From assembly GCA_964507995.1 (NCBI GenBank), contig CAZDTD010000001.1:1348-65347 (forward strand): 64,000 nucleotides of DNA, written 5' to 3'. The position numbers and the translations under genes are program-made. This DNA comes from an uncultured Pirellulales bacterium (GTDB lineage: Bacteria > Planctomycetota > Phycisphaerae > Sedimentisphaerales > Anaerobacaceae). Under the pieces are notes generated by a model, which saw only the letters and a list, made by a program, of their open reading frames with translations, did not search any database and was not told the origin of the DNA. Within the stretch, counting starts at the first letter, position 1, and every line of letters starts with the position of its first letter. Shown here one piece after another: positions 1 to 64,000 of this stretch.

Positions 1-2628
1 ATCGAGCTCGAATGGAGTTCTGTTGAGGACCCGATTGGCAGGGATCAACGGCTGCTCCAGGACGAACTATGGAAGCGGGTCAGGGAGGGCTACGAGTCGT
101 TCCTGCTGTTCCTGGGTTTCTCCGACCGGTCGGTGCCGCTGTCGCCCTCGCTGGACTACTGGAGGAAGGTGACGGGGCGGTTCGCCGAGGGGCTGGTCAG
201 GACGCCTGATCTGGAGGCTCTCCGGCACAAGGCAACCGTCGTTCTGGAAGATGCCGAAGCCGCCGAGATGCTCGACACGGCGCCCTTCATGCCGGGATTG
301 GAGTATCTGAAGCGGGACCTGCTGGACAACCTGTGGTCTCTGCTGAACGCCACGTACCAACGGCAGATCAAGTCCTACGAAGGATCGGTCGCCGACTTCA
401 TTCGTGGCCTGAGCCCGAAGGTGCACCTCGTTGGCCGGGTCTTCTTCCATCTCGTGGAGAGTAAGAATGATGAGTATCCGTTCGCCTTTCTCGCCACCTA
501 TTCCACCGGCCTGGACCAGAAGAGCGGCTGCAAGCACGTTCCGCTGAAGCATCCCTTGGCCGAATACGGCTCCGACAGCAGGAAGCTGCTCGACCTGCTT
601 GCCACCGTCCATCAGGCGGCTTCCGAGAGCCAGTTCCTCTCAGGAGCCCTGGATAGCGGCGAGATCTTCCATCCGCTGGCCCTCTCGGCCGGCGAAGCGT
701 ACACGATCCTGAAGGAGATCCCGATCTACGAGCGGGCCGGCATCCTGTGCCGCATCCCCAACTGGTGGAAGAACCGAGCGGCGGGTCTTCGCCTGAATAT
801 CCAGATTGGGGAGGCCCGGCCCAGCGCGCTGGGAATGGACGCGATTCTCGATTTCAACGCCGGATTGCTGCTGGGCGACGCGGCTATCTCCGAAGAGGAG
901 GCCCGAAGGCTGTTAGACGAATCCGAGGGCTTGGCTTTCATCAAAGGCAAATGGGTGGAGGTGGACCGGGAGAAGCTCGAACAGACCCTGCGTGCCTATG
1001 AGAAGGCGCAGGCCCTGATGGCCGAGGAGGACTTGACCCTGCGCGAGGCCATGCGTCTGCAACTGGACGCGGACAGGGCCTTGGGCTTGTCCGAAGAAGA
1101 CGTCGAGGTGGAGGTCTCGCAGGGGCAATGGCTCGAGTCTGTGGTCGCACGGCTCCGCGATCCACGACGAATGGATTCTGTCCGACTTCCCGGCCGGTTC
1201 AAGGCTACACTGAGGCCCTATCAACGCCAGGGTGTGGACTGGCTGTGTTTCCTGGATGCATTGCAGTTCGGGGCCCTGCTGGCCGACGACATGGGCTTGG
1301 GAAAAACGGTGGAACTGCTGGCCATGCTCAGCGTTCGGACAGCCGCCCAATCGAGGCAAGGGCCAAAGACAAGCCTGCTGATCCTGCCAGCCTCACTGAT
1401 CGGCAACTGGACCGGCGAGATCGAGCGGTTCCTGCCATCCCTGAGGTGCTTTGTGGCCCATCCATCCGGCGGGGCTGACAAGGATGTGCTGAAACGGGGC
1501 CCGGCACTGGATAACGTCGATTTGGTGATTACCACGTACGGCCTGTGCCAGAAATACACTTGGCTCCAGAACGTCCAGTGGGACCTTGTCGTGCTGGATG
1601 AGGCGCAGGCGATCAAGAATCCCGGCACCAAGCAGACGCGAGCGGTAAAGAAGCTGCACGCCAGGAATCGGATCGTCATGACGGGCACGCCGATCGAGAA
1701 TCGCCTGTCCGACCTGTGGTCGCTGTTCGATTTCCTCAATCCCGGACTGCTGGGCACTGTCGAGGAGTTCGGCGGCTTCAGCAGGAAGCTCAATCGGGAT
1801 TCGAGCGGCTACGCTCGGCTCAAAAAGGTCGTAGGTCCGTACATCCTGCGAAGGCTCAAAACGGATAAGACCGTGATCTCCGACCTGCCTGACAAGATCG
1901 AGATGAAGACCTACGCGGAGCTGAGTCGCAAGCAAGTCGTTCTGTATCAGGATCTGGTCGAGCAGCTTCGGCAGGTATTGGAGGAACAGCCGGACGGCAT
2001 TCGGAGAAAGGGCCTGATCCTCGCATCGCTCACGAAGTTCAAGCAACTGTGCAATCACCCGGACCAGTACCTGGGCCAAGATGGATTCGCGGAGCCCGAC
2101 AGCGGCAAGTTCCAGCGGCTCCGCCCAATCTGCGAGACGATCTTCGAGAAAAGAGAAAAGATGCTGGTCTTCACCCAGTTCAAGGAGATGACGGAACCTC
2201 TGAAGGGATTCCTCGATAGGATTTTCGGGCACGAGGGCCTGGTCTTGCATGGCGGCACACCAGTAGGCAAACGCCGGCAGATGATCGAGCGGTTCCAGAG
2301 CGATGAATACACGCCCTTCATGGTCCTGTCGCTCAAGGCGGGCGGCGTCGGACTGAATCTGACGGCCGCTAATCACGTGGTGCACTTCGACCGCTGGTGG
2401 AACCCCGCCGTGGAGGATCAGGCGACGGACCGGGCCTTTCGCATTGGGCAGCAGAAGAACGTGGTGGTCCACAAATTCGTCACCAAGGGCACGGTCGAGG
2501 AGAAGATCGATCAGATGCTGGCGGAGAAGGCCGAACTGTCGCGTCAGATCATCCCGGACTCCGGCGAGGCGTGGATTACCGAAATGGACGACAGAGAGCT
2601 GATCAGGCTGTTCACGCTATCCCTATAG
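1..2628 (+). CDS. SNF2/RAD54-family helicase, N-terminus cut by the window edge
   Basis: Frame 1 is open from nt 1, with no stop before the GTG at 133, so the gene is 5'-partial. Helicase motifs: 'LADDMGLGKT' (motif I), 'VLDEAQAIKN' (DEAQ box), 'MTGTPIENRL' (III), and 'LKAGGVGLNLTAANHVVHFDRWWNPAVEDQATDRAFRIGQ' (V-VI). Confidence 0.93.
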   Translation: MELEWSSVEDPIGRDQRLLQDELWKRVREGYESFLLFLGFSDRSVPLSPSLDYWRKVTGRFAEGLVRTPDLEALRHKATVVLEDAEAAEMLDTAPFMPGLEYLKRDLLDNLWSLLNATYQRQIKSYEGSVADFIRGLSPKVHLVGRVFFHLVESKNDEYPFAFLATYSTGLDQKSGCKHVPLKHPLAEYGSDSRKLLDLLATVHQAASESQFLSGALDSGEIFHPLALSAGEAYTILKEIPIYERAGILCRIPNWWKNRAAGLRLNIQIGEARPSALGMDAILDFNAGLLLGDAAISEEEARRLLDESEGLAFIKGKWVEVDREKLEQTLRAYEKAQALMAEEDLTLREAMRLQLDADRALGLSEEDVEVEVSQGQWLESVVARLRDPRRMDSVRLPGRFKATLRPYQRQGVDWLCFLDALQFGALLADDMGLGKTVELLAMLSVRTAAQSRQGPKTSLLILPASLIGNWTGEIERFLPSLRCFVAHPSGGADKDVLKRGPALDNVDLVITTYGLCQKYTWLQNVQWDLVVLDEAQAIKNPGTKQTRAVKKLHARNRIVMTGTPIENRLSDLWSLFDFLNPGLLGTVEEFGGFSRKLNRDSSGYARLKKVVGPYILRRLKTDKTVISDLPDKIEMKTYAELSRKQVVLYQDLVEQLRQVLEEQPDGIRRKGLILASLTKFKQLCNHPDQYLGQDGFAEPDSGKFQRLRPICETIFEKREKMLVFTQFKEMTEPLKGFLDRIFGHEGLVLHGGTPVGKRRQMIERFQSDEYTPFMVLSLKAGGVGLNLTAANHVVHFDRWWNPAVEDQATDRAFRIGQQKNVVVHKFVTKGTVEEKIDQMLAEKAELSRQIIPDSGEAWITEMDDRELIRLFTLSL

Positions 2629-2638
2629 AGGATGTCCC

Positions 2639-3547
2639 ATGGCATACTACAACTACTACGGTTACCCCCGCTATGTGTCCGTTGGTGAGAAGAGGGCCAA
2701 AGCACGGCGCAAGCTCGAACAATTGAAGAAGAAACACCCGGATATTCGCCCGGTTGTCATTGAAGGCAACACCCTGGTCCGCACGTGGTGGGGCAAGGCG
2801 TGGAACGGCAATCTCACCAAGTATGCCGATTATTCGAATCGGGTCGGACGAGGGCGCAGTTACGTGCGGCATGGGGCGGTCCTGGACCTGCAGATTAGCC
2901 CCGGTCAGGTCAATGCGCTGGTGCAAGGCAGCCGACAGAGCCCTTACATCGTGACCATGCAGATCAAGCCCATAAGCAAGGCCATCTGGACAGAGATCCG
3001 AGCCGCCTGCGAGGGTCAGCTCGCCTCCCTGCAGGAACTGCTGGAGGGCCGGTTCCCCAAGGGCTTGGCGGAGTTGTTCACGGCCAAGGGCAGCGGCCTG
3101 TTTCCCTCGCCGAAGGAGATTGAATTCAAGTGCAGTTGCCCCGACTGGGCCTACATGTGCAAGCACGTCGCCGCCGTCCTCTACGGCATAGGGACGCGGC
3201 TGGACGAGGACCCGAGCCTGTTCTTCGTCCTGCGCAAGATGAAGATGGACGACCTCATCACCCAAGCCGTCCGCGACAAGTCCGAAAGGTTGCTGAAACA
3301 GGCGAAGAAGAAGACCTCCCGCGTGATCGACGACGCCGATCTGGGGGACGTGTTCGGGATCGATCTGGAGTCCGCTGGAGTGGCAGAGAATGAGGGCTCC
3401 GGGGCCACGACCGTCGAGGCCGGCATCGCGGCGAAAGCCCGGCGCAGGGCTCCCGCCAAGAAGGCGATGAAGAAGCGGACAACGAAGAAGGCCAAAACGG
3501 TCGTCAAGAAGACAAAGCGTGGCAGCCGTGCCAAGATGAAGAAATAG
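2639..3547 (+). CDS. SWIM zinc-finger protein with Lys-rich C-terminal tail
   Basis: 'CSCPDWAYMCKHVAAVLY' fits the CxC...CxH SWIM signature. The start lies 10 nt after the SNF2 stop. The last ~60 aa are Lys/Ala/Thr-rich ('KKAMKKRTTKKAKTVVKKTKRGSRAKMKK'). Confidence 0.85.
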   Translation: MAYYNYYGYPRYVSVGEKRAKARRKLEQLKKKHPDIRPVVIEGNTLVRTWWGKAWNGNLTKYADYSNRVGRGRSYVRHGAVLDLQISPGQVNALVQGSRQSPYIVTMQIKPISKAIWTEIRAACEGQLASLQELLEGRFPKGLAELFTAKGSGLFPSPKEIEFKCSCPDWAYMCKHVAAVLYGIGTRLDEDPSLFFVLRKMKMDDLITQAVRDKSERLLKQAKKKTSRVIDDADLGDVFGIDLESAGVAENEGSGATTVEAGIAAKARRRAPAKKAMKKRTTKKAKTVVKKTKRGSRAKMKK

Positions 3548-4016
3548 GCTTCGCGTGAGTATGCAGCGTGATTCACTGAAGGTCGCAGCCCCCTCAGGGG
3601 CATCCTTGTTCCAATGGCCTTGCGCATGGACAACGGCAGGTATAACCTGCATGGGTTCTATGAGAATGCATCAGGCGGCTGGAGACACCATGAAATGGGT
3701 CTTTGGTGGCACTTGCGGGGCTGCTCGTCGATAACCACGGCGTAGCTCGGGCCGCGGAAAGGGCCCCTAATTGACAAGGGATTTGCCCTCCGAATCAGCT
3801 TCGTCGCACCACATAGGGAAACCCATCTACCAGGACAGTGTTGCCGCTCAATCTACCTTCTTGTGTGCAGGAAGTGCATGATGACCAGGTTCTTGGTGCC
3901 AACCGTAAAGCTTATAAGGGCTGCCTTCTTCTTTTAACAATGCCCCGACACCAAGGTCCCGTGTCGATGGTTGTTTTCCGTGCAACAAAACGAGGTAGAA
4001 ATAGGCAGTGCCAGAA

Positions 4017-4137
4017 TCAAACAAGATCGACTTTGACCACAGGCGAATCAGCGAGCTCTCTGACTTCACAGAGGTGGTTGAAATGTTCTTTCCAGGCAGT
4101 CGCAACCAACGGCATGCGGCAGCGTGCATTGTCTTCG
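4017..4137 (-). pseudogene. Possible C-terminal remnant of a DDE (Tc1/IS630-like?) transposase abutting the IS21 end
   Basis: The peptide outside the IS reads 'EDNARCRMPLVATAWKEHFNHLCEVRELADSPVVKVDLV*'. Its 'DNAxC..(n)W.EH' block resembles the region around the last catalytic acidic residue of Tc1/IS630 transposases. There is no start codon and no N-terminal part. The rest of ORF 4017..4274 is read-through into the IS21 inverted repeat. Confidence 0.2.
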
Positions 4138-4169
4138 TGGAAAAAAGCGTCTGAAAGGGGGCCAGGAGA
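4138..4169. repeat. IS21 terminal inverted repeat (istB-proximal end)
   Basis: 'TGGAAAAAAGCGTCTGAAAGGGGGCCAGGAGA' is the exact reverse complement of 6649..6680. Confidence 0.9.
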
Positions 4170-4274
4170 CGCGCCGAAAAGGGGGCCACCTAAGCCACAT
4201 ACCATAGCGTCCACGGTGACGCTGTCAACCAGATCCTCCAGGCTCGCCCGTGACGGCGAGCCGTCCGGCAACAC

Positions 4275-5039
4275 TCAGGCCGGCTTGTCCTTGCCCTTCT
4301 CCAGGCTGGACTTGAGCCGGTAACTGTCCCCCACGATCTCCAGGATATGCACGTGGTGCGTCAGCCGGTCCAGCAACGCCCCGGCCAATCGCTCATCGTT
4401 GGCGAACACCTGGGGCCAATCGGCAAACGGCAGGTTCGTCGTCACGATCAGGCTCGTCTGCTCATAGCACTGGCTGAAGAAGCCGAACAGGTGTTCGGCG
4501 CCCATTCGATCCAGCGGGAGGTAACCCAGCTCATCCACAATGACCAGATCGCACCGCCGGATCGTCTTTTCCAGTCTCAGGATCGTTCGTTCCTGGCGGG
4601 CCTCCACGTAGGTGTTGACCAGCCGTGCGGCGGTGAAGAACTTCACCGCATGGCCCCGCCGGCAGGCCTCCCGGCCGAACGCGATCACCAGATGCGTTTT
4701 CCCCACGCCGGGCGGGCCGGTAATCACCAGATTGGTCTTGCTGGCCAGGAATTGGCACAGGGCCAGATCCAGCACGTACTTCTTGTTCAGTTTCGGCACA
4801 TCGGCGAAGCGATAGTCCGAGAGTTCCTTGACCATCGGGAACTCGGCCTGCTTGAGCCGCCGCTCGATCGCCACGGCGGTGCGGCGCTGGATCTCCAACT
4901 CCGCCAGTTGCTGCAGGAAGTCCTCGTAAGAGGCGTTCGCCTGGCTGCACTTGCGGGCCAGGGCCTCGTATTCAACCCGCATGGTCGGCAGCTTGAGCGT
5001 CTTGAGGTAGCTGTCCAGGAGCAATCGTTCGCCGCTCAT
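4275..5039 (-). CDS. istB: IS21-family helper ATPase IstB
   Basis: Walker A 'GPPGVGKTHL' and Walker B 'LVIVDELGYLP'. A 4-nt overlap with the istA stop (5036-5039) is typical of IS21. Confidence 0.92.
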   Translation of the reverse strand: MSGERLLLDSYLKTLKLPTMRVEYEALARKCSQANASYEDFLQQLAELEIQRRTAVAIERRLKQAEFPMVKELSDYRFADVPKLNKKYVLDLALCQFLASKTNLVITGPPGVGKTHLVIAFGREACRRGHAVKFFTAARLVNTYVEARQERTILRLEKTIRRCDLVIVDELGYLPLDRMGAEHLFGFFSQCYEQTSLIVTTNLPFADWPQVFANDERLAGALLDRLTHHVHILEIVGDSYRLKSSLEKGKDKPA

Positions 5040-6568
5040 ACCAGCACCTCCTCTCGGCTCCGGAGTTGGTCGTAGATCGCCACATCCCGGATCCCGCTGT
5101 CTTGCGGGATCAGCTCCGGCCGGTCCGAGAGATCCAACCGACGCCGGGGCGTTAGCGGTTCGTTACGCAGAACGTTCAGAACCGCGTCCTCACTGAACGC
5201 ACGCCGTTGCACGCACAGGTCCACCGCCGCCTGAACCTGCTCGGATGGATACTTCGTCAACAGCAGCAGGACCTGGATGTACCGCAACGTGCCATCCTGT
5301 GGGTAGCGGTACTCCAATTCCTTCCGCATCCAGGCGAATGACTCGCCCCAGGGTTGGCCCTTGAAGGGACGGGCGTTGTCCAGGCTCCCGGGCTTACGCT
5401 CCAGGAGCTTGAGATAGTGATGCGGATCCAGGATGAACTGCCCGGTCCTGTAACAGCGTGGGTGAACCGCCACCTCCTGATGGCCGCACACGATGCGGAC
5501 GCGGTCTACGAAGATCTCGATCAGACAGGGGTGATACGCCCATTCCACCGGCACCGAGTATCGCACGTTGTCGGCACGGACCAGGGCATGACTATCCACG
5601 AAGGTACACCGGCGACAACAGGCCGCAAAGCGTTCCGATTGCAGGGCCAGCAGGCAGGGCTTCTCCTGGTCGAACAGCTCGCCCACGGTCTTGCCCCCAT
5701 GGACTTGCGGACCAGGGCGACGGAGGTCATCCTGGCAGTCGTCGAAGAGCTTGCCGGCCAACTGGGCCAGGCTGTCCACCTGCGGCACGGGCGACAGGTA
5801 CGTCCGCTCACTGCGTTTACAGGCGTTCTCCACGTCGCCCTTCTCGTTGCCTTTGGCGACGTTGCAGAACCGCGTCTCGAACAGATACCACGCCCGCAAT
5901 TCCAGAAACCGCTTCGTGAGCCGGCGGTTCTGGCCCTTGCCCACGTAGATCACCGCACACTTGAGGTTGTCGTAGGCAATCCGGCGGGGCACCCCGCCAA
6001 AGTACTCGAACGCCCGCACGTGACCATCCAGGAACGACGCGAGATCCGCCTTCTCATACGGATACACAAATGTGGCCTTCGAGTAGCACAGCCGCATGAC
6101 GAAGAACTGGCACTTCCGCTCGACGCCGTTCTCGAAGATCCACCCCTCATGCCAGTCCACCTGGGCCTCTTCCCCCGGCTCGAACTCCAGGGGCATGAAC
6201 ACCTCCTTCTGCCGGTGGGCCGCCTCTCGGACATAACGTTGCACGGTCCCGTAATGTCCTGTGAAACCATACTCGTCCCGCAGCCGTTCATAGATCCGCT
6301 GCGCCGTCTGCCGTTGCCTGGGACGCGTCTTGGCGTTCTGCTCCAGCCACGCGTCGATGATCCCCTGGACCGGATCGAGCACCGGATGTGCCCGAGGCTC
6401 GCTCAGCCGATACCCTGGCGGAAGCCGATACGCCAAGGCCTTCGCGATCGTCTTACGCGAATGCCCCAACTCATCCGCCGTCTTCCGCTGGCTGAGCCCT
6501 TCGATCAATACCTTCCGCCGAATCAACTCATAGTGTTCCACCGCCAACATCCCTTCTGACCCCGGCAT
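5036..6568 (-). CDS. istA: IS21-family transposase IstA
   Basis: N-terminal HTH ('LSQRKTADELGHSRKTIAKAL') followed by a DDE-type core ('AQVDWHEGW', 'IAYDNLK'). 510 aa. An alternative ATG lies 6 codons downstream (6550). Confidence 0.9.
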   Translation of the reverse strand: MPGSEGMLAVEHYELIRRKVLIEGLSQRKTADELGHSRKTIAKALAYRLPPGYRLSEPRAHPVLDPVQGIIDAWLEQNAKTRPRQRQTAQRIYERLRDEYGFTGHYGTVQRYVREAAHRQKEVFMPLEFEPGEEAQVDWHEGWIFENGVERKCQFFVMRLCYSKATFVYPYEKADLASFLDGHVRAFEYFGGVPRRIAYDNLKCAVIYVGKGQNRRLTKRFLELRAWYLFETRFCNVAKGNEKGDVENACKRSERTYLSPVPQVDSLAQLAGKLFDDCQDDLRRPGPQVHGGKTVGELFDQEKPCLLALQSERFAACCRRCTFVDSHALVRADNVRYSVPVEWAYHPCLIEIFVDRVRIVCGHQEVAVHPRCYRTGQFILDPHHYLKLLERKPGSLDNARPFKGQPWGESFAWMRKELEYRYPQDGTLRYIQVLLLLTKYPSEQVQAAVDLCVQRRAFSEDAVLNVLRNEPLTPRRRLDLSDRPELIPQDSGIRDVAIYDQLRSREEVLV

Positions 6569-6648
6569 CTGGAACCATCTCCAGATACCACACGTCGGTC
6601 AATTGCGGTGGTCCCTCTTCCGGCGCTTTTCCCCCTCTAAAACTCCCC

Positions 6649-6680
6649 TCTCCTGGCCCCCTTTCAGACGCTTTTTTCCA
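6649..6680. repeat. IS21 terminal inverted repeat (istA-proximal end)
   Basis: 'TCTCCTGGCCCCCTTTCAGACGCTTTTTTCCA' is the exact reverse complement of 4138..4169. Confidence 0.9.
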
Positions 6681-7089
6681 AGCCTGCTAGGAGCAAGTTG
6701 GCGGACTCTTGAAACGCAGCCAGAGGGCCGTCCGATGGGTTGGATGAGAAAGTTGACGCTTCTGGACGATGCCGTGCGGGGTTTCGGGGGTGCTGCCGCA
6801 ACGGGGTGGGTCGGCGCAACTGGCCAAAGGCAGCACTCTGTTGGGATGCATCATCCGGGCGGCGAACGCCGCCACCTGTTTGGCGTAGGCGAAGGTCTCG
6901 CCGAAGCCGTAGCCGAAGCCAAACAGGATGCTTGGAATGGATCAACCCAAGCTGGGGCGCGCAACAAAATGCGCAACAACGACCTTCGGTTTGCCTTCGG
7001 TCACGCTTCGGTCGCGCTACGGTCAGCGTCATAAGTCCTTATTTGACAAGCATAAACCATTTATTGACAAATACTTACAAAAGGCGAGT

Positions 7090-7136
7090 TCGGACTGAAA
7101 ATCCGTGTGTCGCGGGTTCAACTCCCGCCCTGCCCA
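7090..7136 (+). tRNA. Partial tRNA: 3' portion of a tRNA-Phe(GAA)-like gene. Not a functional tRNA; probable att-site remnant.
   Basis: - Anticodon arm 'TCGGA-CTGAAAA-TCCGT', anticodon GAA with U33 and A37.
- Variable loop 'GTGTC'.
- T arm 'GCGGG-TTCAACT-CCCGC'.
- Acceptor 3' strand 'CCTGCCC' plus discriminator A.
- No complementary 'GGGCAGG' 5' acceptor strand or D arm in the 150 nt upstream. Confidence 0.55.
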
Positions 7137-7224
7137 TTGCTGTAAGTTGAGGGCTGACAATCGTTTACGGTTGCCAGCCTTTTTTGTTGGTCGCGAGAAA
7201 ATGCCCTTTTGCGTCACTTTTGCG

Positions 7225-8022
7225 TCACTCATTTTTTCGCACCTCCAGGATTTCGTTCAGGACCCGGCTGGCAGAGGCCATGTCTTCCGGCCGAACGGTC
7301 AGGTAGTATTTCCTGGTAGTGGAGATATTCGAGTGCCCGGCGAGCTGCTGGACGACCTGGATCGGAAGGCGTTGCGCCCAGTTCGTGATCGCCGATCTCC
7401 GCAGGTCGTGAAGCGTGCATGGGGCAATACCTGAGCGACGGCGGATTACGTCGAAGTCCCGACCCAGGTTGTTTACCGTGTCCGACCTCGCGTTCCATCG
7501 ACCCGCGTTTTCCCGCCGTTTGATCTGTCTGAAGCGTTCAGGACTGATGAAGACATATGGGAAGCCTTCCTTAGACTCTGCCTGAATGTCAGCCAGCAAC
7601 TGTGTTGCCTCGGCTGACATAGGGACCACTCGGTTCTCATGATCCTTTGGCTCCCATTCGACCAAATGGTGCGAGGACGGTTTTGTCTGGACGTGGATTC
7701 GCTGATTCTCGAAGTCAATGTCCGCCCACGTCAGGTTCAGTACTTCACCCCTTCGCAGGCCGCTGCCATATGCCACGGACAGGAGCGCACGCCACCACGC
7801 GCCCGGCGTGGCGGCTAAAAGCACCCGGTACTCTCCAGCCGAGACGTAGCGAAGGCTCTTGCTGGCCTTCTTCCGTTGCCTGATCCTTCCGAAGGGATTC
7901 GTGCCCCGTGGGGTACAAATAACCATCTCGGCATAACGCGAGCGATTCCAAGGAGTTGACGCAGGAATCAAGGGCGAAAATGACATGGGAGAGTGGAGGC
8001 ATCGCGCGTCATCCGCCTGCAA
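7225..8022 (-). CDS. Tyrosine recombinase / phage-type integrase, probably N-terminally truncated (265 aa)
   Basis: Catalytic-domain motifs are present: 'GLRRGEVLNLTW' (Arg I), 'HDLRRSAITNW' (HxxR) and 'LAGHSNISTTRKYY' (His + catalytic Tyr). Only ~70 aa precede the catalytic domain, so most of the core-binding and arm-binding region is missing. Confidence 0.88.
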   Translation of the reverse strand: MQADDARCLHSPMSFSPLIPASTPWNRSRYAEMVICTPRGTNPFGRIRQRKKASKSLRYVSAGEYRVLLAATPGAWWRALLSVAYGSGLRRGEVLNLTWADIDFENQRIHVQTKPSSHHLVEWEPKDHENRVVPMSAEATQLLADIQAESKEGFPYVFISPERFRQIKRRENAGRWNARSDTVNNLGRDFDVIRRRSGIAPCTLHDLRRSAITNWAQRLPIQVVQQLAGHSNISTTRKYYLTVRPEDMASASRVLNEILEVRKNE

Positions 8023-8107
8023 AAGCTGCCTGGAAAGGCATTTCTGATGTACAAGTCGCCCCTTGAGCGCGCACTGTCTCCGCGAGAACGGTAAGGCCGG
8101 AGAAGTG

Positions 8108-9175
8108 TCACGCGGCCTTGCGATGGTATGACTTCAGCAGTCCGCCCAGACATTCGATACAGATGATCTCGCCCTGGTTCCCTTCGTGCTGTGGCTCGAT
8201 GATCTTGTTGATGCCCTGGTGAATCCTCTCATGATGATAGTACTTGAGATACTCGGTCAGGACGTACCGCAGTTGCTCTTCGGAGAAGAGGATCAGGTGA
8301 TCGAGACACTCCTCTTTGACGGATCGCACGAAGCGTTCCGCGTGGGCGTTCAAATTCGGACTACGCGGTGGCAGTCTAACTGGCTCCACACCGGCAGCTT
8401 TGAGAATACTCTCGAACTTGGCCGTATACAGCGGGTCGCGATCGTGGATCAGACACCTCTTGCCAGCCAGAAAGCCACCCTCACCGCTGACATTGCGAGC
8501 AATCTGCTCCATCCAGGGACCGTTGGGTTGGGCATGGAGGCCGAGGATCTCTACTTTGCGAGTAGCCACGTCCATGGCGAAGAGCACCATGCAACGGACG
8601 AGCTTGCCTCTGACCAGCAGTTCGACTGAGAAGAAATCACACGCCGCCAGAACGTTCCAGTGGCTCTTGATGAACTCCTTCCAGGTGGTCTTGCGGGTCA
8701 GGTCCGGTTCCGGATCATAGCCGTTCTCGACGAGGATGTTCTTAACCGTAGTCTCACCAATCTTGTATCCGACGTAGACGATGTAATCCCGAATTCGGGT
8801 GTAGCCCCAGTGCGGATTCTCCTTCTTGAATCGGATCACGAGATCGATGATCTCCTGTGAGATTCTCGGCCGGCCTGGGTTCTGGCAGTTCTCGCTACCG
8901 TCATACTTCCGGGCGATGAGCTTGCGATACCAACCGAGCACTGTCTCCGGCGTGAACAAGATCGTAGTGGCCTCCAGGAGTCCCCGCGTCAGGCGTTTGG
9001 CCTTCACAGCCAACCTGGTCCTCTGGTGGTTGTCCAGCAGGATGCGTTTGTCCTTCTCCTGTTGTTCTCTCAGGACCCTCACCTGCTCCTTGAGATAGTC
9101 GATCGCTCTCCAGAGTTCCTGGTCAAGGCAGTACGCCAAGCAGGTCAGCATCGTGAGCCATAGATGTCGTTTCAT
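8108..9175 (-). CDS. DDE transposase with integrase-core (rve) domain. IS ends not determined.
   Basis: rve-type blocks: 'ACDFFSVEL' (D), '[13 protein letters not shown]' (D), and '[22 protein letters not shown]' (E). I could not find terminal inverted repeats by eye. Confidence 0.85.
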
Positions 9176-9403
9176 AGCCCGCAGAAGCTAACGGACTGTG
9201 GGTTGGCAGGCAAGCGCTTTCGTTCGGTCATGACGCAACTCAAGGTGATGACGATACTTACGCTCGGATAATATTTGCACCCTACGACATTTTTCGGGAT
9301 AGGCATTTACGCCTGTCCTTCTTCATTTGGTCGGACGCGTCTTTTCAGCCTGCACCTGTCGGCTCTGTCTTGCGGCGGATCGTCCATCGCATCGCGGGAA
9401 TCC

Positions 9404-11257
9404 TCATTCCAGAACGGAATGGGGCAGCCACACGGACGTGAGAGGAGGTGGATAACGGCATGCCAGGATCTTCTCCAGTCGGTCGAGGTCGATCCCGATC
9501 CGCTGGCAGACTTGCTGGAATCTGCCGCTGCCGCGCCTCTGGGACAGCAGTGCCCAAAGCAGGTGATGTTCCTCGACAGACGCCGCGCCGGCCATCGACG
9601 CAATCTGCCGGGCGCTCTGCTGGCAATCGCTGTACCCTTGTGTAACGGACGGCTTGCCGGAGAAAGACCTGGCTTGGACCATGCCGGCGATTCTGTCACG
9701 AAGATCATCCCGACTCCAGCCCGCCTGCTCGAACGACCAGGACAAGACCTCTCCCCCGGCGACAATGCAGCCATAGAAGAGGAACAGGGTCTCAATCAGT
9801 TCGCATCTCTTGTTCCTGGCTAGTTGCTCCGCGGCCAGAAAGGCCTGTTTGACCACGGGCGTCAACGGACTACTCATGGGTGTGATCGGACCGTACGGGG
9901 GACGCGCCGCGCCGACATCGATCGCACAGACTTGCGGCTCGCCCAGCAACTGCGCCTCAGCGGACCACATCGCCTGGGCGAAACTGAGTCGGGTTTGGCG
10001 CTGCCCCGGTCCCTCGACGAAAGCGGTGCATTCGACGAGAAGGAGGCTGCCTGTCTGTATCTGACGGCGTAGAAACTCCCGATCGCGGATCACCATGCGA
10101 CCTGTGGGCAGAGCTCCTGTCCAACAGCCTGCGAACGCGTGGCGAGGAGATTCATCCACCCCGCCGGTCAAGACGATCAGCGGCAACAAGCCGGCGTTTT
10201 CGAGACAACCGGCCATGAGCAGAGCCAGGTCGACGCAGGTCGCCTCGCCCTCTGGCTTGACGGCGGCCATCGACAGGATGCGGTGTACAGGCTTGATGTT
10301 CTGGAAGATCTGTTTGCCTTCGGGGGGACACCAGCGCAGCGCGCAATCGTCCTTCAGGTACTCGTAGATCGCGCGAAAAGCCAGTTCGGTCGCATCCTTG
10401 CCTCCGGAACGAACCAGGGCCTTCAACGAGGGGAAGCTGGTTTGCGCCCCGATGCGTTCGTGTGCCCTGCGTGCAATGTCCTCGACGGTCGCGTGGTCGG
10501 GCGACACGAATGCGGCCAGCGTCTTGAGGGCGGAATCTTCATACGACCAGGACCAGCCCGGAAGGATAGCGATCTCCCGCGAGACACTCACGCTTGGCTT
10601 CTCATGGACCCGAATGCTCAGTTCCCCACGACCGGGCGAGGAGCAGGCCTCCAGTCGATCTGCGTCCAGACGCATCCAGACGGTCCTCAGCAACACAGTC
10701 GCTCTCGCATCCATCTCGGGAACGTCAAGGAGGACCGGGTCGCCGTAAGCCTTGATGAGTAACTCCAGTCGCCAGGAGGGGGACCGCCGTGCCGTGAGAT
10801 TGTATGCCCGCAGAGGACCAACGACAGGCAGGCCGCAGTGATAGGCAGCATAGTTGATGGCCTTCGCATGCGGCCCGGAAACGAGAACGCCATCCGACTG
10901 GATCAGCAGCCAAGTCTTTGGCACAATCGTCCAGATGGTGTCGCCCGACTGGACAGGGGTGCCTGGCACAAACTCCCTGGGGCTTCCTTTCTGGATGAGC
11001 CCGCCAGCGAGGTGGGTGCCGTGTTTGCTCGACAGATCTTCGATGTGCCACGTTCCGTTCGCCCGCCAGAGACGGCAGTGCCGACGACTGACCCGCAGAT
11101 CGGGATTGAGGTCAAGAGCCGGCGCCTGGCTCGGGTCCTCCACGTCGCAACGGCCTACGACGATCTCGTCGTCAGGGAGTGTGCAGACATGGCCCTCCCG
11201 CCCATGGGGACTGGCCAGGATGATGCCCTGAGTTCCACTGTTGTCTCTGTTGCGCAT
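9404..11257 (-). CDS. FHA domain / transglutaminase-like (putative Cys-His fold) / double Clp_N-repeat fusion protein
   Basis: - FHA: 'VVGRCDV...RVSRRHCRLWRANGTWHIEDLSSKHGTHLAG'.
- Transglutaminase-like: 'GEATCVDLALLMAGCLENAGLLPLIV' (Cys block), 'RHAFAGCW' (His block), 'LLLVECTAF'.
- Clp_N-like repeats at the C-terminus: 'VKQAFLAAEQLARNKRCELIETLFLFYG' and 'ARQIASMAGAASVEEHHLLWALLSQ'.
- ATG preceded by AGGTG. Confidence 0.8.
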   Translation of the reverse strand: MRNRDNSGTQGIILASPHGREGHVCTLPDDEIVVGRCDVEDPSQAPALDLNPDLRVSRRHCRLWRANGTWHIEDLSSKHGTHLAGGLIQKGSPREFVPGTPVQSGDTIWTIVPKTWLLIQSDGVLVSGPHAKAINYAAYHCGLPVVGPLRAYNLTARRSPSWRLELLIKAYGDPVLLDVPEMDARATVLLRTVWMRLDADRLEACSSPGRGELSIRVHEKPSVSVSREIAILPGWSWSYEDSALKTLAAFVSPDHATVEDIARRAHERIGAQTSFPSLKALVRSGGKDATELAFRAIYEYLKDDCALRWCPPEGKQIFQNIKPVHRILSMAAVKPEGEATCVDLALLMAGCLENAGLLPLIVLTGGVDESPRHAFAGCWTGALPTGRMVIRDREFLRRQIQTGSLLLVECTAFVEGPGQRQTRLSFAQAMWSAEAQLLGEPQVCAIDVGAARPPYGPITPMSSPLTPVVKQAFLAAEQLARNKRCELIETLFLFYGCIVAGGEVLSWSFEQAGWSRDDLRDRIAGMVQARSFSGKPSVTQGYSDCQQSARQIASMAGAASVEEHHLLWALLSQRRGSGRFQQVCQRIGIDLDRLEKILACRYPPPLTSVWLPHSVLE

Positions 11258-11314
11258 AGCGATTGCACCTGCGCGCCGAAGCCGTTGTCGTCGGCGACCG
11301 GTTCCAGCAACGCG

Positions 11315-13711
11315 TCAAAACGTTCCACCTCGGTAGCACAGAAAGGCCAGCTTGTCATCCTGGATCGTCACTTCAATAGCAGGCCAGGTAGCCGCAGTGG
11401 ACGAGAGCATCAGGTTCAGGAGCGGAACCTCGATCAATCGTTCCACCGTTCGATAGACTTCCCGCGCGCCGTACTCCTCACTGTATGCCTGACTGGCGAC
11501 GACGTCCGCCACCGATCCCGTGAAGTGGACGGGTTTGTGATACTTGTTCGCGGACATCTGTGAGATTTCATCGAGCCTTCGTCTCAGGATTGTCCGGACG
11601 TCGCGCAAATCGAGGGGACGGAAGGCAATCTGCTCGTCGATACGGTTGAGGAACTCCTTGCGAAACCGTTTCTCCACTGCATCGAACACCAGGCGTCTGG
11701 ACTCCGGAGTGTCTTTATGGCAAAAGCCGAAGTCCCGATCCGCAGGAAGGTTGGAGGTCATAATGAAGATAGCGTGCCGTGCATCCGCTAGGCACCCCTT
11801 GGCGTCTGTGAGCCGGCCTTCGTCAAAGACCTGGAGGAACACGTCCATGATGCGAGGATGCGCCTTCTCGACCTCGTCCAACAGCACGACCGAATAGGGT
11901 CTGCTGCGCAGCCGTCCCGTGAGCTGCCCCTCCGCTTCATGGCCAATATACCCAGGCGGAGACCCGACCAGGCGGGCCACGCTGTGTTCCTCCATGTACT
12001 CCGACATGTCGAGTCGAATCATATCCTGCTCGGACCCAAACAGGAAGGTGGCCAGCAAACGAGCCAACTCGGTCTTGCCCACGCCGGTAGGCCCGAGAAA
12101 CAGGAAGACACCCAGCGGACCTCGCCTTTCATTGAACCCGGTCTGTGCCAGCAACAGACGTTGACAGACACGATCGATGGCGCTGTCCTGTCCGATGATT
12201 CGGCTCTTGAGGAACTGGGCCATTTCCAGGAATCGGGAACGGCTCATCCCCTGCGTGTGTCGGAGCAGTACCTCAGCAGGGACCCCGAGCTTCTCGGCCA
12301 GCACCTGCGCGATGGACTCCACGGTGACTTCTCCCACCGGCGGCCCCAGTTCGGCGAGCACCGGTTCCTCATGGGAATCGTCGGGATTCCAGCGAACACT
12401 GAGGGTCGGAATCTGCATCTGCGCCCCGGCAGCGTCGAGTAGATCGATGGCCTTGTCGGGCAAGCGGTGATCGCAGTCGAATCGCACAGACAGATCGACC
12501 GCGGCCTCCAGGACAGCGTCGCTGAACGTGACTCCGTGGTGCTCCTGGAGCATGTCGCGCAGGCCGTGGAGGATCGCCAGCGTCTCATCGCGGCTGGGCT
12601 CCGTCACCAGAACCTTGGCGAACCGTCGCTCCAGAGCGGAATCTGCTTCTATATGCCGTCGGTACTCGTGGGTGGTCGTGGCACCGATGCACCGCACATC
12701 GCCGCGCGCCAGCGCGGGCTTGAGAATATTCGCAGCGTCCAGGCCTCCTTCTGCGTTGCCGGCGCCCACCACGGTGTGCAACTCGTCGAGGAACAACAGC
12801 ACCTCCGGGTGTGCACGGCACTCATCGAGCAGGCCGCAGAGTCGCTGTTCGAAGTCGCCTCGGTACTTGGCTCCGGCTACCAGGGAGCCCATGTTCAGCG
12901 CAACGATGCGCTTGCCGCCCAACACCTCCGGATTCTTGCCCTGCACGGCCCGCAGCGCCAGCGCTTCGACGATGGCGGTCTTGCCCACCCCTGCCTCTCC
13001 CACGAGCACCGGGTTGTTCTTCGACTGCCGAGCCAGGGTGCGCAACACCTGAAGAATCTCGTTCCGCCGGCCGATGACCGGCCTGAGGCGCCCTGCCTGC
13101 GCTTGGGCGGTCAAATCGATCCCAAGAGCGTCCAGGAACGGGGTCTGCGACTTGGTTTTGGCTTGGTCGGCTGCAGCGGCGTTGCGATCGTGCTGGCGCG
13201 ATCTTCGACTCTCCAGATACTCCCTGGTCATGCGAGCCAGCGTAGGGAGATCCACTCTCCTTTCCGCCAGGAGCTGGCACCCAATCGAGTCCTCCTCCTG
13301 AAGAATCGCCAGGAACAGATGGCCGCAGTGGAGCTCGTTTGCTCCCATCTGTGCCGCGATGGCCTCCATCCGACTGAAGAGCTGGCGCGATCGTGGGGAA
13401 CGATGGATATCGTCCCCTTCTCGGTGTTCGTAGGTGCCCAGCCCCAGGCGGTCGCGCAGGTCCCGGCGGAAGCGGTCCGGATCGAGGTGAACGGCTTCGA
13501 GAATGTCCGGAACGAGCGATAGCTCGGACCGCACGTCGGCCGGGTCGGTCCCCTGCAGGGTCATGTTCTTGGCCAATCCGGCCAGCGAGACCTGCTTCAG
13601 TTTCGTCAGCGCCGCGAGAAAATGCTCCGGCTCCACCTTCTCTCTCTTCGCGTAGGGAGCTTCCAAGCAAGCCAATTGCCAGGTGAGGTTGAGGGCCAGC
13701 GATAACTGCAC
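11315..13711 (-). CDS. ClpA-like Hsp100 double-AAA+ unfoldase without a ClpB M-domain
   Basis: - Clp_N at the N-terminus.
- D1 Walker A 'GEAGVGKTAIVEAL', Walker B 'LLFLDELH'.
- D2 Walker A 'GPTGVGKTELARLL', Walker B 'VVLLDEVEKAH'.
- Only ~25 aa lie where ClpB has its coiled coil.
- 'DFGFCHKD' sits where, as I recall, E. coli ClpA has its 'SIGLIHQD' ClpP-docking loop.
- GTG start preceded by AAGGAG. Confidence 0.92.
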   Translation of the reverse strand: MQLSLALNLTWQLACLEAPYAKREKVEPEHFLAALTKLKQVSLAGLAKNMTLQGTDPADVRSELSLVPDILEAVHLDPDRFRRDLRDRLGLGTYEHREGDDIHRSPRSRQLFSRMEAIAAQMGANELHCGHLFLAILQEEDSIGCQLLAERRVDLPTLARMTREYLESRRSRQHDRNAAAADQAKTKSQTPFLDALGIDLTAQAQAGRLRPVIGRRNEILQVLRTLARQSKNNPVLVGEAGVGKTAIVEALALRAVQGKNPEVLGGKRIVALNMGSLVAGAKYRGDFEQRLCGLLDECRAHPEVLLFLDELHTVVGAGNAEGGLDAANILKPALARGDVRCIGATTTHEYRRHIEADSALERRFAKVLVTEPSRDETLAILHGLRDMLQEHHGVTFSDAVLEAAVDLSVRFDCDHRLPDKAIDLLDAAGAQMQIPTLSVRWNPDDSHEEPVLAELGPPVGEVTVESIAQVLAEKLGVPAEVLLRHTQGMSRSRFLEMAQFLKSRIIGQDSAIDRVCQRLLLAQTGFNERRGPLGVFLFLGPTGVGKTELARLLATFLFGSEQDMIRLDMSEYMEEHSVARLVGSPPGYIGHEAEGQLTGRLRSRPYSVVLLDEVEKAHPRIMDVFLQVFDEGRLTDAKGCLADARHAIFIMTSNLPADRDFGFCHKDTPESRRLVFDAVEKRFRKEFLNRIDEQIAFRPLDLRDVRTILRRRLDEISQMSANKYHKPVHFTGSVADVVASQAYSEEYGAREVYRTVERLIEVPLLNLMLSSTAATWPAIEVTIQDDKLAFLCYRGGTF

Positions 13712-13811
13712 CGCGATTTCTCCTTGTCAAGGCGCCGCTGCGGGACGAGAGGCACGAGGATTGTCGCGGAGTCTGCCATCGGGCTCCAGGCACCAGCTCC
13801 GCGTGCATCGG

Positions 13812-14618
13812 TCAGCCATGCCGATGAATCGGTCCAAGCCGCAACGCATAAAGCCCCGCCGGGACGTCCTGAAACTCAGCCACTACGTATTCGTCTTCCC
13901 CCACAGACTCGAACTCCGCCGCCAGAACCTTCCCGTCGGGACGGTGTGGCAGCAACAAAGCCAGCGCCGGCGGCTCCTGTCCCTCTTCGGGCCAAAACTT
14001 GACCCACATCCGACCTCGGCCGTCCACCGCAGTCTGTAGCATTTGACGGCCCCCGTGCCATACATCCGAGCTGGCCGACTGAGGCCGCCGTGCGTCAATT
14101 TCGACCGCGGCCACGAGCTCAGCGACCGCTTCAGCATCACGGTCTTCTGATAAGAACAGGCTGCTCTTCTCCAGATGCTCCTGCAACGCTTTCTGCTCCT
14201 CCGGCGTACCCACGCCGACATAGGCGGGATGAAGCTTGAACTGCCAATCGGCAGGCAGAACCCCGTGCGCGAGGGACGCAACGTCGTGACTTTGATCGAT
14301 CAGCACTTTGAGACTGACCTCGATTTCCTCCTGCAACGCTTGTAGCCACTGGCCAACCCTGGCTGCGAGAGAGGGTTTTGCCTCGGCCACCTCGTGCAGA
14401 CTCCTGACCAATTGCGACTGCCGGCATAGGCGTCCGTGTTCTGCCGCAGTCCAGGAGTTCCACACCGTGGTGAAACCCTTTCGCAGATAGCGCAGCGCCT
14501 GGACGCGCTGCGCGCACGCGGGACAATCCGCCAGATGCAGGTCGGTCGTCAGTTGCTCCTGATCGGAGACGCGGTCAGCAACGTATCGCAGCAATATGCT
14601 TTCGTCAGGGTGTTGCAT
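13812..14618 (-). CDS. Putative anti-sigma factor (zf-HC2), soluble, with no TM segment seen
   Basis: 'LHLADCPACAQ' matches the Hx3Cx2C anti-sigma zinc motif. It lies immediately downstream of the sigma-like gene. I prefer the ATG at 14618 ('MQHPDESILLRYV', preceded by GGGGAA), because the longer ORF to 14759 would overlap the sigma gene by 110 nt. Confidence 0.7.
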   Translation of the reverse strand: MQHPDESILLRYVADRVSDQEQLTTDLHLADCPACAQRVQALRYLRKGFTTVWNSWTAAEHGRLCRQSQLVRSLHEVAEAKPSLAARVGQWLQALQEEIEVSLKVLIDQSHDVASLAHGVLPADWQFKLHPAYVGVGTPEEQKALQEHLEKSSLFLSEDRDAEAVAELVAAVEIDARRPQSASSDVWHGGRQMLQTAVDGRGRMWVKFWPEEGQEPPALALLLPHRPDGKVLAAEFESVGEDEYVVAEFQDVPAGLYALRLGPIHRHG

Positions 14619-14649
14619 AACTTGTTTCCCCAGCAGCGACCAAGACCGG

Positions 14650-15717
14650 TCACCGAACACCGCAGGCAACGGATTGCTTCTTGCGATCCGCGCACGGCGA
14701 CACAGAATGCAGCTTGCATCGACCGCAGGTTCGCGCATCGATGGGCCAGCCGCCGCCATCGTGAGTCAGCGATCCCATGGCTTCGTCCATTTCACCTTCA
14801 TTCATATTGACATCGACAGGAAGGCCCAGGACATGGCGGACCTTCTGTTCCACCCGCACGCACCAATAGCTGATCGGATGCGTTGACTTCCCCTGGTTCT
14901 CCGCTTGCTTCTTGGGGTAGTAATCCCGAAGACACGTAGAGTCTGTGGTATTGTCTTTCAGGTCAAACATCTGATCCGGCAGAGGGCGAATGAGAACGCC
15001 GACGGTGAGCGCGAGTCGGATTCGGGCTGGCTCCATGTGTCGACGGAGATCCTCGGTCTCAGAGAGCCGAGCCAGGCCCGATATGGCCCCGTAACGGGTC
15101 CAGCATTCCTCAATCAGGACGCCCAGCCGCTCGGCGCCATATTGTTTGTCGACACGTTGGGGAGATCCTTCCGCCCCCCGCGTGCTTTCTCCTCCGTGGA
15201 CCAACTTGGCTAATGTGAACGCGATCTGTTCATGGGGATACCCTCCACACTGCCAGAACAGCCGGAACAGCTCGCTGAAAGCGGCTGCTCGCAGGCGGAT
15301 ATCGTCTCCAGACAATGGTTCGGCTTCGGATACCACCTCCACGTCGGAGTCGCCTTCCTCGCCCTCGAGCACTCCGAAGGTCGGGTGTAATCTGCCCTGC
15401 CTTCCCCACCAATCCTTGACCTTGTACTGCGCGACGAAGTTGAGCATCCATGTGTAGAAAGTGCCTTTCTTCGGGTCGTATCCACCCGCTTCGCGAGGTT
15501 TCAGAATGGCCTGCCAGACCCCCAACCACACCTCCTGGGCAACGTCATCGCAGTCGGGTCCTCTTCTGATGCCACAACCTCGCAGGTACCCCTGGAGGCT
15601 CGTCTGGTAGCGTTCGCGGAGCTGGGGAAAAGCATCTGGATCGCCTCGGCGGACCGCTTCTACAAGCTCATGATCGCTAATTCCATCCACGGGAATCCTC
15701 GCTCTATCGATGTTCAT
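14650..15717 (-). CDS. Sigma-70 family (ECF-like) sigma factor with a long atypical Cys-rich C-terminal region
   Basis: The region-2-like block is 'DCDDVAQEVWLGVWQAI...FYTWMLNFVAQYKVKDWW'. A canonical region 4 is not obvious. The C-terminus carries 'CGRCKLHSVSPCADRKKQSVAC'. 355 aa is long for an ECF sigma. Confidence 0.6.
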   Translation of the reverse strand: MNIDRARIPVDGISDHELVEAVRRGDPDAFPQLRERYQTSLQGYLRGCGIRRGPDCDDVAQEVWLGVWQAILKPREAGGYDPKKGTFYTWMLNFVAQYKVKDWWGRQGRLHPTFGVLEGEEGDSDVEVVSEAEPLSGDDIRLRAAAFSELFRLFWQCGGYPHEQIAFTLAKLVHGGESTRGAEGSPQRVDKQYGAERLGVLIEECWTRYGAISGLARLSETEDLRRHMEPARIRLALTVGVLIRPLPDQMFDLKDNTTDSTCLRDYYPKKQAENQGKSTHPISYWCVRVEQKVRHVLGLPVDVNMNEGEMDEAMGSLTHDGGGWPIDARTCGRCKLHSVSPCADRKKQSVACGVR

Positions 15718-16121
15718 CTTCCCACACGGCTACACGGAATCTCACGGTCTTATGCAATACGGCGTCCATTATAGTACCCGCTATGTCGCCGGAGAAGCGA
15801 ATTCCCCCGCCGGCTCAGGAAGTTGCCCTCGCCCGGTCCACATGGGTAGCCTATCGTGTTTGTCTGCGCCCCGCCCTTTGGGGGAGCGCTGTTTGTCCAG
15901 ATCCTCATCGGCCGGGTCCGTCTGAGTTTCATACGACGGTTCGCAGGAGTTCTCACTGGCAGAGGAAATCCCGTGGAGCATTTTGCTGTAGATCGGGCCG
16001 CGACAGGCCTGGGGGTATCCACCGCGTTGGCCATGCCCGTGATCGCAAGGTCCTCGAAAACGCAAGAAAACAGTGTGTTTGCCACGATAAGGTCGTTTTG
16101 AGCCTGTACGTAGGATGACAC

Positions 16122-16139
16122 CGCCAGCACGTGCTGGCG
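16122..16139. promoter_or_regulatory. 18-bp perfect palindrome CGCCAGCACGTGCTGGCG, 39 nt upstream of the first gene of block B
   Basis: Verified base by base (16122 pairs with 16139, and so on to 16130 with 16131). It lies in the 460-bp divergent intergenic region between the sigma gene and the plus-strand operon. Confidence 0.4.
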
Positions 16140-16177
16140 CCGCTTGGAGCCGCCGGATCATTTGAAAGGTAGCGACC

Positions 16178-17209
16178 ATGAGAACGAAAATCGCAGTATT
16201 CGAGGCCGTCGTACTCGGTTTGTTTGCCTCGACTGTCTTGGCCGGGGAGCAAGAACCGATCGATTTGCGTCTGAAATGGCAGCCCGGCCAGACCCTGCGG
16301 TACAAGCTGGACCTCGATGCCAGCACGTACATCGAGGGGCAGAGCATGCGAATGGCTTTGCAGACCCAGGTGGATGTGCGTGTCGTGGCAACCGCCAAGG
16401 CTTCGGACGCCAAGGCCTGGAAGGACCGCAACGATCCGGATGGCAACGATCTGAGCAAGGCGATCTCCTCGGGCGAAGAGGTCATGACGCTGGAACTGAC
16501 CCAGCAGCCGGTCGTAACCACGATCTCCATGCAAGGGCAGCGGCTCGTCATGACGGTGAGCGGGGATGATGTGACCGCATCCATAAATGGCAAGACGCTG
16601 GGCTGGAGCGAATTGGCTCAGCTCCGTAACGACGTTGCCCCGCTGCAGAAGGCTCTCAAGGCGCCGGTGCAACTGACGATGACCAGAACCGGCAAAGTCG
16701 TGCGGGTCTCCGGGCTCGAGGGACTCGACCCTGAGACGAAGAAGCAGCTGGCGATGAGTTACTTCGACTCGTTTCAGCTTCCGGAGACTCCCATGAAGGT
16801 CGGCGAGCAGTTCCTCAACACACGACAGCTCGATTCGCTGCTGCCGACTCAGCCGAACGCGTCTTCCGCTTCCACGCCCGGCACGTTGGATATCGTCAGC
16901 ACGCTGAAGGTGGTGACCAAGGACGCGCAGGGCCGCCGTGTTGCGGAAATCCACACGCCGCTGAAGCACCGGTTCGAGCGCGTGCCTCTCGACGAGGATG
17001 GGACGATGGGATCGATGGAGCTTGACGTGACGTCCACGACCTCGTTCGAGGTGGATCGAGGCACCATCACGGCGGAAAACACCCGAGGCACCGTCGTCAT
17101 GCATCCGGACCGACGCGCCGGTTTGCCCGACTCGCTCAAGACGAACATCGGCGCGTCCTTCGTGCTCGTGGAAATGACGGAGTCTCGGGAAGTGGCCCGC
17201 GGAATGTAG
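16178..17209 (+). CDS. Secreted protein of unknown function (signal peptide, beta-rich)
   Basis: The N-terminus 'MRTKIAVFEAVVLGLFASTVLAGE' looks like a signal peptide. RBS 'GAAAGG'. No recognisable catalytic motif. Confidence 0.8.
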   Translation: MRTKIAVFEAVVLGLFASTVLAGEQEPIDLRLKWQPGQTLRYKLDLDASTYIEGQSMRMALQTQVDVRVVATAKASDAKAWKDRNDPDGNDLSKAISSGEEVMTLELTQQPVVTTISMQGQRLVMTVSGDDVTASINGKTLGWSELAQLRNDVAPLQKALKAPVQLTMTRTGKVVRVSGLEGLDPETKKQLAMSYFDSFQLPETPMKVGEQFLNTRQLDSLLPTQPNASSASTPGTLDIVSTLKVVTKDAQGRRVAEIHTPLKHRFERVPLDEDGTMGSMELDVTSTTSFEVDRGTITAENTRGTVVMHPDRRAGLPDSLKTNIGASFVLVEMTESREVARGM

Positions 17210-17220
17210 GAGAGACGTCA

Positions 17221-18318
17221 ATGTATCAACATAGAAGAGTTATTGTGATTGGAATTGCGATCCTCCTTTTTGCGATGCTCTGCGCCGCCATTCGTCTGAC
17301 GACGGCGCCGGGAAGCCAGGTCTATGAGATGGTGTTCCATCGCAGTTTCGTGCAGTACCTGTCGCTTTTCACGTTCGTGCTGATTCTCACGCTGCTGGGT
17401 GATCGCGCACGAACCCGCTGGCTGGCAGCCAGACGCCTGCGTCAGATCGCGCGAGCCGAGCAACCGTGGGCGAGTGACCTTGCATTCGGCGAGGATGCCG
17501 ATGCGTTCGGCCAGGAACTCGCCAGAAACGGTCGCAGCGGCGTGCCCGACACCGTCCAGTATCTGGCGGATCTCTGGCGCAACCGAATGCGAGGTGCCTA
17601 CGAGTTCGTCGGATCCCTGGTCTGCCTGCTGCCGGCATTGGGTCTGTTCGGGACCATGCTGGGAATCCACGATGCGCTGTTCGCCTCGTTCGGCCAGGGC
17701 AGCCACGGACCGGAGGCCGTGAACAAGTTCATCGGCTCGTTGGCGGTTGCCCTGGACACCACGGTTCTGGCGCTCGGAGCGGCTCTCATCGCGGGAGCAA
17801 TGTCCTGGATCATGCAGCGGCTGGAAAAGACGCAGATCGAGGAGCGGTCACAATTCGTGCGCCAGGCGTTGGCCGAGCGATTCGCGCTTTCCCTCGTGGA
17901 AGGCGATGCAGGCGCCGCGGACGACAACACGCGTGCGATCCGACCTGCGACGGTTCTGCAATCCGAACTGCGTGTTCTCCTGACTGCTGTATTCGAACAG
18001 GCACTGTCCCGGTTCGACCAGCGGCTGCGCGAGGTGATCGCCTCGAATCGCACGGAACTGGCAACCGTCGTCGCCGACGTCTTCGAACGACAGCATGGAC
18101 ACGAGCAGGCGGTTGTCCAGCGTCTTGCCGACGAGATCCGCAAATCGATGAGTGACATCGAATCGGTCCTGAAGCAGCACAATACCCTTGCGATGAAGCG
18201 ATTCGCGTCCAGCCTCGGGCGTCTGTCCCAGACGATCAGTCGACGTATTCCCGGCGAGCTGGTCATTCGCTACGATGGCAATGGTCATCATGAAGCGGAG
18301 AATGACGATGACATCTAA
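17221..18318 (+). CDS. MotA/TolQ/ExbB-family proton-channel-like protein with ~165-aa helical C-terminal tail (stator A-subunit-like, copy 1)
   Basis: Four hydrophobic helices. 'LPALGLFGTMLGI' and 'LAVALDTTVLALGAALIAG' match the two conserved MotA/ExbB blocks. RBS AGGAG. Confidence 0.8.
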   Translation: MYQHRRVIVIGIAILLFAMLCAAIRLTTAPGSQVYEMVFHRSFVQYLSLFTFVLILTLLGDRARTRWLAARRLRQIARAEQPWASDLAFGEDADAFGQELARNGRSGVPDTVQYLADLWRNRMRGAYEFVGSLVCLLPALGLFGTMLGIHDALFASFGQGSHGPEAVNKFIGSLAVALDTTVLALGAALIAGAMSWIMQRLEKTQIEERSQFVRQALAERFALSLVEGDAGAADDNTRAIRPATVLQSELRVLLTAVFEQALSRFDQRLREVIASNRTELATVVADVFERQHGHEQAVVQRLADEIRKSMSDIESVLKQHNTLAMKRFASSLGRLSQTISRRIPGELVIRYDGNGHHEAENDDDI

Positions 18319-19075
18319 GCAGTCTGTGGTGATCGCCATCGGTTTCATTGTCCCGCCGCTGTTGTGCCTGATTGCGATTGCGGCGTTGGCGAATCTCGCT
18401 CGCGCAGATGAGTTGGAGGAAAAGAGGATGGGAGGCAACCCTGCGGCGGCTCCGGCAGTATCCCCGCCGGGCGAAAGCCGCCGCAGGGCCCAGGATGCTC
18501 TGGACGCCTCCATCGAGGAGGCGCGAGCACGCGAGGCTGCCCTCGATCAAAGCATTCGCGAGAAGAACTCCTCCGTGGCCCGACTGAAGGACGACCTGAC
18601 CGTGCAGTCCGAAACTGCGACGTCGCTGGAGGAGCTTCGAGCACGAGTAGCCGCCGCGGAGAAGCAGCGCACCGAGTCGAGCACACAACTCGACGCGCTG
18701 AAGCAATCGCAGGCACAACAGGAGAAGATCCTGTCGGTGATGGCCTTGAGCGGCAAGCACAAGACAAACACGAGACCCGCGACATTTGTCGAATGCGTGG
18801 CCGACGGTGTGCTCCTGCAACCTCGGCAGGAGAGATTCTCGATTCGGCCCGCCGCGGCCGAACGCGGGGCCTTCACCACCTCCATCAAAGAGACGGACTA
18901 TGTCGTATTTCTGATCCGGCCGGACGGCTTTGAGAGCTTCTGGCAGTATTACCGCTTGGCACGATCGGCAAACGTCGGTGCGGAAACCTCCATCGACGTG
19001 GGCTATGAACCGGTGAATGCCGACTGGCATCTGCTCTATCTGCAGCAGAAAGGACAAGCACATGCAAGGTCTTGA
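18302..19075 (+). CDS. Membrane-anchored coiled-coil protein with ExbD/TolR-like(?) C-terminal domain
   Basis: The ATG at 18302 overlaps the upstream stop (18316-18318). It has a single TM helix ('VVIAIGFIVPPLLCLIAIAALANLA') and a ~100-aa coiled coil. The C-terminal block 'FVECVADGVLL...DYVVFLIRPDGFESF' is paralogous to the next protein. Confidence 0.75.
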   Translation: MTMTSKQSVVIAIGFIVPPLLCLIAIAALANLARADELEEKRMGGNPAAAPAVSPPGESRRRAQDALDASIEEARAREAALDQSIREKNSSVARLKDDLTVQSETATSLEELRARVAAAEKQRTESSTQLDALKQSQAQQEKILSVMALSGKHKTNTRPATFVECVADGVLLQPRQERFSIRPAAAERGAFTTSIKETDYVVFLIRPDGFESFWQYYRLARSANVGAETSIDVGYEPVNADWHLLYLQQKGQAHARS

Positions 19076-19910
19076 GTTTGACGGAGTCTTCCAGAAAATC
19101 ACGCCGGTACTCGACTTCGGCACATTGCTCGTCATGATCCTGCTGACCGTCACCCAATTCAGCGACCAAGCCCCAGGCAACGCGCAGAGGCCCGCCGTGC
19201 CGCAACACAGTGGGGGTCCGTGTGCGCCAGCAGCAACCCGCCCTTTGGAGGGACAGGAGACTCTCGATGCACTGCAACTTGCTGTCCAACACAAGCAAGC
19301 GCTGTTCCAGGAGCTTGTGAACCGAGAAACGCAGTTGGAGCAGACGCTGGCGCCCCTGGCCAAAGCACAGGGAGAACAGGCGGAGTTGAAGGAACGACTG
19401 GCACGTGCGCTCGCAGAGAATGCCAGGCTGCAGGACGAGATAGCTGGGACGACAAGAAAACCACGGGAGATGGGCACGGTCACCGTCGAGAACACCTCCC
19501 TGGTGGATCACGATACGCAACGGAAACCTCTGTACGTAGCGTTGATCCGGGCGAGCGTTGTGCCTGTGGCCGAACCCTACTATCGATTCACACCTCATGT
19601 CGAGGAAAACGAGCAAGGCGTCTTTGAGATGGTGACGGATGTGTGCAGAGACAACCGGCAGGCCGGCGAGTCCGCTGAACAAGCGGTGGCGAAAGGATCG
19701 CAACTGGACCGTTTCCTGCGGGAGATCGACGTGCAGAGGACGTTTGTCGCACTGCTGGTGGATGCTTCTTCTTTCGAGACCTTTCGGACCGTCAGGCAAA
19801 TGCTGCAGGAACGCAGCATCCCGTTCGGATGGCTGCCGTGTTCATCGCCGTCGAAGTTCGTGCTCCGCAGGGGCCAGGGCACAACGATCGGCGAAGAGGT
19901 CGCAAGGTAA
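19062..19910 (+). CDS. ExbD/TolR/MotB-like B-subunit candidate with coiled-coil spacer
   Basis: The ATG at 19062 overlaps the upstream stop (19073-19075). 'ITPVLDFGTLLVMILLTV' resembles the ExbD/TolR TM helix, including the conserved Asp. A coiled coil follows, then the C-terminal block 'LYVALIRASVV...TFVALLVDASSFETF'. Confidence 0.7.
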   Translation: MQGLEFDGVFQKITPVLDFGTLLVMILLTVTQFSDQAPGNAQRPAVPQHSGGPCAPAATRPLEGQETLDALQLAVQHKQALFQELVNRETQLEQTLAPLAKAQGEQAELKERLARALAENARLQDEIAGTTRKPREMGTVTVENTSLVDHDTQRKPLYVALIRASVVPVAEPYYRFTPHVEENEQGVFEMVTDVCRDNRQAGESAEQAVAKGSQLDRFLREIDVQRTFVALLVDASSFETFRTVRQMLQERSIPFGWLPCSSPSKFVLRRGQGTTIGEEVAR

Positions 19911-19947
19911 ACAACAGACTCGAGTTTGGGTAGGAAGGGATACAACG

Positions 19948-21489
19948 ATGATCACAATGAACAGCCGAGACAACGAGAGTAGAGAAGATCGGAGATATGG
20001 TCCAGTCGTCGCCGTCCTGGTGCTGCTTGCGATCGGCGCGCGCGCTATGTCCAAGGACTGTCCGCCGCCGTCGCAGGTGACTCCGGCGGCCGAACGTGCG
20101 ATTCTGTCGGGAGACTGGGAGCAAGTGCTGAAGACATTGGGGCCTGTGGATGGACCGAACCTCCCGCCGGTGATCCGTATGATTGCGGGACACGCCTACC
20201 TGGCGACCAACCGCAACAACGATGCTCTCAGGCTCTTCGCTTCCGCTTTGAACGATGCCGACCGCCAGGCATGGAATGAATGGACCGCGTCTTTTGTGGC
20301 CGGACACGGTCGGTCGGCAGTTGCGCAATATCTTCGAGGTGACGCGCTGGCCCGACAACAAGATTGGCAGGCGGCCAGCGCATGTTTTGATGAGGCCCTT
20401 CGGCTCGACCCGCAGTGCTATCTGGCGGCCAACGCCCGCGGCGTGGTCGCTCACGCGGTCGGAAACACCATCGAGGCTCGCATGTACTTCCTCAAGACCG
20501 CCAGGATCAAGAAGGACTTCGCTGACGCTTACGCCAGTCGCGGGACCTTGAACGTGTATTTGCATTCCGTCGCGCGGGACAGACGCGGCGGGCAAGAACA
20601 GCCGTTTGAAACCGCTCAACACTACTCGCGCGATGAGAACGCCGTTGTGGCCCTCATCGGACGTGGGTGCGTACTGTATGGCCAACAAAACTACGAAGGG
20701 GCTCTGGCTTGTTTCCAAGCTGTGCCCGATGCCTCCGACTTGGCGCCGCTGGCGCGCCGCAATGGGATGGGCGCCGCGACTGCCAGGTTGGAGCGCAGTC
20801 TCAAAGAGGCCCAGAGACTGGGCACCTTTGTGCAGACCATGGAATTGGACCTGGCGGACAACCAGAAGGTCACGGTTCAGACAGAGCCGTCGTCCCCCGG
20901 CGTGGTCTTCTCCGCCAGTTGGGGCGTTACAGAAATTGAGATCAACCTCGGAATCATCAATATCCATGTGGGACCGAAGCCCGGCTCAGACACCGGGAAT
21001 GGAGGCAAGGGTGGTGATAACGGTGGTGATAACGGTGGCGACAAAGGCGGTGACAAGGGTGGCAACGAAGGGGGTGACAAAGACGCGGGCAAAGACAGCA
21101 ACCCGAGCGTCGCTCCGAATGTGGCCATGCTCCCTCTGGAGATTCTGCCCAGGAACCCTTACGTCATAGACCTGCCGGACCTGACAGGGGGACTGACAGA
21201 CGGGAGGATCGAGACGCCCCAGTTGCCTGGACGAACTGGCGACTTGTACTCCAACCTGGCTACTGCACTGACGGAACTGACCTCGACGGTCGACCGGCAG
21301 ACCGCAAGCGTAGCTTCCGGACCGAGTATCTCCCCATCAAACACCATGTCGCAGACGCCCACTGCACAACAAGGTCCTCTCGGCGGCGTCAACGGCAACG
21401 TCGCGGGAATCACCTCCAATCGCGGCGACTGGAGCGTATGCAGCGTCTATGGTCTGCTCTACCGCATCCCGACCGAGGGCGACAAGTAG
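19948..21489 (+). CDS. TPR-repeat protein with signal-anchor and Gly/Asp-rich low-complexity linker
   Basis: ATG at 19948 preceded by GGAAGGGA. N-terminal hydrophobic segment 'VVAVLVLLAIGARA'. TPR-like helices ('AVAQYLRGDALARQQDWQAASACFDEALRLDPQ'). Linker 'GNGGKGGDNGGDNGGDKGGDKGGNEGGDKDAGKD'. Confidence 0.8.
   Translation: MITMNSRDNESREDRRYGPVVAVLVLLAIGARAMSKDCPPPSQVTPAAERAILSGDWEQVLKTLGPVDGPNLPPVIRMIAGHAYLATNRNNDALRLFASALNDADRQAWNEWTASFVAGHGRSAVAQYLRGDALARQQDWQAASACFDEALRLDPQCYLAANARGVVAHAVGNTIEARMYFLKTARIKKDFADAYASRGTLNVYLHSVARDRRGGQEQPFETAQHYSRDENAVVALIGRGCVLYGQQNYEGALACFQAVPDASDLAPLARRNGMGAATARLERSLKEAQRLGTFVQTMELDLADNQKVTVQTEPSSPGVVFSASWGVTEIEINLGIINIHVGPKPGSDTGNGGKGGDNGGDNGGDKGGDKGGNEGGDKDAGKDSNPSVAPNVAMLPLEILPRNPYVIDLPDLTGGLTDGRIETPQLPGRTGDLYSNLATALTELTSTVDRQTASVASGPSISPSNTMSQTPTAQQGPLGGVNGNVAGITSNRGDWSVCSVYGLLYRIPTEGDK
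20995..21085 (+). repeat. Imperfect 15-nt tandem repeat encoding (GGD[NK])n
   Basis: 'ggtggtgataac ggtggtgataac ggtggcgacaaa ggcggtgacaag ggtggcaacgaa gggggtgacaaa'. Confidence 0.8.
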
Positions 21490-21511
21490 CCGTGGTGGAA
21501 ACACGCCTCGC

Positions 21512-21521
21512 GGGGGGGGGG
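21512..21521. repeat. G10 homopolymer tract fused to the Shine-Dalgarno of the 1246-aa gene
   Basis: 'cGGGGGGGGGGAAGGAGacgaaatcATG'. The tract lies between the TPR gene stop (21489) and the ATG at 21536. Confidence 0.9.
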
Positions 21522-21535
21522 AAGGAGACGAAATC

Positions 21536-24500
21536 ATGAGAGCACAACACACGGCACATCGTGGAGTTCTCCTGGCGATGGGTCTGATCCTGAACGTCTC
21601 GGCAGTCGGCTGGGCCGGCCCGATCCAGGCCTTCTCGCTGCGCGAGGCCATTCGGCGTCTGGAGCAGAACCAAGGCAACACCGTTGAACTGCGATCGCTC
21701 GGTGGAATCACTCGCTTCTGCGGCATGGTGGTGGACCGGGAACACGACGACTTGATCTTGGTCGGACGGGTCCGGCCGGACTTGCCCGAAGCGTCGTTGG
21801 ATGACCTCGTCGTTGCCTTGCGATGCCGACTGTTGGGCGATGGATACCCGAGCGTCAGCATCGACATGGTGAAAGACACTGCAACCACCGGCCTGCAAGA
21901 AGTGCGCTTTGGCGGAGGGATCGAACAGACTGCGTTCGGCAAGTGTTTCCTGGAGAGCGATGTTCTGCTCAAACGATACAGCCTGGATCTCTTGGAGTCC
22001 CACGACGAGATCGATTCGTACCTGAAGCTATATGAGGAGGAGGTCAGGGAGAAACTCCGCACGCGAGGATTCGAGGTGCAGGACGTCCGATGGCTTTCCG
22101 ATGATGAATCGCGCCAGCTCGTAGAAAGCTACAAGGGGCGCACGGCTGCCGCCAGCGAGGTCGTGCAAAGCCGATTCTGGTTTCACGTCAGAGACGAGGA
22201 CTCCTTCGTCGCGGAGCAGGACGACGTGTACATGATCGACGAGCTGCAACTGGGAGTGAAGATGGAGACGGTGTCGCGACGAGAGACCGACGCCAACAGT
22301 CCGCGAAGCTCACCGGTCCCGGATCGCGCGGGAGAGAGGTTCGCGGCTCAGTTCACCGAACGCTATCGAGCCGCGTGCGACGAGCACCCCGGTCTGCGCC
22401 AGCTCAAGACCCTCTTCGACCTCGTCTGTATTGCCGAGGGCATTGCCCATCTCGGCGAGGACCGCCCAAACATCGACTATCTGCTGCACACGTACCGCTT
22501 CCCGACCATCGAGACGCAGGAGCATTATCCACTGATGCAGAGAGTGGGGGAGTTCCAAGGCTCCAACGGTGACAGCGTCCTCCTGCAGCTCAGCGGCGGA
22601 CTCGAGCTGGAGCCGGTGTTGCTGGCGTTGGAAGACGGTGACGTCTCGGTTCTCAAACAGGTGGTTCTCGCCGCTCGACCGAGCCCGAACGCGCTATCCT
22701 GGACCCTGCCGCTCGACGACTGGGCCATGCCCAACGATGATTCGCGAGGGAGAAGTCCGAGCCAAGAGGTGTCGGCGCCCGGCCGCGAGCCCGACGAGCT
22801 TGGGTGTTCACTGGATATCCAGGCCTTCACCTTCAGTCACACGCAGTCCGGGACCGCGGGTCCGTTCTTTAGAGGCTTCTCGTCCCCGCGGGAGTTGGAG
22901 CCCCTTCGCACGCCCAAGGCAGCTCCGAACGTAGGGCCCCGTCTTCGTAAGAGGGCGCACGGCTTGTCCGACGTGGCGGGAGTCCTCCTCGATGGTAGCG
23001 CCGGAGTCGTAGGGGACACGGATGTGCCAGTGAGTCTGCTTGCAGGGGATTTCTCGCTGATTCTCGATGGGCCGAACGACAAGGTCGATCCCGACGTGTA
23101 CCGCAAGTTCGTCACAGCTCTATGGGCCGTCTACTACAGCGATGCGAACGTCGGCATCTCCATCGATCCGGTCATCGACCCCAACGGTCGCTGGCTCGAC
23201 CGGCACATGGTCCGCTACATCGGCCATGTCGTCAACACGGACCTCAGTCGCGTTATGCGCGAGGCAGACTACCTCATGAAGCAGTGGTCCGTCGGGACCA
23301 CCAGACCCGCGATTGAAGGGTTCCACAATCCCGACGACATTTCCGCCAAGCGCGGCTACACATACCTCACCGCAGATCGCTTCTGGTTCGTCCCCGACAA
23401 TCTGGTGTTCCGAAAATCCGGGAACATGCTGCTCTTCGACCAGGGACGCATGACGCTGAGAACAGAGAGTCTCCGTGCAGGTCCGCGTCAGGCGGGAACC
23501 CACGAGGCCCAAGAGTGGTTCGCGCAGTTCTTCACGGAGCACTACGACCAGATCGCTCGCAGATACCCGGTCTACCAGGAGTTGTTTGAGTACGCCAAGC
23601 TGGTGGGTCTGGCCAAATACCTGAAGGAGAGCGGCGTGCCACTCGGGGGATTCCTGATGACCCATCAAGATCTTGTCCTGACGGAGGGCTCTCCGGGAAC
23701 GGTTCTCGGGTTAACCAAACCGTCGGAGCACTTCCAGGGCGTGACCATCCAGGGTGGCGTGGATCTCGGGGCCGATGCGAGATACGTCTATGATGCTCAG
23801 GCGGTGGAAGCAATCAACAAGATCCACACCGGATTGCCTGAGACCCCGACGAAGCAAGGGACACCAGGCCGCCAAGACCGTCGTCTGCCGCCCGAGCGGT
23901 CTGCGTCCTTTGACATCAACGGGCGGACCTTCACGCTCTTGCCCCACAGGAGTGTGACGTCGCATGAAAATCGCGGTCACGCCTGTTACGAGACAGACTT
24001 GGCCATTCGCGCGCAGGGCCTGCAGTTGACAGAGGATGCATGGCAGGCAGTGCGGGATGACTTGTTGTGCCAAGTCTTCGCTGAGCAGTGGAATCGGCTG
24101 ATGGAGACGGAGAGCGGGCCGCGGGACGACTCCGAAATGGACGTCCTCTACCAGCGTGCGTCTGCAGGCGCCCAGAGAGCGACGGATCCGATCGCCCGCG
24201 ACCTGCGCACGCTGGTTGGCCAACGGTATCCCAGCCGGGAAGCATTTCTCAAAGCAGTCGATGACGCTGTGGGCGAGCGACGAGCCGCTACGCTGGAGTC
24301 GATCGTGCTGCGTCATGGGCAGTATCGGTGCAATCTGGAACTCGTGAGAGTCTGCGACGCGAGCTGGCCGGCACATGGACAGTTCGGCCAGGGTAATGCG
24401 TTGCTGATTCCCTATCGGATCCAACCTGCCGGCACGGCCAAGACCGAGTTCCTCAATGCGGTCATCCCGCAGCAGATGATTCTGGAGAACCTGATCAGCG

Positions 24501-25276
24501 GACGTGACGAGACTCTGACGTTCAGCGCCGACAAGTACGAAGCAGCTACGTATCTTCCACCCGAACCGCAGTCCAGCCGGACGGTTGCGATCTTGCTTCT
24601 GTCCGATGCATCGTATCTCATGATCGACAAGCTGGGCAACCAATTCACGTTTGACCCGGCCGGTCGTCTGACGGACATGTGCTTCGCGCCTGCCCATCGC
24701 AGTCACATCGAGTACCTGGATGAAGCCACCTCAGCCTTCGAGACACCACCGTATCACGTCGAGCCTGTCGGAAGCGAACAGACGAGGTTCGCTCAGTGGG
24801 CACTGCCCAAGACCATGCAGGTGCAGGACCTCGTCCACAACAGCAGCGAGATTCTGACGTTCGACCCCAACTGCGTAGTCGCGGGTTACGTGCCGAACGA
24901 AGGACAACCCAGCAGGTTCAGAATCCTCGCGCCGATGTCAGACGCATCATTCCGGTTGCTGGACAAGCACGATAATGAGATCGTGTTCAGCCCGGCCGGT
25001 GATTTTACAACGTGGATCAACGCCTTTGAATACCCGATGGCGGCCTCGCTATCGGCTGGGCCATACAGGATCGACTTCTCTTACAGCATCGATGGAGAAG
25101 GAAAGCTCGTGACTGCTGCCGCTCGCCTCTCGCAACAGGGCAATGCCCGGCCTCTCTGCAGCGTGTACTACACCTATGATGATGCCGGCAGGCTCCGCAC
25201 CGTCACTCGTCGGGAACAGGACAACGACAAGCTCCTGCGGGCACAAGCGACAGATGACCCATTGCCTGCCTTTTGA
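21536..25276 (+). CDS. Large secreted protein (1246 aa), unknown function, internal duplications, YD-like motifs at the C-terminus
   Basis: - ATG at 21536 with RBS GAAGGAG.
- Signal peptide 'GVLLAMGLILNVSAVGWAG'.
- Duplicated block 'VSIDMVKD...VRFGGG...FLESDVLLKRYSL' / 'ISIDPVID...VRYIGH...MREADYLMKQWSV'.
- C-terminal ~113-aa duplication ('ETLTFSADKY...SDASYLMIDKLGNQFTFDPAGRLT' / 'EILTFDPNCV...SDASFRLLDKHDNEIVFSPAGDFT').
- One canonical YD motif, 'YYTYDDAGRLRTV'. Confidence 0.85.
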   Translation: MRAQHTAHRGVLLAMGLILNVSAVGWAGPIQAFSLREAIRRLEQNQGNTVELRSLGGITRFCGMVVDREHDDLILVGRVRPDLPEASLDDLVVALRCRLLGDGYPSVSIDMVKDTATTGLQEVRFGGGIEQTAFGKCFLESDVLLKRYSLDLLESHDEIDSYLKLYEEEVREKLRTRGFEVQDVRWLSDDESRQLVESYKGRTAAASEVVQSRFWFHVRDEDSFVAEQDDVYMIDELQLGVKMETVSRRETDANSPRSSPVPDRAGERFAAQFTERYRAACDEHPGLRQLKTLFDLVCIAEGIAHLGEDRPNIDYLLHTYRFPTIETQEHYPLMQRVGEFQGSNGDSVLLQLSGGLELEPVLLALEDGDVSVLKQVVLAARPSPNALSWTLPLDDWAMPNDDSRGRSPSQEVSAPGREPDELGCSLDIQAFTFSHTQSGTAGPFFRGFSSPRELEPLRTPKAAPNVGPRLRKRAHGLSDVAGVLLDGSAGVVGDTDVPVSLLAGDFSLILDGPNDKVDPDVYRKFVTALWAVYYSDANVGISIDPVIDPNGRWLDRHMVRYIGHVVNTDLSRVMREADYLMKQWSVGTTRPAIEGFHNPDDISAKRGYTYLTADRFWFVPDNLVFRKSGNMLLFDQGRMTLRTESLRAGPRQAGTHEAQEWFAQFFTEHYDQIARRYPVYQELFEYAKLVGLAKYLKESGVPLGGFLMTHQDLVLTEGSPGTVLGLTKPSEHFQGVTIQGGVDLGADARYVYDAQAVEAINKIHTGLPETPTKQGTPGRQDRRLPPERSASFDINGRTFTLLPHRSVTSHENRGHACYETDLAIRAQGLQLTEDAWQAVRDDLLCQVFAEQWNRLMETESGPRDDSEMDVLYQRASAGAQRATDPIARDLRTLVGQRYPSREAFLKAVDDAVGERRAATLESIVLRHGQYRCNLELVRVCDASWPAHGQFGQGNALLIPYRIQPAGTAKTEFLNAVIPQQMILENLISGRDETLTFSADKYEAATYLPPEPQSSRTVAILLLSDASYLMIDKLGNQFTFDPAGRLTDMCFAPAHRSHIEYLDEATSAFETPPYHVEPVGSEQTRFAQWALPKTMQVQDLVHNSSEILTFDPNCVVAGYVPNEGQPSRFRILAPMSDASFRLLDKHDNEIVFSPAGDFTTWINAFEYPMAASLSAGPYRIDFSYSIDGEGKLVTAAARLSQQGNARPLCSVYYTYDDAGRLRTVTRREQDNDKLLRAQATDDPLPAF

Positions 25277-25560
25277 GGGCCACGTTGACAACCGGTCCGT
25301 TCAGGTCTTCGCCCCCCAGGGACAGGCCTGTTCCTGCACATGCTGGGACTGGGTGATCGCGCGGCGGTTCGTCCTTTCTGTCCCCTGAGTCGGCGCAGTT
25401 CCCAAAGCGCTGTCGCAACAAGCTGGACAGCAGCTCCTGCGAATGTGAGGACCCGCTTTGGACAAGACCAAGCCTGCACAGTTGCACGCACGAATCGCAC
25501 GCCTGCGCAATCAGATTGCGCCACAATCCTTGGGACGACGGCACGCGCCCGAGAGACTCT

Positions 25561-25590
25561 TGAAGTATCCCTCCTGCGCGTGGTATGATG
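25561..25590 (+). promoter_or_regulatory. Candidate sigma-70-type promoter (TTGAAG - 18 nt - TGgTATGAT) upstream of the kinase gene
   Basis: -35 TTGAAG at 25561-25566. Extended -10 'TGG TATGAT', with TATGAT at 25585-25590. It lies ~140 nt upstream of the ATG at 25728. Confidence 0.4.
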
Positions 25591-25727
25591 CCTGGAACGG
25601 AACGTGTCGGTGGCACACAACTCGAGCAAATCGGTGGGTGACGCGCAAGGATTTGTACGTTTCGTCGGTCCTCACGGAGTCGGCGCTTCGCGGTTCTTGG
25701 CCGAACCACCTAAAGGTGGAGACTCGG

Positions 25728-28259
25728 ATGCGGTGGAAACCCATACAGGTCGACAGTGTCATCGGGGGACCCAATGACCCCGTTCGGTACCGGGTGCTGC
25801 AGAATCTGGGCGCGGGCAGTTATGGCGAGGTCTTCAAAGTGGCCGACGCCAAACTGAACACGATCTGCGCGCTGAAGACGGTTCACGAGAGGCACCAGAA
25901 CCTCCCCCAGTTCGAATTGGCCGCGTTGCTGGAGCACTTCGAACGAGAGGCGCAGCTGTGGATCTCTCTGCCCGCCCATGAGAACCTTGTGCGCGCGTCG
26001 GCTTTCTATGAATTCCGCGACCAGGGTGACCGCCCGTTCCTGCAAATGGAATTCGTCGGCGGCAACTCCCTGGGGCACGTCCTGGAAAGGCAAGGTGGAC
26101 ACCTTATCCCTGCCGAGGCGCTGCATTACGCGATCGGAATCTGTCGGGGGATGAAGAACGCATGCGACATCGAGAGGCCGGACCGTGTCATCATCCATCG
26201 GGACATCAGTCCGGACAACATCCTAGTGAGCGGCTTCCACGACACGCCGAAAGTGTGTGATTTCGGGCTGGCCCGCTGGGAGGAGGAGAAGACCGTTGGC
26301 AGCATCGCCGGCAAGTGGCTGTACATGGCGCCGGAGGTTCTCATCCGCGGCGGTTGGCTGGGTCCGACGGGCGCCACTCGGGTGGACCGTCGCGCGGACA
26401 TCTACTCCTTCGCCGTCACGTTCTACCAGATGTTGACCGGCTGCGTGCCGATCGACATCCGTCGCGCGGGGCGCAACGCCATCCTTGGTGAGCCGCCGCA
26501 GGACATTCATGCCGTGCTGCCGGAGGGCTTTCCACCGGTGCCGGATGAGCTGCTGGATATCGTGATGGGATGCCTCGAGAAGGACCCGAACGCTCGGATC
26601 GCTCAGACCTGGGACGCGTTGTCCGAGCAGTTGAACAAGTTGAGAGAGGACGTCGAAGCGGCGACGGAGTGCCGGGTGTGCTGTAACTGCGGGTTCCGGT
26701 CGCGACTGACGGCGCCGGTCTCAAAGTGCCCGGTATGCGGGGACACGCGACCAACCACAGTCGTCGGGCGGCGCCCCGGCGAATCGATGTTCACTTCAGC
26801 ATCGCGTGCAAAACAACGCGTCGTGCTTGAGCCCGTATTCCTCCGCGTCACGGCCGGGCAGTCTGTGGTTGGGGCAAACATAACGTTCCTGATGGCCATG
26901 AGAGAGAAGGCCTCCGTGGATGGGGTAGACCTCAGCGTCTTGTCTGACCCGAAAGCGCACCCAGTGGATCTGGCGGCCTTCGAGATCACTCAGACTCCGG
27001 TGACGCAGGAGCAGTTCGCCCGCTTCGAACGGGAGACCGGGTATCGGACCGGCCAATCCGCCTCCAGCGGCGCGAACGGCAATCTACCCGTGACGGGAAT
27101 CACCTTCAGGGAGGCGGAGGCCTTCTGCGATTGGCTGGGCGGTCGGTTGCCCTTGGCGGATGAATGGGAAAAGGCCGCGCGCGGGCTCGATGGTCGGGCG
27201 TACCCGTGGGGCAATGAGTTCAATCGGGACAAGTGCGCGTGCGAGGAGTCGGGTGCAGCCAGGCCGGTTCCGGTCGATGCACACCTGGATGCCCGCGGGC
27301 CTTTTGGACTACTGGCGTGTGTGGGGAATGTCGCCGAGCTGGTCGATGGCGGCGAACACGGCAGCAAATACGCGCTGGGCGGCAGTTTCAGCGATCCCTG
27401 TCGCTACCACGGGTTGCTGTGGGCCCGCGTCCGCATGGTGAAGCCGGACAGGCGGGATCCCAGGATTGGTTTCCGCGTGGCTCGGGATGTGGATCCGCCG
27501 GGAACTTTTGAGCCGAGATTCGTCGGAGTTGAAGGCGAAGCGGTCGTGGGATGCGATCCGTCGCTCGTCACCGAACTGGAGTGTCGCATGTGGCTCGGCG
27601 GACGAGTGGTGGAGGATCTGCGCAAGGATCCGCAGCGTATCGTCACGCTGGCCCCCTACGAGATCGGCGTCTTCACGGTAACGAATGAGGAGTACTGGCA
27701 GTTCGTGAGCCAGACGGGTCATGCACGTCCTTCGCACTGGCGCAGCGAGTCGTGGTCCTGGACCGGTCGTCCATTTCTCAACAAGTACAGATATCATCCC
27801 ATCGTACATGTTACTCAGGGGGATGCCCTGGAGTATTGCCGCTGGCTGACGGACAACGATAGACTCTACACGTACCGCCTGCCGACGCGCGACGAATGGC
27901 AAGCCGCGGCGCGGGGCCGTGAGCCGCGAGTGTACCCCTGGGGTAATGAATTCGACGTCCGACTCTGCAACGGCGGGGAGGCCTCGCGTCAGACGACGGT
28001 GGACGTCCGCGAGTACTCGGCGGGACGCAGTCCGTCCGGCTGCCAGCAGATGACCGGCAATGTCTTCGAGTGGCTATCGCACCAAAACGGCAACACTCGC
28101 TACATGCGAGGCGGCGGCTTCGACAGCGCGTGCGAGCTCTATGGCATGACCTTCTTCGAAGTCGAGACAACTCCCGGCGGCGAATTCGAGTCCACGGGAT
28201 TTCGCGTTGTCAGACAACGGCGCGTATCGTCAGGGATGAGGAATTCGACGCGATTGTGA
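25728..28259 (+). CDS. Ser/Thr protein kinase fused to a zinc ribbon and two FGE-sulfatase (SUMF1-like) domains
   Basis: - Kinase: 'LGAGSYGEVFKV', 'ICALK', 'HRDISPDNILV', 'DFGLAR', 'YMAPEV'.
- Zinc ribbon: 'CRVCCNCG...CPVCG'.
- FGE-like 1: 'PVTGITFREAEAFCDWLGGRLPLADEWEKAARG...YPWGNEF...GNVAELV'.
- FGE-like 2: 'PIVHVTQGDALEYCRWL...RLPTRDEWQAAARG...YPWGNEF...GNVFEWL...RGGGF'.
- I prefer the ATG at 25728 (RBS AAGGTGGAG) over the TTG at 25458. Confidence 0.88.
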   Translation: MRWKPIQVDSVIGGPNDPVRYRVLQNLGAGSYGEVFKVADAKLNTICALKTVHERHQNLPQFELAALLEHFEREAQLWISLPAHENLVRASAFYEFRDQGDRPFLQMEFVGGNSLGHVLERQGGHLIPAEALHYAIGICRGMKNACDIERPDRVIIHRDISPDNILVSGFHDTPKVCDFGLARWEEEKTVGSIAGKWLYMAPEVLIRGGWLGPTGATRVDRRADIYSFAVTFYQMLTGCVPIDIRRAGRNAILGEPPQDIHAVLPEGFPPVPDELLDIVMGCLEKDPNARIAQTWDALSEQLNKLREDVEAATECRVCCNCGFRSRLTAPVSKCPVCGDTRPTTVVGRRPGESMFTSASRAKQRVVLEPVFLRVTAGQSVVGANITFLMAMREKASVDGVDLSVLSDPKAHPVDLAAFEITQTPVTQEQFARFERETGYRTGQSASSGANGNLPVTGITFREAEAFCDWLGGRLPLADEWEKAARGLDGRAYPWGNEFNRDKCACEESGAARPVPVDAHLDARGPFGLLACVGNVAELVDGGEHGSKYALGGSFSDPCRYHGLLWARVRMVKPDRRDPRIGFRVARDVDPPGTFEPRFVGVEGEAVVGCDPSLVTELECRMWLGGRVVEDLRKDPQRIVTLAPYEIGVFTVTNEEYWQFVSQTGHARPSHWRSESWSWTGRPFLNKYRYHPIVHVTQGDALEYCRWLTDNDRLYTYRLPTRDEWQAAARGREPRVYPWGNEFDVRLCNGGEASRQTTVDVREYSAGRSPSGCQQMTGNVFEWLSHQNGNTRYMRGGGFDSACELYGMTFFEVETTPGGEFESTGFRVVRQRRVSSGMRNSTRL

Positions 28260-28319
28260 AGACTCGCCGTTGACGGAGAATGCGTCGGAATCCGTGTTTC
28301 CACAGATTGGGGATAAGAG

Positions 28320-29489
28320 ATGAAGACTACGAGCGTGAAGGCGTCGGGACAACAGGGCTTGCTACTGGCAGTGCTTTCAGGTGCAGTGGCTACCGTGCTC
28401 ACCTATGTCCTGGTGCGATTGGTCACCCCGGACCATCACTATGTCCGAGCCTTGTTCTTCAATCGCGGCCCGATCCAGTACATGACGACTTTCTGCTTTT
28501 GGGTCACCATGTCGATTCTTTTCATCAAGCACGTGCGGTCGCTTCACGAGGAGCAGGCCTACAAGGCGGCCCGTCTCATCCTGGAGGACCCCGATTTCGA
28601 GTTCACCCTGACGTGGACCGGGGCCGACCACGTGCAGCAACGCTTCACCGACGAGGAATTCAGCGACTACCATGACACGCGGACCTTCACGACGGTGATC
28701 AGCGGGCTCGATCGATTGCGCAAGACTCAGAGCACCACGGAGCTCGACGATTATTTCCGCATCCGCACCGAGGTGGCATCCGGGGAACTGGAGACCGGCT
28801 ACGCAAGCATACGGTACCTCATCTGGCTGATCCCCACCCTCGGTTTCATCGGCACCGTCCTGGGAATCGGTTACGGCCTGGCGGGTTTTGCCGAGATCAT
28901 CCAGACGGCCGAGAGTTTCGCCAAGGTCAAGGCGTACTTGCCGAACGTGACGCGACAATTGGGCATCGCCTTCGACACGACGCTGCTGGCCCTGGTGCTC
29001 AGCGTCTTCGCGATGTTGTACCACTCGTGGATGGTCAAACGAGAGGAGCACCTCCTCGAAAAGATCAACGTCCTGTGTCTGGACGGAATATGCCCGCTGT
29101 TCGAAGAGCACAACCGTGAGAAGGAGGAGATTGTCGAAGCGTTGCGCGACAGCACGGAGAAACTACGGACTACCATGAACGGCAATCGGGCCGACATCTC
29201 CGGCGTCATTCTGGAACGCCTCCCGAAACTCATCGCCAGTGAACTGGACGCGAAGCTCGACCAGGTGGGGTCTACGCTTGGCGCACGCGTGGAACAAGTG
29301 TGCGGACCGCTCCATGCTTCGGCAGTCAAGCAGGTTCAGGCGACGGAACAGCTCGGGCCGAAGCTCGACGGCGCGATGGCTCGCGTCGGCGCGTCCCGGG
29401 AGGAGTTGAACGCGCTGCTGGGCGTACTGGTGGAGATTCGCGACGCTCTGGGAGTCTTGAACGATCGGTTGGGACGCCGGCGCGAGTAG
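28320..29489 (+). CDS. MotA/TolQ/ExbB-family proton-channel-like protein with ~150-aa helical tail (stator A-subunit-like, copy 2)
   Basis: Four hydrophobic helices. 'IPTLGFIGTVLGI' and 'LGIAFDTTLLALVLSVFAML' match the MotA/ExbB conserved blocks. Helical C-terminal tail. Confidence 0.8.
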   Translation: MKTTSVKASGQQGLLLAVLSGAVATVLTYVLVRLVTPDHHYVRALFFNRGPIQYMTTFCFWVTMSILFIKHVRSLHEEQAYKAARLILEDPDFEFTLTWTGADHVQQRFTDEEFSDYHDTRTFTTVISGLDRLRKTQSTTELDDYFRIRTEVASGELETGYASIRYLIWLIPTLGFIGTVLGIGYGLAGFAEIIQTAESFAKVKAYLPNVTRQLGIAFDTTLLALVLSVFAMLYHSWMVKREEHLLEKINVLCLDGICPLFEEHNREKEEIVEALRDSTEKLRTTMNGNRADISGVILERLPKLIASELDAKLDQVGSTLGARVEQVCGPLHASAVKQVQATEQLGPKLDGAMARVGASREELNALLGVLVEIRDALGVLNDRLGRRRE

Positions 29490-29512
29490 GTCGCCGACGA
29501 TGGGACATCGAC

Positions 29513-31702
29513 ATGGCAAAAGAGCACATGAGGTCCGTCACACTGTTCGGCACGTCGTTTCTGGACGTGCTGGCGAACACGATCGGAGGGTTGGCCTTCC
29601 TCCTGATCCTCGCGCTGCTGCTGGCAGGCGAGTTGGTCGTCAATGCGCCTCAGATCATGACGGAAGAACTTCCCGCCGCATACCATAATCTCGAGTACCA
29701 AACCTGGCTGGGAGCCAGAGAGGGGATGGGCAGATTCCACTGGAGCTTCGGCGCGGGAACGCATCCTGAAGGACTCAATCTGGATTCCACTACCGGCCGG
29801 CTGTGGGGCAAGCCACAACTGGACCCGAAAAATCCCCAGACGGCCCAGTACAAGTTCTCCGTCATTTGCGAAGCCGTTGGGAGCGACCCAAACGACTATA
29901 AGAAAGACGAGAAGCAGTACCTCATCACGGTCTTTCACGACAAACCGGTCGATCTGTTCCCTCTGCGCATCATCACCGACGCCAATCTGCCCGACGCGTA
30001 CCGGGAGCATTCGTATCCGATGACATTGGCGGCAGAGGGAGGTCAACCGCCTTATTCCTGGTCGATCGTGGACGGCGCATTGCCGACCCCGCTGACGCTC
30101 GCACGTGACGGGCGGTTCGTCGGCGCCCCCGCTACGACAGGGGAATTCCACTTTCAGGCGATGGTTTCCACCAACCGCGGCGAGACGATCACCAGGAGAT
30201 TCTCCCTCAAGGTGTTGTATGCATACCAGCCCCCGCCGCCACTCAAAATCATCACGAAGGAGATGCCCGCCGCGGTCGCGGAGCGTTCCTACAGTTTCTA
30301 CCCGTCGGCGGAAGGGGGAATACCGCCGTACCGGTGGTCGCCGATTGTCGAAACCCCGGCTTGGCTGAAGGCGCTGGGCTCCGACGGCGGCTTCAAAGGC
30401 ACTCCGGCCCTGGAGGATGTTGCCAAGCGTCCGCTCCGCTGGCGCGTGACGGACTACCGCGGCGACTCTGCGGACAGCAACTCGATGGAGTTGGAGGTCG
30501 TGCCTCCGCCCGGTCCGGCGCTGCTGCCTCTGCGAATCAAGACCAAGCAGTTGCCGGAGGGACGTGTCGGGGAATCCTATTCGCTCGCGATCGCGGTCGA
30601 GGGCGGTATGCCGCCGTATCACTGGTCGCTCGGCGCCGTCGATCGCACGCTGGGATTGTCCATTCAGGAGGGGGAAGGCTTGGTGGAAGGAGTCCCGGAA
30701 TCCACGGGAACATATGCAGTTACCCTGGAGGTGTCCGATTCTCGCACAGGCCGAGCCAGCGCGACCTACCAATTGAAGATCCGTCCTGCGCTGACCCCTG
30801 TATCCATTCTGACGGACAAGAGACACTTGGGTCGGGTCGATACGGAATACAGGCTCGCGCTGTCGGCCACGGGAGGGTTCCCTGCCTATCAATGGGCGGT
30901 CTCCGAAGACCGGCTCCCGGAGGGGTTGACGCTGGATCCAACGACCGGGATCATCTCCGGCAGGCCGAAGGCCGCGGGCACCTCCAAATTCGCCGTATCC
31001 GTAGAAGACGCGGAGGGCACGGGACCGTCACAAACGTGTCCCATCGAGATCGAAATACTCACACAGGAAAACGTAAGCAAGCTCGTCGTGACGACTTTGA
31101 CTCTGCCCTTGTTGGTGGCCGGACGCGAGGTGGAGGTGGCGCTCGCCTGTGAAGGAGGCGTTGGACCATACACGTGGAAGGCGGAGGGCACCCTTCCGGA
31201 TGGACTGTCCGTCAGGGAGGGTCAGCTCACTGGTGCGACAAAGGACGCCGGAGATTTCGACGTGACGTTCATCGTCGCGGATTCCAGCGGGCAGCAGGCA
31301 CAGAGTCCTGTGCAACTGCATGTCCGGCGGATGGCGCCCCTGTGGCAGCTCGTTCTCATGAGTCTGATCGCTATCGCGTTCCTTGTCCTGGCCGCATGGT
31401 TCGCCCGGCTGGCTCGTCGGTATCGACCCTTGGAAACGGAGCCGCTCGTGGTCTTGTCGAAGTCGCTGCCGAATGCAAGAGCTTCCTGCGATTATTCGGT
31501 GCAACTGGCCTGTATGGGAGGGACCGCTCCGTATACGTGGCGTTTGGTGAAAGGTGAGTTGCCCGAGGGACTGACACTGGATCCCACCGGCTTGTTGCAC
31601 GGCTGCCCCTTCACCAAAACGCGCGTGAACGAGACCATTGACATGCCCTTCACGGTAGAGGTCCGCGACCAAAGGGGACAGACCGCTCAACAGGAACTGT
31701 GA
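29513..31702 (+). CDS. B-subunit-like membrane protein: Asp-containing N-terminal TM, six Ig-like (He_PIG/'putative Ig') repeats, a second TM, then a seventh Ig-like repeat
   Basis: - ATG at 29513, 23 nt after the MotA-like stop.
- N-terminus 'TSFLDVLANTIGGLAFLLILALLL' has a MotB/ExbD-like Asp at the TM edge.
- Repeats marked by 'GGQPPYSWS', 'GGIPPYRWS', 'GGMPPYHWS', 'GGFPAYQWA', 'GGVGPYTWK', 'GGTAPYTWR', plus a degenerate first copy ('GRFHWSF'). Each is followed by 'LP.GL.LD..TG...G.P'.
- Second TM 'LWQLVLMSLIAIAFLVLAAWFA' lies before the last repeat. Confidence 0.85.
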   Translation: MAKEHMRSVTLFGTSFLDVLANTIGGLAFLLILALLLAGELVVNAPQIMTEELPAAYHNLEYQTWLGAREGMGRFHWSFGAGTHPEGLNLDSTTGRLWGKPQLDPKNPQTAQYKFSVICEAVGSDPNDYKKDEKQYLITVFHDKPVDLFPLRIITDANLPDAYREHSYPMTLAAEGGQPPYSWSIVDGALPTPLTLARDGRFVGAPATTGEFHFQAMVSTNRGETITRRFSLKVLYAYQPPPPLKIITKEMPAAVAERSYSFYPSAEGGIPPYRWSPIVETPAWLKALGSDGGFKGTPALEDVAKRPLRWRVTDYRGDSADSNSMELEVVPPPGPALLPLRIKTKQLPEGRVGESYSLAIAVEGGMPPYHWSLGAVDRTLGLSIQEGEGLVEGVPESTGTYAVTLEVSDSRTGRASATYQLKIRPALTPVSILTDKRHLGRVDTEYRLALSATGGFPAYQWAVSEDRLPEGLTLDPTTGIISGRPKAAGTSKFAVSVEDAEGTGPSQTCPIEIEILTQENVSKLVVTTLTLPLLVAGREVEVALACEGGVGPYTWKAEGTLPDGLSVREGQLTGATKDAGDFDVTFIVADSSGQQAQSPVQLHVRRMAPLWQLVLMSLIAIAFLVLAAWFARLARRYRPLETEPLVVLSKSLPNARASCDYSVQLACMGGTAPYTWRLVKGELPEGLTLDPTGLLHGCPFTKTRVNETIDMPFTVEVRDQRGQTAQQEL

Positions 31703-31717
31703 GCCCAGGGAGGGCTC
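31701..31717. terminator. Small hairpin (GAGCCC-aggga-GGGCTC) exactly between the convergent stop codons of blocks B and C
   Basis: The 6-bp GC-rich stem sits between TGA 31700-31702 (plus) and TCA 31718-31720 (minus-strand stop). There is no U-tract, so it is weak as an intrinsic terminator. Confidence 0.25.
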
Positions 31718-33016
31718 TCAGGGTCGTTCCATGCGCGTGGTCAAAGCGTCGGCATCCTGCTGGAGTCTGTCGAGGCTTTGGAGAATGATGCGTCGGTCCT
31801 TTGCGTTGGGCCCCCAGAACTTCTTCTCCAGCTTCTGGAAGACCGCGATCAGATCTTCGATCTGGTTGGAAAGCGCAATGGCCTGGCTGAAGTCCGTGCG
31901 CATGGCCGCAAGGCAATCCCTGTGTTCTCTCGTCAATTCGTTGACGGCCAACGCAAAGGTCTCCGTGCGCTGACGATCGGCGTTCTCTCGCTCGCTCAGA
32001 TCGCCTGCCAGTTGTGCGACATTCTGGGCGAGTTGCTCGAGCTCCTTCTGAGCCTGGGCATCCGACTCCGCGCCGGAGCGGGCCAGGGTTCGAACGAGTT
32101 GTGTAACCTGCTCGTTGTCGCTCTGCACGCGGGCATCGAGTCTCGTGGTGAGATCCGCCAGAGCATCCACTCGCTGGGATAACGTCTGCGCATCCGCTTG
32201 GGCGCGACGATCCGATGTCTCCGCGGATACTTGCAGACGCGAGATCTCTGCAACGAGCAGTTGGTGCCGGTTCTCCTGGTCATTGGCAAGCGAGGGAACG
32301 ATCTGAGCGAGTCGGTCAAGCTCCGTTCGAGCCTGGGCGTCCGATTCCGCGTGGGAGCGGGCCAGGGTTTGAACGAGTTGCGTGAGCTGCTCGTTGTCGC
32401 TCTGGACACGGGCTTCAAGTCTCGTGGCGAGATCCGCCAGGGCATCGACCCGCTGGGATAACGTCTGCGCATCCGCCTGGGCGCGACGATCCGATGCCTC
32501 TGCGGATGCTTGCAGGCGTGAGATCTCCGCAACGAGCAGTCGGTACCGGTCCTCCTGGGCGTCGGAGGGGGAAGGAGCCGCCTGTGCGACTGAGTCGAGT
32601 CGTTCCTGCATGGCCTCCTGACGCATCAGCGACGACCGCCAGCCACGGGCGGCTGGAATCGCCCAGACGAGAGTGCCGATGACGAGAGACGCCGCGATCA
32701 CCAGAACCGCTGCAAGGTGCATCCTGCCGTCACAGAGCAAGCGCATCATGCGACTCCGTTTCATCCTTTCGGCAAGACGGAGCGCCTTCTGTGACTCGAC
32801 ATCCTGCGGATCCTCCTGCAGGATCTTGCGCCACAGATCGATGGCGAGGTCGAACTGTCTTTGTTGCGCAGCGATCTTCGCTCGCAGATGCTTGGCTTGT
32901 CGCGTCTCCTGCGCCGGCTCGAGCCGATCCAACATCGCCTTGGCGGCCTCGTAGTCCCTCCTGGACGCCAATCCCGCTGCTGCTTGCACGATCGCTTCCG
33001 GATCAGAAACTGCCAT
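31718..33016 (-). CDS. TPR / single-TM / long coiled-coil protein containing a 93-aa tandem duplication
   Basis: - ATG at 33016 with RBS GGAGAG (the ORF-track start at 33031 is TTG).
- TPR-like N-terminus ('DYEAAKAMLDRLEP...FDLAIDLWRKILQEDPQ').
- TM 'LAAVLVIAASLVIGTLVWAI'.
- Duplicated 'LLVAEISRLQ.SAE.SDRRAQADAQTLSQRVDALADL.TRL.ARVQSDNEQ.TQLV.TLARS'. Confidence 0.85.
   Translation of the reverse strand: MAVSDPEAIVQAAAGLASRRDYEAAKAMLDRLEPAQETRQAKHLRAKIAAQQRQFDLAIDLWRKILQEDPQDVESQKALRLAERMKRSRMMRLLCDGRMHLAAVLVIAASLVIGTLVWAIPAARGWRSSLMRQEAMQERLDSVAQAAPSPSDAQEDRYRLLVAEISRLQASAEASDRRAQADAQTLSQRVDALADLATRLEARVQSDNEQLTQLVQTLARSHAESDAQARTELDRLAQIVPSLANDQENRHQLLVAEISRLQVSAETSDRRAQADAQTLSQRVDALADLTTRLDARVQSDNEQVTQLVRTLARSGAESDAQAQKELEQLAQNVAQLAGDLSERENADRQRTETFALAVNELTREHRDCLAAMRTDFSQAIALSNQIEDLIAVFQKLEKKFWGPNAKDRRIILQSLDRLQQDADALTTRMERP
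32040..32560. repeat. Tandem direct repeat, 279-nt period, ~1.9 copies, inside the coiled-coil gene
   Basis: 'gagcctgggcatccgactccgc...' at 32051 recurs as 'gagcctgggcgtccgattccgc...' at 32330. 'ctcgttgtcgctctg' occurs at 32111 and 32390. Offset 279 nt = 93 codons, in frame. Confidence 0.9.
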
Positions 33017-33063
33017 GAGAAGACTCTCCAATAGATGCTACACGAAATTCAAGTCATCGCTCG

Positions 33064-35670
33064 CTAACGCTGGGAAAGCCAGATCCCTTCGGCGCCTGGC
33101 GCCGGCGCCGGCCACTGGCCCAGCTCTCGTACCCAGTGTCTCCACAACTCCTGACGGACCCGGTTCGCCTCCTGCAATTCCTCGTCGGTGATGATTTCGC
33201 CCCGGAGGTCCTCGTCGTTCATCCTGCTGGCGACTCTGTAGGCATCGTTGTAGGCATTCAGTTGCGGCGGGGTGCCTCGGAAGGACCGGGGGAACGTGTT
33301 GACGTCACGTATGAGATCGCAGAGCACTCGCAGGCGGACCGTGTAGTAGAGTCGCTTCAGCGAGTTCTCGATACTGTCGAGGGCCATTTTGTCGCCTCGG
33401 TCCAGGGCCTGTTCGAGTTCGGCGCCGATCGCTTTGAGCTCCTCGGCATCGCTTCCGGTCAGAGTACGTTGGAGCACGTGGAAGAACCGTCGGAGTCGGG
33501 GTCCCACCTGGAGATCCTCCAAGTGGTGGACCGCACCAGTCAGCCTCAGAATATCACGATAGCAGCGCGACTGGCATTCCCGATCGTCTTCTTTCGTTCG
33601 TTCGAGGTTCCTCTCGATTTGAGCGATGACCTCCTGCTCGCGGATCTGCTGGAGTCTCTCGGTTACGGTTGGCGTCGGAGACTCCGCGTCGATTCGCTCG
33701 ACGGCCTGCAGCAACAAACGCCTGCGTGCGAACTCCCGGGTCATCTCCTCGGCTGGGGGATCGTTCAACGCCCCCATGAATTCGGCCTCGTATTTGCCGC
33801 CCACGGATCGCACGCTGGCCTGAACCGTGATCTGTCGGTTCCGATCTCGCTGAAGCGTCACTTCCACGAGCGAACCGGCAGGCAAATCGTTAGAGAGTTC
33901 GGTTCCCAGAATTCTCAGCTCGCCCACCTTCAGGTTGGCATCGCCATGAGGATCGACGGCGCCGAAGAAATGCTCGAGACCTTCCAACACCGGGATCACA
34001 AGCACATCCTCGTCATGGCCGCGCCTGAGGCGACTGACCGTGACGTATTCCCCTGTCTTCTCGGCGGGCAACCGGACTCCCTGTTGCAGCAGAATCTCCG
34101 TCCCATTGTCGTGCAAGCCCACCATCAGGTGCGACGGCAGTACGTCATCGGCGCTGGCGTAGGGGTGCCATATCCGCGGCTCATCGCATGTCACGACTGC
34201 ATGACCGCCCGCGTCGAGGATCCGTGTCTCGAACTCAGACAGCGTGGGACCGGAGGCCTGAATCAGACTCACGTCCGCCTCGAAGAGCCCGGTCTCATCG
34301 ATCGGCACCAATCCGCTCGACCACAAACCGTCCTTCCTCTTGATCTCCACCATCCAGCCATTCCAGGGTTGGCCGTCGCCTTGGATTCGTCCCATCACGG
34401 GGCAGATCGGCACATTGGAGAACGACGCGTACTTGAGGTCGACGCCCAGCTCTGATGGAAGCGGGGGTTTCTTGGGGGTTGGCAACTTGTCGGAAGGGAT
34501 CTCCACCGTGGCAGCGAAGATGGCAGCTCCCTGCGCCACCGCCGTCATGGGGTCAATGCGCGATTCGAGCGGGATTCCGAGGCGGTCGCGCAGAACCTGC
34601 TGGACGTAGGGCGTCTTGCTCGGTCCCCCAATCAGGATGATCCGCTGCACATCCGAGGGCCTGAGCCGGTTCTTGTCCAGGAGGTTTCTGCAGGTGATGA
34701 CGGCCCGCTCCACATCGGACGCGATGAGACGCTCATACGCGCTCCGCTCGATCGGAAACTCAACCTTCACCAACTGCTTCGCGGAATCTTCGAAGGGCTG
34801 GGGACACCTGATCACGGTCCGCTCTTTCTCGGATAGTTCGATCTTGCCCCTCTCGACCGCAAGGCTCAGCATTCCCCAAGCGGATCGCCTCATTTCCTGC
34901 GGGAGGTCCTCCAGGCTGTACTGCTCGCGCAGCGGACGGTAGTCCGGGTCCAGTTTGCGGTGAGTCTCCATTTTGATGTTGTACTGCGGGTCCACCTTGC
35001 GCGGCCCGAGGACGAAGTCGAGCAACTCCCGGTCGAACTTCCGGCCGCCCAGAAGGACATCCCCCGCGTTGCCTTCCGGCAGGGGGGTGCAGCGACCGTT
35101 TCTGATGACCATCAGGGAGATGTCGAGCGTGCCGCCACCGAGATCGAAAACCATCCACTTGACATTCTTGTCTTCCGCCGTGAAACCATAGGCCAGCGCC
35201 GCTGCGACAGGCTCCATCAGAGTCTGCGCAAACGTCAACCCGGCGCATTCCGCGGCCTTGAGGGTTGCCGCACATGCGGGCTGCTCCCACTTGGCCGGGA
35301 CCGTGACTACAGCCGCACCATAGTCGGGATTGCCATCGTCCCGGTAGGCACGCATCAACTCATTGATGACGATCCCTCCCAGCTCCGGGACCGCAAGCAC
35401 CTTGCCTCCCGGGAACTCATATCGATCGTCATGACCCAGGCGGATCTTGTACCCGGTGTAGCCGATGCCGCCGTCGGGCTCCATTAGCATCGCCTGTATG
35501 GCAGCGTGACCAATGAGCAGTCGGCCGCGGTTGCTGTAGTAGACGGCCGACGGCAGTACAGGGTTGATGCCGTCGGGCTTGATCACGCGCGGGCCGTTCT
35601 TCTCCATGACCGCGATGGCGGAATTGCTGGTGCCGTGATCGATCCCGCAAGGAATGAAGGTTCTTCCCAT
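33064..35670 (-). CDS. Hsp70-family ATPase (868 aa) with inserted domain and long helical C-terminal extension
   Basis: 'GIDHGTSNSAIAV' (phosphate-1), 'DLGGGTLDISL' (phosphate-2), 'IILIGGPSKTPYVQQVL' (adenosine motif). SBD-beta-like region 'VLVIPVLEG...ANLKVGELRILG...VEVTLQRDRNRQITVQA'. RBS AAGGAG. Confidence 0.92.
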   Translation of the reverse strand: MGRTFIPCGIDHGTSNSAIAVMEKNGPRVIKPDGINPVLPSAVYYSNRGRLLIGHAAIQAMLMEPDGGIGYTGYKIRLGHDDRYEFPGGKVLAVPELGGIVINELMRAYRDDGNPDYGAAVVTVPAKWEQPACAATLKAAECAGLTFAQTLMEPVAAALAYGFTAEDKNVKWMVFDLGGGTLDISLMVIRNGRCTPLPEGNAGDVLLGGRKFDRELLDFVLGPRKVDPQYNIKMETHRKLDPDYRPLREQYSLEDLPQEMRRSAWGMLSLAVERGKIELSEKERTVIRCPQPFEDSAKQLVKVEFPIERSAYERLIASDVERAVITCRNLLDKNRLRPSDVQRIILIGGPSKTPYVQQVLRDRLGIPLESRIDPMTAVAQGAAIFAATVEIPSDKLPTPKKPPLPSELGVDLKYASFSNVPICPVMGRIQGDGQPWNGWMVEIKRKDGLWSSGLVPIDETGLFEADVSLIQASGPTLSEFETRILDAGGHAVVTCDEPRIWHPYASADDVLPSHLMVGLHDNGTEILLQQGVRLPAEKTGEYVTVSRLRRGHDEDVLVIPVLEGLEHFFGAVDPHGDANLKVGELRILGTELSNDLPAGSLVEVTLQRDRNRQITVQASVRSVGGKYEAEFMGALNDPPAEEMTREFARRRLLLQAVERIDAESPTPTVTERLQQIREQEVIAQIERNLERTKEDDRECQSRCYRDILRLTGAVHHLEDLQVGPRLRRFFHVLQRTLTGSDAEELKAIGAELEQALDRGDKMALDSIENSLKRLYYTVRLRVLCDLIRDVNTFPRSFRGTPPQLNAYNDAYRVASRMNDEDLRGEIITDEELQEANRVRQELWRHWVRELGQWPAPAPGAEGIWLSQR

Positions 35671-35713
35671 GATTGGCTCCTTAGGTTACTCGCTGTCCAT
35701 CCGGATGCGGCTT

Positions 35714-36226
35714 TCATTGAGGTTTCGCGATGGTTCCTCGCCCCTGCTGCAGCAGCCGCCGTCCCGACATGACTACTGGCGACTCGCACTGGATAATGGT
35801 TCTGTAGGCAAGACCCGGCCTGACTTCAGGCTCGCCGAAGGCCCGGAAATCGAGACGACCTTCATCATATGCCTGTCCCGTGACGTCAATGCAACGAATG
35901 TCGTTCTTCTCCAGGGTGGATTGCAGATCGTCAAGGTATCGCTTCACATTCCGTGTTTCTGCACTCTGGATTCCTTCACGTTCCATCTGTCGGATTTGAC
36001 ACCCGATCCAGAAATGATTGTTGCATAGCGCGATGGCCAACTTGTCCGGGATCGTCTTTGGCGGCTCGCCGGGCGCCGACGTCGGAGGCTTCTGGATGCA
36101 GGCGGACGCAAGCGAAAGACTGCGGACCAGAGCCTGCTTCCATTCGCTCGACTTCGGGGCACAGATGCGAAAAGGGACCGGGTAGGTCCGCTGACACACG
36201 CGGATCAGAATGTCAACCAAGCTCAT
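35714..36226 (-). CDS. GrpE-like nucleotide-exchange-factor candidate (170 aa)
   Basis: Located 43 nt upstream of the Hsp70 start on the same strand. The C-terminal 'VTGQAYDEG...YRTIIQCESPVVMSGRRLLQQGRGTI' resembles the GrpE beta-domain pattern 'G..FDP..H.A......V..V...GY....R.LR.A.V.V'. RBS GAGGGA. Confidence 0.5.
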   Translation of the reverse strand: MSLVDILIRVCQRTYPVPFRICAPKSSEWKQALVRSLSLASACIQKPPTSAPGEPPKTIPDKLAIALCNNHFWIGCQIRQMEREGIQSAETRNVKRYLDDLQSTLEKNDIRCIDVTGQAYDEGRLDFRAFGEPEVRPGLAYRTIIQCESPVVMSGRRLLQQGRGTIAKPQ

Positions 36227-36256
36227 CGATAGATTCCCTCAAGAAGGCCAAGACGC

Positions 36257-38932
36257 TTATGTCTTCATGAAACGCAGGAGGACTTCTATGTGATTCCCAG
36301 GCGAGGCGACCAGCATCTCCAGACACCGGTTGAACTCGTCTTGCGACAGGTTCTTCTGCAACAAGGCCAGCAGATTCTTCTCGGATGGCGTCAGGGAGTC
36401 AAGCAAGCGTTGGGTCTCCGGATTGACGCGTCCAGGGGGTGGTTGCAGGCCGTCGTTGTAACCGCTGGTCTTGCTGTTCCTGTAGACAGGGAACCGGTTT
36501 TTGTGCGATTCCGGCTTTACGACATTGTCGAGCTGGCGCCACAGTTGTGCGATCTCGTCGTCAAGTTTCACGATCTGGGACTGAGCCGTGTTTTTGAGTT
36601 GCTCGATGCCCGCCTCCAGGTCCGCTGTCATCTTGTCGATCTTCACTTTGTGGCTGCCCAGACGCCGGAGCGGCCCCGCCACAGCCTGCCTGTACGTGTT
36701 CTCGATCTTCTGTCGATTCTCATTCATCTGTGCCTCAGCAACGTGAACCTCCGCGTCCCGCTGCGCCTGGACCTCGCCCAACATTTCCCCGGCGACACCC
36801 AGGCGACGTCCCGCGACTCTCCTGCTTGCGAAGAAGCCGCCCCCCAATCCCAGCAGCGCTGCGAGCAAGACCACGAACACAGGTAAAGGCGTCAACACCG
36901 TCAGGACAGCTCCCACGAGCGCCAGAGACGCAGAGCCGATGCTCATGTACGGCAAGCAAACGAGGAAGAACCCCTTCCATCCGGTCACCCGAGAATGCAC
37001 CGATGTACATACCTGCCAGTATTCATCGAGCTGTGGCGCGAACTGCTGTTCGATTTGTCTGATCCTTGCGTCATACCGAGCCTTGAGATCAGCAAGCGAT
37101 GCGTCGTGCACGTCCTGCTGGTTCTTGATGAGTTTGCGGTCCTCCTCTGCCTGTTTCGCTACCGAAGCATCCAGCCTGCGGACTTGGCTCTCGCAAACGC
37201 TTCGCATTTGTTGCATCTTCTCGTCACGGTCCCGTCGTACCTGCTTCTGTTGTTCGCGTTTCCCGTCCACCGTTTGCTGTACCTGGCAGTGTTTGTCCGT
37301 GCCGCCGATGCGTTTGCCGGCGACGTCCGCATCCTGAATCTGTCCGTCGTGCCTAGCTTTGGCGACCCGGGAACGCGGCACCAGGACATAGCACGATTCA
37401 TATCGGACGACAAGAACCGTTTCGCAGACGATCTTATGGACCGGAATCAGGATGGACGATTCCGGGTCGGCGGGCTCTCCGTCGAGGAACCAGCATTGAC
37501 CGAGGTCAAGGTCCACCGGCACATTGATTGACCCGTACAGAGACCGCACGTCGCTCTGTACCGATTGCAGAACGGTGCGCCGCGTCGCAGGGGACAGAGG
37601 CAGTCGAGACATCCGCTTGCCAGTAAGTATGGAATAATAGAGCGCGGGTTCTCTCTCTTGGGCATAGTCAATCCGGCTGCGCGTCGCGTCCAGGATGGCC
37701 CCACAGAGGGCATCGAAGCCAGCTAGACGCAGAAGATCGTCGCGCACGTTCAATCGACCGCCCAAGAGACGGTACAACGATTCCGCTTCGCAGATCAGAG
37801 GATCATAGAAATCGGCGAAGTCTCTCCACGTGGTCTTCCCGGTGGTAGAGAACCGCTTGGGCTGTCGGACGGGTACTGTCGCGCCGCTCGCGGAGAATCC
37901 GCAGTACGCACAGGTCGTTGTGTCCCAGGCAAAGGAGTATCCGCATCTCGGACACGCGTAGTCCCCCGCCCCTTCCGGCGGGGACGCGCGGAGAGCAGGA
38001 TCCATTTCGAAGTACTCCTGTCCCTCAGGGTTCTTCGCTCGCTGCACAAGCGGCTCAAGCTGATACTGCGTCAAGCCCTGCACGATCACGGTGAGACGAT
38101 TGTCGATGATTGGCTGGGCCAGACCATAGCTCGTGATGAGCCCTTGATGCTCACGATAGATGTCCTGCCGGCCGGTCCTTGCATATGTCGTGGCAAACAG
38201 GGAATTGAATCCCAGAACCGCATTGGCCACGCCGTACGCAAGTTGGTCGTCCACATCCTCCGGCTTGACCAATGGTGCTCGATCCGCCACCCGGCTTCGG
38301 ATATAGTCCCAGAAATCGCGAGCGGCCAACGTGTTGGCCCAACATGTCAGGCACTGCGTCCAATGCTCCTGAGGCCACTGATTCCGCTGGCCCGTGAGGA
38401 AGTCGATTTCTTCAGTCAGCGCCAGGTTGTGGTAGACAATCGCCATAGCGTGCTCGGTCAACACCGAGCTGTACCCGATGGTCCGTTGATGGATGAGCTC
38501 CTCGACGACAGCCCGATTCGTCAGGCATCCTTCCTTCTTGGCAGCAACAAGCACGGTTCCATCAACGTGCGGCCAGAAGATCTCGCAGAAGGTGCGCCAC
38601 TGCGGACCGTTCAGACGCGAGACGCAGTCCGCGACGTTCTGAATGCACAGATGTGCGTCGTAGCCCAAGCGGATTGCGATGCGGTCCACGGCCGCCGGAT
38701 TCAGCTCCTGGAGCTGACATACGCGTTGGATGGCGCGCTCCAGCGAATCATCGTCGACGTTGGCGAATGTGCCCAGAAATCGGAAGCTGTTCTGTGCATA
38801 TAGACCGCCATCGACGGCAACGCCCATGATGCTCACGCCGAACGGCTTGCTCAACAGCCGAGGAGCCTGAAGCTTGCCATCGATGATCGTACTGCCGGTC
38901 GGTTCATTCCATGGACTGGGCACGCCGCTCAT
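36257..38932 (-). CDS. 891-aa protein: possible degenerate J-like N-terminus (NPA instead of HPD), zinc ribbon, coiled coils flanking a double-TM hairpin
   Basis: - 'NSFRFLGTFANVDDDSLERAIQRVCQLQELNPAA' aligns by eye to J-domain helix I-II plus the HPD loop ('DYYEILGV....EIKKAYRKLA.KYHPD').
- Zinc ribbon 'CPRCGYSFAWDTTTCAYCG'.
- TM region 'FFLVCLPYMSIGSASLALVGAVLTVLTPLPVFVVLLAALLGLGGGFFA'.
- RBS GAAAAGAGG.
- The CDS itself is solid; the J-like call is weak. Confidence 0.8.
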   Translation of the reverse strand: MSGVPSPWNEPTGSTIIDGKLQAPRLLSKPFGVSIMGVAVDGGLYAQNSFRFLGTFANVDDDSLERAIQRVCQLQELNPAAVDRIAIRLGYDAHLCIQNVADCVSRLNGPQWRTFCEIFWPHVDGTVLVAAKKEGCLTNRAVVEELIHQRTIGYSSVLTEHAMAIVYHNLALTEEIDFLTGQRNQWPQEHWTQCLTCWANTLAARDFWDYIRSRVADRAPLVKPEDVDDQLAYGVANAVLGFNSLFATTYARTGRQDIYREHQGLITSYGLAQPIIDNRLTVIVQGLTQYQLEPLVQRAKNPEGQEYFEMDPALRASPPEGAGDYACPRCGYSFAWDTTTCAYCGFSASGATVPVRQPKRFSTTGKTTWRDFADFYDPLICEAESLYRLLGGRLNVRDDLLRLAGFDALCGAILDATRSRIDYAQEREPALYYSILTGKRMSRLPLSPATRRTVLQSVQSDVRSLYGSINVPVDLDLGQCWFLDGEPADPESSILIPVHKIVCETVLVVRYESCYVLVPRSRVAKARHDGQIQDADVAGKRIGGTDKHCQVQQTVDGKREQQKQVRRDRDEKMQQMRSVCESQVRRLDASVAKQAEEDRKLIKNQQDVHDASLADLKARYDARIRQIEQQFAPQLDEYWQVCTSVHSRVTGWKGFFLVCLPYMSIGSASLALVGAVLTVLTPLPVFVVLLAALLGLGGGFFASRRVAGRRLGVAGEMLGEVQAQRDAEVHVAEAQMNENRQKIENTYRQAVAGPLRRLGSHKVKIDKMTADLEAGIEQLKNTAQSQIVKLDDEIAQLWRQLDNVVKPESHKNRFPVYRNSKTSGYNDGLQPPPGRVNPETQRLLDSLTPSEKNLLALLQKNLSQDEFNRCLEMLVASPGNHIEVLLRFMKT

Positions 38933-38969
38933 AACAGAAGACCTCTTTTCCCCCGAGGGGCCCCCCCGA

Positions 38970-39320
38970 TTACTTTGAGTGCGTACGCTTCTCCATCTGC
39001 CGCACTTTCTTGCAGTTCTCCCATGCCGCTAGTTGCTCGTCGTATGGAGCAACAGTTCCTTGCATGTGGATGCCGATCTTGCGGGCGACCTGCTGCGCCT
39101 TGTAGAACACTCCCTTGGCCTGGCTGTTCTCAATGTCCATGAAGGCCAGGATGAAACTCTTGTTGGGATCGAGCGTCTTGAGGAACTTGATGAAGGCTCC
39201 GGCCGGTGCGTCCAATCCGTTCTCCGGACTTGCCGACCCGTCGTAGAGCGCTACCTGATGGGCCTCACAGAGGACGGATTCCTGCCTTAGATCCACGGGA
39301 ACGTGCGGTTCCACTTTCAT
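38970..39320 (-). CDS. Hypothetical protein (116 aa)
   Basis: ATG preceded by GAGAAGG. Located 37 nt upstream of the 891-aa gene. No recognisable motif. Confidence 0.6.
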   Translation of the reverse strand: MKVEPHVPVDLRQESVLCEAHQVALYDGSASPENGLDAPAGAFIKFLKTLDPNKSFILAFMDIENSQAKGVFYKAQQVARKIGIHMQGTVAPYDEQLAAWENCKKVRQMEKRTHSK

Positions 39321-39785
39321 CGTGCAGCCTTCTCAAAGGATTCACCACCGTGTTCTTCCACAAGAGCGTCGCTTGACGCGAGCGTGCCGCTGGTATCGCT
39401 GCCTCGAACTCCCGAGTCCGGCCGTTCAGAGCTCTGACCCATTTACGGCCCCACGCACTCCCGTGGACTGATGCTATTATTGCGACCTCGGCACGCGAAG
39501 TCAAGGATCGAGCGAGACACGTAACTGTCCCAACGATTGTGAAGTTCTCCTTCGGGCACATTCCGTGGCAACTCTCGTACAGACCGAACCACAACCCCTT
39601 GTGTCGAAGACACTCGTCCACATTTCGTGGGACAGTCACGTGAGACATCCAGGACCGCCCGGTATAAGCTGGCGGCCGCCAAATCCGATTCAAGGTCACA
39701 GCACTCTCCATTCGACGAACCGACGGACGCCATGGTCTGTCTGCACCAGGGTTGGTGCTCTGCACAGGCCGTGGAGAACGGGCCA

Positions 39786-40085
39786 CTACGCCGCCGTACG
39801 CTTGCTGCTCGGGAGCGTGATCTCGGGCGTCTGCTCCTCGCCGTGGCTCGCAGGAATCGCATGGGGCGCCTTGGCGGACATGATGGCCAATGCCACAATG
39901 ACAGACAAATCGATGAGCAGTCCGATCCCGAAGGCTGCTTCTACATCACCGCCATTGGCCTCAATGGCCAACCCCAGCAGGAAGGCGCAGACGAAGCCAA
40001 TCACCATCGGCGTCAAAGCCCAGCCCTTCCAACCCCGTTTCCACGCCTTGCAGGTCAGGCCAATCTCAATCAATAGAGTGATCAT
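39786..40085 (-). CDS. Small membrane protein (99 aa, 2-3 TM helices)
   Basis: ATG preceded by GAAAGGAAGG. Hydrophobic segments 'WALTPMVIGFVCAFLLGLAI' and 'FGIGLLIDLSVIVALAIM'. Confidence 0.65.
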   Translation of the reverse strand: MITLLIEIGLTCKAWKRGWKGWALTPMVIGFVCAFLLGLAIEANGGDVEAAFGIGLLIDLSVIVALAIMSAKAPHAIPASHGEEQTPEITLPSSKRTAA

Positions 40086-40390
40086 AATCGTACCTTCCTT
40101 TCTTTCCTGTGCTGTTTGCCAACGACAATGTGCGTTGACGATTCTGAGACGCGATTCACGACTTCTTCGTATCGAACCACGTGTCCAACATCGGTCTCTC
40201 TATGGTCCTTACCGGACCAGCGCGCACTTATCGCGGCTGGAAACGACTCTCGGCGTGAAATTGTGTGCGCATCGCGCCAAACAGACCGGCACGGGCCTGA
40301 TGCCACGGCCGGAGAAGGCGACGATCGTGATGTGATTGGCGGCGTGCCGCACCGAGCGAGGGCGCGAACCCGCACCCTCGGGGGTATGGT

Positions 40391-43300
40391 TTACTGGAGG
40401 ACAATCTCATTCTTGCAGATGCGCAACAACCCTCCTTTCGGTTCCGGAACAGGCACGTAGATCCAGCGGTCGTCCGCGACCGCCTGGGAGACGTCACGGC
40501 ACTTGAAGCGAGAGGCAACAGCCCGCGTCCTGCCATCGCGCAAACGGATCGCCTCCACAGGTCGACCGCCTTCGGAGGCTACCAACTTCCACTGCTCGAT
40601 TCCATCGTCGACGACCATCTCGGGGCCGATCCGTTCACGAGGTTGCTCATAAGGCTGCCATGTCCACGTCGACGGCGCCCCCTGTCCGCGGATACCGGTG
40701 AACGCACCGATTCCCCACACGAGCACCGGCCCTTTGGGGAACTTGGTGATACGCTCCAGGTCGAACATCTCCTGCGAGGCGGTCCCGTGACTCGCGTAGC
40801 AGTAGAGTCCGCGGATCGGGACCTGCTGCTTGTTCCAGTCCACCGTCTGTTCCACGACACCGATGGGCGTAGCAGTCAGCAACACCGATCCATCCAACAC
40901 CGCATCGCGGACATCGTCGAAGCTGAAACGCCCATTCCGAAACAGATTCGATTTGGTTCCGCCACCTTTCGCGCCCAAGGTAACGAGCTGGCCCCCGGCG
41001 GTCGCCCGCACCTGGAGCCCGCGCTGGGGGTACTCGTACCACTTCATAACCGGGTCGATTTGACGGCAGTAGGCCTTCTCAAATGCTCCATCGTCGCGGC
41101 CGTGCTTCCACGAGTTGTCTTCCCACACATACACCTCGGCATCCGCTGTCTTGCACAGTATCCGCGAAGGCTTGTCGCGATCGCGGATCACCTCATGAAC
41201 CGCCGGCAGAGCGGGCCTCGGGGTTGGCCCCACGGCGAGAATCGTCTGCGCGAAGAACTTGATCGGGCGAAACTCCCGGTACGAGTATAGACAAACGCCG
41301 CCGTCGGTGGCCATCCAGAACCGATCCCCCTCGACGAGGAATTCATGCACGTCATCGAATACGAACCGTCCGTTCTGGAACAACGGATATGCCGACTGGT
41401 CGGTCAGATCCAAAGGTGCGACGTTCAACTGGGGCTCTCCCTTGTCCATCATGCGCCAATGGAACAGGTCGTTGTCCACGAGCACCATCGCTCGATCCAT
41501 GGGACTGTCTTTCTTGTCCCACAATGACCACGTGTCCTTGGCAGGATCGAAGACATAGCAGCACCCATTGCGCGCCTGTGCGTAGAGCCTGTCTTCACGG
41601 CGGTCGACGTACAGCGAAGTGACGTCCAGCAGGGGCATCAGTCCTGTCGTCGCGCCTGCAATGGCGTAGATGTCGACGTCCAGTCGCATGTCGTGCGCCG
41701 CGCCGCCGCCGGTCGCGTCCGCTAAGGAGAACCGGGTTATGCCGCCGGCCGTCCCAATGTACAACTGATCGTGGAAGAAGGCCATGGTGCGCCGTGGCTC
41801 TCGGATCGCCGCGTGATTCACCTCCAAGAACATCCATGTGCCATTCGTCAGATAGGGGTAATTGACCGGGACATGCACGCGCTCCCGGCGAGGCCGCAAC
41901 CTCACAGGCTTGAGCGAGTCCTTTTCCCACGACCATATCGGGTCTTCGGCAACCGCACACGCCGAGAGGAAGCCCCTGTTGTCCGCAGGAACCTGTCGCC
42001 ACTGGCCGCCGGCGCTCTTGACGTCACAACACAACACGGTGTTGTCACTCGCCCGGCGCGCGTAGATCAGGCGGTCACCGTCTCCCGCCCGAACGAAACC
42101 TATGCCTTGCGCAGGCGCAATGCCGGTCAGTTCGCCGGCGGGCAGCGTCTGTTCGCTTCGGATATCGAACTTCGTCGGATCGATGCGATTGGGGTCGTCC
42201 CAGGCGAACACGGCAACCCCCCCGCGCGTTCCCACCCACAGCGTGCCGTCCGCCAGCGAGGCGGACAGTGGCACATCGTGAGCGAATCGGCAGACGGATT
42301 GAACTGCATCCCGCGTGTTTTCCAGGTCGATCAGGCGGACGATCTGGCGGCGCCAGCGCATGTCGAACGGATTGGTGCCGGCTGTCGACCACCCGCGTGC
42401 GGTCACCTGCCAGGCATCGGGATCATCACTGATGACGTTCCGAGTGTACTCGAATGTGGACCGTCCGGTTTCATCCGTCAGCTCCCACTTGCCGAAGGAA
42501 CGCCCGCCGTCGAAGCCCTTGAGCTGGTATAACCGTTCCGGCCCGTTCACGGCAAAATTGACGCGATTCCTTCTGGCGTAGGCAACTGTCGAGACGCGGG
42601 CCGGTTCCAGCCCGTCGGACACGGCGTCGCAATACAAGTAGCGGAATGCCCCTGTTACGTTGTCGGTGCTCCCCTCGACGGAACGCACATCGTATGCGGC
42701 CACTCCTCCATCGGTGCCGATCAGCGTCAGGTCGTTCGCGTCGCCCGCATATGGGCACACGGACCTGAGGATATCGAAGGTGAATAGCCCTTTCTTACCG
42801 TCGAACTCCACGCGTTTGTAGCGGTCCGCAGGCTCGCCGATCCGGACGCGAACATCAAGCTGGCCGGAGGCTCGTCGCACCTCAAATAGAGGTCCTTTGG
42901 CCACCTGGGTCGCCAGGGTTCTCTCCACTTCGGGCCTCTGAGTCGATGGAATCGACCGCCAGGTCGTGTCGAAATAGTAGAGTTCGCTCGACGTCTTCAG
43001 CAGGAGCTTCGGGGTGTCGTCATAGGTCAGATGAGAGAGAGTCGCGCCGCTCCCGACCCCGGTGATCTTCTCAGGCTTTCCGATCTGTCGCAGATCGGGT
43101 CCGACGCGCGGCAGCAGGCCTTTCTCGGTGATCAGCCACGGCATGTCGGCATACCCGGCATCATAGACGGTGTCGAAGTCGAACCGGCCCCCTTTGACCT
43201 CCGCAGGCAGGATATGCGGGCCGGACCAAGGACTCCCCTGTCCCGGCCGCAACTGGACTTGCAGTTGTACGCCGTCGCCATCCAACTGCCAAGGGGACTG

Positions 43301-46300
43301 CTGGACGAGGCGCCGCTTGATCCGCGCAAACACATCGTCCTTTCCATCGTAGGGCCGCCATTGCCCGTCATGCGACAACACCGCGCCCGACTCGAGCCGG
43401 GCAAAAGCCTTGCCGTCAATCTGTCCGAGCATGATCGCAGGTGCGTTTTGTCGGGCCAGCGAAGAGAGGTCACATTTGTCCGGGTCGATCTGGTACAAGC
43501 CAAACTCGCTGGCGACGTGACAGGCGTTCTGCTGACCGAGAATGCTGTTGACCCGTTCGAAGTCGAACAAGCCGTCGTTGCGCAGTCTGACCTCGACGAA
43601 TGGCTGGTCCGCGACGAGGCGCGCCTGCATCGACATGGGGCGCACCAGCGCTTGGGCTTTCTCGATGCGCCAGGTGTTGCCATACACCAGATGTGCGTCG
43701 AGCCGCGTCACCGCTTCCTTCACGGCCGCTGGATCGGCAGGCGACCCCCACTGTCTTCCATCCCACTCCAACAGACCTGCGGGCCATTGCAGCACAAGCT
43801 TAGCGCCTCGGCCCAGGGGCACGACTCGCACACGCCAGTCTTCCGCAGGGACCAGGCCGCCGGGGGTGGCCGGCGTCACGTAATCCCATGCTCCCGTGGC
43901 GTTGAAACGGAGAACCCCGCCTTTTGTGACAGCCCACAGATTGTTCTCGAACACCGCCAGGTTGTAGGCAGTGTCCGTGTCAAAACGACCCCGGGCGGCG
44001 TCGAACGACACAGTGATCTCCGGCACATTCGGGGTTCTGCCTCCCAGGGTAACCAGTCCCTTCCGGTCCCATTTGATGTCCGCACCCTCATAGAAATACG
44101 GTCTGAGCCGCGCGATTGCCTGGGCGTAGTCGTCTGCAGACGCGGTGGACCATTGCTGCCTGTCAAAGGACCACGCATGATACGGCGGCGCGGTCGCGCG
44201 CAGCCATGTGTCCCGGCTGCCCTGGCTCTGGGGTGGTTCGAGAACATCGGCAAAACCAGCGAACGATGGCAGTTTCCATGCAGGGTCGAGGGAACCGAAC
44301 GATCCGTCGCCGCCGGTACGCGCCATCGTCGCCAAGCCGTCGAGCGTGTAGAAGCAGAGTCCCTTGTCACTTACACTGAACGCCCTCGGCCGATCGAAGC
44401 CGAACCCTCTCTGGGAGAGCGACACAGGCGAAGCGACCGTGCCCAGGACTGCGTCGAGCTCGGTCCCACCGGCGCCTTGGCGCACGCGCCAGTGGGTGAG
44501 CATTTCATTGTAGCGAGAGATCGCCGAGGATCGTGCCAGAACCTGTTCCATTTGGGCCCACTCGACCTGATCCCATTTCTGTCCGCCGTTCGATGACGCA
44601 TAGCACCTGCCGCCGTTGGACCTCGCGAGGAGATACCCCTGGTCGTTGACGATTCTGACGAGATTGGGATCGGTCAGACCACAGCCGCCTTCGTAGATGG
44701 TGTCCATTCTCAGCGAGGTCCCGTCAGCGGTCATCCCCACGGCGCCCCCTGCGGTGGCCAGCAGGAGTTTGTGTCCGTTGGTGGTGACGTCACGGATCAC
44801 ATCGTGGGCGAATCCAAGCCCTCTGCCTCCTCGCGCCGGCAGAATCTGCGGCGTGGCGCCCCCGACCTTCATGGCAATGGCCAGTCGACCATCCGCGGTC
44901 TGGAAAGCCCCTTCGGGCTGGCGGCGCACGGCAAAAACCTCTCCCTCGAATGTGACGGGGTCGGGTTTCGCATAGGTAAAACCAGTCCCGATCTCTTCTT
45001 CCTCGACCCATCGGCCCTGCTGCATCTTGAACGTTCGCACGCCGGCCATCGTGTTCATGTGCAGTACACCCGGCTGCATGGCCACGCGATCGGCGCGGTC
45101 GAACCCGAGACGTCCTTCGCGCATTTCCATTTCCAGCATGCGCTGCCCTACTCTTGCCCTGAGCTTGTACTCGGGTTTCTGGCCGGTCACTTCCCAGTCG
45201 CTGGGGATGCGCCCGGAGGAAGCCCCCGGCAACGGCACGACATCCCCTGGCTTGAGTTTCGTCCAGACGGCGGTCTTGAGATCGCACGACCAGATATCCA
45301 CACGGGATTGAACCAGGAGCATTGCCCTGCCGTCACCGATGTCGATGATCGTTCCGGATTCTCCGGACGAGCACGGCGGAACCTGACGACTCCATTTCCG
45401 GTCCTGCATCGTGTAGTGGTACACGCTGCCGTCATCCAGCAGCGCGACGCAGGCGTTGGCCACTCCCAGCAGCTCGCGAATCTGCCGCCCGTCCGGAAGG
45501 GAGGTTTCAGCTACGCCGAGACTGGTCAGCTTGCCATCCGCCTCCAGTTGACGAAGTCGGCCGTCCGCTGTGACCGCGACGATGGTCTGCCCATCGCTGG
45601 AGACGTCCAACAGCCCGTCCACGGACGCGCCGATCTGCAATTGTGGAGTGACAATACGACTCATCGTCACCGTCCCGCTCTTCTGTCGCGTCGCCACCCA
45701 CAATCCGCTCTTGGCGGGAAGGAACCGGTCTGCTGTGCCACTGAGCTCGCGGATGGCCCAGACATGGCGCTGGGGATCGTATGCCCAGAGTCTGGCGCCC
45801 CGGGTGTCACTGCGCGGCAATAGGAGCAACTGCCCATCGCGCTCGGTGGCGGCCGCGATGTCAAACCGCACGACGTCACGGTCTTCGATCATTCCCGGGC
45901 GGTGTTCCGCAGCCACCTGTCCCCTGGCGTCCAGGAGCAGGAGGTGGCCTTCATCGGTGATCACCGCGAGCCGATCGCCCTCGCTCACGGCCGCTCTGGC
46001 CGTTCGTCTCTCGGGCAGAGAGGCAACCCACTGCTGACTCGTCGCGTCGAATCGCAGCAACCCTCCTGTCTGCGTCACGGCGAAGATTGTTCCGCCGGTG
46101 CCGCCAACCTTCTCGAACCGCGCCACGCCAGTCACGCCGGGGAAGGATTGCCACTTGTGCGTCGAGCGATCGTACGCCACCAGAGGACCGTTCGCGGTCG
46201 TCAGAAAGAGCGTGTTGCCCTGCTCCGCGAGCGCCACGATATCTGCTGCGCTCTTGACAGGCAGATCTTCCGACAGAGCAGGGATGATCGTGCGGTCTCC

Positions 46301-49300
46301 TTGAGTCGTTCGCAAAACCACCTGTCCCTTCGCATCCGTCAGCAAGATGGACTTGCCGTCGCCTGCGACATGTACCCAATTTCCGTCGTCTTTCTGCCAC
46401 TGGTCGACGAGCCGTCGAGACAGTTGCATATTCGAGGGGCACCAGGCCCAGAGCTGATCCTCCAGGCGCAGGAACTGCCCGACCCCCTGGATCGGTTCCG
46501 TCGTCCAGGAATGGGTTTCGAACGAGTACCGCGCGACAACGCCGGACTCGTCCGCCCGGTAGAGCGTGCCTCTCTCATCCGTGCAGACAGCGGCAGTGCC
46601 CGGGGAGGGGCTGGCCGGGAACCGTTCGCCGATCAGCACCATCGGCACGGACGGTGGTTCCGTGGAGGGCTCGAAGGCAGCCGGCAAATCCGCTTTCAGG
46701 AGCCATCGGTCTGTGCCGTCCTTTTGCACCAATCCATAGAAATGAGAGCTGCTGATGTCCCCCCGGATCCGACCGCTCGCCTCCAGAATCGTCCTGGTGA
46801 CTTGCCAGCCTGCCTCGGGCGAGTTTCTCGACAAGAGCACTGCCTTGTCGTTGCCGACGGCGACCACCTTGTCCGACCGTCCCTGGCAGGCGAGCAACTG
46901 CTCGACCGACCCGCCCGGCTCCATGATGGAATTCCAGCTCCAAGGGCGTCCCGCTCGTCGGCCGTAAGCCGCAACGACTCCGTCGCCCGACGCAACGATC
47001 AGGTCCTGTCCTGCCTCCACCGCAGCAGTCAGACGCCCGCGGACCGGACAGCGACTGGCCTCCAGGATCGCCACCGGACGATCCTTGTCACCGTCGGAGA
47101 TGGCCTGCAGCCTGCCGTCTGCGTCCAGAACAACCACGACAGAACCCTGCGTCCCAGTGACCTGGCGTACTCGCATGCTCTCGCCGGACGCCGTGCGGAC
47201 GATCTCCCAGGCGTCCCCTTCATCCGTCCATCGCCACAATTGTCCGGTCCCGGATCGCCCGTAGAGATATGCGGCGCTTGCCGCGAATTCGACAATACTC
47301 GTGGCCACGTTGGGCTCGTAGGTGTGCCAGCTATGTTCCTGTGCGTCGTACCGTCCAGTACGCGCAGGTGTCGCGACAAACAATCGTCCTTTGAACACGG
47401 CGCCTGCCTTGACATTGGCCAGTGTATCGGCAAAACCGTCGCCCACCAGCGTTCTCATGGGGACCGCGCCACTGAAGGGATCGCTCATTAGGATATTGCC
47501 ATTGGCCTTCACCGCCACAACCGTGCCATGGCCGGCGTTGATGCGTGTGACGCCGTCGGTGGCCCGCACCCAGTCACTGCTGTCTTGCGGCCGGCAGAAC
47601 AGGACATTCCCGGTGTCGAGAAGCCACAATCCACCTCGAGTGACCGCGAGGTTCCCGACGGCGCCGGCGCCAGGCGGCAGAGGTATGCTGGTCCACTGGT
47701 GCGTCGCAAGATCGTAACGGCCCACCTCCGGGCCGTGCGCCGAGAGGCCGTACCGGTTCGTGTCCGGACCATGGGGCGCAACGTAGAGAACCGTTCCGTC
47801 CACCGCGGCCGCAGTCCACGCACGCTGGTCGCCCAGCAACGCGGTGGCCTCGACGATAGTCCTCTTCTCGGTGTCGCCGAGGGTCTTCACCCACAGACGG
47901 TAGGATGGCCCGTCCTCGGCAATCACCACGACGCGATGACTGTCTCCGTAGACGTCCACAACCGATAGCTCCTCCTGCGTCCAGATCCCTTTGCCGGGAG
48001 GACCGTCCGCCGGCGGCGGCGTGGCAACACCGGACGAACTGTCTGCACGACGGGTGTCCGTCACAGCCTGAGCCAGCGCACAGGAGTACAGGGCTTGTTT
48101 ATTGTCGATGGCCCACAGCCGGTCGATCGCTATGATCAGACGCTGCAATCCAGGAATGGGCTCGATGGCCGTCCACCGATGTGTCGTAGCGTCATAATGA
48201 CCGATGCTCTGCTCCGAGCCGACGACCAGATGAGAGCCTTGCGAGACCGCGGTTGTGATGCCCTTGGGGTCGATCTGAATGCCGCCGCCGGGGATGACCG
48301 TGGACCACACGCTTCCATTGTAGAAGTGCAGGCTTCGGTCCGATCCGACCTGTACGAGACGCGGACCGGACGCGTCGAGGTCCAACGACCCGTCCACAGG
48401 CGCCTCCTGGCCGGCGCCGGCATCGACGGCAAAAGCTCGGACCATCTCTCGACTGTTGCGCACGAAGGCTCCGATTCCTTTGTCGCGCGTTCCGACGAAG
48501 AGAGCGGGCTGGCCTTCAAAGGTCCCGTCGGTCGCCGCGGTGATGTCGCCCAATTCCAGGCCGGGGAAACGACGCGGTCCGATGCTGTACTTCCAAGGGT
48601 TGGTATGGCGACCGACGTTCTCCCGCTGGGCCATGTAGACGCAGGCGGGGGAATTCGCTGTCTTCGGTTTCGCCTTCACAAAGATCGCAGGCGCTGCGGG
48701 CACGATCTCCTGAACGGTGGAGTCGTGGAGACCGGCATCGATCACCTCCAGCGACTTGGCCGACGCCGCACGAATACGATGAAGACCGTTGCCGCCGACC
48801 CAGGCGGTGCACTCTTCGGTGTACGTATCCACGCCAAGGGTCAGATCATCAGACCGCGGCCAGGAGTCCGCCGCAGCCGAGCCGGTCATCTGGTGGCCAG
48901 CGGTCTGATAGAGCCCCGCGCGCAGCTTGCCTGTGTCCTGTGGGTCGCGATAGATCATCCACAGGGCATCGTGGGCATCGTCTTGGCCGAAGCGCAGAAG
49001 CGATTGGCGACTCAAGCCCGCAGCGCTGCCCTCGCCGATCAGGGCTCGCATCTGGTCAGCCCCGCCGTCGCCGAGGTTCACGCGCAGCCTGCCCAGGCCT
49101 CTATCGTTCGTAAGATAGGCAAGGTCCGCGGTGTTCGATGCGGCGTCGGATTCCGTCGTGTGGATCGTCCTGACGTTGTCGCCCACCAGGCCCGACTCCC
49201 CGTCCACGTGTTGGGTCTTCGCCCAGCCTCTGGAAGACCAGTGCCCCAGGTCGATCCCTCCCGTGCCGGCAACAGCCAGGATGCCTCCCCCTGCCATTTC

Positions 49301-50041
49301 GAGATCGTTCACTCGCTCGGAACCGATGTCCCCTTCGGATTGCGTGAGGACCTCGTCCCAACAACGATGGGAAGGGTCGTAGATCCCTACGCCGGGGCCT
49401 CCAACGAGCCGCCGTCCCGTGGAATCGTCCCACACCAGGGAGGAGGCGGTCTCGTCATCGACTCCGGGAAAGTAGGAAGTGTCCACCGCAGGACGGGACC
49501 AGAGAGCCATCCGGTCCAGGTCCTCCGGCAAGCTCGCCAGTTCGATGCCACGGCGCGAGTCGTCGCGCTGCTCGTAAACAATCGCCAGGCGACCCGCGTG
49601 GGCCGACAAACCGACAATGCTCGGGTCCGAGAGGCCGGGGTCCAACGTCTTCACAGCCTTACGCTGCCAGTAGTACAGATCCTTAACGCGCGTGCCACAG
49701 TGGAATGTCTGTGCATCGGCCGCAAGCAGGCGATTTGACTGCCCTTGCGGGCCTGTCTCCACAGTCACCGCCGCGACGGCCTTGTCGAGTCTGTTCCAGG
49801 GACAGACAGCCTGGTGGGGAACCTCCTCCCCCAGGTCGCGGTGCGTTCGCGCCCAATAGAGAGCCGCGAATGCTGTCACACCGCCCAGCACGCTGATAAC
49901 AAACAACACCAGGGCAACCCATATGGTAGGTCGCTGTCCCCTGTGCGTGGCGGGCTTGAGGTCGGTGTGGAAATTGGGTCCGTCCTCTTCCACAGCCCTT
50001 GCGAGTTGCTCCAAGGGATTGTCGTGATTCCCATCCATCAT
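40391..50041 (-). CDS. Giant (3216 aa) membrane-anchored multi-beta-propeller protein
   Basis: - Single TM near the N-terminus ('IWVALVLFVISVLGGVTAFAALYWA').
- The remainder consists of dozens of degenerate blades.
- Blade cores resemble two-component-regulator-propeller repeats: 'LWVGTRGGVAVFAWDD', 'LWVATRQKSG', 'FWMATDGGVCLYSY', 'LYIGTAGGITRFSL', 'LWAVTKGGVLRFNA', 'LLLATAGGAVGMTA', 'LFVATPARTGRYD'.
- RBS GGAG. Confidence 0.9.
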   Translation of the reverse strand: MMDGNHDNPLEQLARAVEEDGPNFHTDLKPATHRGQRPTIWVALVLFVISVLGGVTAFAALYWARTHRDLGEEVPHQAVCPWNRLDKAVAAVTVETGPQGQSNRLLAADAQTFHCGTRVKDLYYWQRKAVKTLDPGLSDPSIVGLSAHAGRLAIVYEQRDDSRRGIELASLPEDLDRMALWSRPAVDTSYFPGVDDETASSLVWDDSTGRRLVGGPGVGIYDPSHRCWDEVLTQSEGDIGSERVNDLEMAGGGILAVAGTGGIDLGHWSSRGWAKTQHVDGESGLVGDNVRTIHTTESDAASNTADLAYLTNDRGLGRLRVNLGDGGADQMRALIGEGSAAGLSRQSLLRFGQDDAHDALWMIYRDPQDTGKLRAGLYQTAGHQMTGSAAADSWPRSDDLTLGVDTYTEECTAWVGGNGLHRIRAASAKSLEVIDAGLHDSTVQEIVPAAPAIFVKAKPKTANSPACVYMAQRENVGRHTNPWKYSIGPRRFPGLELGDITAATDGTFEGQPALFVGTRDKGIGAFVRNSREMVRAFAVDAGAGQEAPVDGSLDLDASGPRLVQVGSDRSLHFYNGSVWSTVIPGGGIQIDPKGITTAVSQGSHLVVGSEQSIGHYDATTHRWTAIEPIPGLQRLIIAIDRLWAIDNKQALYSCALAQAVTDTRRADSSSGVATPPPADGPPGKGIWTQEELSVVDVYGDSHRVVVIAEDGPSYRLWVKTLGDTEKRTIVEATALLGDQRAWTAAAVDGTVLYVAPHGPDTNRYGLSAHGPEVGRYDLATHQWTSIPLPPGAGAVGNLAVTRGGLWLLDTGNVLFCRPQDSSDWVRATDGVTRINAGHGTVVAVKANGNILMSDPFSGAVPMRTLVGDGFADTLANVKAGAVFKGRLFVATPARTGRYDAQEHSWHTYEPNVATSIVEFAASAAYLYGRSGTGQLWRWTDEGDAWEIVRTASGESMRVRQVTGTQGSVVVVLDADGRLQAISDGDKDRPVAILEASRCPVRGRLTAAVEAGQDLIVASGDGVVAAYGRRAGRPWSWNSIMEPGGSVEQLLACQGRSDKVVAVGNDKAVLLSRNSPEAGWQVTRTILEASGRIRGDISSSHFYGLVQKDGTDRWLLKADLPAAFEPSTEPPSVPMVLIGERFPASPSPGTAAVCTDERGTLYRADESGVVARYSFETHSWTTEPIQGVGQFLRLEDQLWAWCPSNMQLSRRLVDQWQKDDGNWVHVAGDGKSILLTDAKGQVVLRTTQGDRTIIPALSEDLPVKSAADIVALAEQGNTLFLTTANGPLVAYDRSTHKWQSFPGVTGVARFEKVGGTGGTIFAVTQTGGLLRFDATSQQWVASLPERRTARAAVSEGDRLAVITDEGHLLLLDARGQVAAEHRPGMIEDRDVVRFDIAAATERDGQLLLLPRSDTRGARLWAYDPQRHVWAIRELSGTADRFLPAKSGLWVATRQKSGTVTMSRIVTPQLQIGASVDGLLDVSSDGQTIVAVTADGRLRQLEADGKLTSLGVAETSLPDGRQIRELLGVANACVALLDDGSVYHYTMQDRKWSRQVPPCSSGESGTIIDIGDGRAMLLVQSRVDIWSCDLKTAVWTKLKPGDVVPLPGASSGRIPSDWEVTGQKPEYKLRARVGQRMLEMEMREGRLGFDRADRVAMQPGVLHMNTMAGVRTFKMQQGRWVEEEEIGTGFTYAKPDPVTFEGEVFAVRRQPEGAFQTADGRLAIAMKVGGATPQILPARGGRGLGFAHDVIRDVTTNGHKLLLATAGGAVGMTADGTSLRMDTIYEGGCGLTDPNLVRIVNDQGYLLARSNGGRCYASSNGGQKWDQVEWAQMEQVLARSSAISRYNEMLTHWRVRQGAGGTELDAVLGTVASPVSLSQRGFGFDRPRAFSVSDKGLCFYTLDGLATMARTGGDGSFGSLDPAWKLPSFAGFADVLEPPQSQGSRDTWLRATAPPYHAWSFDRQQWSTASADDYAQAIARLRPYFYEGADIKWDRKGLVTLGGRTPNVPEITVSFDAARGRFDTDTAYNLAVFENNLWAVTKGGVLRFNATGAWDYVTPATPGGLVPAEDWRVRVVPLGRGAKLVLQWPAGLLEWDGRQWGSPADPAAVKEAVTRLDAHLVYGNTWRIEKAQALVRPMSMQARLVADQPFVEVRLRNDGLFDFERVNSILGQQNACHVASEFGLYQIDPDKCDLSSLARQNAPAIMLGQIDGKAFARLESGAVLSHDGQWRPYDGKDDVFARIKRRLVQQSPWQLDGDGVQLQVQLRPGQGSPWSGPHILPAEVKGGRFDFDTVYDAGYADMPWLITEKGLLPRVGPDLRQIGKPEKITGVGSGATLSHLTYDDTPKLLLKTSSELYYFDTTWRSIPSTQRPEVERTLATQVAKGPLFEVRRASGQLDVRVRIGEPADRYKRVEFDGKKGLFTFDILRSVCPYAGDANDLTLIGTDGGVAAYDVRSVEGSTDNVTGAFRYLYCDAVSDGLEPARVSTVAYARRNRVNFAVNGPERLYQLKGFDGGRSFGKWELTDETGRSTFEYTRNVISDDPDAWQVTARGWSTAGTNPFDMRWRRQIVRLIDLENTRDAVQSVCRFAHDVPLSASLADGTLWVGTRGGVAVFAWDDPNRIDPTKFDIRSEQTLPAGELTGIAPAQGIGFVRAGDGDRLIYARRASDNTVLCCDVKSAGGQWRQVPADNRGFLSACAVAEDPIWSWEKDSLKPVRLRPRRERVHVPVNYPYLTNGTWMFLEVNHAAIREPRRTMAFFHDQLYIGTAGGITRFSLADATGGGAAHDMRLDVDIYAIAGATTGLMPLLDVTSLYVDRREDRLYAQARNGCCYVFDPAKDTWSLWDKKDSPMDRAMVLVDNDLFHWRMMDKGEPQLNVAPLDLTDQSAYPLFQNGRFVFDDVHEFLVEGDRFWMATDGGVCLYSYREFRPIKFFAQTILAVGPTPRPALPAVHEVIRDRDKPSRILCKTADAEVYVWEDNSWKHGRDDGAFEKAYCRQIDPVMKWYEYPQRGLQVRATAGGQLVTLGAKGGGTKSNLFRNGRFSFDDVRDAVLDGSVLLTATPIGVVEQTVDWNKQQVPIRGLYCYASHGTASQEMFDLERITKFPKGPVLVWGIGAFTGIRGQGAPSTWTWQPYEQPRERIGPEMVVDDGIEQWKLVASEGGRPVEAIRLRDGRTRAVASRFKCRDVSQAVADDRWIYVPVPEPKGGLLRICKNEIVLQ

Positions 50042-50162
50042 ATGTACTCCGACATTCAGGTTGTCTTCGCCCTGCCACGAGGGCGCGTCGTTTATGACGT
50101 GCCTTCGCGAATCTCACACCCAACCGCAATGACCTCCACGTCTCACGGACGCTTCCACCTGA

Positions 50163-52334
50163 CTACTCCAGTTCAGGGATGTCATCGGGCCGGCTGGTGT
50201 CCTCGTCAGGCGGTGCGTCCGGGCGCCGCCGATCCACCGTTCGGGCCATCGCCCATATCCGGCGGATTCGGCTGTCGCCACAGGAGGCATAGAGGCACGC
50301 TGCCAACCAGCACAGCTCCCACCACATCGCGGTACCCTCACTTAGATGCTCGATTTCCTGCTCGACCGCCATGCCCGCCAGTTGACGAATGCGCCGATCT
50401 GCGTTCTTCACGCGATACTCCGGCTCGCCGCATGCCTGGGCCAGGCTCAGAGCCTTGCCCCTGTGCTCGTCAAGTGCGGTCAGTGGCGGAACACGACGCT
50501 CCTGGCGATCCGACAACCACGGGAAGCGAGCCTGGTTGCCTTTGTGTCTTTGGATACATAACGAAGTGAACGCGCCAACATAGGCCAGTCTCACCATCGC
50601 GGTTTCGAACGCCGGTCCTACGTCTTGGGGTCCATCACTCGGCTCGGGTCCCGCGTTCTTGTTCTCCTCACTCAGGATGCTGCTGGCTTCCACATCCTCC
50701 GGCGACAGCAGCAATCTAAGATGTGCTATCAAGCGGTATCGCATCAGCAAGACGCACCGCAGGACGTGCTCCAGCAGATCACCTGCGAAACTCCTGCCGT
50801 CCAGGACTGGACCGCAGAAACGCTCGTAGCGATCGTACAGAACGAGACTTCCCGCGTGGGTCTGCTCCCGGTGCGACAGCCATTCCTCCAAACACCGTGC
50901 CGACAGGTCCAGCAGATGCAACGCGAGTTTTGCCTCTTCTCTGAGAGCATCGCTGGGGTCCTGGTCCCCCTCAGAGAGAGCCAGATCGCGGATCAACTGG
51001 TGTTGCGTCTCGCCCGTCTGACCCAACAACTCCGCGGCCTTGAGGAGATTCAGATGCGTCTGCTCCTCGCTGTCCTTGGAGCCGGCCCCGAAGACGTGAC
51101 ATTCGGCCTGTGCTTCTGTCAACGCTATCCAGGTGACGCGCAACTGACGCAATTGTCCGTTGTTGAACTCTGGCGGCGGCTCCCGCGACGGCCTCCACCC
51201 AGACTCGCCTGCCGGATCGTCGGCGGGCTTAGCTGGATCGGACTGCTTGGCCCACTCCTCGATTCTCCGGAGATAGGCGTCCAGGGGATCACTGGCGGGC
51301 TCGTCCTCGAACCGGCCGAACCTGGCGGATGCGTAACGGCACCATATCTCCTGTCGCATACGCTCAACGCGCTGCATGACGAACGCGGAGTCGATCGTCG
51401 GCATCCACTCGCGACAAGCCAGGAATCTCAAGACCCACGGAACCGGCCAAATCCGGCTGGCTCGAAAGAGCGTCGTCCACAGGTTGACGCCGGGGACCCG
51501 CAGATCGCGATCTGTCAGTCGGTCCGAGCACAGAAGCGTGTCGGGCACGCCTTTGGCCCGGATACATCGCAGGGCATCCAGATACAACGTCATCCGCGGG
51601 TCGCTTCCGATGTATTTGTCGAATTCTCGTTCGCAATTACCGATCTTGGCAATCGCGAAACCCGATGTGCCGATGCATACCATCACAACGAGCAACAACA
51701 CCAACAGGTCCGAGGGAACACCCAGGAAGAACCACAACATCCAGACCCCGACGAGGATCGCCGCGACTTTGAGCCAGGCCAATCCTGCCCTCGACCGCAA
51801 CTGCCGTGCGCCGGCGAGAAGGTCCGCGACAGCAATCCAAGGCTTTCTGACATACGAGGGGATCTTGCGGCACGCAGGACCAAGTACATGAAACACGAAT
51901 GAGACCGCCCGATGCATATGATTCCGCAGGAACAGCAGGGAACCCGCAGGGTGCAGCAGACTGTCCGTGATGCGGCACCACTTCGCCCGTGACAGAACGA
52001 AACAGATGGCCAGCACCATGACGGGGTAAGCGATCCACGAGTACCAGTGCATCCGGTACAACAACAGGTAGACAAGGACCGAGAAGAGCAGAACAAAGAA
52101 GGCGATCTTCCGGATATCACCCACCAGGCGGGATACAGCAGACAACAGACTCTTTCTTCTTCCATCGCCGGACGATCGTTTGGTCTTGCCCCTCAGATAG
52201 AACACCACGAGCAGGCACGCCGCGAGGGGCAGGCAGAACAACTCCCACGCATAGACGACATTCACGCAGAACCACTGCCCGTAGACGTCGACCCACTCGA
52301 ACAAGGCTTTTGCAGCGTCAGACACTCCCATCAA
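50163..52334 (-). CDS. Polytopic membrane protein (~8 TM helices) with helical cytoplasmic C-terminal half, unknown function
   Basis: The N-terminal 330 aa are rich in hydrophobic helices ('FCLPLAACLLVVFYL', 'IAFFVLLFSVLVYLLLY', 'VAAILVGVWMLWFFLGV', 'LLVLLLVVMVCIGTSGFAI'). A 4-nt overlap with the upstream gene (52331-52334). Confidence 0.8.
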   Translation of the reverse strand: MMGVSDAAKALFEWVDVYGQWFCVNVVYAWELFCLPLAACLLVVFYLRGKTKRSSGDGRRKSLLSAVSRLVGDIRKIAFFVLLFSVLVYLLLYRMHWYSWIAYPVMVLAICFVLSRAKWCRITDSLLHPAGSLLFLRNHMHRAVSFVFHVLGPACRKIPSYVRKPWIAVADLLAGARQLRSRAGLAWLKVAAILVGVWMLWFFLGVPSDLLVLLLVVMVCIGTSGFAIAKIGNCEREFDKYIGSDPRMTLYLDALRCIRAKGVPDTLLCSDRLTDRDLRVPGVNLWTTLFRASRIWPVPWVLRFLACREWMPTIDSAFVMQRVERMRQEIWCRYASARFGRFEDEPASDPLDAYLRRIEEWAKQSDPAKPADDPAGESGWRPSREPPPEFNNGQLRQLRVTWIALTEAQAECHVFGAGSKDSEEQTHLNLLKAAELLGQTGETQHQLIRDLALSEGDQDPSDALREEAKLALHLLDLSARCLEEWLSHREQTHAGSLVLYDRYERFCGPVLDGRSFAGDLLEHVLRCVLLMRYRLIAHLRLLLSPEDVEASSILSEENKNAGPEPSDGPQDVGPAFETAMVRLAYVGAFTSLCIQRHKGNQARFPWLSDRQERRVPPLTALDEHRGKALSLAQACGEPEYRVKNADRRIRQLAGMAVEQEIEHLSEGTAMWWELCWLAACLYASCGDSRIRRIWAMARTVDRRRPDAPPDEDTSRPDDIPELE

Positions 52335-53155
52335 TATGCTTCCCGTAACGTTTCCCTCTCGGCGATATCAATGTGCTCCAACATGGTTCGACACCGGTTC
52401 GCCAGATCGCCAAGCCTGCTCCCGACTTCTTCCTCGCGGATCGGCTCGACAACGTTCTCGTTCACGAGACCGTCTACAGTCACGACGCGAGACACAGACG
52501 TAGTCAACGGTCGGGCTTCCGGTGCGGCCCGCTTGGATCCAAACCAGACCTCCAGGCACCACCTGCGCAGAAATGCGATCATTCGGCCCAGCGCGGATCG
52601 CTGTGCGGATGTATCCGTGTACTGCGCGAAGCGCGGTGCTCTCATTTCCAAGCGCCGCGCTTTCTCAAGCCGCTCCGCCAATCCGTCCGACTTGCCTTGG
52701 TACTGTTTTGCCGTGTCGTTTCTCTTCTTCCCTTCTGCGTTCAGAGTCTCGACATCCGCCATGACCTCGCCGAATCGTTGCTTCCACGCGCGTCGGAGGA
52801 TGGGGAGCCGAGGCATCAGGACCGGCCAGGACGGCGGCCAGCCCTTCGGCACGGGTTCCGACGCCAACCTGTTCCCAACACGACCGAGCACCGCATGCCA
52901 GAAGCGCGCAGCCGGCGCGACCATCCACGAACCTGCACGTATGACCTGCGGTGCGTCAGGGAATATCGAACACATGCGATCGCGAACGCGCCGCATCCGG
53001 GCACACACCCCGCGGGGGCTGCCGGCATCCGCTTCACGGCCCAGACGCGCGTCGCCTTCCTTCTGGGCCGCTTTCAGTTCCTGAAGCTTCTGCATTTGCA
53101 GGGACATCTGATTTTCGATCTTGTCTGCCGTCATCGCTCGTTCCTGTTGTTGCAC
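52331..53155 (-). CDS. Hypothetical protein (274 aa)
   Basis: GTG start at 53155, or ATG at 53134 (RBS AGGAA). Its stop overlaps the start of the downstream membrane protein. No motif recognised. Confidence 0.65.
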   Translation of the reverse strand: MQQQERAMTADKIENQMSLQMQKLQELKAAQKEGDARLGREADAGSPRGVCARMRRVRDRMCSIFPDAPQVIRAGSWMVAPAARFWHAVLGRVGNRLASEPVPKGWPPSWPVLMPRLPILRRAWKQRFGEVMADVETLNAEGKKRNDTAKQYQGKSDGLAERLEKARRLEMRAPRFAQYTDTSAQRSALGRMIAFLRRWCLEVWFGSKRAAPEARPLTTSVSRVVTVDGLVNENVVEPIREEEVGSRLGDLANRCRTMLEHIDIAERETLREAY

Positions 53156-53208
53156 CCCAGTTCCATCCCGCGTTCATCCACTGCTTTCGGCTCCATAGCC
53201 TGCGGCCC

Positions 53209-56193
53209 TCAGATCCGAAACAACTTCTTGTACCACGGCTCGGGAGCCGGGCCCATCTCCGGCAGGTCTTTGGGTCCCAGCAACGCGAGAAGCTCCTTGT
53301 GAATCTTCTTGAGCTTTCGGAGCTTCCGATCCTGCAATCGTCTCTTCTCCATGATTATCCCGAAGTCGCGGAGAATCTCGCTCTTCTCCTTGTCTATTTC
53401 CTCGGCCATCGTGTTAGACGGCAGTTCCTTGGGCCCCACCAACGTACGAAGCTCCTCATGGATCTTCTTGAACTTTCGGAGCTTCCGACCTCGCAACCGT
53501 CCTCTTTCCATGAGGATCCTGAACTCGCGGAGAACCTCAGTCTTCTCCTTGTCCATTTCCTCGGCCATCGTGCCAAGCTGCTTGGCTTCGGCCTCGTTCT
53601 TCTTCTTGAGGGCGTCGAGCTTCGCCTTCTCGTCCTCCAATCTCTTCTCCTTTGCCTGGAGATTGGTCTGGTCGGCCTCCAGCTTCCTGCGCACCGGCTC
53701 GATCTGTTTGATTTCCGAATCGAGTTTGTCCGTCTGCTCATCGACCTCGTGCCGTTGCTTGCGAATTTGCAGGAGCTCGTCTTGGTGATCTTTGAATCGC
53801 TGGCTCAACTCTCGCCTCTTCTCGTCCAACTCGTGACGTTCCCTCGCGATGTCCTGTTTCACCACATCGATTTCCTGGGATTTCTTCTCGTTCTCCCGAG
53901 CCAGATCCTCGTTTTCTTCCGCCAGCGTTTCATTCTCCTGTGCCATCCTCTGGAGCGTTGCTTTTCGCGACTCCAGCTCAGCCTTTCTTTCTTGCAGCAG
54001 GAATTGCGCTTCGCGGAGCGCCTGGATCTTGCCGTCCAGCTCATCCACCTCTTGGCTGACGGTCTCGATCTGCTCGTTTGTCTCGAGCAGCGCTCTGTTG
54101 ACTTTCGCGTCCACCTCGGCCACTCTCCGCATGACGGCGGACTGCAGATCGGAGACGTCTTTCAAAGACGCCTTCAACTGCTTCTCGGACGCGCCGCACT
54201 TGCCGTCGACATCGACCAGACTCTTGCGTCTGTCCTCGAGCGCCTGATTGTCCTGGGTCAGCTTGTCGTTCACGTTCTGCAGACCCTGTTCGTATTCCGT
54301 CATCTTCTGGAGCGCTTCTGTGTGGGCCGACTCGTATGCCTTGAAGGCCGCCACGCCGCCCTGCATGAGCGTCTGGTTGGACTTCAGGACGCTCAGAAAG
54401 AACTTGTCCCAGGTCGCCAGCGTGCTCTCGATGGTGCGCTCCATCTCGCCGACCGCGTCGGCCAGGGTTCGGGTCTGTCCTTCGATCGCCCGAATGTTCT
54501 CGTCGACGACTTGCCAGTGCGTTTCCGCCGTAGAAATCCCCTCTTCCGCCGCGTTGAGGACCTGCTCCTGCAACTCCATGGCGTGCCGGGTGGCCTGGGC
54601 TACGCTCTGCGTCAGCTCCTCTTCCACATCTTGCGGGATTTGTCTTCGGAATTCGAGCAAATGCGCGCTGAACCGGTCGTTGAGAAATCGGAAGCATTCG
54701 AGATCGGTGAGCGGTTTCATGCCGGTGACATACAGGATCTCCCACGGCTGCCGTCCGTCGTCTCCATCGCGCTGCGGCAGCGTCCGCAGCAGCACAGGTT
54801 CGGTTGGATCCGCGTGACCTTCCCAGAGCAACGTGCGGATGAGGGACACAAGCGATTCATCTTCCAGTCGGGGACGTATCTCGTCTCCGTACCGCACGAA
54901 TAGCGGCAAGTGCCACTCGTGCCAGTCCGCGCGTTGGATGAAGACTTCGTCGGCAAGCTGCGTGAGCAACTGGCTGTGCGTCGCGGGACGGGTATCAATC
55001 ACTACGTGCAGGCCGTAGCGTTCCCCCTCGGTGGGATGCGGATCCTCGTAGAATCCATACTTCATGTGCTGCAAGTAGCCGTAGGGCTGTTCGAGCAGAC
55101 GACGAAAACTCGGATTCAACGCAGGCGCCGGCCCCGTGTCTTCACCGCCGGCCGCCAGCATCTGTCGGAATACGAAGGCCAGGTAGATGTTCTCGCGTCG
55201 AATCAGATGCGCAGTCCGGTGATCGCGGACGAGATCCTCGATCGCGCGCTGATGCCATGCAATGTCGTTCTCGATCGACTCTGCGGTAGCGGTCACGCTG
55301 CGACTGTCCCGCTTGACGTGCAGGTCCAGGACCGCATCCCCGGACGGGGAGCGGGACGTCAGGTACACGCTGGGCGCCGCCTCGTCCTGCGGCAGGTACA
55401 GGGGTGTCTTCTGGAACTGGAAGATGTGCCCGAACTCGCGCTCCTCCAGACACAACCAGCGAGGTTCCATCTTCGCGGGTTTGTTCTGGCCGCGGCCGGC
55501 GCGGTTGTTCCGCGGGGAGTCCGCACAGATCAGCACCATGCGGGATTGGGTATCCGTCAAATCGTACAGATGGTCCAGGTCCGTGAGCGGATGCTCGTAA
55601 TCCCACTCGACGTAGTAAGGGCAATCGGTTGCGTTATGCAGACGATAGAACGCCACCGCGCGGACAGCCTCGCGGTCACGTCCGAGTGTCCAGTCGCCCG
55701 GCGGGCAGAACCCTTTCGGGACCTGGCCGACCAACAGCAGATGTGTCAATCCGTCGCTCTCCCGACGGGGCTCGATGAATCCAACGCGGATGTCCCCGCA
55801 TCCCATGTCCAACAGTTGCGTGTGCCAGTCGCGGTACTGGCGGTCCTTCGCGTCGAACAGCGCGACTGCGACGCCATTGGCGCCCGGCGACTCCATGCGA
55901 GGAATCAACCGGATGCGCTGGAGCAACTTGTTGATCGTGTGAGACTTCCCTCCGGGAGGGTTCTTCGCATTTTCGAGACCGGGCACTCTCGCCAGCCGCC
56001 GCAACAGCGCGAAGCTGTCCGGATGAATCCCTCGAATCAGGACCGTGAAGTATTCCCTGCCGCTGGAGCCGGAGACGATGATCTCGTCGACATCGTTGCG
56101 ATTGAGGTGGAGCGCCTGGCGGTTTCGCAACGTCAGCGACAGGAACTCGACACAGGCGCCGAGGTCCTTGAATTCAACGCCGTAATCACTCAT
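53209..56193 (-). CDS. 994-aa protein: ~500-aa globular N-terminal region of unknown fold plus ~450-aa SMC-like coiled coil with tandem 53-aa C-terminal repeats
   Basis: RBS GGTGGAGTGAAGAGG. The coiled-coil region is Glu/Lys/Gln-rich ('LQERKAELESRKATLQRMAQENETLAEENEDLARENEKK'). C-terminal repeats 'MAEE.DKEK.E.LR.F.I.ME..RL..RKLRK.KKIH.EL..L.GPK.LP'. Confidence 0.85.
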   Translation of the reverse strand: MSDYGVEFKDLGACVEFLSLTLRNRQALHLNRNDVDEIIVSGSSGREYFTVLIRGIHPDSFALLRRLARVPGLENAKNPPGGKSHTINKLLQRIRLIPRMESPGANGVAVALFDAKDRQYRDWHTQLLDMGCGDIRVGFIEPRRESDGLTHLLLVGQVPKGFCPPGDWTLGRDREAVRAVAFYRLHNATDCPYYVEWDYEHPLTDLDHLYDLTDTQSRMVLICADSPRNNRAGRGQNKPAKMEPRWLCLEEREFGHIFQFQKTPLYLPQDEAAPSVYLTSRSPSGDAVLDLHVKRDSRSVTATAESIENDIAWHQRAIEDLVRDHRTAHLIRRENIYLAFVFRQMLAAGGEDTGPAPALNPSFRRLLEQPYGYLQHMKYGFYEDPHPTEGERYGLHVVIDTRPATHSQLLTQLADEVFIQRADWHEWHLPLFVRYGDEIRPRLEDESLVSLIRTLLWEGHADPTEPVLLRTLPQRDGDDGRQPWEILYVTGMKPLTDLECFRFLNDRFSAHLLEFRRQIPQDVEEELTQSVAQATRHAMELQEQVLNAAEEGISTAETHWQVVDENIRAIEGQTRTLADAVGEMERTIESTLATWDKFFLSVLKSNQTLMQGGVAAFKAYESAHTEALQKMTEYEQGLQNVNDKLTQDNQALEDRRKSLVDVDGKCGASEKQLKASLKDVSDLQSAVMRRVAEVDAKVNRALLETNEQIETVSQEVDELDGKIQALREAQFLLQERKAELESRKATLQRMAQENETLAEENEDLARENEKKSQEIDVVKQDIARERHELDEKRRELSQRFKDHQDELLQIRKQRHEVDEQTDKLDSEIKQIEPVRRKLEADQTNLQAKEKRLEDEKAKLDALKKKNEAEAKQLGTMAEEMDKEKTEVLREFRILMERGRLRGRKLRKFKKIHEELRTLVGPKELPSNTMAEEIDKEKSEILRDFGIIMEKRRLQDRKLRKLKKIHKELLALLGPKDLPEMGPAPEPWYKKLFRI
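53255..53572. repeat. Tandem direct repeat, 159-nt period, 2 copies (53 aa each), at the 3' end of the coiled-coil gene
   Basis: 'ctcggccatcgtg' occurs at 53401 and 53560. 'cttcttga.ctttcggagcttccga' recurs at the same 159-nt offset. Confidence 0.85.
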
Positions 56194-56299
56194 ACGAACC
56201 TCTTCACTCCACCATTGTCATTCATCCAACACTTGCCTGCCCTCGCGTCATCCGAGACGGTCGAAGGCTCTCATGCGTGCGCAAAGCACGACAGCACCG

Positions 56300-58177
56300 C
56301 TACGCCAGGCGGACTTGGTGTCGAACGCTGCTGCCTCGCTGTCTGACCCGGCCCATCACCGATTCCACGAATTCGCTTCGAAGCACCCGAAGAGCGACCT
56401 TGGGCAGTTCGCCCCGATTCAGCGCGGTGCTGGCTTCGCTTGTCGTCTTCGGGCACAGATAGAACCAGGAGGTTTCGCCTCTCTTGGCCAACTGCTCGTC
56501 AGCATCGGGCGCCGTCATATCCACGCCTATCAACGTCAGACTTTGTCGCGAGCGCATTTCGAAGCCGGAATGGCGCCCGACGACACTGAGAAACGTCGGC
56601 AGGTCGAGCATAGAACCAACCAGCACGAGATGCACGGCGTGGTACGGCCTGGTGCTCTGGGCCTCGTGACGCAGGAACGTACCGACGAGCGGATCGACCA
56701 TCTGCCCCGGCAGGAGATACCCGCGCCGGTGTCGGCGGGACTGGCTTACCTCCGGCAACAGGTCAAAGAACCCGGGAACGAGATTGTCGAAGGCCATCGC
56801 CTGTTCGATCCGGTTCTCCAGGACCTCCCGGGAGCGTCTCAAGGGCATCTTCCGAAGGTCGAATTTGCTGTGCACAACGGTGTCGCCCCCTTTCTGACGC
56901 ACGCCAAAAACGGCCACATCCACATCGACAGAAGCATACCGGCGCACGTGCTCCAGAGCCTCGTCGACGAAGACATGCCGACAGGCGTGCTCGAGGGCCT
57001 CTCGCAGGTCGCGGATCAGGTCGAAGGTCTGTCGTTTGGCCCACACGTACGCATGGCTGTACCTGTGCACGGCGGGACCGGAAAACTCCGGCGGGCCTTC
57101 AGCGCCCGCGCCGGTCACGAAACAGACCAGAGCCCTGTGCCGAGGCACGAGATCTCGCGGATTCTCGCGCTTGTAGACCAGAGGCTTTCGATTGAGAAGG
57201 ATGTCCGCCAGGGCCAACATACCACGAGATCTGCGATATTCCGGCATGAGGCACGACGGATTCTCAGACGGGTTGTCAAGAGTCTGCGCGCGGTCCCAGG
57301 CCTTGACCACCGACAACTCCGACGGCAGGATGCTGATCAAGGGGTCCTCGGGTAGCTTCACCTCCGCACGAGTCACTCCGGCGTTCGTCCCAGGCAGAAC
57401 GGATCGCGTATGCTTGATCGTCTCGGTTCGGTGCAGGGGAGGAGGATCGTAGTCGAGCGTCGGCTTGTTCGGCGCCTGCAGGCACGCCGCGACAACTTGA
57501 AAGTCGAGATACTTCTGTGGATTGGGTGTTTGGGCTGCCACGTATGCCACGAACAGCGGCGCGAGACCCGGGACCTGGGTCGTCTCGTCAGCCGGTCTCG
57601 GATAAGACACGGCGCCCTCCTTCCCCGTCTCGACCACCAGCGGCAGACGACCCAGCAACTCACCGCCACGGTAGTTGAAGACATCCACCGCCTGATCGCC
57701 CTCGGCCGTCTCCAGCCACGACAGACTCCCCAACGGACTCGCCTGCAGTTCACTCCAGACCCCGGCGAGTGCATGTACCATGGACTCCACGAGGATCCGT
57801 TCCACCTCCGGCTGAGCATCCTCAGGGGACTTGTCTCGGATGCTGCGCGCGACGGTCAGCAAAGGCGACCTCTCAATCCGCTCGACGAATTCCGTGTACA
57901 CCTGGCGTGGATCCCCCTGCGGCAAACCGGTTCCATGTATCGTAGCCGTCCGCTCACAGAGGATCATCCCCAGGTCGAACACAGGAGCCATCGCGCCGCG
58001 GTAGCCTGTCTGCACGGCCGGGCAATACCAGTGGTTGAACGCGCGCACGAACCAGCGGCGCAGCAGGAAGTCGTTTGTCCTCACCGCGCACGCGGCCAGA
58101 GATTGCATTGCGGCCTTCACGAAGGCAAGCTTCGCGAGGGCAGGCTCAGCACCGCTGTCGTGTTCCCATTGACCCAT
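56300..58177 (-). CDS. MoxR-partner protein with a possible degenerate vWA-like (MIDAS-less) Rossmann domain
   Basis: - Immediately downstream of the MoxR-like gene (30-nt gap).
- The strand/helix pattern 'ALVCFVTGAGAE...VDVAVFGV...HLVLVGSMLD...LTLIGVDM' resembles vWA beta1/beta2/beta4/beta5.
- There is no DxSxS motif.
- ATG at 58177 (RBS AAGGA) is preferred over GTG at 58183. Confidence 0.7.
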   Translation of the reverse strand: MGQWEHDSGAEPALAKLAFVKAAMQSLAACAVRTNDFLLRRWFVRAFNHWYCPAVQTGYRGAMAPVFDLGMILCERTATIHGTGLPQGDPRQVYTEFVERIERSPLLTVARSIRDKSPEDAQPEVERILVESMVHALAGVWSELQASPLGSLSWLETAEGDQAVDVFNYRGGELLGRLPLVVETGKEGAVSYPRPADETTQVPGLAPLFVAYVAAQTPNPQKYLDFQVVAACLQAPNKPTLDYDPPPLHRTETIKHTRSVLPGTNAGVTRAEVKLPEDPLISILPSELSVVKAWDRAQTLDNPSENPSCLMPEYRRSRGMLALADILLNRKPLVYKRENPRDLVPRHRALVCFVTGAGAEGPPEFSGPAVHRYSHAYVWAKRQTFDLIRDLREALEHACRHVFVDEALEHVRRYASVDVDVAVFGVRQKGGDTVVHSKFDLRKMPLRRSREVLENRIEQAMAFDNLVPGFFDLLPEVSQSRRHRRGYLLPGQMVDPLVGTFLRHEAQSTRPYHAVHLVLVGSMLDLPTFLSVVGRHSGFEMRSRQSLTLIGVDMTAPDADEQLAKRGETSWFYLCPKTTSEASTALNRGELPKVALRVLRSEFVESVMGRVRQRGSSVRHQVRLA

Positions 58178-58213
58178 TGCCACATCCTTTTCGCGCAGGT
58201 TCGCGCAATTGCC

Positions 58214-59464
58214 TTATGACTGTCCGAAGCGCCGCTTTCGTTCGTCCACGGCCTCTCGCAGCGGCGGGGCCGCTTCGAGATCTCGGAAACAGTACTTGAA
58301 CACGTCCAACTCATCGATCTCGAGCGCATCGTGACCTCTGAGCAGGGCCAACCCTCGAGCCAGGCTATACAGCTTGGAGTAAGAGCGGTCGGATATCTCG
58401 AATTCACGTCTCAAAGACTTGAAGGTCTTGAAGAACGCCTCCAGGAATCGCTCCTGACGATTGTCCATACGGTCCTTCAGACGACCGCCGTACTTCACAT
58501 GGAGCACCCGGTGCAGGAGGCGGAAATGGTTGACGCTCGCAACCTGCTCGATCCGGCCGGCCCGCTCTTGTTCCTGGGGGCTGCCGGGAAAGAGACTCTC
58601 ACAGGCCTGCGACAACGATTTCTTCAGCAGGTCTTGCGCATTCTCGAACGTGTCGTCGATAGGCAGACAGGGCACGCGCACCGGGAATCGGTCATACAGC
58701 GCCGACAGTTCCTTCTCTTCCGGCGGCTCATTACTGGCCCCGAAGACCATACACAACGGCACGCGCGTGGGTCGCCCGGCATTGTAGAAGAGCCGTTCGT
58801 TCATGATGCTCAGAAGCGCGTTGAGAATGGCGCTGTTGGCCTTGAAGATCTCATCCAGGAAGGCTACTTCCGCTTCGGGCAACAGGCCCAGGGTCTGGCG
58901 ATAGAAGATGGCATGGTCGATCATCAAGGACAGATGTGCCGGGCCCAGCAACTCTTCAGGAGTCGTGAATCGCGTCACGAGATACTCGAAGTACCCTCTT
59001 GACTCTTGTTGGCCGGTCCCTGCGAGAGTGGATCGTGCGCGCTCGGACCCCTCCGGCGCTGTGGCAACCTGCCCTGCTGTGTCCCCGACGGGCTGCACCA
59101 GCTTCTCCATCTCTTCCGCCAGCTCTGTAATGGTCATCGGCTGGTGCTGCAGACCCAGACCGTAGCTGAGCACGCGGAACACGTTGGACTTGGCGGTTCC
59201 GGGCGGACCCAAGGCCACCATCGGCACGTGTGCGATGAAGCAGGCCAGTCCCATCTCGATCAGCTCGCTGCGCCCGACGAAGCGATTGTTCAATTCCTCC
59301 TGAAGGCCCGTGACGGCCCGCAACAAGGCATCCATCAAGCCTTTGTTCTGGGACAGCTTGTGCGTTTGCGCCTCGGTGAGCTGTTCGATGGAGTCCCTCA
59401 CCTCCGTTGAACCGAACTTCTCACAGCCCTGCTGCAGCCAGTGGCCGAACTGGTCATGGGACAT
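58214..59464 (-). CDS. MoxR/RavA-like AAA+ ATPase
   Basis: Walker A 'ALGPPGTAKSNVFRVL', Walker B 'FLDEIFKANSAILNALLSIMNERLF' and sensor-1 'VFGASNE' give the RavA/MoxR-type pattern. Strong RBS GAGGAG. Confidence 0.88.
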   Translation of the reverse strand: MSHDQFGHWLQQGCEKFGSTEVRDSIEQLTEAQTHKLSQNKGLMDALLRAVTGLQEELNNRFVGRSELIEMGLACFIAHVPMVALGPPGTAKSNVFRVLSYGLGLQHQPMTITELAEEMEKLVQPVGDTAGQVATAPEGSERARSTLAGTGQQESRGYFEYLVTRFTTPEELLGPAHLSLMIDHAIFYRQTLGLLPEAEVAFLDEIFKANSAILNALLSIMNERLFYNAGRPTRVPLCMVFGASNEPPEEKELSALYDRFPVRVPCLPIDDTFENAQDLLKKSLSQACESLFPGSPQEQERAGRIEQVASVNHFRLLHRVLHVKYGGRLKDRMDNRQERFLEAFFKTFKSLRREFEISDRSYSKLYSLARGLALLRGHDALEIDELDVFKYCFRDLEAAPPLREAVDERKRRFGQS

Positions 59465-59504
59465 ATCCGAGTCTCCTCATGCGTTGACCTGTGTAAACCA
59501 CGAA

Positions 59505-61175
59505 TCATTCATGCGTGTAACGATAGGACCGGGCCGCGGGTACATTGCCCTCATCCCTGTCCTTGTCTTCTTCCTCCGGGACGCTTTGCGGAGCAATCTC
59601 CGCTGCCGGTTTCTTCCGAGTCTCTTCGGCAGCCAGTTCGGCGATCACGGGAACCTGACTGAGACGCTGGACCAACTCGCTCACCCTGTCCGCAAAAGCC
59701 TGTTGATCCCTCGGGTCGTCGTATTGAGGGTGCAGATGGCTGGTGGCAACCCGGGAGACGCCGAGCCAGTGTGTAATGATGTCTTCCAAAGAACGTTGAC
59801 AAGCCCGACGGCCCAGGTTCAGCGGCAGGGTCGCCTTGCCGGTTTCCGTGTACCCTACCAACCACAGGCCCAGACACGAGATGGCCGCACCTCGTCCGAC
59901 GAGCCAGCGTTCAAGGATCGCCTTGGCCAGGTCGTACCACATCCAGGCCCAGTCAGGCAGACGGTGGTCGGCTGTGCTCTGAGCCACTTGTTCTGCGCGA
60001 TGCGCCAGACGGCCGCACCAGCGGGCCAGCGGCACTCGCTCGTCACCTTCTTCAGCCCAGCGTTCCCACAGCAGCGACAGGTTCTCCGACTGCAAATTGT
60101 CCAATGTTGACCACAAGACCTGCGCCAGAAACGCATTCCAGCCATCTTCCACGCCGGGTGCCCTCGGCATCGCCTCCGCCAGTCGTTCGAGAACGTGTAG
60201 AATGCGATCGACATGCTCTGAAGAAGCCTGCGGATGGGACAGCCATTTGCCCATCTCGGAGTACAGATACTGGCGCAGCGGCCCCGCGGCCGGATCGCCG
60301 AACAGGGTATCGAGCCAATGCCAGGCCAGGTGGGTCTCGATTACCGTGTCTTGTTGCTGCGGCAGGATATCCGTCAGGAGCCGCGTGATGGGACTAATCA
60401 TCCGGATTCTGCCCCAGCGCGCGACCAATTCGTCAGGCATTGCCTGGGCAGTCGGCACGGGCGGCTCTACGTTGGAGCCACCTTGTTGGCCCAGGGATAT
60501 GGCAACACGCGCCGTTGTGCGCGGCATCATCCGTCGCTGCAACTGAATCGTCATCAGATGCATGACCGCCAGATCGCCGACACTGCAGTGAGACTCCTCG
60601 AACTGAACCAGAAACTGGTCCACATCGTCGCGCAGCGCGGCCTCCAACTGCGCATCGGCGGCACTATCCTTCTGCGGCGCCGCGTGAACCTCCGGCTTGC
60701 CTGTGAGGAAGGCCCGCCACCAGAGCCAGTTGTGGAGGGCGATGAGGTACCACACCAGCGCAAGGCTGGCACCGGGCCGTCGTATGGAGTCCGTAAGCAC
60801 CTGCTGTCTGAGCCACTTCTCCACTGCGTTGTAGGCCGCCACCGGCACGGGATGACACAGCGACTGTATGCGTGTCAACCATAGTTGGTCATAGGCTTCG
60901 CTGATCGCGGACTGGCACTGGTCGCTGGCCGTCACATACAACGACCATCGCAAGTCGAAAGACTCGCGCGGGCGGATTGGATTCTTGCACAGCGTGGGAG
61001 GGAAGCGGCCGGCGCCATCGTCGCGCAGCAGGTCCTCCATCATGTCGATGAGAACGCGGAATGTGGATTCCATGTTCCGTCGCTCTGCGGAGAGAATCTC
61101 CTTCGCCTTTTGAAGACCCTGCCTCTGTTCGGGCGTCTTCTGGGGATTGACAGCACTATCCGAACCAATAGACAT
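59505..61175 (-). CDS. All-alpha hypothetical protein (556 aa from ATG 61175; ORF open to 61262)
   Basis: The ATG at 61175 is preceded by AGGAAG. The upstream in-frame ATG at 61262 lies inside a 15-bp hairpin and lacks an RBS. Trp/Leu-rich helical sequence with no recognisable motif. Confidence 0.75.
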   Translation of the reverse strand: MSIGSDSAVNPQKTPEQRQGLQKAKEILSAERRNMESTFRVLIDMMEDLLRDDGAGRFPPTLCKNPIRPRESFDLRWSLYVTASDQCQSAISEAYDQLWLTRIQSLCHPVPVAAYNAVEKWLRQQVLTDSIRRPGASLALVWYLIALHNWLWWRAFLTGKPEVHAAPQKDSAADAQLEAALRDDVDQFLVQFEESHCSVGDLAVMHLMTIQLQRRMMPRTTARVAISLGQQGGSNVEPPVPTAQAMPDELVARWGRIRMISPITRLLTDILPQQQDTVIETHLAWHWLDTLFGDPAAGPLRQYLYSEMGKWLSHPQASSEHVDRILHVLERLAEAMPRAPGVEDGWNAFLAQVLWSTLDNLQSENLSLLWERWAEEGDERVPLARWCGRLAHRAEQVAQSTADHRLPDWAWMWYDLAKAILERWLVGRGAAISCLGLWLVGYTETGKATLPLNLGRRACQRSLEDIITHWLGVSRVATSHLHPQYDDPRDQQAFADRVSELVQRLSQVPVIAELAAEETRKKPAAEIAPQSVPEEEDKDRDEGNVPAARSYRYTHE

Positions 61176-61250
61176 TCTGATCTTCCTGCGCTGAATTCTG
61201 GAACTGCAACTGCCGATCGGCCCGTCAAACACGGAGCCGGTCAGGCGGGA

Positions 61251-61285
61251 AGGCTTCCGCATGCACGCGCTGCATCCGGAAGCCT
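61251..61285. other. Strong inverted repeat / hairpin (15-bp stem with 1 mismatch, 5-nt loop)
   Basis: 'AGGCTTCCGCATGCA-cgcgc-TGCATCCGGAAGCCT'. 14 of 15 positions pair; checked base by base. Confidence 0.7.
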
Positions 61286-61295
61286 GCCGTGCGTA

Positions 61296-61613
61296 TCATG
61301 TGCTGCTGTATTCAACAGACCGGGCGTCTCGCTCCGGCCAATCCACCATCACCTGAGAACATACCTTGGAGGATGGAAATGTCAGCACAGCGGTTCCGTT
61401 CTCATTTGTGGGCTGCTTCGCCAGACACCGTCCGTCTTCATCTACCGCGCTGACGGTTACCTGCCGGACATTGAGATGCATGCTGTGGATAGTGACACGT
61501 ACCGAGCCCCGAAAAGGCACCACTTCAACGGCGTACCCGTCAAAGGCTACGATCTTCGGTGTGGTCCCCATCAGTCGCCGATACGTATTCGCGATGTTCC
61601 GTCTGAATTCCAT
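61296..61613 (-). CDS. Possible small beta-sandwich protein (106 aa)
   Basis: From the internal ATG at 61613 ('MEFRRNIANTYRR...'). 'VTVSAVDEDGRCLAKQPTNENGTAVLTF' resembles carboxypeptidase-regulatory-like or Ig-like strands. The RBS is weak (AAAGGG). Confidence 0.35.
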   Translation of the reverse strand: MEFRRNIANTYRRLMGTTPKIVAFDGYAVEVVPFRGSVRVTIHSMHLNVRQVTVSAVDEDGRCLAKQPTNENGTAVLTFPSSKVCSQVMVDWPERDARSVEYSST

Positions 61614-62351
61614 CAATCTGCCCTTTACACTTCTGTCGGTTCGGGATGTGTTTACAGTACATTCCCCAGAAGCAGCAGACTTCTCATGGGTTGATTTCCT
61701 CTCGGGGCCACAAAACTGCGCCTGCTCCGAACGCCGCCCAGACGATCTTGACCGCCTCGCCAATCCAGCAACCGCTCGCATCGGAATATCCTATCTCCAT
61801 CCATCGTCCATATAGACTCTCCGGTCCGTCTCTCCCCGGGCTTACGTCCGAGAATACTGGCCCCGGGTAGTCTCCACCGGTTCCAAGACTCAGACCGCAA
61901 GTCATTATACGAAGACAGTCATGCTTTGCAACATCTGTTTCGGTCGCCAATTGCGTCGAGAATCTCCGTCCGCGCGCCGTGGCCCAATCCCCTTCCGTGA
62001 GTGGAGACGAGAACTTCTCCACGCCGTAAGTCCATGAGCTCACTTGCCTTACCAACCCCAGCACATAGATCGCGTGACTTGGCCACGAGAAGTTGTTCCG
62101 ATGGCCGTATCTTCAGTAGAAGCCCGGCCGCTTCGGCCCTGCGAGTCTCGTCCGGAGCCGACAGAACGATTGATGTGGAGATTCTGGAATTATGGCTGCA
62201 ACATGAACATGATTCCGTGTTCGATGGGCAGCGGCTCGGAAAGAAGGTGATTCCGGTCGCGAGAACCAACATCACCACGGGTACACAATCGTCGGGTGTG
62301 ATGGGTAACACAATGGTGCTGCTCGAAATATGCAGAAGACGACAGCCATCG

Positions 62352-62380
62352 TTGAATGATCGTGCGCCACTGGATATAAT
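62352..62380 (+). promoter_or_regulatory. Near-consensus sigma-70 promoter TTGAAT - 17 nt - TATAAT upstream of the vWA gene
   Basis: -35 TTGAAT at 62352-62357. -10 TATAAT at 62375-62380. Spacer exactly 17 nt. Located 105 nt upstream of the ATG at 62485. Confidence 0.5.
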
Positions 62381-62484
62381 GCCGTTCAGGTTGGCGCGTG
62401 CGTGGCTCACAGAGGACACCACACTGCATGACGGAGTCTCTGGAGTCCTCGCAAGACACATGGGCATTTCTGAAAGGTGGAGTT

Positions 62485-63159
62485 ATGGCGCGACAAGCGA
62501 GGCAATCCCGGCCGCAGGTCGTCTGCATTCTGGCGGACAACAGCGGTTCCATGCAGGGCGAGAAGGCGCGAGCCGCAACGGACGGAATCCGCGAGATGAT
62601 CATGGAATGTCAGACCAAGGGGCCTCAGGGGATCGAACGGTCCTATTTCAAACTCCTGTTGATCCGATTCGACAGTGACGCTCGGATCGATCCGAATTGC
62701 GATATGGCGCCAGTTCGCCATCTCGATCCTCAAACGATTGAGATCCGCGCCGATGGCGGGCAAACGAACATCACCGCAGCGCTTCGACTCGCTGTGGACC
62801 GTCTCAAACCGTACATGCAGGGACTGCAGAATCATCCGGAACACGCCGAGCACCCCTTGCCATTGGTGCTGCTGTTCTCGGATGGCGAGCACAACGTGGG
62901 CCCTGCCCCGCAGCCTGTCGCGTCGGAACTCAAGAGCCTGACGCTCGACGGAGAACCGGTCGTCGTGGTGTCCGCAGGAGTGGCCGTCGGGGAAGGTCGG
63001 CCCGATGACAATATGCTCAGGGAGATTGCGTCGCCTGAGTGTTACCTTCCGGTAACGGCAGCCGATATGCTCACCGCTTTCATCAGTGAGGTGGGAAGTT
63101 CCGGCTTGTCCTCGGCAGCGGAGATCGCTGAGAAGATCAGAGAAGAAATCAGTGAGTGA
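62485..63159 (+). CDS. von Willebrand factor A (vWA) domain protein, TerY-like
   Basis: ATG at 62485 with RBS AAAGGTGGAG. MIDAS 'VVCILADNSGSMQGEK' (DxSxS), 'GGQTNITAAL' (Thr), 'LVLLFSDGEHN' (Asp). Confidence 0.88.
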   Translation: MARQARQSRPQVVCILADNSGSMQGEKARAATDGIREMIMECQTKGPQGIERSYFKLLLIRFDSDARIDPNCDMAPVRHLDPQTIEIRADGGQTNITAALRLAVDRLKPYMQGLQNHPEHAEHPLPLVLLFSDGEHNVGPAPQPVASELKSLTLDGEPVVVVSAGVAVGEGRPDDNMLREIASPECYLPVTAADMLTAFISEVGSSGLSSAAEIAEKIREEISE

Positions 63160-63161
63160 CT

Positions 63162-64000
63162 ATGTCGGACGAACCGTTCCAGGAGCACCGCACGGCACCC
63201 GAACCGGCCACCTTGACCGGCTGTCGACGGGAAGGACACGAAGAATTGGACGCTGTCGGGCAATTGTTGGTGGACGACGCCTCGTTCGTCGATGACCGTG
63301 TCGCAGTCTCGGTCTATACGGATCGTGGGCCCGTCCATGCGGACAAAGACCTGAACCAGGACTTCGTTCTTGCCTGGCGGCCCTCGCAAGCCCACGGCCC
63401 GCGCGCCCTGCAGTTCGTTTTGGCGATCGCGGACGGCGTCAGTTCCTCTCTCTATGCGGAATGGGCGTCGGAACTGGCCTGTTGGGCCGGGGTCCGGGCA
63501 CTTGTGGCCAATAGTGAGAAGACTGGGGCCCTGGACCTGGCTCACACAGCGTTCAACTCCGCGGGCGGTGCTGTCGGCCGACTTGCGGATGAGATCACCG
63601 CGAATTCCGACGTCTTCCGACCAAAGGGCGAATTCGATTCCACCTGGGGGTACCGGCTCCGCAAGGGACGACTCGTTCAGACGACCTTGTTCCTGGCCTG
63701 GATCGATGCCGACGGTCTGCACGCGGCTTCCGTGGGAGATGCAGGCGCCGTGTGCCGCGTAATGCCGAGCGGTGTTTCACGCGCCGGAGCCGTAGACCAA
63801 GTCGTCGCCCGGTGTAATCTCGAAACCAGTCTCGTCAATGCCATCGGGCCGCAACAACGGACGATTCGGCAATTCGATAGCTGGTTCGAAACCTCGACCG
63901 GGACGCAGACGCTTTTCGCCGCCTATACAGACGGCATAGCACGAGGTCTGGGTCTCGAGCCCCTCGTGCTGCTGGATCGTTTGGAGCAGTTGCGCGAGCA
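63162..64000 (+). CDS. PP2C-family Ser/Thr phosphatase, 3' end beyond the window
   Basis: This ORF is absent from the supplied track because no stop is reached. My own translation from the ATG at 63162 (2 nt after the vWA stop) gives 'MSDEPFQEHR...FVLAIADGVSSSLYAEW...AASVGDAGAVCRV...FAAYTDGIARGL'. These are the acidic metal-binding motifs of PP2C/SpoIIE-type phosphatases. Confidence 0.75.
   Translation, partial: MSDEPFQEHRTAPEPATLTGCRREGHEELDAVGQLLVDDASFVDDRVAVSVYTDRGPVHADKDLNQDFVLAWRPSQAHGPRALQFVLAIADGVSSSLYAEWASELACWAGVRALVANSEKTGALDLAHTAFNSAGGAVGRLADEITANSDVFRPKGEFDSTWGYRLRKGRLVQTTLFLAWIDADGLHAASVGDAGAVCRVMPSGVSRAGAVDQVVARCNLETSLVNAIGPQQRTIRQFDSWFETSTGTQTLFAAYTDGIARGLGLEPLVLLDRLEQLRE

What the first reader, a model, noticed from the sequence alone, without database searches (positions are those of the whole stretch)
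50163..61262. MoxR/RavA-like AAA+ operon with MIDAS-less vWA-like partner, coiled-coil giant and polytopic membrane protein, upstream of the beta-propeller gene
**Seen.**
- The minus-strand order is: 556-585-aa helical protein, MoxR-like ATPase ('GPPGTAKS', 'FLDEIFKA...NERLF'), 625-aa protein with a vWA-like strand pattern but no DxSxS, 994-aa globular + SMC-like coiled-coil protein, 274-aa protein, 723-aa ~8-TM protein, then the 3216-aa propeller.
- Gaps are 30-121 nt, with one 4-nt overlap.

**Established (from memory).**
- MoxR ATPases work with vWA partners.
- 'MoxR-vWA-beta-propeller ternary systems' were defined computationally as NTP-dependent conflict systems by Kaur, Burroughs, Iyer and Aravind (eLife 2020).

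**Inference.** This locus has the same three-part logic. It differs in having a membrane-anchored, effector-less giant propeller and extra coiled-coil and membrane components. It may be a divergent or expanded member, or a distinct system.
Basis: partly seen in the sequence, partly recalled or inferred. Interest (0 to 1): 0.7.

Follow-up and report, generated by a model that had tools for sequence, protein, structure and literature searches.

The report
Seven-gene MoxR and inactive-vWA membrane system
This is a rare but deeply conserved seven-gene operon that joins a MoxR ATPase and a metal-site-less vWA partner to membrane-associated scaffold proteins and a 3,216-residue membrane-anchored repeat protein, and it is an undescribed sibling of the computationally predicted MoxR-vWA "ternary" conflict systems.

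Summary
Seven co-directional minus-strand genes lie at 40391-61262: A 585 aa, B MoxR 416 aa, C 627 aa, D 994 aa, E 274 aa, F 723 aa and G 3,216 aa. Gaps are 30-121 nt, with one 4-nt overlap.

- **Synteny.** The same gene order recurs in about ten independent metagenome loci, down to about 18% identity of C.
- **MoxR (B).** B matches Pfam bpMoxR at 7.5e-47 and has the GPPGTAKS P-loop. That model also hits MoxRs of FtsH-type systems, so it does not single out propeller systems.
- **Partner (C).** C has no Pfam or PDB hit. Profile-profile comparison links it to ivWA-helical_N + ivWA proteins (96%, E 3.6e-9). Its C-terminal AlphaFold model shows the vWA element order. No DxSxS motif is present.
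- **Other genes.** A, D, E and F are orphan families. D carries a long coiled coil and a basic-aromatic C-terminal tail. F has 4-6 TM helices, not about 8.
- **Giant (G).** G has a 38-aa cytoplasmic tail, one TM helix and a uniformly conserved repeat ectodomain. Its hits to propeller families are all sub-threshold.

The locus lacks the defining vWA-propeller fusion and lacks FtsH. I rate it a new variant of a known kind. Its function is inferred only.

The parts
59505..61262 (-). Gene A: 585-aa (or 556-aa from ATG at 61175) cytoplasmic orphan protein, first gene of the cassette
Evidence: ORF. No Pfam, NCBIfam or PADLOC hit in the window copy or in 3 orthologues. No TM segment. Orthologues at 37-48% identity always sit directly upstream of the MoxR gene.
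58214..59464 (-). Gene B: MoxR-type AAA+ ATPase of the bpMoxR clade, RavA-like core
   Evidence: Pfam bpMoxR PF20030 at 7.5e-47 (159 bits) and AAA_5 at 5.5e-19. The closest solved structure is RavA 3nbx, 1.1e-29, over residues 158-271, with a variable insert of about 55 aa at 103-157. Nine orthologues keep GPPGTAKS, the DE of Walker B, ASN, DRF and SDR invariant, so the ATPase is predicted to be active.
56300..58183 (-). Gene C: 627-aa MoxR partner with an N-terminal helical domain, a conserved LPSEL linker and a C-terminal MIDAS-less (inactive) vWA-like domain
   Evidence: No Pfam or PDB sequence hit. hhalign of the family (A2) against Pfam-verified ivWA-helical_N + ivWA proteins gives 96.1%, E 3.6e-9, 308 columns, and 97.8%, E 1e-12 with L024 added. 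Against canonical vWA partners it gives E 8.1e-5, while controls give 0.27-0.95. The AF2 domain model has pLDDT 81.4 and the vWA element order. Foldseek finds only weak hits, which are enriched in vWA folds. No DxSxS motif.
53209..56193 (-). Gene D: 994-aa protein with an orphan globular N-terminal domain (~1-520), a ~400-aa coiled coil and a basic-aromatic C-terminal tail
   Evidence: Only coiled-coil-type, sub-threshold SMC, Rad50 and JetC hits. No Walker A motif. Orthologues at 39-53% identity. The N-domain profile finds only cassette orthologues among 5.8 billion proteins. C-terminal tails such as PWYKKLFRI, PWWLTFWKFWKR and GWLSLLRRWFGRKR suggest a membrane-binding amphipathic helix; that is inference.
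53260..53572 (-). Lineage-specific 159-bp x 2 tandem duplication inside the 3' end of gene D, encoding two 53-aa repeats
   Evidence: TRF reports period 159, 2.0 copies, 84% matches, score 454. The repeated peptide is visible. The repeats are absent from the orthologues' C-termini.
52331..53155 (-). Gene E: 274-aa charged orphan protein, the least conserved member
   Evidence: ORF. 27-40% identity to orthologues. No family hit. Replaced by one or two small genes in distant loci.
50163..52334 (-). Gene F: 723-aa membrane protein with 4-6 TM helices in residues 1-230 and a ~490-aa soluble orphan domain
   Evidence: Hydropathy peaks at residues 26, 74, 97 and 210. Orthologues carry 1-5 N-terminal TM segments. 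In L008 the TM part appears to be a separate gene. No family hit. Overlaps E by 4 or 1 nt.
40391..50041 (-). Gene G: 3,216-aa single-pass membrane protein with a 38-aa conserved N-terminal tail, a TM helix at 40-58 and a ~3,150-aa beta-rich repeat ectodomain; last gene of the cassette
   Evidence: One TM segment. The tail motif LEQxAR..PNFxPDL..THxGQRP is conserved. Full-length orthologues of 3,208-3,216 aa are collinear, with identity of 49-68% and 24-49% per 100 aa and no hypervariable stretch. Internal repeats reach 96% hhalign probability. All family hits are sub-threshold and all are to propeller families: F510_1955 at 1e-8, then Tectonin, Kelch_2, Reg_prop, WDR19 and PorZ_N. Genes downstream of G differ between loci.

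Best explanation
**What it is.** The locus is a conserved seven-gene operon, A-B-C-D-E-F-G. It forms a distinct subtype of the MoxR/inactive-vWA systems, the clade Kaur et al. 2020 split into 'FtsH' and 'beta-propeller' ternary systems.

**Shown here.**
- B is a catalytically intact, RavA-like MoxR AAA+ ATPase.
- C, always encoded directly after B, is homologous to the ivWA proteins. It has an N-terminal helical domain and a vWA fold that has lost the metal-binding MIDAS motif.
- C keeps the LPSEL motif about 47 residues before strand 1, as canonical MoxR partners do.
- D, F and G each carry a membrane feature: an amphipathic tail, 4-6 TM helices and a single signal-anchor.

**Inferred mechanism.**
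- D (with A and E), F and the short conserved cytoplasmic tail of G form a complex at the cytoplasmic membrane. The ~3,150-residue repeat domain of G lies outside the cytoplasm.
- The B hexamer, acting through C, uses ATP to assemble, remodel or switch this complex.
- With MIDAS gone, C probably holds its client through its highly conserved segment 239-345, which the model predicts with low confidence, and through its helical domain.

**Likely role.** By analogy with its relatives, the role is an ATP-gated, envelope-proximal sensing or defence switch. No recognisable toxin or enzyme effector is present, so this last step is the weakest.
For: - **Synteny.** All seven genes are orthologous in L003, L005 and L006. 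The same order holds in loci found through C relatives of only 18-37% identity.
- **MoxR.** bpMoxR at 7.5e-47, RavA core at 1e-29, and invariant catalytic motifs. The GxxxTAKS P-loop is the hallmark named in PMC7159879 section 22.
- **C equals ivWA-type.** hhalign gives 96.1%, E 3.6e-9 and 97.8%, E 1e-12. The targets are Pfam-verified as ivWA-helical_N + ivWA.
- **LPSEL spacing.** LLP[SH]EL lies 47 aa (56 in L069) before DxSxS in canonical partners. The spacing in C-family members P0009 and P0011 is about 48 aa.
- **Fold.** The AF2 domain model has the vWA element order.
- **Membrane features.**
- **G tail and uniform conservation.**
- **Specific pairing.** Of 80 other MoxR loci, only L018, one of the two nearest MoxRs, carries clear C and D relatives. 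L024 has a weak C-family hit.
- **Operon signals.** No minus-strand terminator-like site lies inside 50163-59500. The E/F junction overlaps.
Against: - No physical interaction, expression or phenotype data exist for this or any related system. The whole class is a computational prediction.
- No effector domain was found in any of the seven proteins.
- G shows no hypervariable region, which is unlike many conflict-system sensors.
- The C-terminal domain of C alone does not match vWA profiles (E 0.22), and no Foldseek hit is better than E 0.14. The vWA assignment therefore rests mainly on the N-terminal half, the start of the domain and the element order.
- The membrane-binding role of D's tail and the client role of G's tail are inferences from sequence only.
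- The propeller fold of G is unproven.
Confidence: 0.55

Rival explanations
1. The system is a dedicated biogenesis or quality-control chaperone for a giant envelope protein. The MoxR-ivWA pair, with A, D, E and F, serves only to insert, fold or anchor the 3,216-residue protein G. G would be a structural, adhesive or surface-architecture component of a planctomycete-like cell. There would be no conflict or sensing role. This parallels the RavA-ViaA and MoxR/CoxD-CoxE maturation chaperones.
For: - MoxR-vWA pairs with known function are assembly and maturation chaperones (PMC7159879 section 8).
- The nearest solved relative of B is RavA.
- G is conserved uniformly along its length and keeps a near-constant length of 3,208-3,216 aa. 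That fits a structural protein better than an arms-race receptor.
- No effector domain was found.
Against: - Five additional dedicated orphan proteins, including a ~950-aa coiled-coil protein, are many for a simple chaperone.
- The cassette is very rare: 59 cluster representatives among 1.84 billion proteins, and none in 185,579 GTDB species genomes with the patterns used. Its flanks vary and include mobile and conflict-type genes.
- B's closest relatives belong to systems interpreted as conflict systems.
Confidence: 0.3
2. The locus is an ordinary, if expanded, member of the MoxR-vWA-beta-propeller ternary systems of Kaur et al. 2020. C would be the vWA component, G the propeller-bearing third component, and A, D, E and F the 'bpX' accessory proteins.
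For: - bpMoxR Pfam hit and GxxxTAKS P-loop.
- A divergent vWA lacking the aspartates is allowed by the published description.
- G has an N-terminal TM helix and propeller-family hints.
- A weak bpX1 hit lies in G (E 0.2).
- The paper mentions unassigned alpha and alpha+beta accessory proteins.
Against: [quoted passage not shown] C ends within about 15-40 residues of its vWA-like domain and has no propeller.
- G has no TPR region and no variable N-terminal globular domain.
- No bpX family reaches threshold in any of the proteins or in 3 orthologues of each.
- The bpMoxR model also hits FtsH-type loci, so it does not discriminate.
- C aligns best with the FtsH-type ivWA architecture.
Confidence: 0.12
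3. The genes are merely neighbours, with no functional link between the MoxR pair and the giant gene.
For: The gaps of 106 and 121 nt before D and G could hold internal promoters. No promoter or terminator signal exceeds chance.
Against: The order and orientation of all seven genes are conserved in about ten independent loci, down to about 18% identity of C. The flanking genes differ between loci.
Confidence: 0.03

Closest known systems
FtsH ternary systems, simple type (Kaur, Burroughs, Iyer & Aravind, eLife 2020; Pfam ivWA-helical_N PF19996 + ivWA PF19997)
   Same: - The MoxR belongs to the same Pfam family (bpMoxR) and has the GxxxTAKS P-loop.
- The partner protein has a large N-terminal helical domain fused to a highly divergent vWA domain that lacks the metal-binding residues.
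- C aligns to such proteins over 308-383 columns.
- The partner gene lies immediately downstream of the MoxR gene.
   Different: - No FtsH-type double AAA+ protein occurs in the cassette in any locus.
- No fvmX, NEFF1 or radical-SAM components were found.
- C is too divergent to hit the Pfam ivWA models directly.
- The accompanying genes A, D, E, F and G are unique to this cassette.
MoxR-vWA-beta-propeller ternary systems (Kaur et al. 2020, subsystem 4; Pfam bpMoxR, bpX0-bpX6)
   Same: - Same MoxR clade and P-loop variant.
- A divergent vWA is possible under the published description.
- A membrane-proximal component with beta-propeller-like repeats and an N-terminal TM segment.
- No conventional effector.
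- Occurrence in planctomycete-like genomes.
   Different: - The defining vWA-propeller fusion is absent.
- The TM/propeller protein is about 3,200 aa, has no TPR and no variable globular N-terminus, and is uniformly conserved.
- No bpX domain is detected at significance.
RavA-ViaA (E. coli MoxR AAA+ with its vWA partner)
   Same: - It is the closest solved structure to B (1e-29 over the AAA+ core).
- The two-gene ATPase-then-partner order is the same.
- The partner has a helical N-terminal region followed by a C-terminal vWA domain.
- Both act at the inner membrane.
   Different: - B lacks the RavA-specific regions. Its NCBIfam RavA score is 118 bits against a cut-off of 681. It also has a ~55-aa insert.
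- C has no MIDAS motif.
- Five extra conserved genes accompany the pair.

Membership tests
MoxR-vWA-beta-propeller ternary system (Kaur 2020 subsystem 4) | MoxR AAA+ of the bp/FtsH clade with the P-loop variant GxxxTAKS | tested here: met
   bpMoxR PF20030 at 7.5e-47. GPPGTAKS is invariant in 9 orthologues. Definition taken. This feature is shared with FtsH systems.
MoxR-vWA-beta-propeller ternary system (Kaur 2020 subsystem 4) | [quoted passage not shown] | tested here: not met
   The AF2 models of C show the vWA-like domain running to about residue 608 of 625, with no further domain. No propeller family hit in C or in 50 relatives.
MoxR-vWA-beta-propeller ternary system (Kaur 2020 subsystem 4) | [quoted passage not shown] | tested here: inconclusive
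   G has an N-terminal TM helix and sub-threshold propeller-family hits plus internal repeats. It has only a 38-aa conserved N-terminal tail, no TPR hit and no variable region.
MoxR-vWA-beta-propeller ternary system (Kaur 2020 subsystem 4) | Accessory bpX0-bpX6 domains (present in a subset of systems) | tested here: not met
   No bpX hit in A, C, D, E or F, or in 3 orthologues of each, at E <= 0.1-0.5. The only hit is bpX1 at E 0.2 inside G. Profile-profile comparison against the bpX models could not be run.
FtsH ternary system (Kaur 2020 subsystem 3) | Highly divergent vWA fused to a large N-terminal all-alpha domain (ivWA-helical_N + ivWA) | tested here: met
   hhalign of A2 against A10 (two Pfam-verified ivWA proteins) gives 96.1%, E 3.6e-9. 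With L024 added it gives 97.8%, E 1e-12. The feature is met only at profile-profile level; the Pfam HMMs themselves do not hit C.
FtsH ternary system (Kaur 2020 subsystem 3) | Third component with two FtsH-type AAA+ domains | tested here: not met
   No second AAA+ protein lies in the cassette, in the window or in L003, L005, L006, L008, L009, L012 or L016. The only other AAA+ protein in the window is a ClpB-like gene about 27 kb beyond the end of gene G.
Canonical vWA domain (Pfam VWA/VWA_2/VWA_CoxE) | MIDAS motif DxSxS after strand 1 and a significant match to a vWA profile | tested here: not met
   No DxSxS motif. No Pfam VWA hit. The position after strand 1 reads G-A-G-A-E. The family does match canonical MoxR-partner vWA proteins weakly by hhalign (E 8.1e-5, 77 columns; controls >= 0.27).
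Canonical vWA domain (Pfam VWA/VWA_2/VWA_CoxE) | vWA (Rossmann-like) fold | tested here: inconclusive
   The AF2 domain model (pLDDT 81.4, pTM 0.82) has the order b1-a1-b2-b3-a-a-b4-a-b5-a-b6-a. Foldseek against the PDB gives no hit below E 0.14. The weak list is enriched in vWA folds: Rpn10, PilB pilin, Ku, Sec23/24 and collagen VI.
RavA-ViaA | Full-length RavA equivalog (including the LARA domain) with a MIDAS-bearing ViaA partner | tested here: not met
   NCBIfam RavA scores 118 bits against a cut-off of 681, and only residues 158-271 align. The partner lacks MIDAS.

The most novel reading that the evidence does not exclude
The cassette is a previously undescribed trans-membrane signalling or defence machine. 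A ~3,150-residue extracytoplasmic propeller-like array (G) would detect something at the cell surface, such as phage, an epibiont, a neighbouring cell or a polymer. It would report through its 38-residue cytoplasmic tail and through F to a coiled-coil scaffold (D, A, E). The state of that scaffold would be set by a MoxR/inactive-vWA ATP-driven switch. This would be an effector-less or membrane-effector branch of the ternary systems, with five new protein families.
Probability: 0.25. Interest if true: 0.8.

Novelty: new variant of a known kind. Interest (0 to 1): 0.55.

Why it matters
MoxR-vWA ternary systems are known only from comparative genomics, and their beta-propeller branch was called enigmatic because it lacks effectors.

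This locus defines a third architecture on the same MoxR/inactive-vWA core. It has a fixed set of five orphan families and one of the larger bacterial membrane proteins.

- **Conserved module.** It shows that the MoxR plus MIDAS-less vWA pair is the conserved module, and that FtsH or a vWA-fused propeller can be exchanged for other partners.
- **Shared motif.** The LPSEL motif sits about 47 residues before the vWA domain. It is shared by canonical and inactive partners and is a testable candidate for MoxR docking.
- **Tractable test case.** The cassette is compact, about 21 kb, and could be used to ask what such ATPase pairs do to membrane complexes.

The practical significance is limited for now. 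The hosts are uncultured, probably Planctomycetota, and no function is demonstrated.

Tried and rejected
- **Family scans.** Pfam, NCBIfam and PADLOC scans of all seven proteins and of three orthologues each gave hits only for the MoxR. D gave non-specific coiled-coil hits.
- **PDB sequence and profile searches.** Searches with C (A1, A3) and G (A6) found nothing.
- **Foldseek on C.** The full-length model gave nothing below E 0.2. The domain model gave nothing below E 0.14.
- **C against the window's own classical vWA.** hhalign of the C-terminal domain of C against the 253-aa vWA found no similarity. The domain alone against canonical partners gave E 0.22.
- **GTDB genome scans.** Scans with the C family and with the G N-terminus found no relatives. 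One attempt failed because the alignment was too divergent.
- **Cross-comparison of families.** Families A-F show no relationship to each other by hhalign.
- **Search in related loci.** A, E and F have no relatives in FtsH-type or other MoxR loci. D has only a weak hit in L038, at 32% probability.
- **D N-domain search.** The profile search over 5.8 billion proteins returned only cassette orthologues.
- **Downstream genes.** The HSP70-like gene and the 891-aa gene downstream of G were considered as extra members. They were rejected because the downstream genes differ in L015 and L016.
- **Divergent vWA gene.** The classical vWA gene at 62398-63159 was considered as the true MoxR partner. It was rejected because it is not conserved next to the cassette, apart from vWA genes near L003.
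- **Self-BLAST of G.** It found no repeats. Repeats are visible only at profile level.
- **Literature.** Searches found no description of this cassette.

Full report
**1. The observation**

The ORF list confirms seven co-directional minus-strand ORFs:

| Gene | Coordinates | Length |
|---|---|---|
| A | 59505-61262 | 585 aa (556 aa from an internal ATG, as gene callers chose) |
| B | 58214-59464 | 416 aa |
| C | 56300-58183 | 627 aa (625 aa from ATG) |
| D | 53209-56193 | 994 aa |
| E | 52331-53155 | 274 aa |
| F | 50163-52334 | 723 aa |
| G | 40391-50041 | 3,216 aa |

- The gaps are 40, 30, 106, 53 and 121 nt.
- E and F overlap (TATTGATGG) by 4 nt with the TTG start, or by 1 nt with the ATG start.
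- The quoted motifs are present in B, and C contains no DxSxS.
- Two descriptive points need correcting.
  - F has four strong hydrophobic segments, at most 5-6, all in the first 230 residues. About 490 soluble residues follow.
  - The 'SMC-like' part of D is coiled coil only. It has no P-loop, and its scores lie far below the family cut-offs.

**2. Conservation**

- A search with C over 5.8 billion proteins found 11 relatives, none with a Pfam domain.
- In the three long contigs that carry relatives, the same seven genes follow in the same order.
- Identity to the window's proteins in those three loci:

| Gene | Identity |
|---|---|
| B | 62-69% |
| G | 40-63% |
| C | 42-58% |
| D | 39-53% |
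| F | 36-47% |
| A | 37-48% |
| E | 27-40% |

- An exhaustive HMMER search with the C alignment over 1.84 billion cluster representatives found only 59 proteins at E <= 0.001.
- Contexts of distant members (18-37% identity to C) again show the cassette. The order is A, then bpMoxR, C, D (860-1,065 aa), one or two small genes, F (445-745 aa) and a giant of 3,199-3,428 aa.
- Genes downstream of G differ between loci, so the operon ends at G.
- Flanking genes also differ. They include DUF1598, a Rhodopirellula-type family, in L006 and L009.
- A distant G homologue is annotated as coming from a Planctomycetes MAG. The host is therefore probably Planctomycetota; this is inference.
- No relative was found in the GTDB species genomes with the patterns used.

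**3. The ATPase (B)**

- B matches Pfam bpMoxR at 7.5e-47 (159 bits, cut-off 27) and AAA_5.
- Its closest solved relative is RavA (1e-29), but only over residues 158-271. A variable insert of about 55 residues lies at 103-157.
- The Walker A motif (GPPGTAKS), the Walker B DE pair, ASN, DRF and SDR are invariant in nine orthologues. An active ATPase is expected.
- Kaur et al. name GxxxTAKS as a peculiarity shared by the FtsH and beta-propeller ternary systems.
- The Pfam bpMoxR model also scores MoxRs whose partners are FtsH-type ivWA proteins: L020 at 1e-62 and L026 at 4e-59, with fvmX7 also present in the L026 locus. The model marks the clade, not the propeller subtype.

**4. The partner (C)**

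*Direct searches failed.*
- Pfam, NCBIfam, PADLOC and PDB sequence and profile searches gave nothing.

*Structure prediction.*
- AlphaFold2 on the full protein gave pLDDT 69.6 and pTM 0.71.
- The model shows an N-terminal helical domain and a small beta unit. Residues 239-345 are strongly conserved but modelled with low confidence. A C-terminal alpha/beta domain follows.
- Predicted alone with 34 sequences, that domain reached pLDDT 81.4 and pTM 0.82. Its element order is b1-a1-b2-b3-a-a-b4-a-b5-a-b6-a-a, the order of a vWA fold.
- Foldseek against the PDB gave no hit below E 0.14.
- The weak list is rich in vWA folds: Rpn10, the PilB pilin module, Ku, the Sec23/24 trunk and collagen VI. This is suggestive only.

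*The decisive evidence came from related loci.*
- A metagenome scan with the MoxR alignment returned 80 loci whose MoxRs are 29-43% identical to B.
- Only L018 has clear C and D relatives; L024 has a weak C-family hit.
- In the others, the downstream partner is usually a canonical vWA protein. VWA_2 was found in 13 of 27 neighbours scanned.
- In those canonical partners the motif LLP[SH]EL lies 47 residues before DxSxS, or 56 in L069.
- The C family has [IV]LPSEL about 48 residues before the equivalent position, which reads G/A/D-A-G-A-E. Some distant members retain D-x-S-x-x-M.
- hhalign of the C family against these canonical partners gives E 8.1e-5 over 77 columns. Reversed, shuffled and unrelated controls give 0.27-0.95.
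- Against two partners that Pfam identifies as ivWA-helical_N + ivWA, the C family gives 96.1% probability, E 3.6e-9, over 308 columns. The alignment spans the helical domain, the LPSEL region and b1-a1-b2.
- Adding L024 gives 97.8%, E 1e-12, over 383 columns.

C is therefore a very divergent member of the 'inactive vWA with N-terminal helical domain' class. Its C-terminal half alone is not significantly similar to vWA profiles (E 0.22). I treat the fold assignment as probable, not proven.

**5. The other components**

- A, D, E and F have no family hit in four copies each.
- They are unrelated to each other.
- Apart from a 32%-probability hit of D in L038, they have no relatives in FtsH-type or other MoxR loci.
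- A profile of D's N-terminal domain finds only cassette orthologues. Its invariant residues are mostly aromatic or aliphatic, which gives no sign of catalysis.
- D's coiled coil spans roughly residues 520-900.
- The orthologues' C-termini end in basic-aromatic stretches such as PWYKKLFRI, PWWLTFWKFWKR and GWLSLLRRWFGRKR. I read these as membrane-binding amphipathic helices; this is inference.
- The window's D also carries a lineage-specific 159-bp x 2 duplication.
- F orthologues have 1-5 N-terminal TM segments. In L008 the TM part seems to be a separate gene.

**6. The giant (G)**

- G has one TM helix at residues 40-58, preceded by a conserved tail with the motif LEQxAR..PNFxPDL..THxGQRP.
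- The arginine next to the TM helix suggests that the short N-terminus is cytoplasmic. About 3,150 residues would then lie outside; this is inference.
- Three full-length orthologues of 3,208-3,216 aa are collinear, with few indels. Identity per 100 residues is 49-68% and 24-49%, with no hypervariable segment.
- Profile self-comparison detects repeats across the ectodomain, with up to 96.5% probability and offsets mostly of 130-160 residues and their multiples.
- Plain BLAST sees no repeats.
- Family hits are all sub-threshold, but all are to propeller families:
  - F510_1955 at 1e-8 (35 bits, cut-off 175);
  - Tectonin at 7.7e-5;
  - Kelch_2, Reg_prop, WDR19 propeller and PorZ_N.
- I could not predict G's structure because the prediction jobs were exhausted. 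'Propeller' remains likely but unverified.

**7. Mechanism**

*Shown:*
- an intact MoxR ATPase;
- a cognate MIDAS-less vWA-type partner;
- strict co-inheritance with three proteins that bear membrane features and two soluble orphan proteins.

*From established knowledge of MoxR-vWA pairs (summarised in PMC7159879 section 8):*
- the vWA partner holds a client peptide, and the hexameric ATPase remodels it.

*Inferred:*
- C engages its client or the ATPase through the conserved segment 239-345 and the LPSEL motif. This motif is common to active and inactive partners, which makes it a candidate docking element.
- D, A and E form a membrane-tethered scaffold.
- F and the tail of G are the membrane clients.
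- ATP hydrolysis assembles or switches this complex.

*Role.*
- I favour an envelope-proximal sensing or defence role, for three reasons: the kinship of the core, the rarity and patchiness of the cassette, and its variable and partly mobile or conflict-type flanks.
- A biogenesis role for the giant protein remains a serious rival. No effector is present, and G evolves like a structural protein.

**8. Comparison and novelty**

- The cassette fails the defining feature of the beta-propeller ternary class, a vWA-propeller fusion.
- It also fails the defining feature of the FtsH class, an FtsH component.
- It shares their MoxR clade and the ivWA-type partner.
- No paper in the library describes it.

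I rate it a new variant of a known, purely computationally defined kind. It has five orphan families and moderate interest.

Noticed in passing
window 62398-63159 (+): A stand-alone classical vWA protein (253 aa, DNSGS MIDAS motif; Pfam VWA 1.1e-6, VWA_2 1.8e-6) is transcribed divergently from the cassette. L003 also has two vWA-like genes divergent from its cassette, but other loci do not.
   Followed up: partly
window 31718-38932 (-) and 39786-40085 (-): A set of same-strand genes lies directly downstream of the giant: small ORFs of 99, 116 and 170 aa, an 891-aa orphan, an 868-aa HSP70-like protein (PF00012 5.9e-53) and a 437-aa orphan. They are not conserved downstream of the giant in L015 or L016, so they probably form a separate HSP70-centred system.
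   Followed up: partly
window 25458-28259 (+): A 933-aa Ser/Thr protein kinase is fused to an FGE-sulfatase (FGS) domain. The FGS domain recurs as an effector in the Kaur et al. systems. An FGS fusion to an ivWA protein was also seen in L020.
   Followed up: no
window 4275-6568 (-) and 133-2628 (+): A Mu-type transposase (rve + Mu-transpos_C_2, 510 aa) has an adjacent 254-aa ORF. An SNF2-family helicase with DUF3670 (831 aa) is also present. Together they point to a mobile or defence-island-like context at the far end of the window.
   Followed up: no
window 9404-13711 (-): An FHA-domain protein (617 aa) lies next to a ClpB/ClpV-like double AAA+ protein (798 aa; AAA_2 4.2e-55, Clp_N). This is the only other AAA+ protein found in the window, and it is not FtsH-type.
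   Followed up: no
window 53260-53572: A 159-bp x 2 tandem duplication (84% matches) lies inside the 3' end of gene D. It encodes two 53-aa repeats that the orthologues lack.
   Followed up: yes
L020, L026 (metagenome loci): The Pfam bpMoxR model scores MoxRs of FtsH-type ternary systems (partners ivWA-helical_N + ivWA; fvmX7 nearby in L026) as strongly as it scores propeller-type ones. The family name therefore over-specifies the system type.
   Followed up: yes
L012 897-5984: In one distant cassette locus (NCBI GCA_036681025.1) a 1,695-aa RHS/YD-shell (TEN_YD-shell) protein lies just upstream of gene A. This is another conflict-type neighbour.
   Followed up: no
window 21449-25276 (+) and 29300-31702 (+): A 1,275-aa ORF has no Pfam hit. 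An 800-aa protein carries three He_PIG Ig-like repeats (3.9e-55).
   Followed up: no
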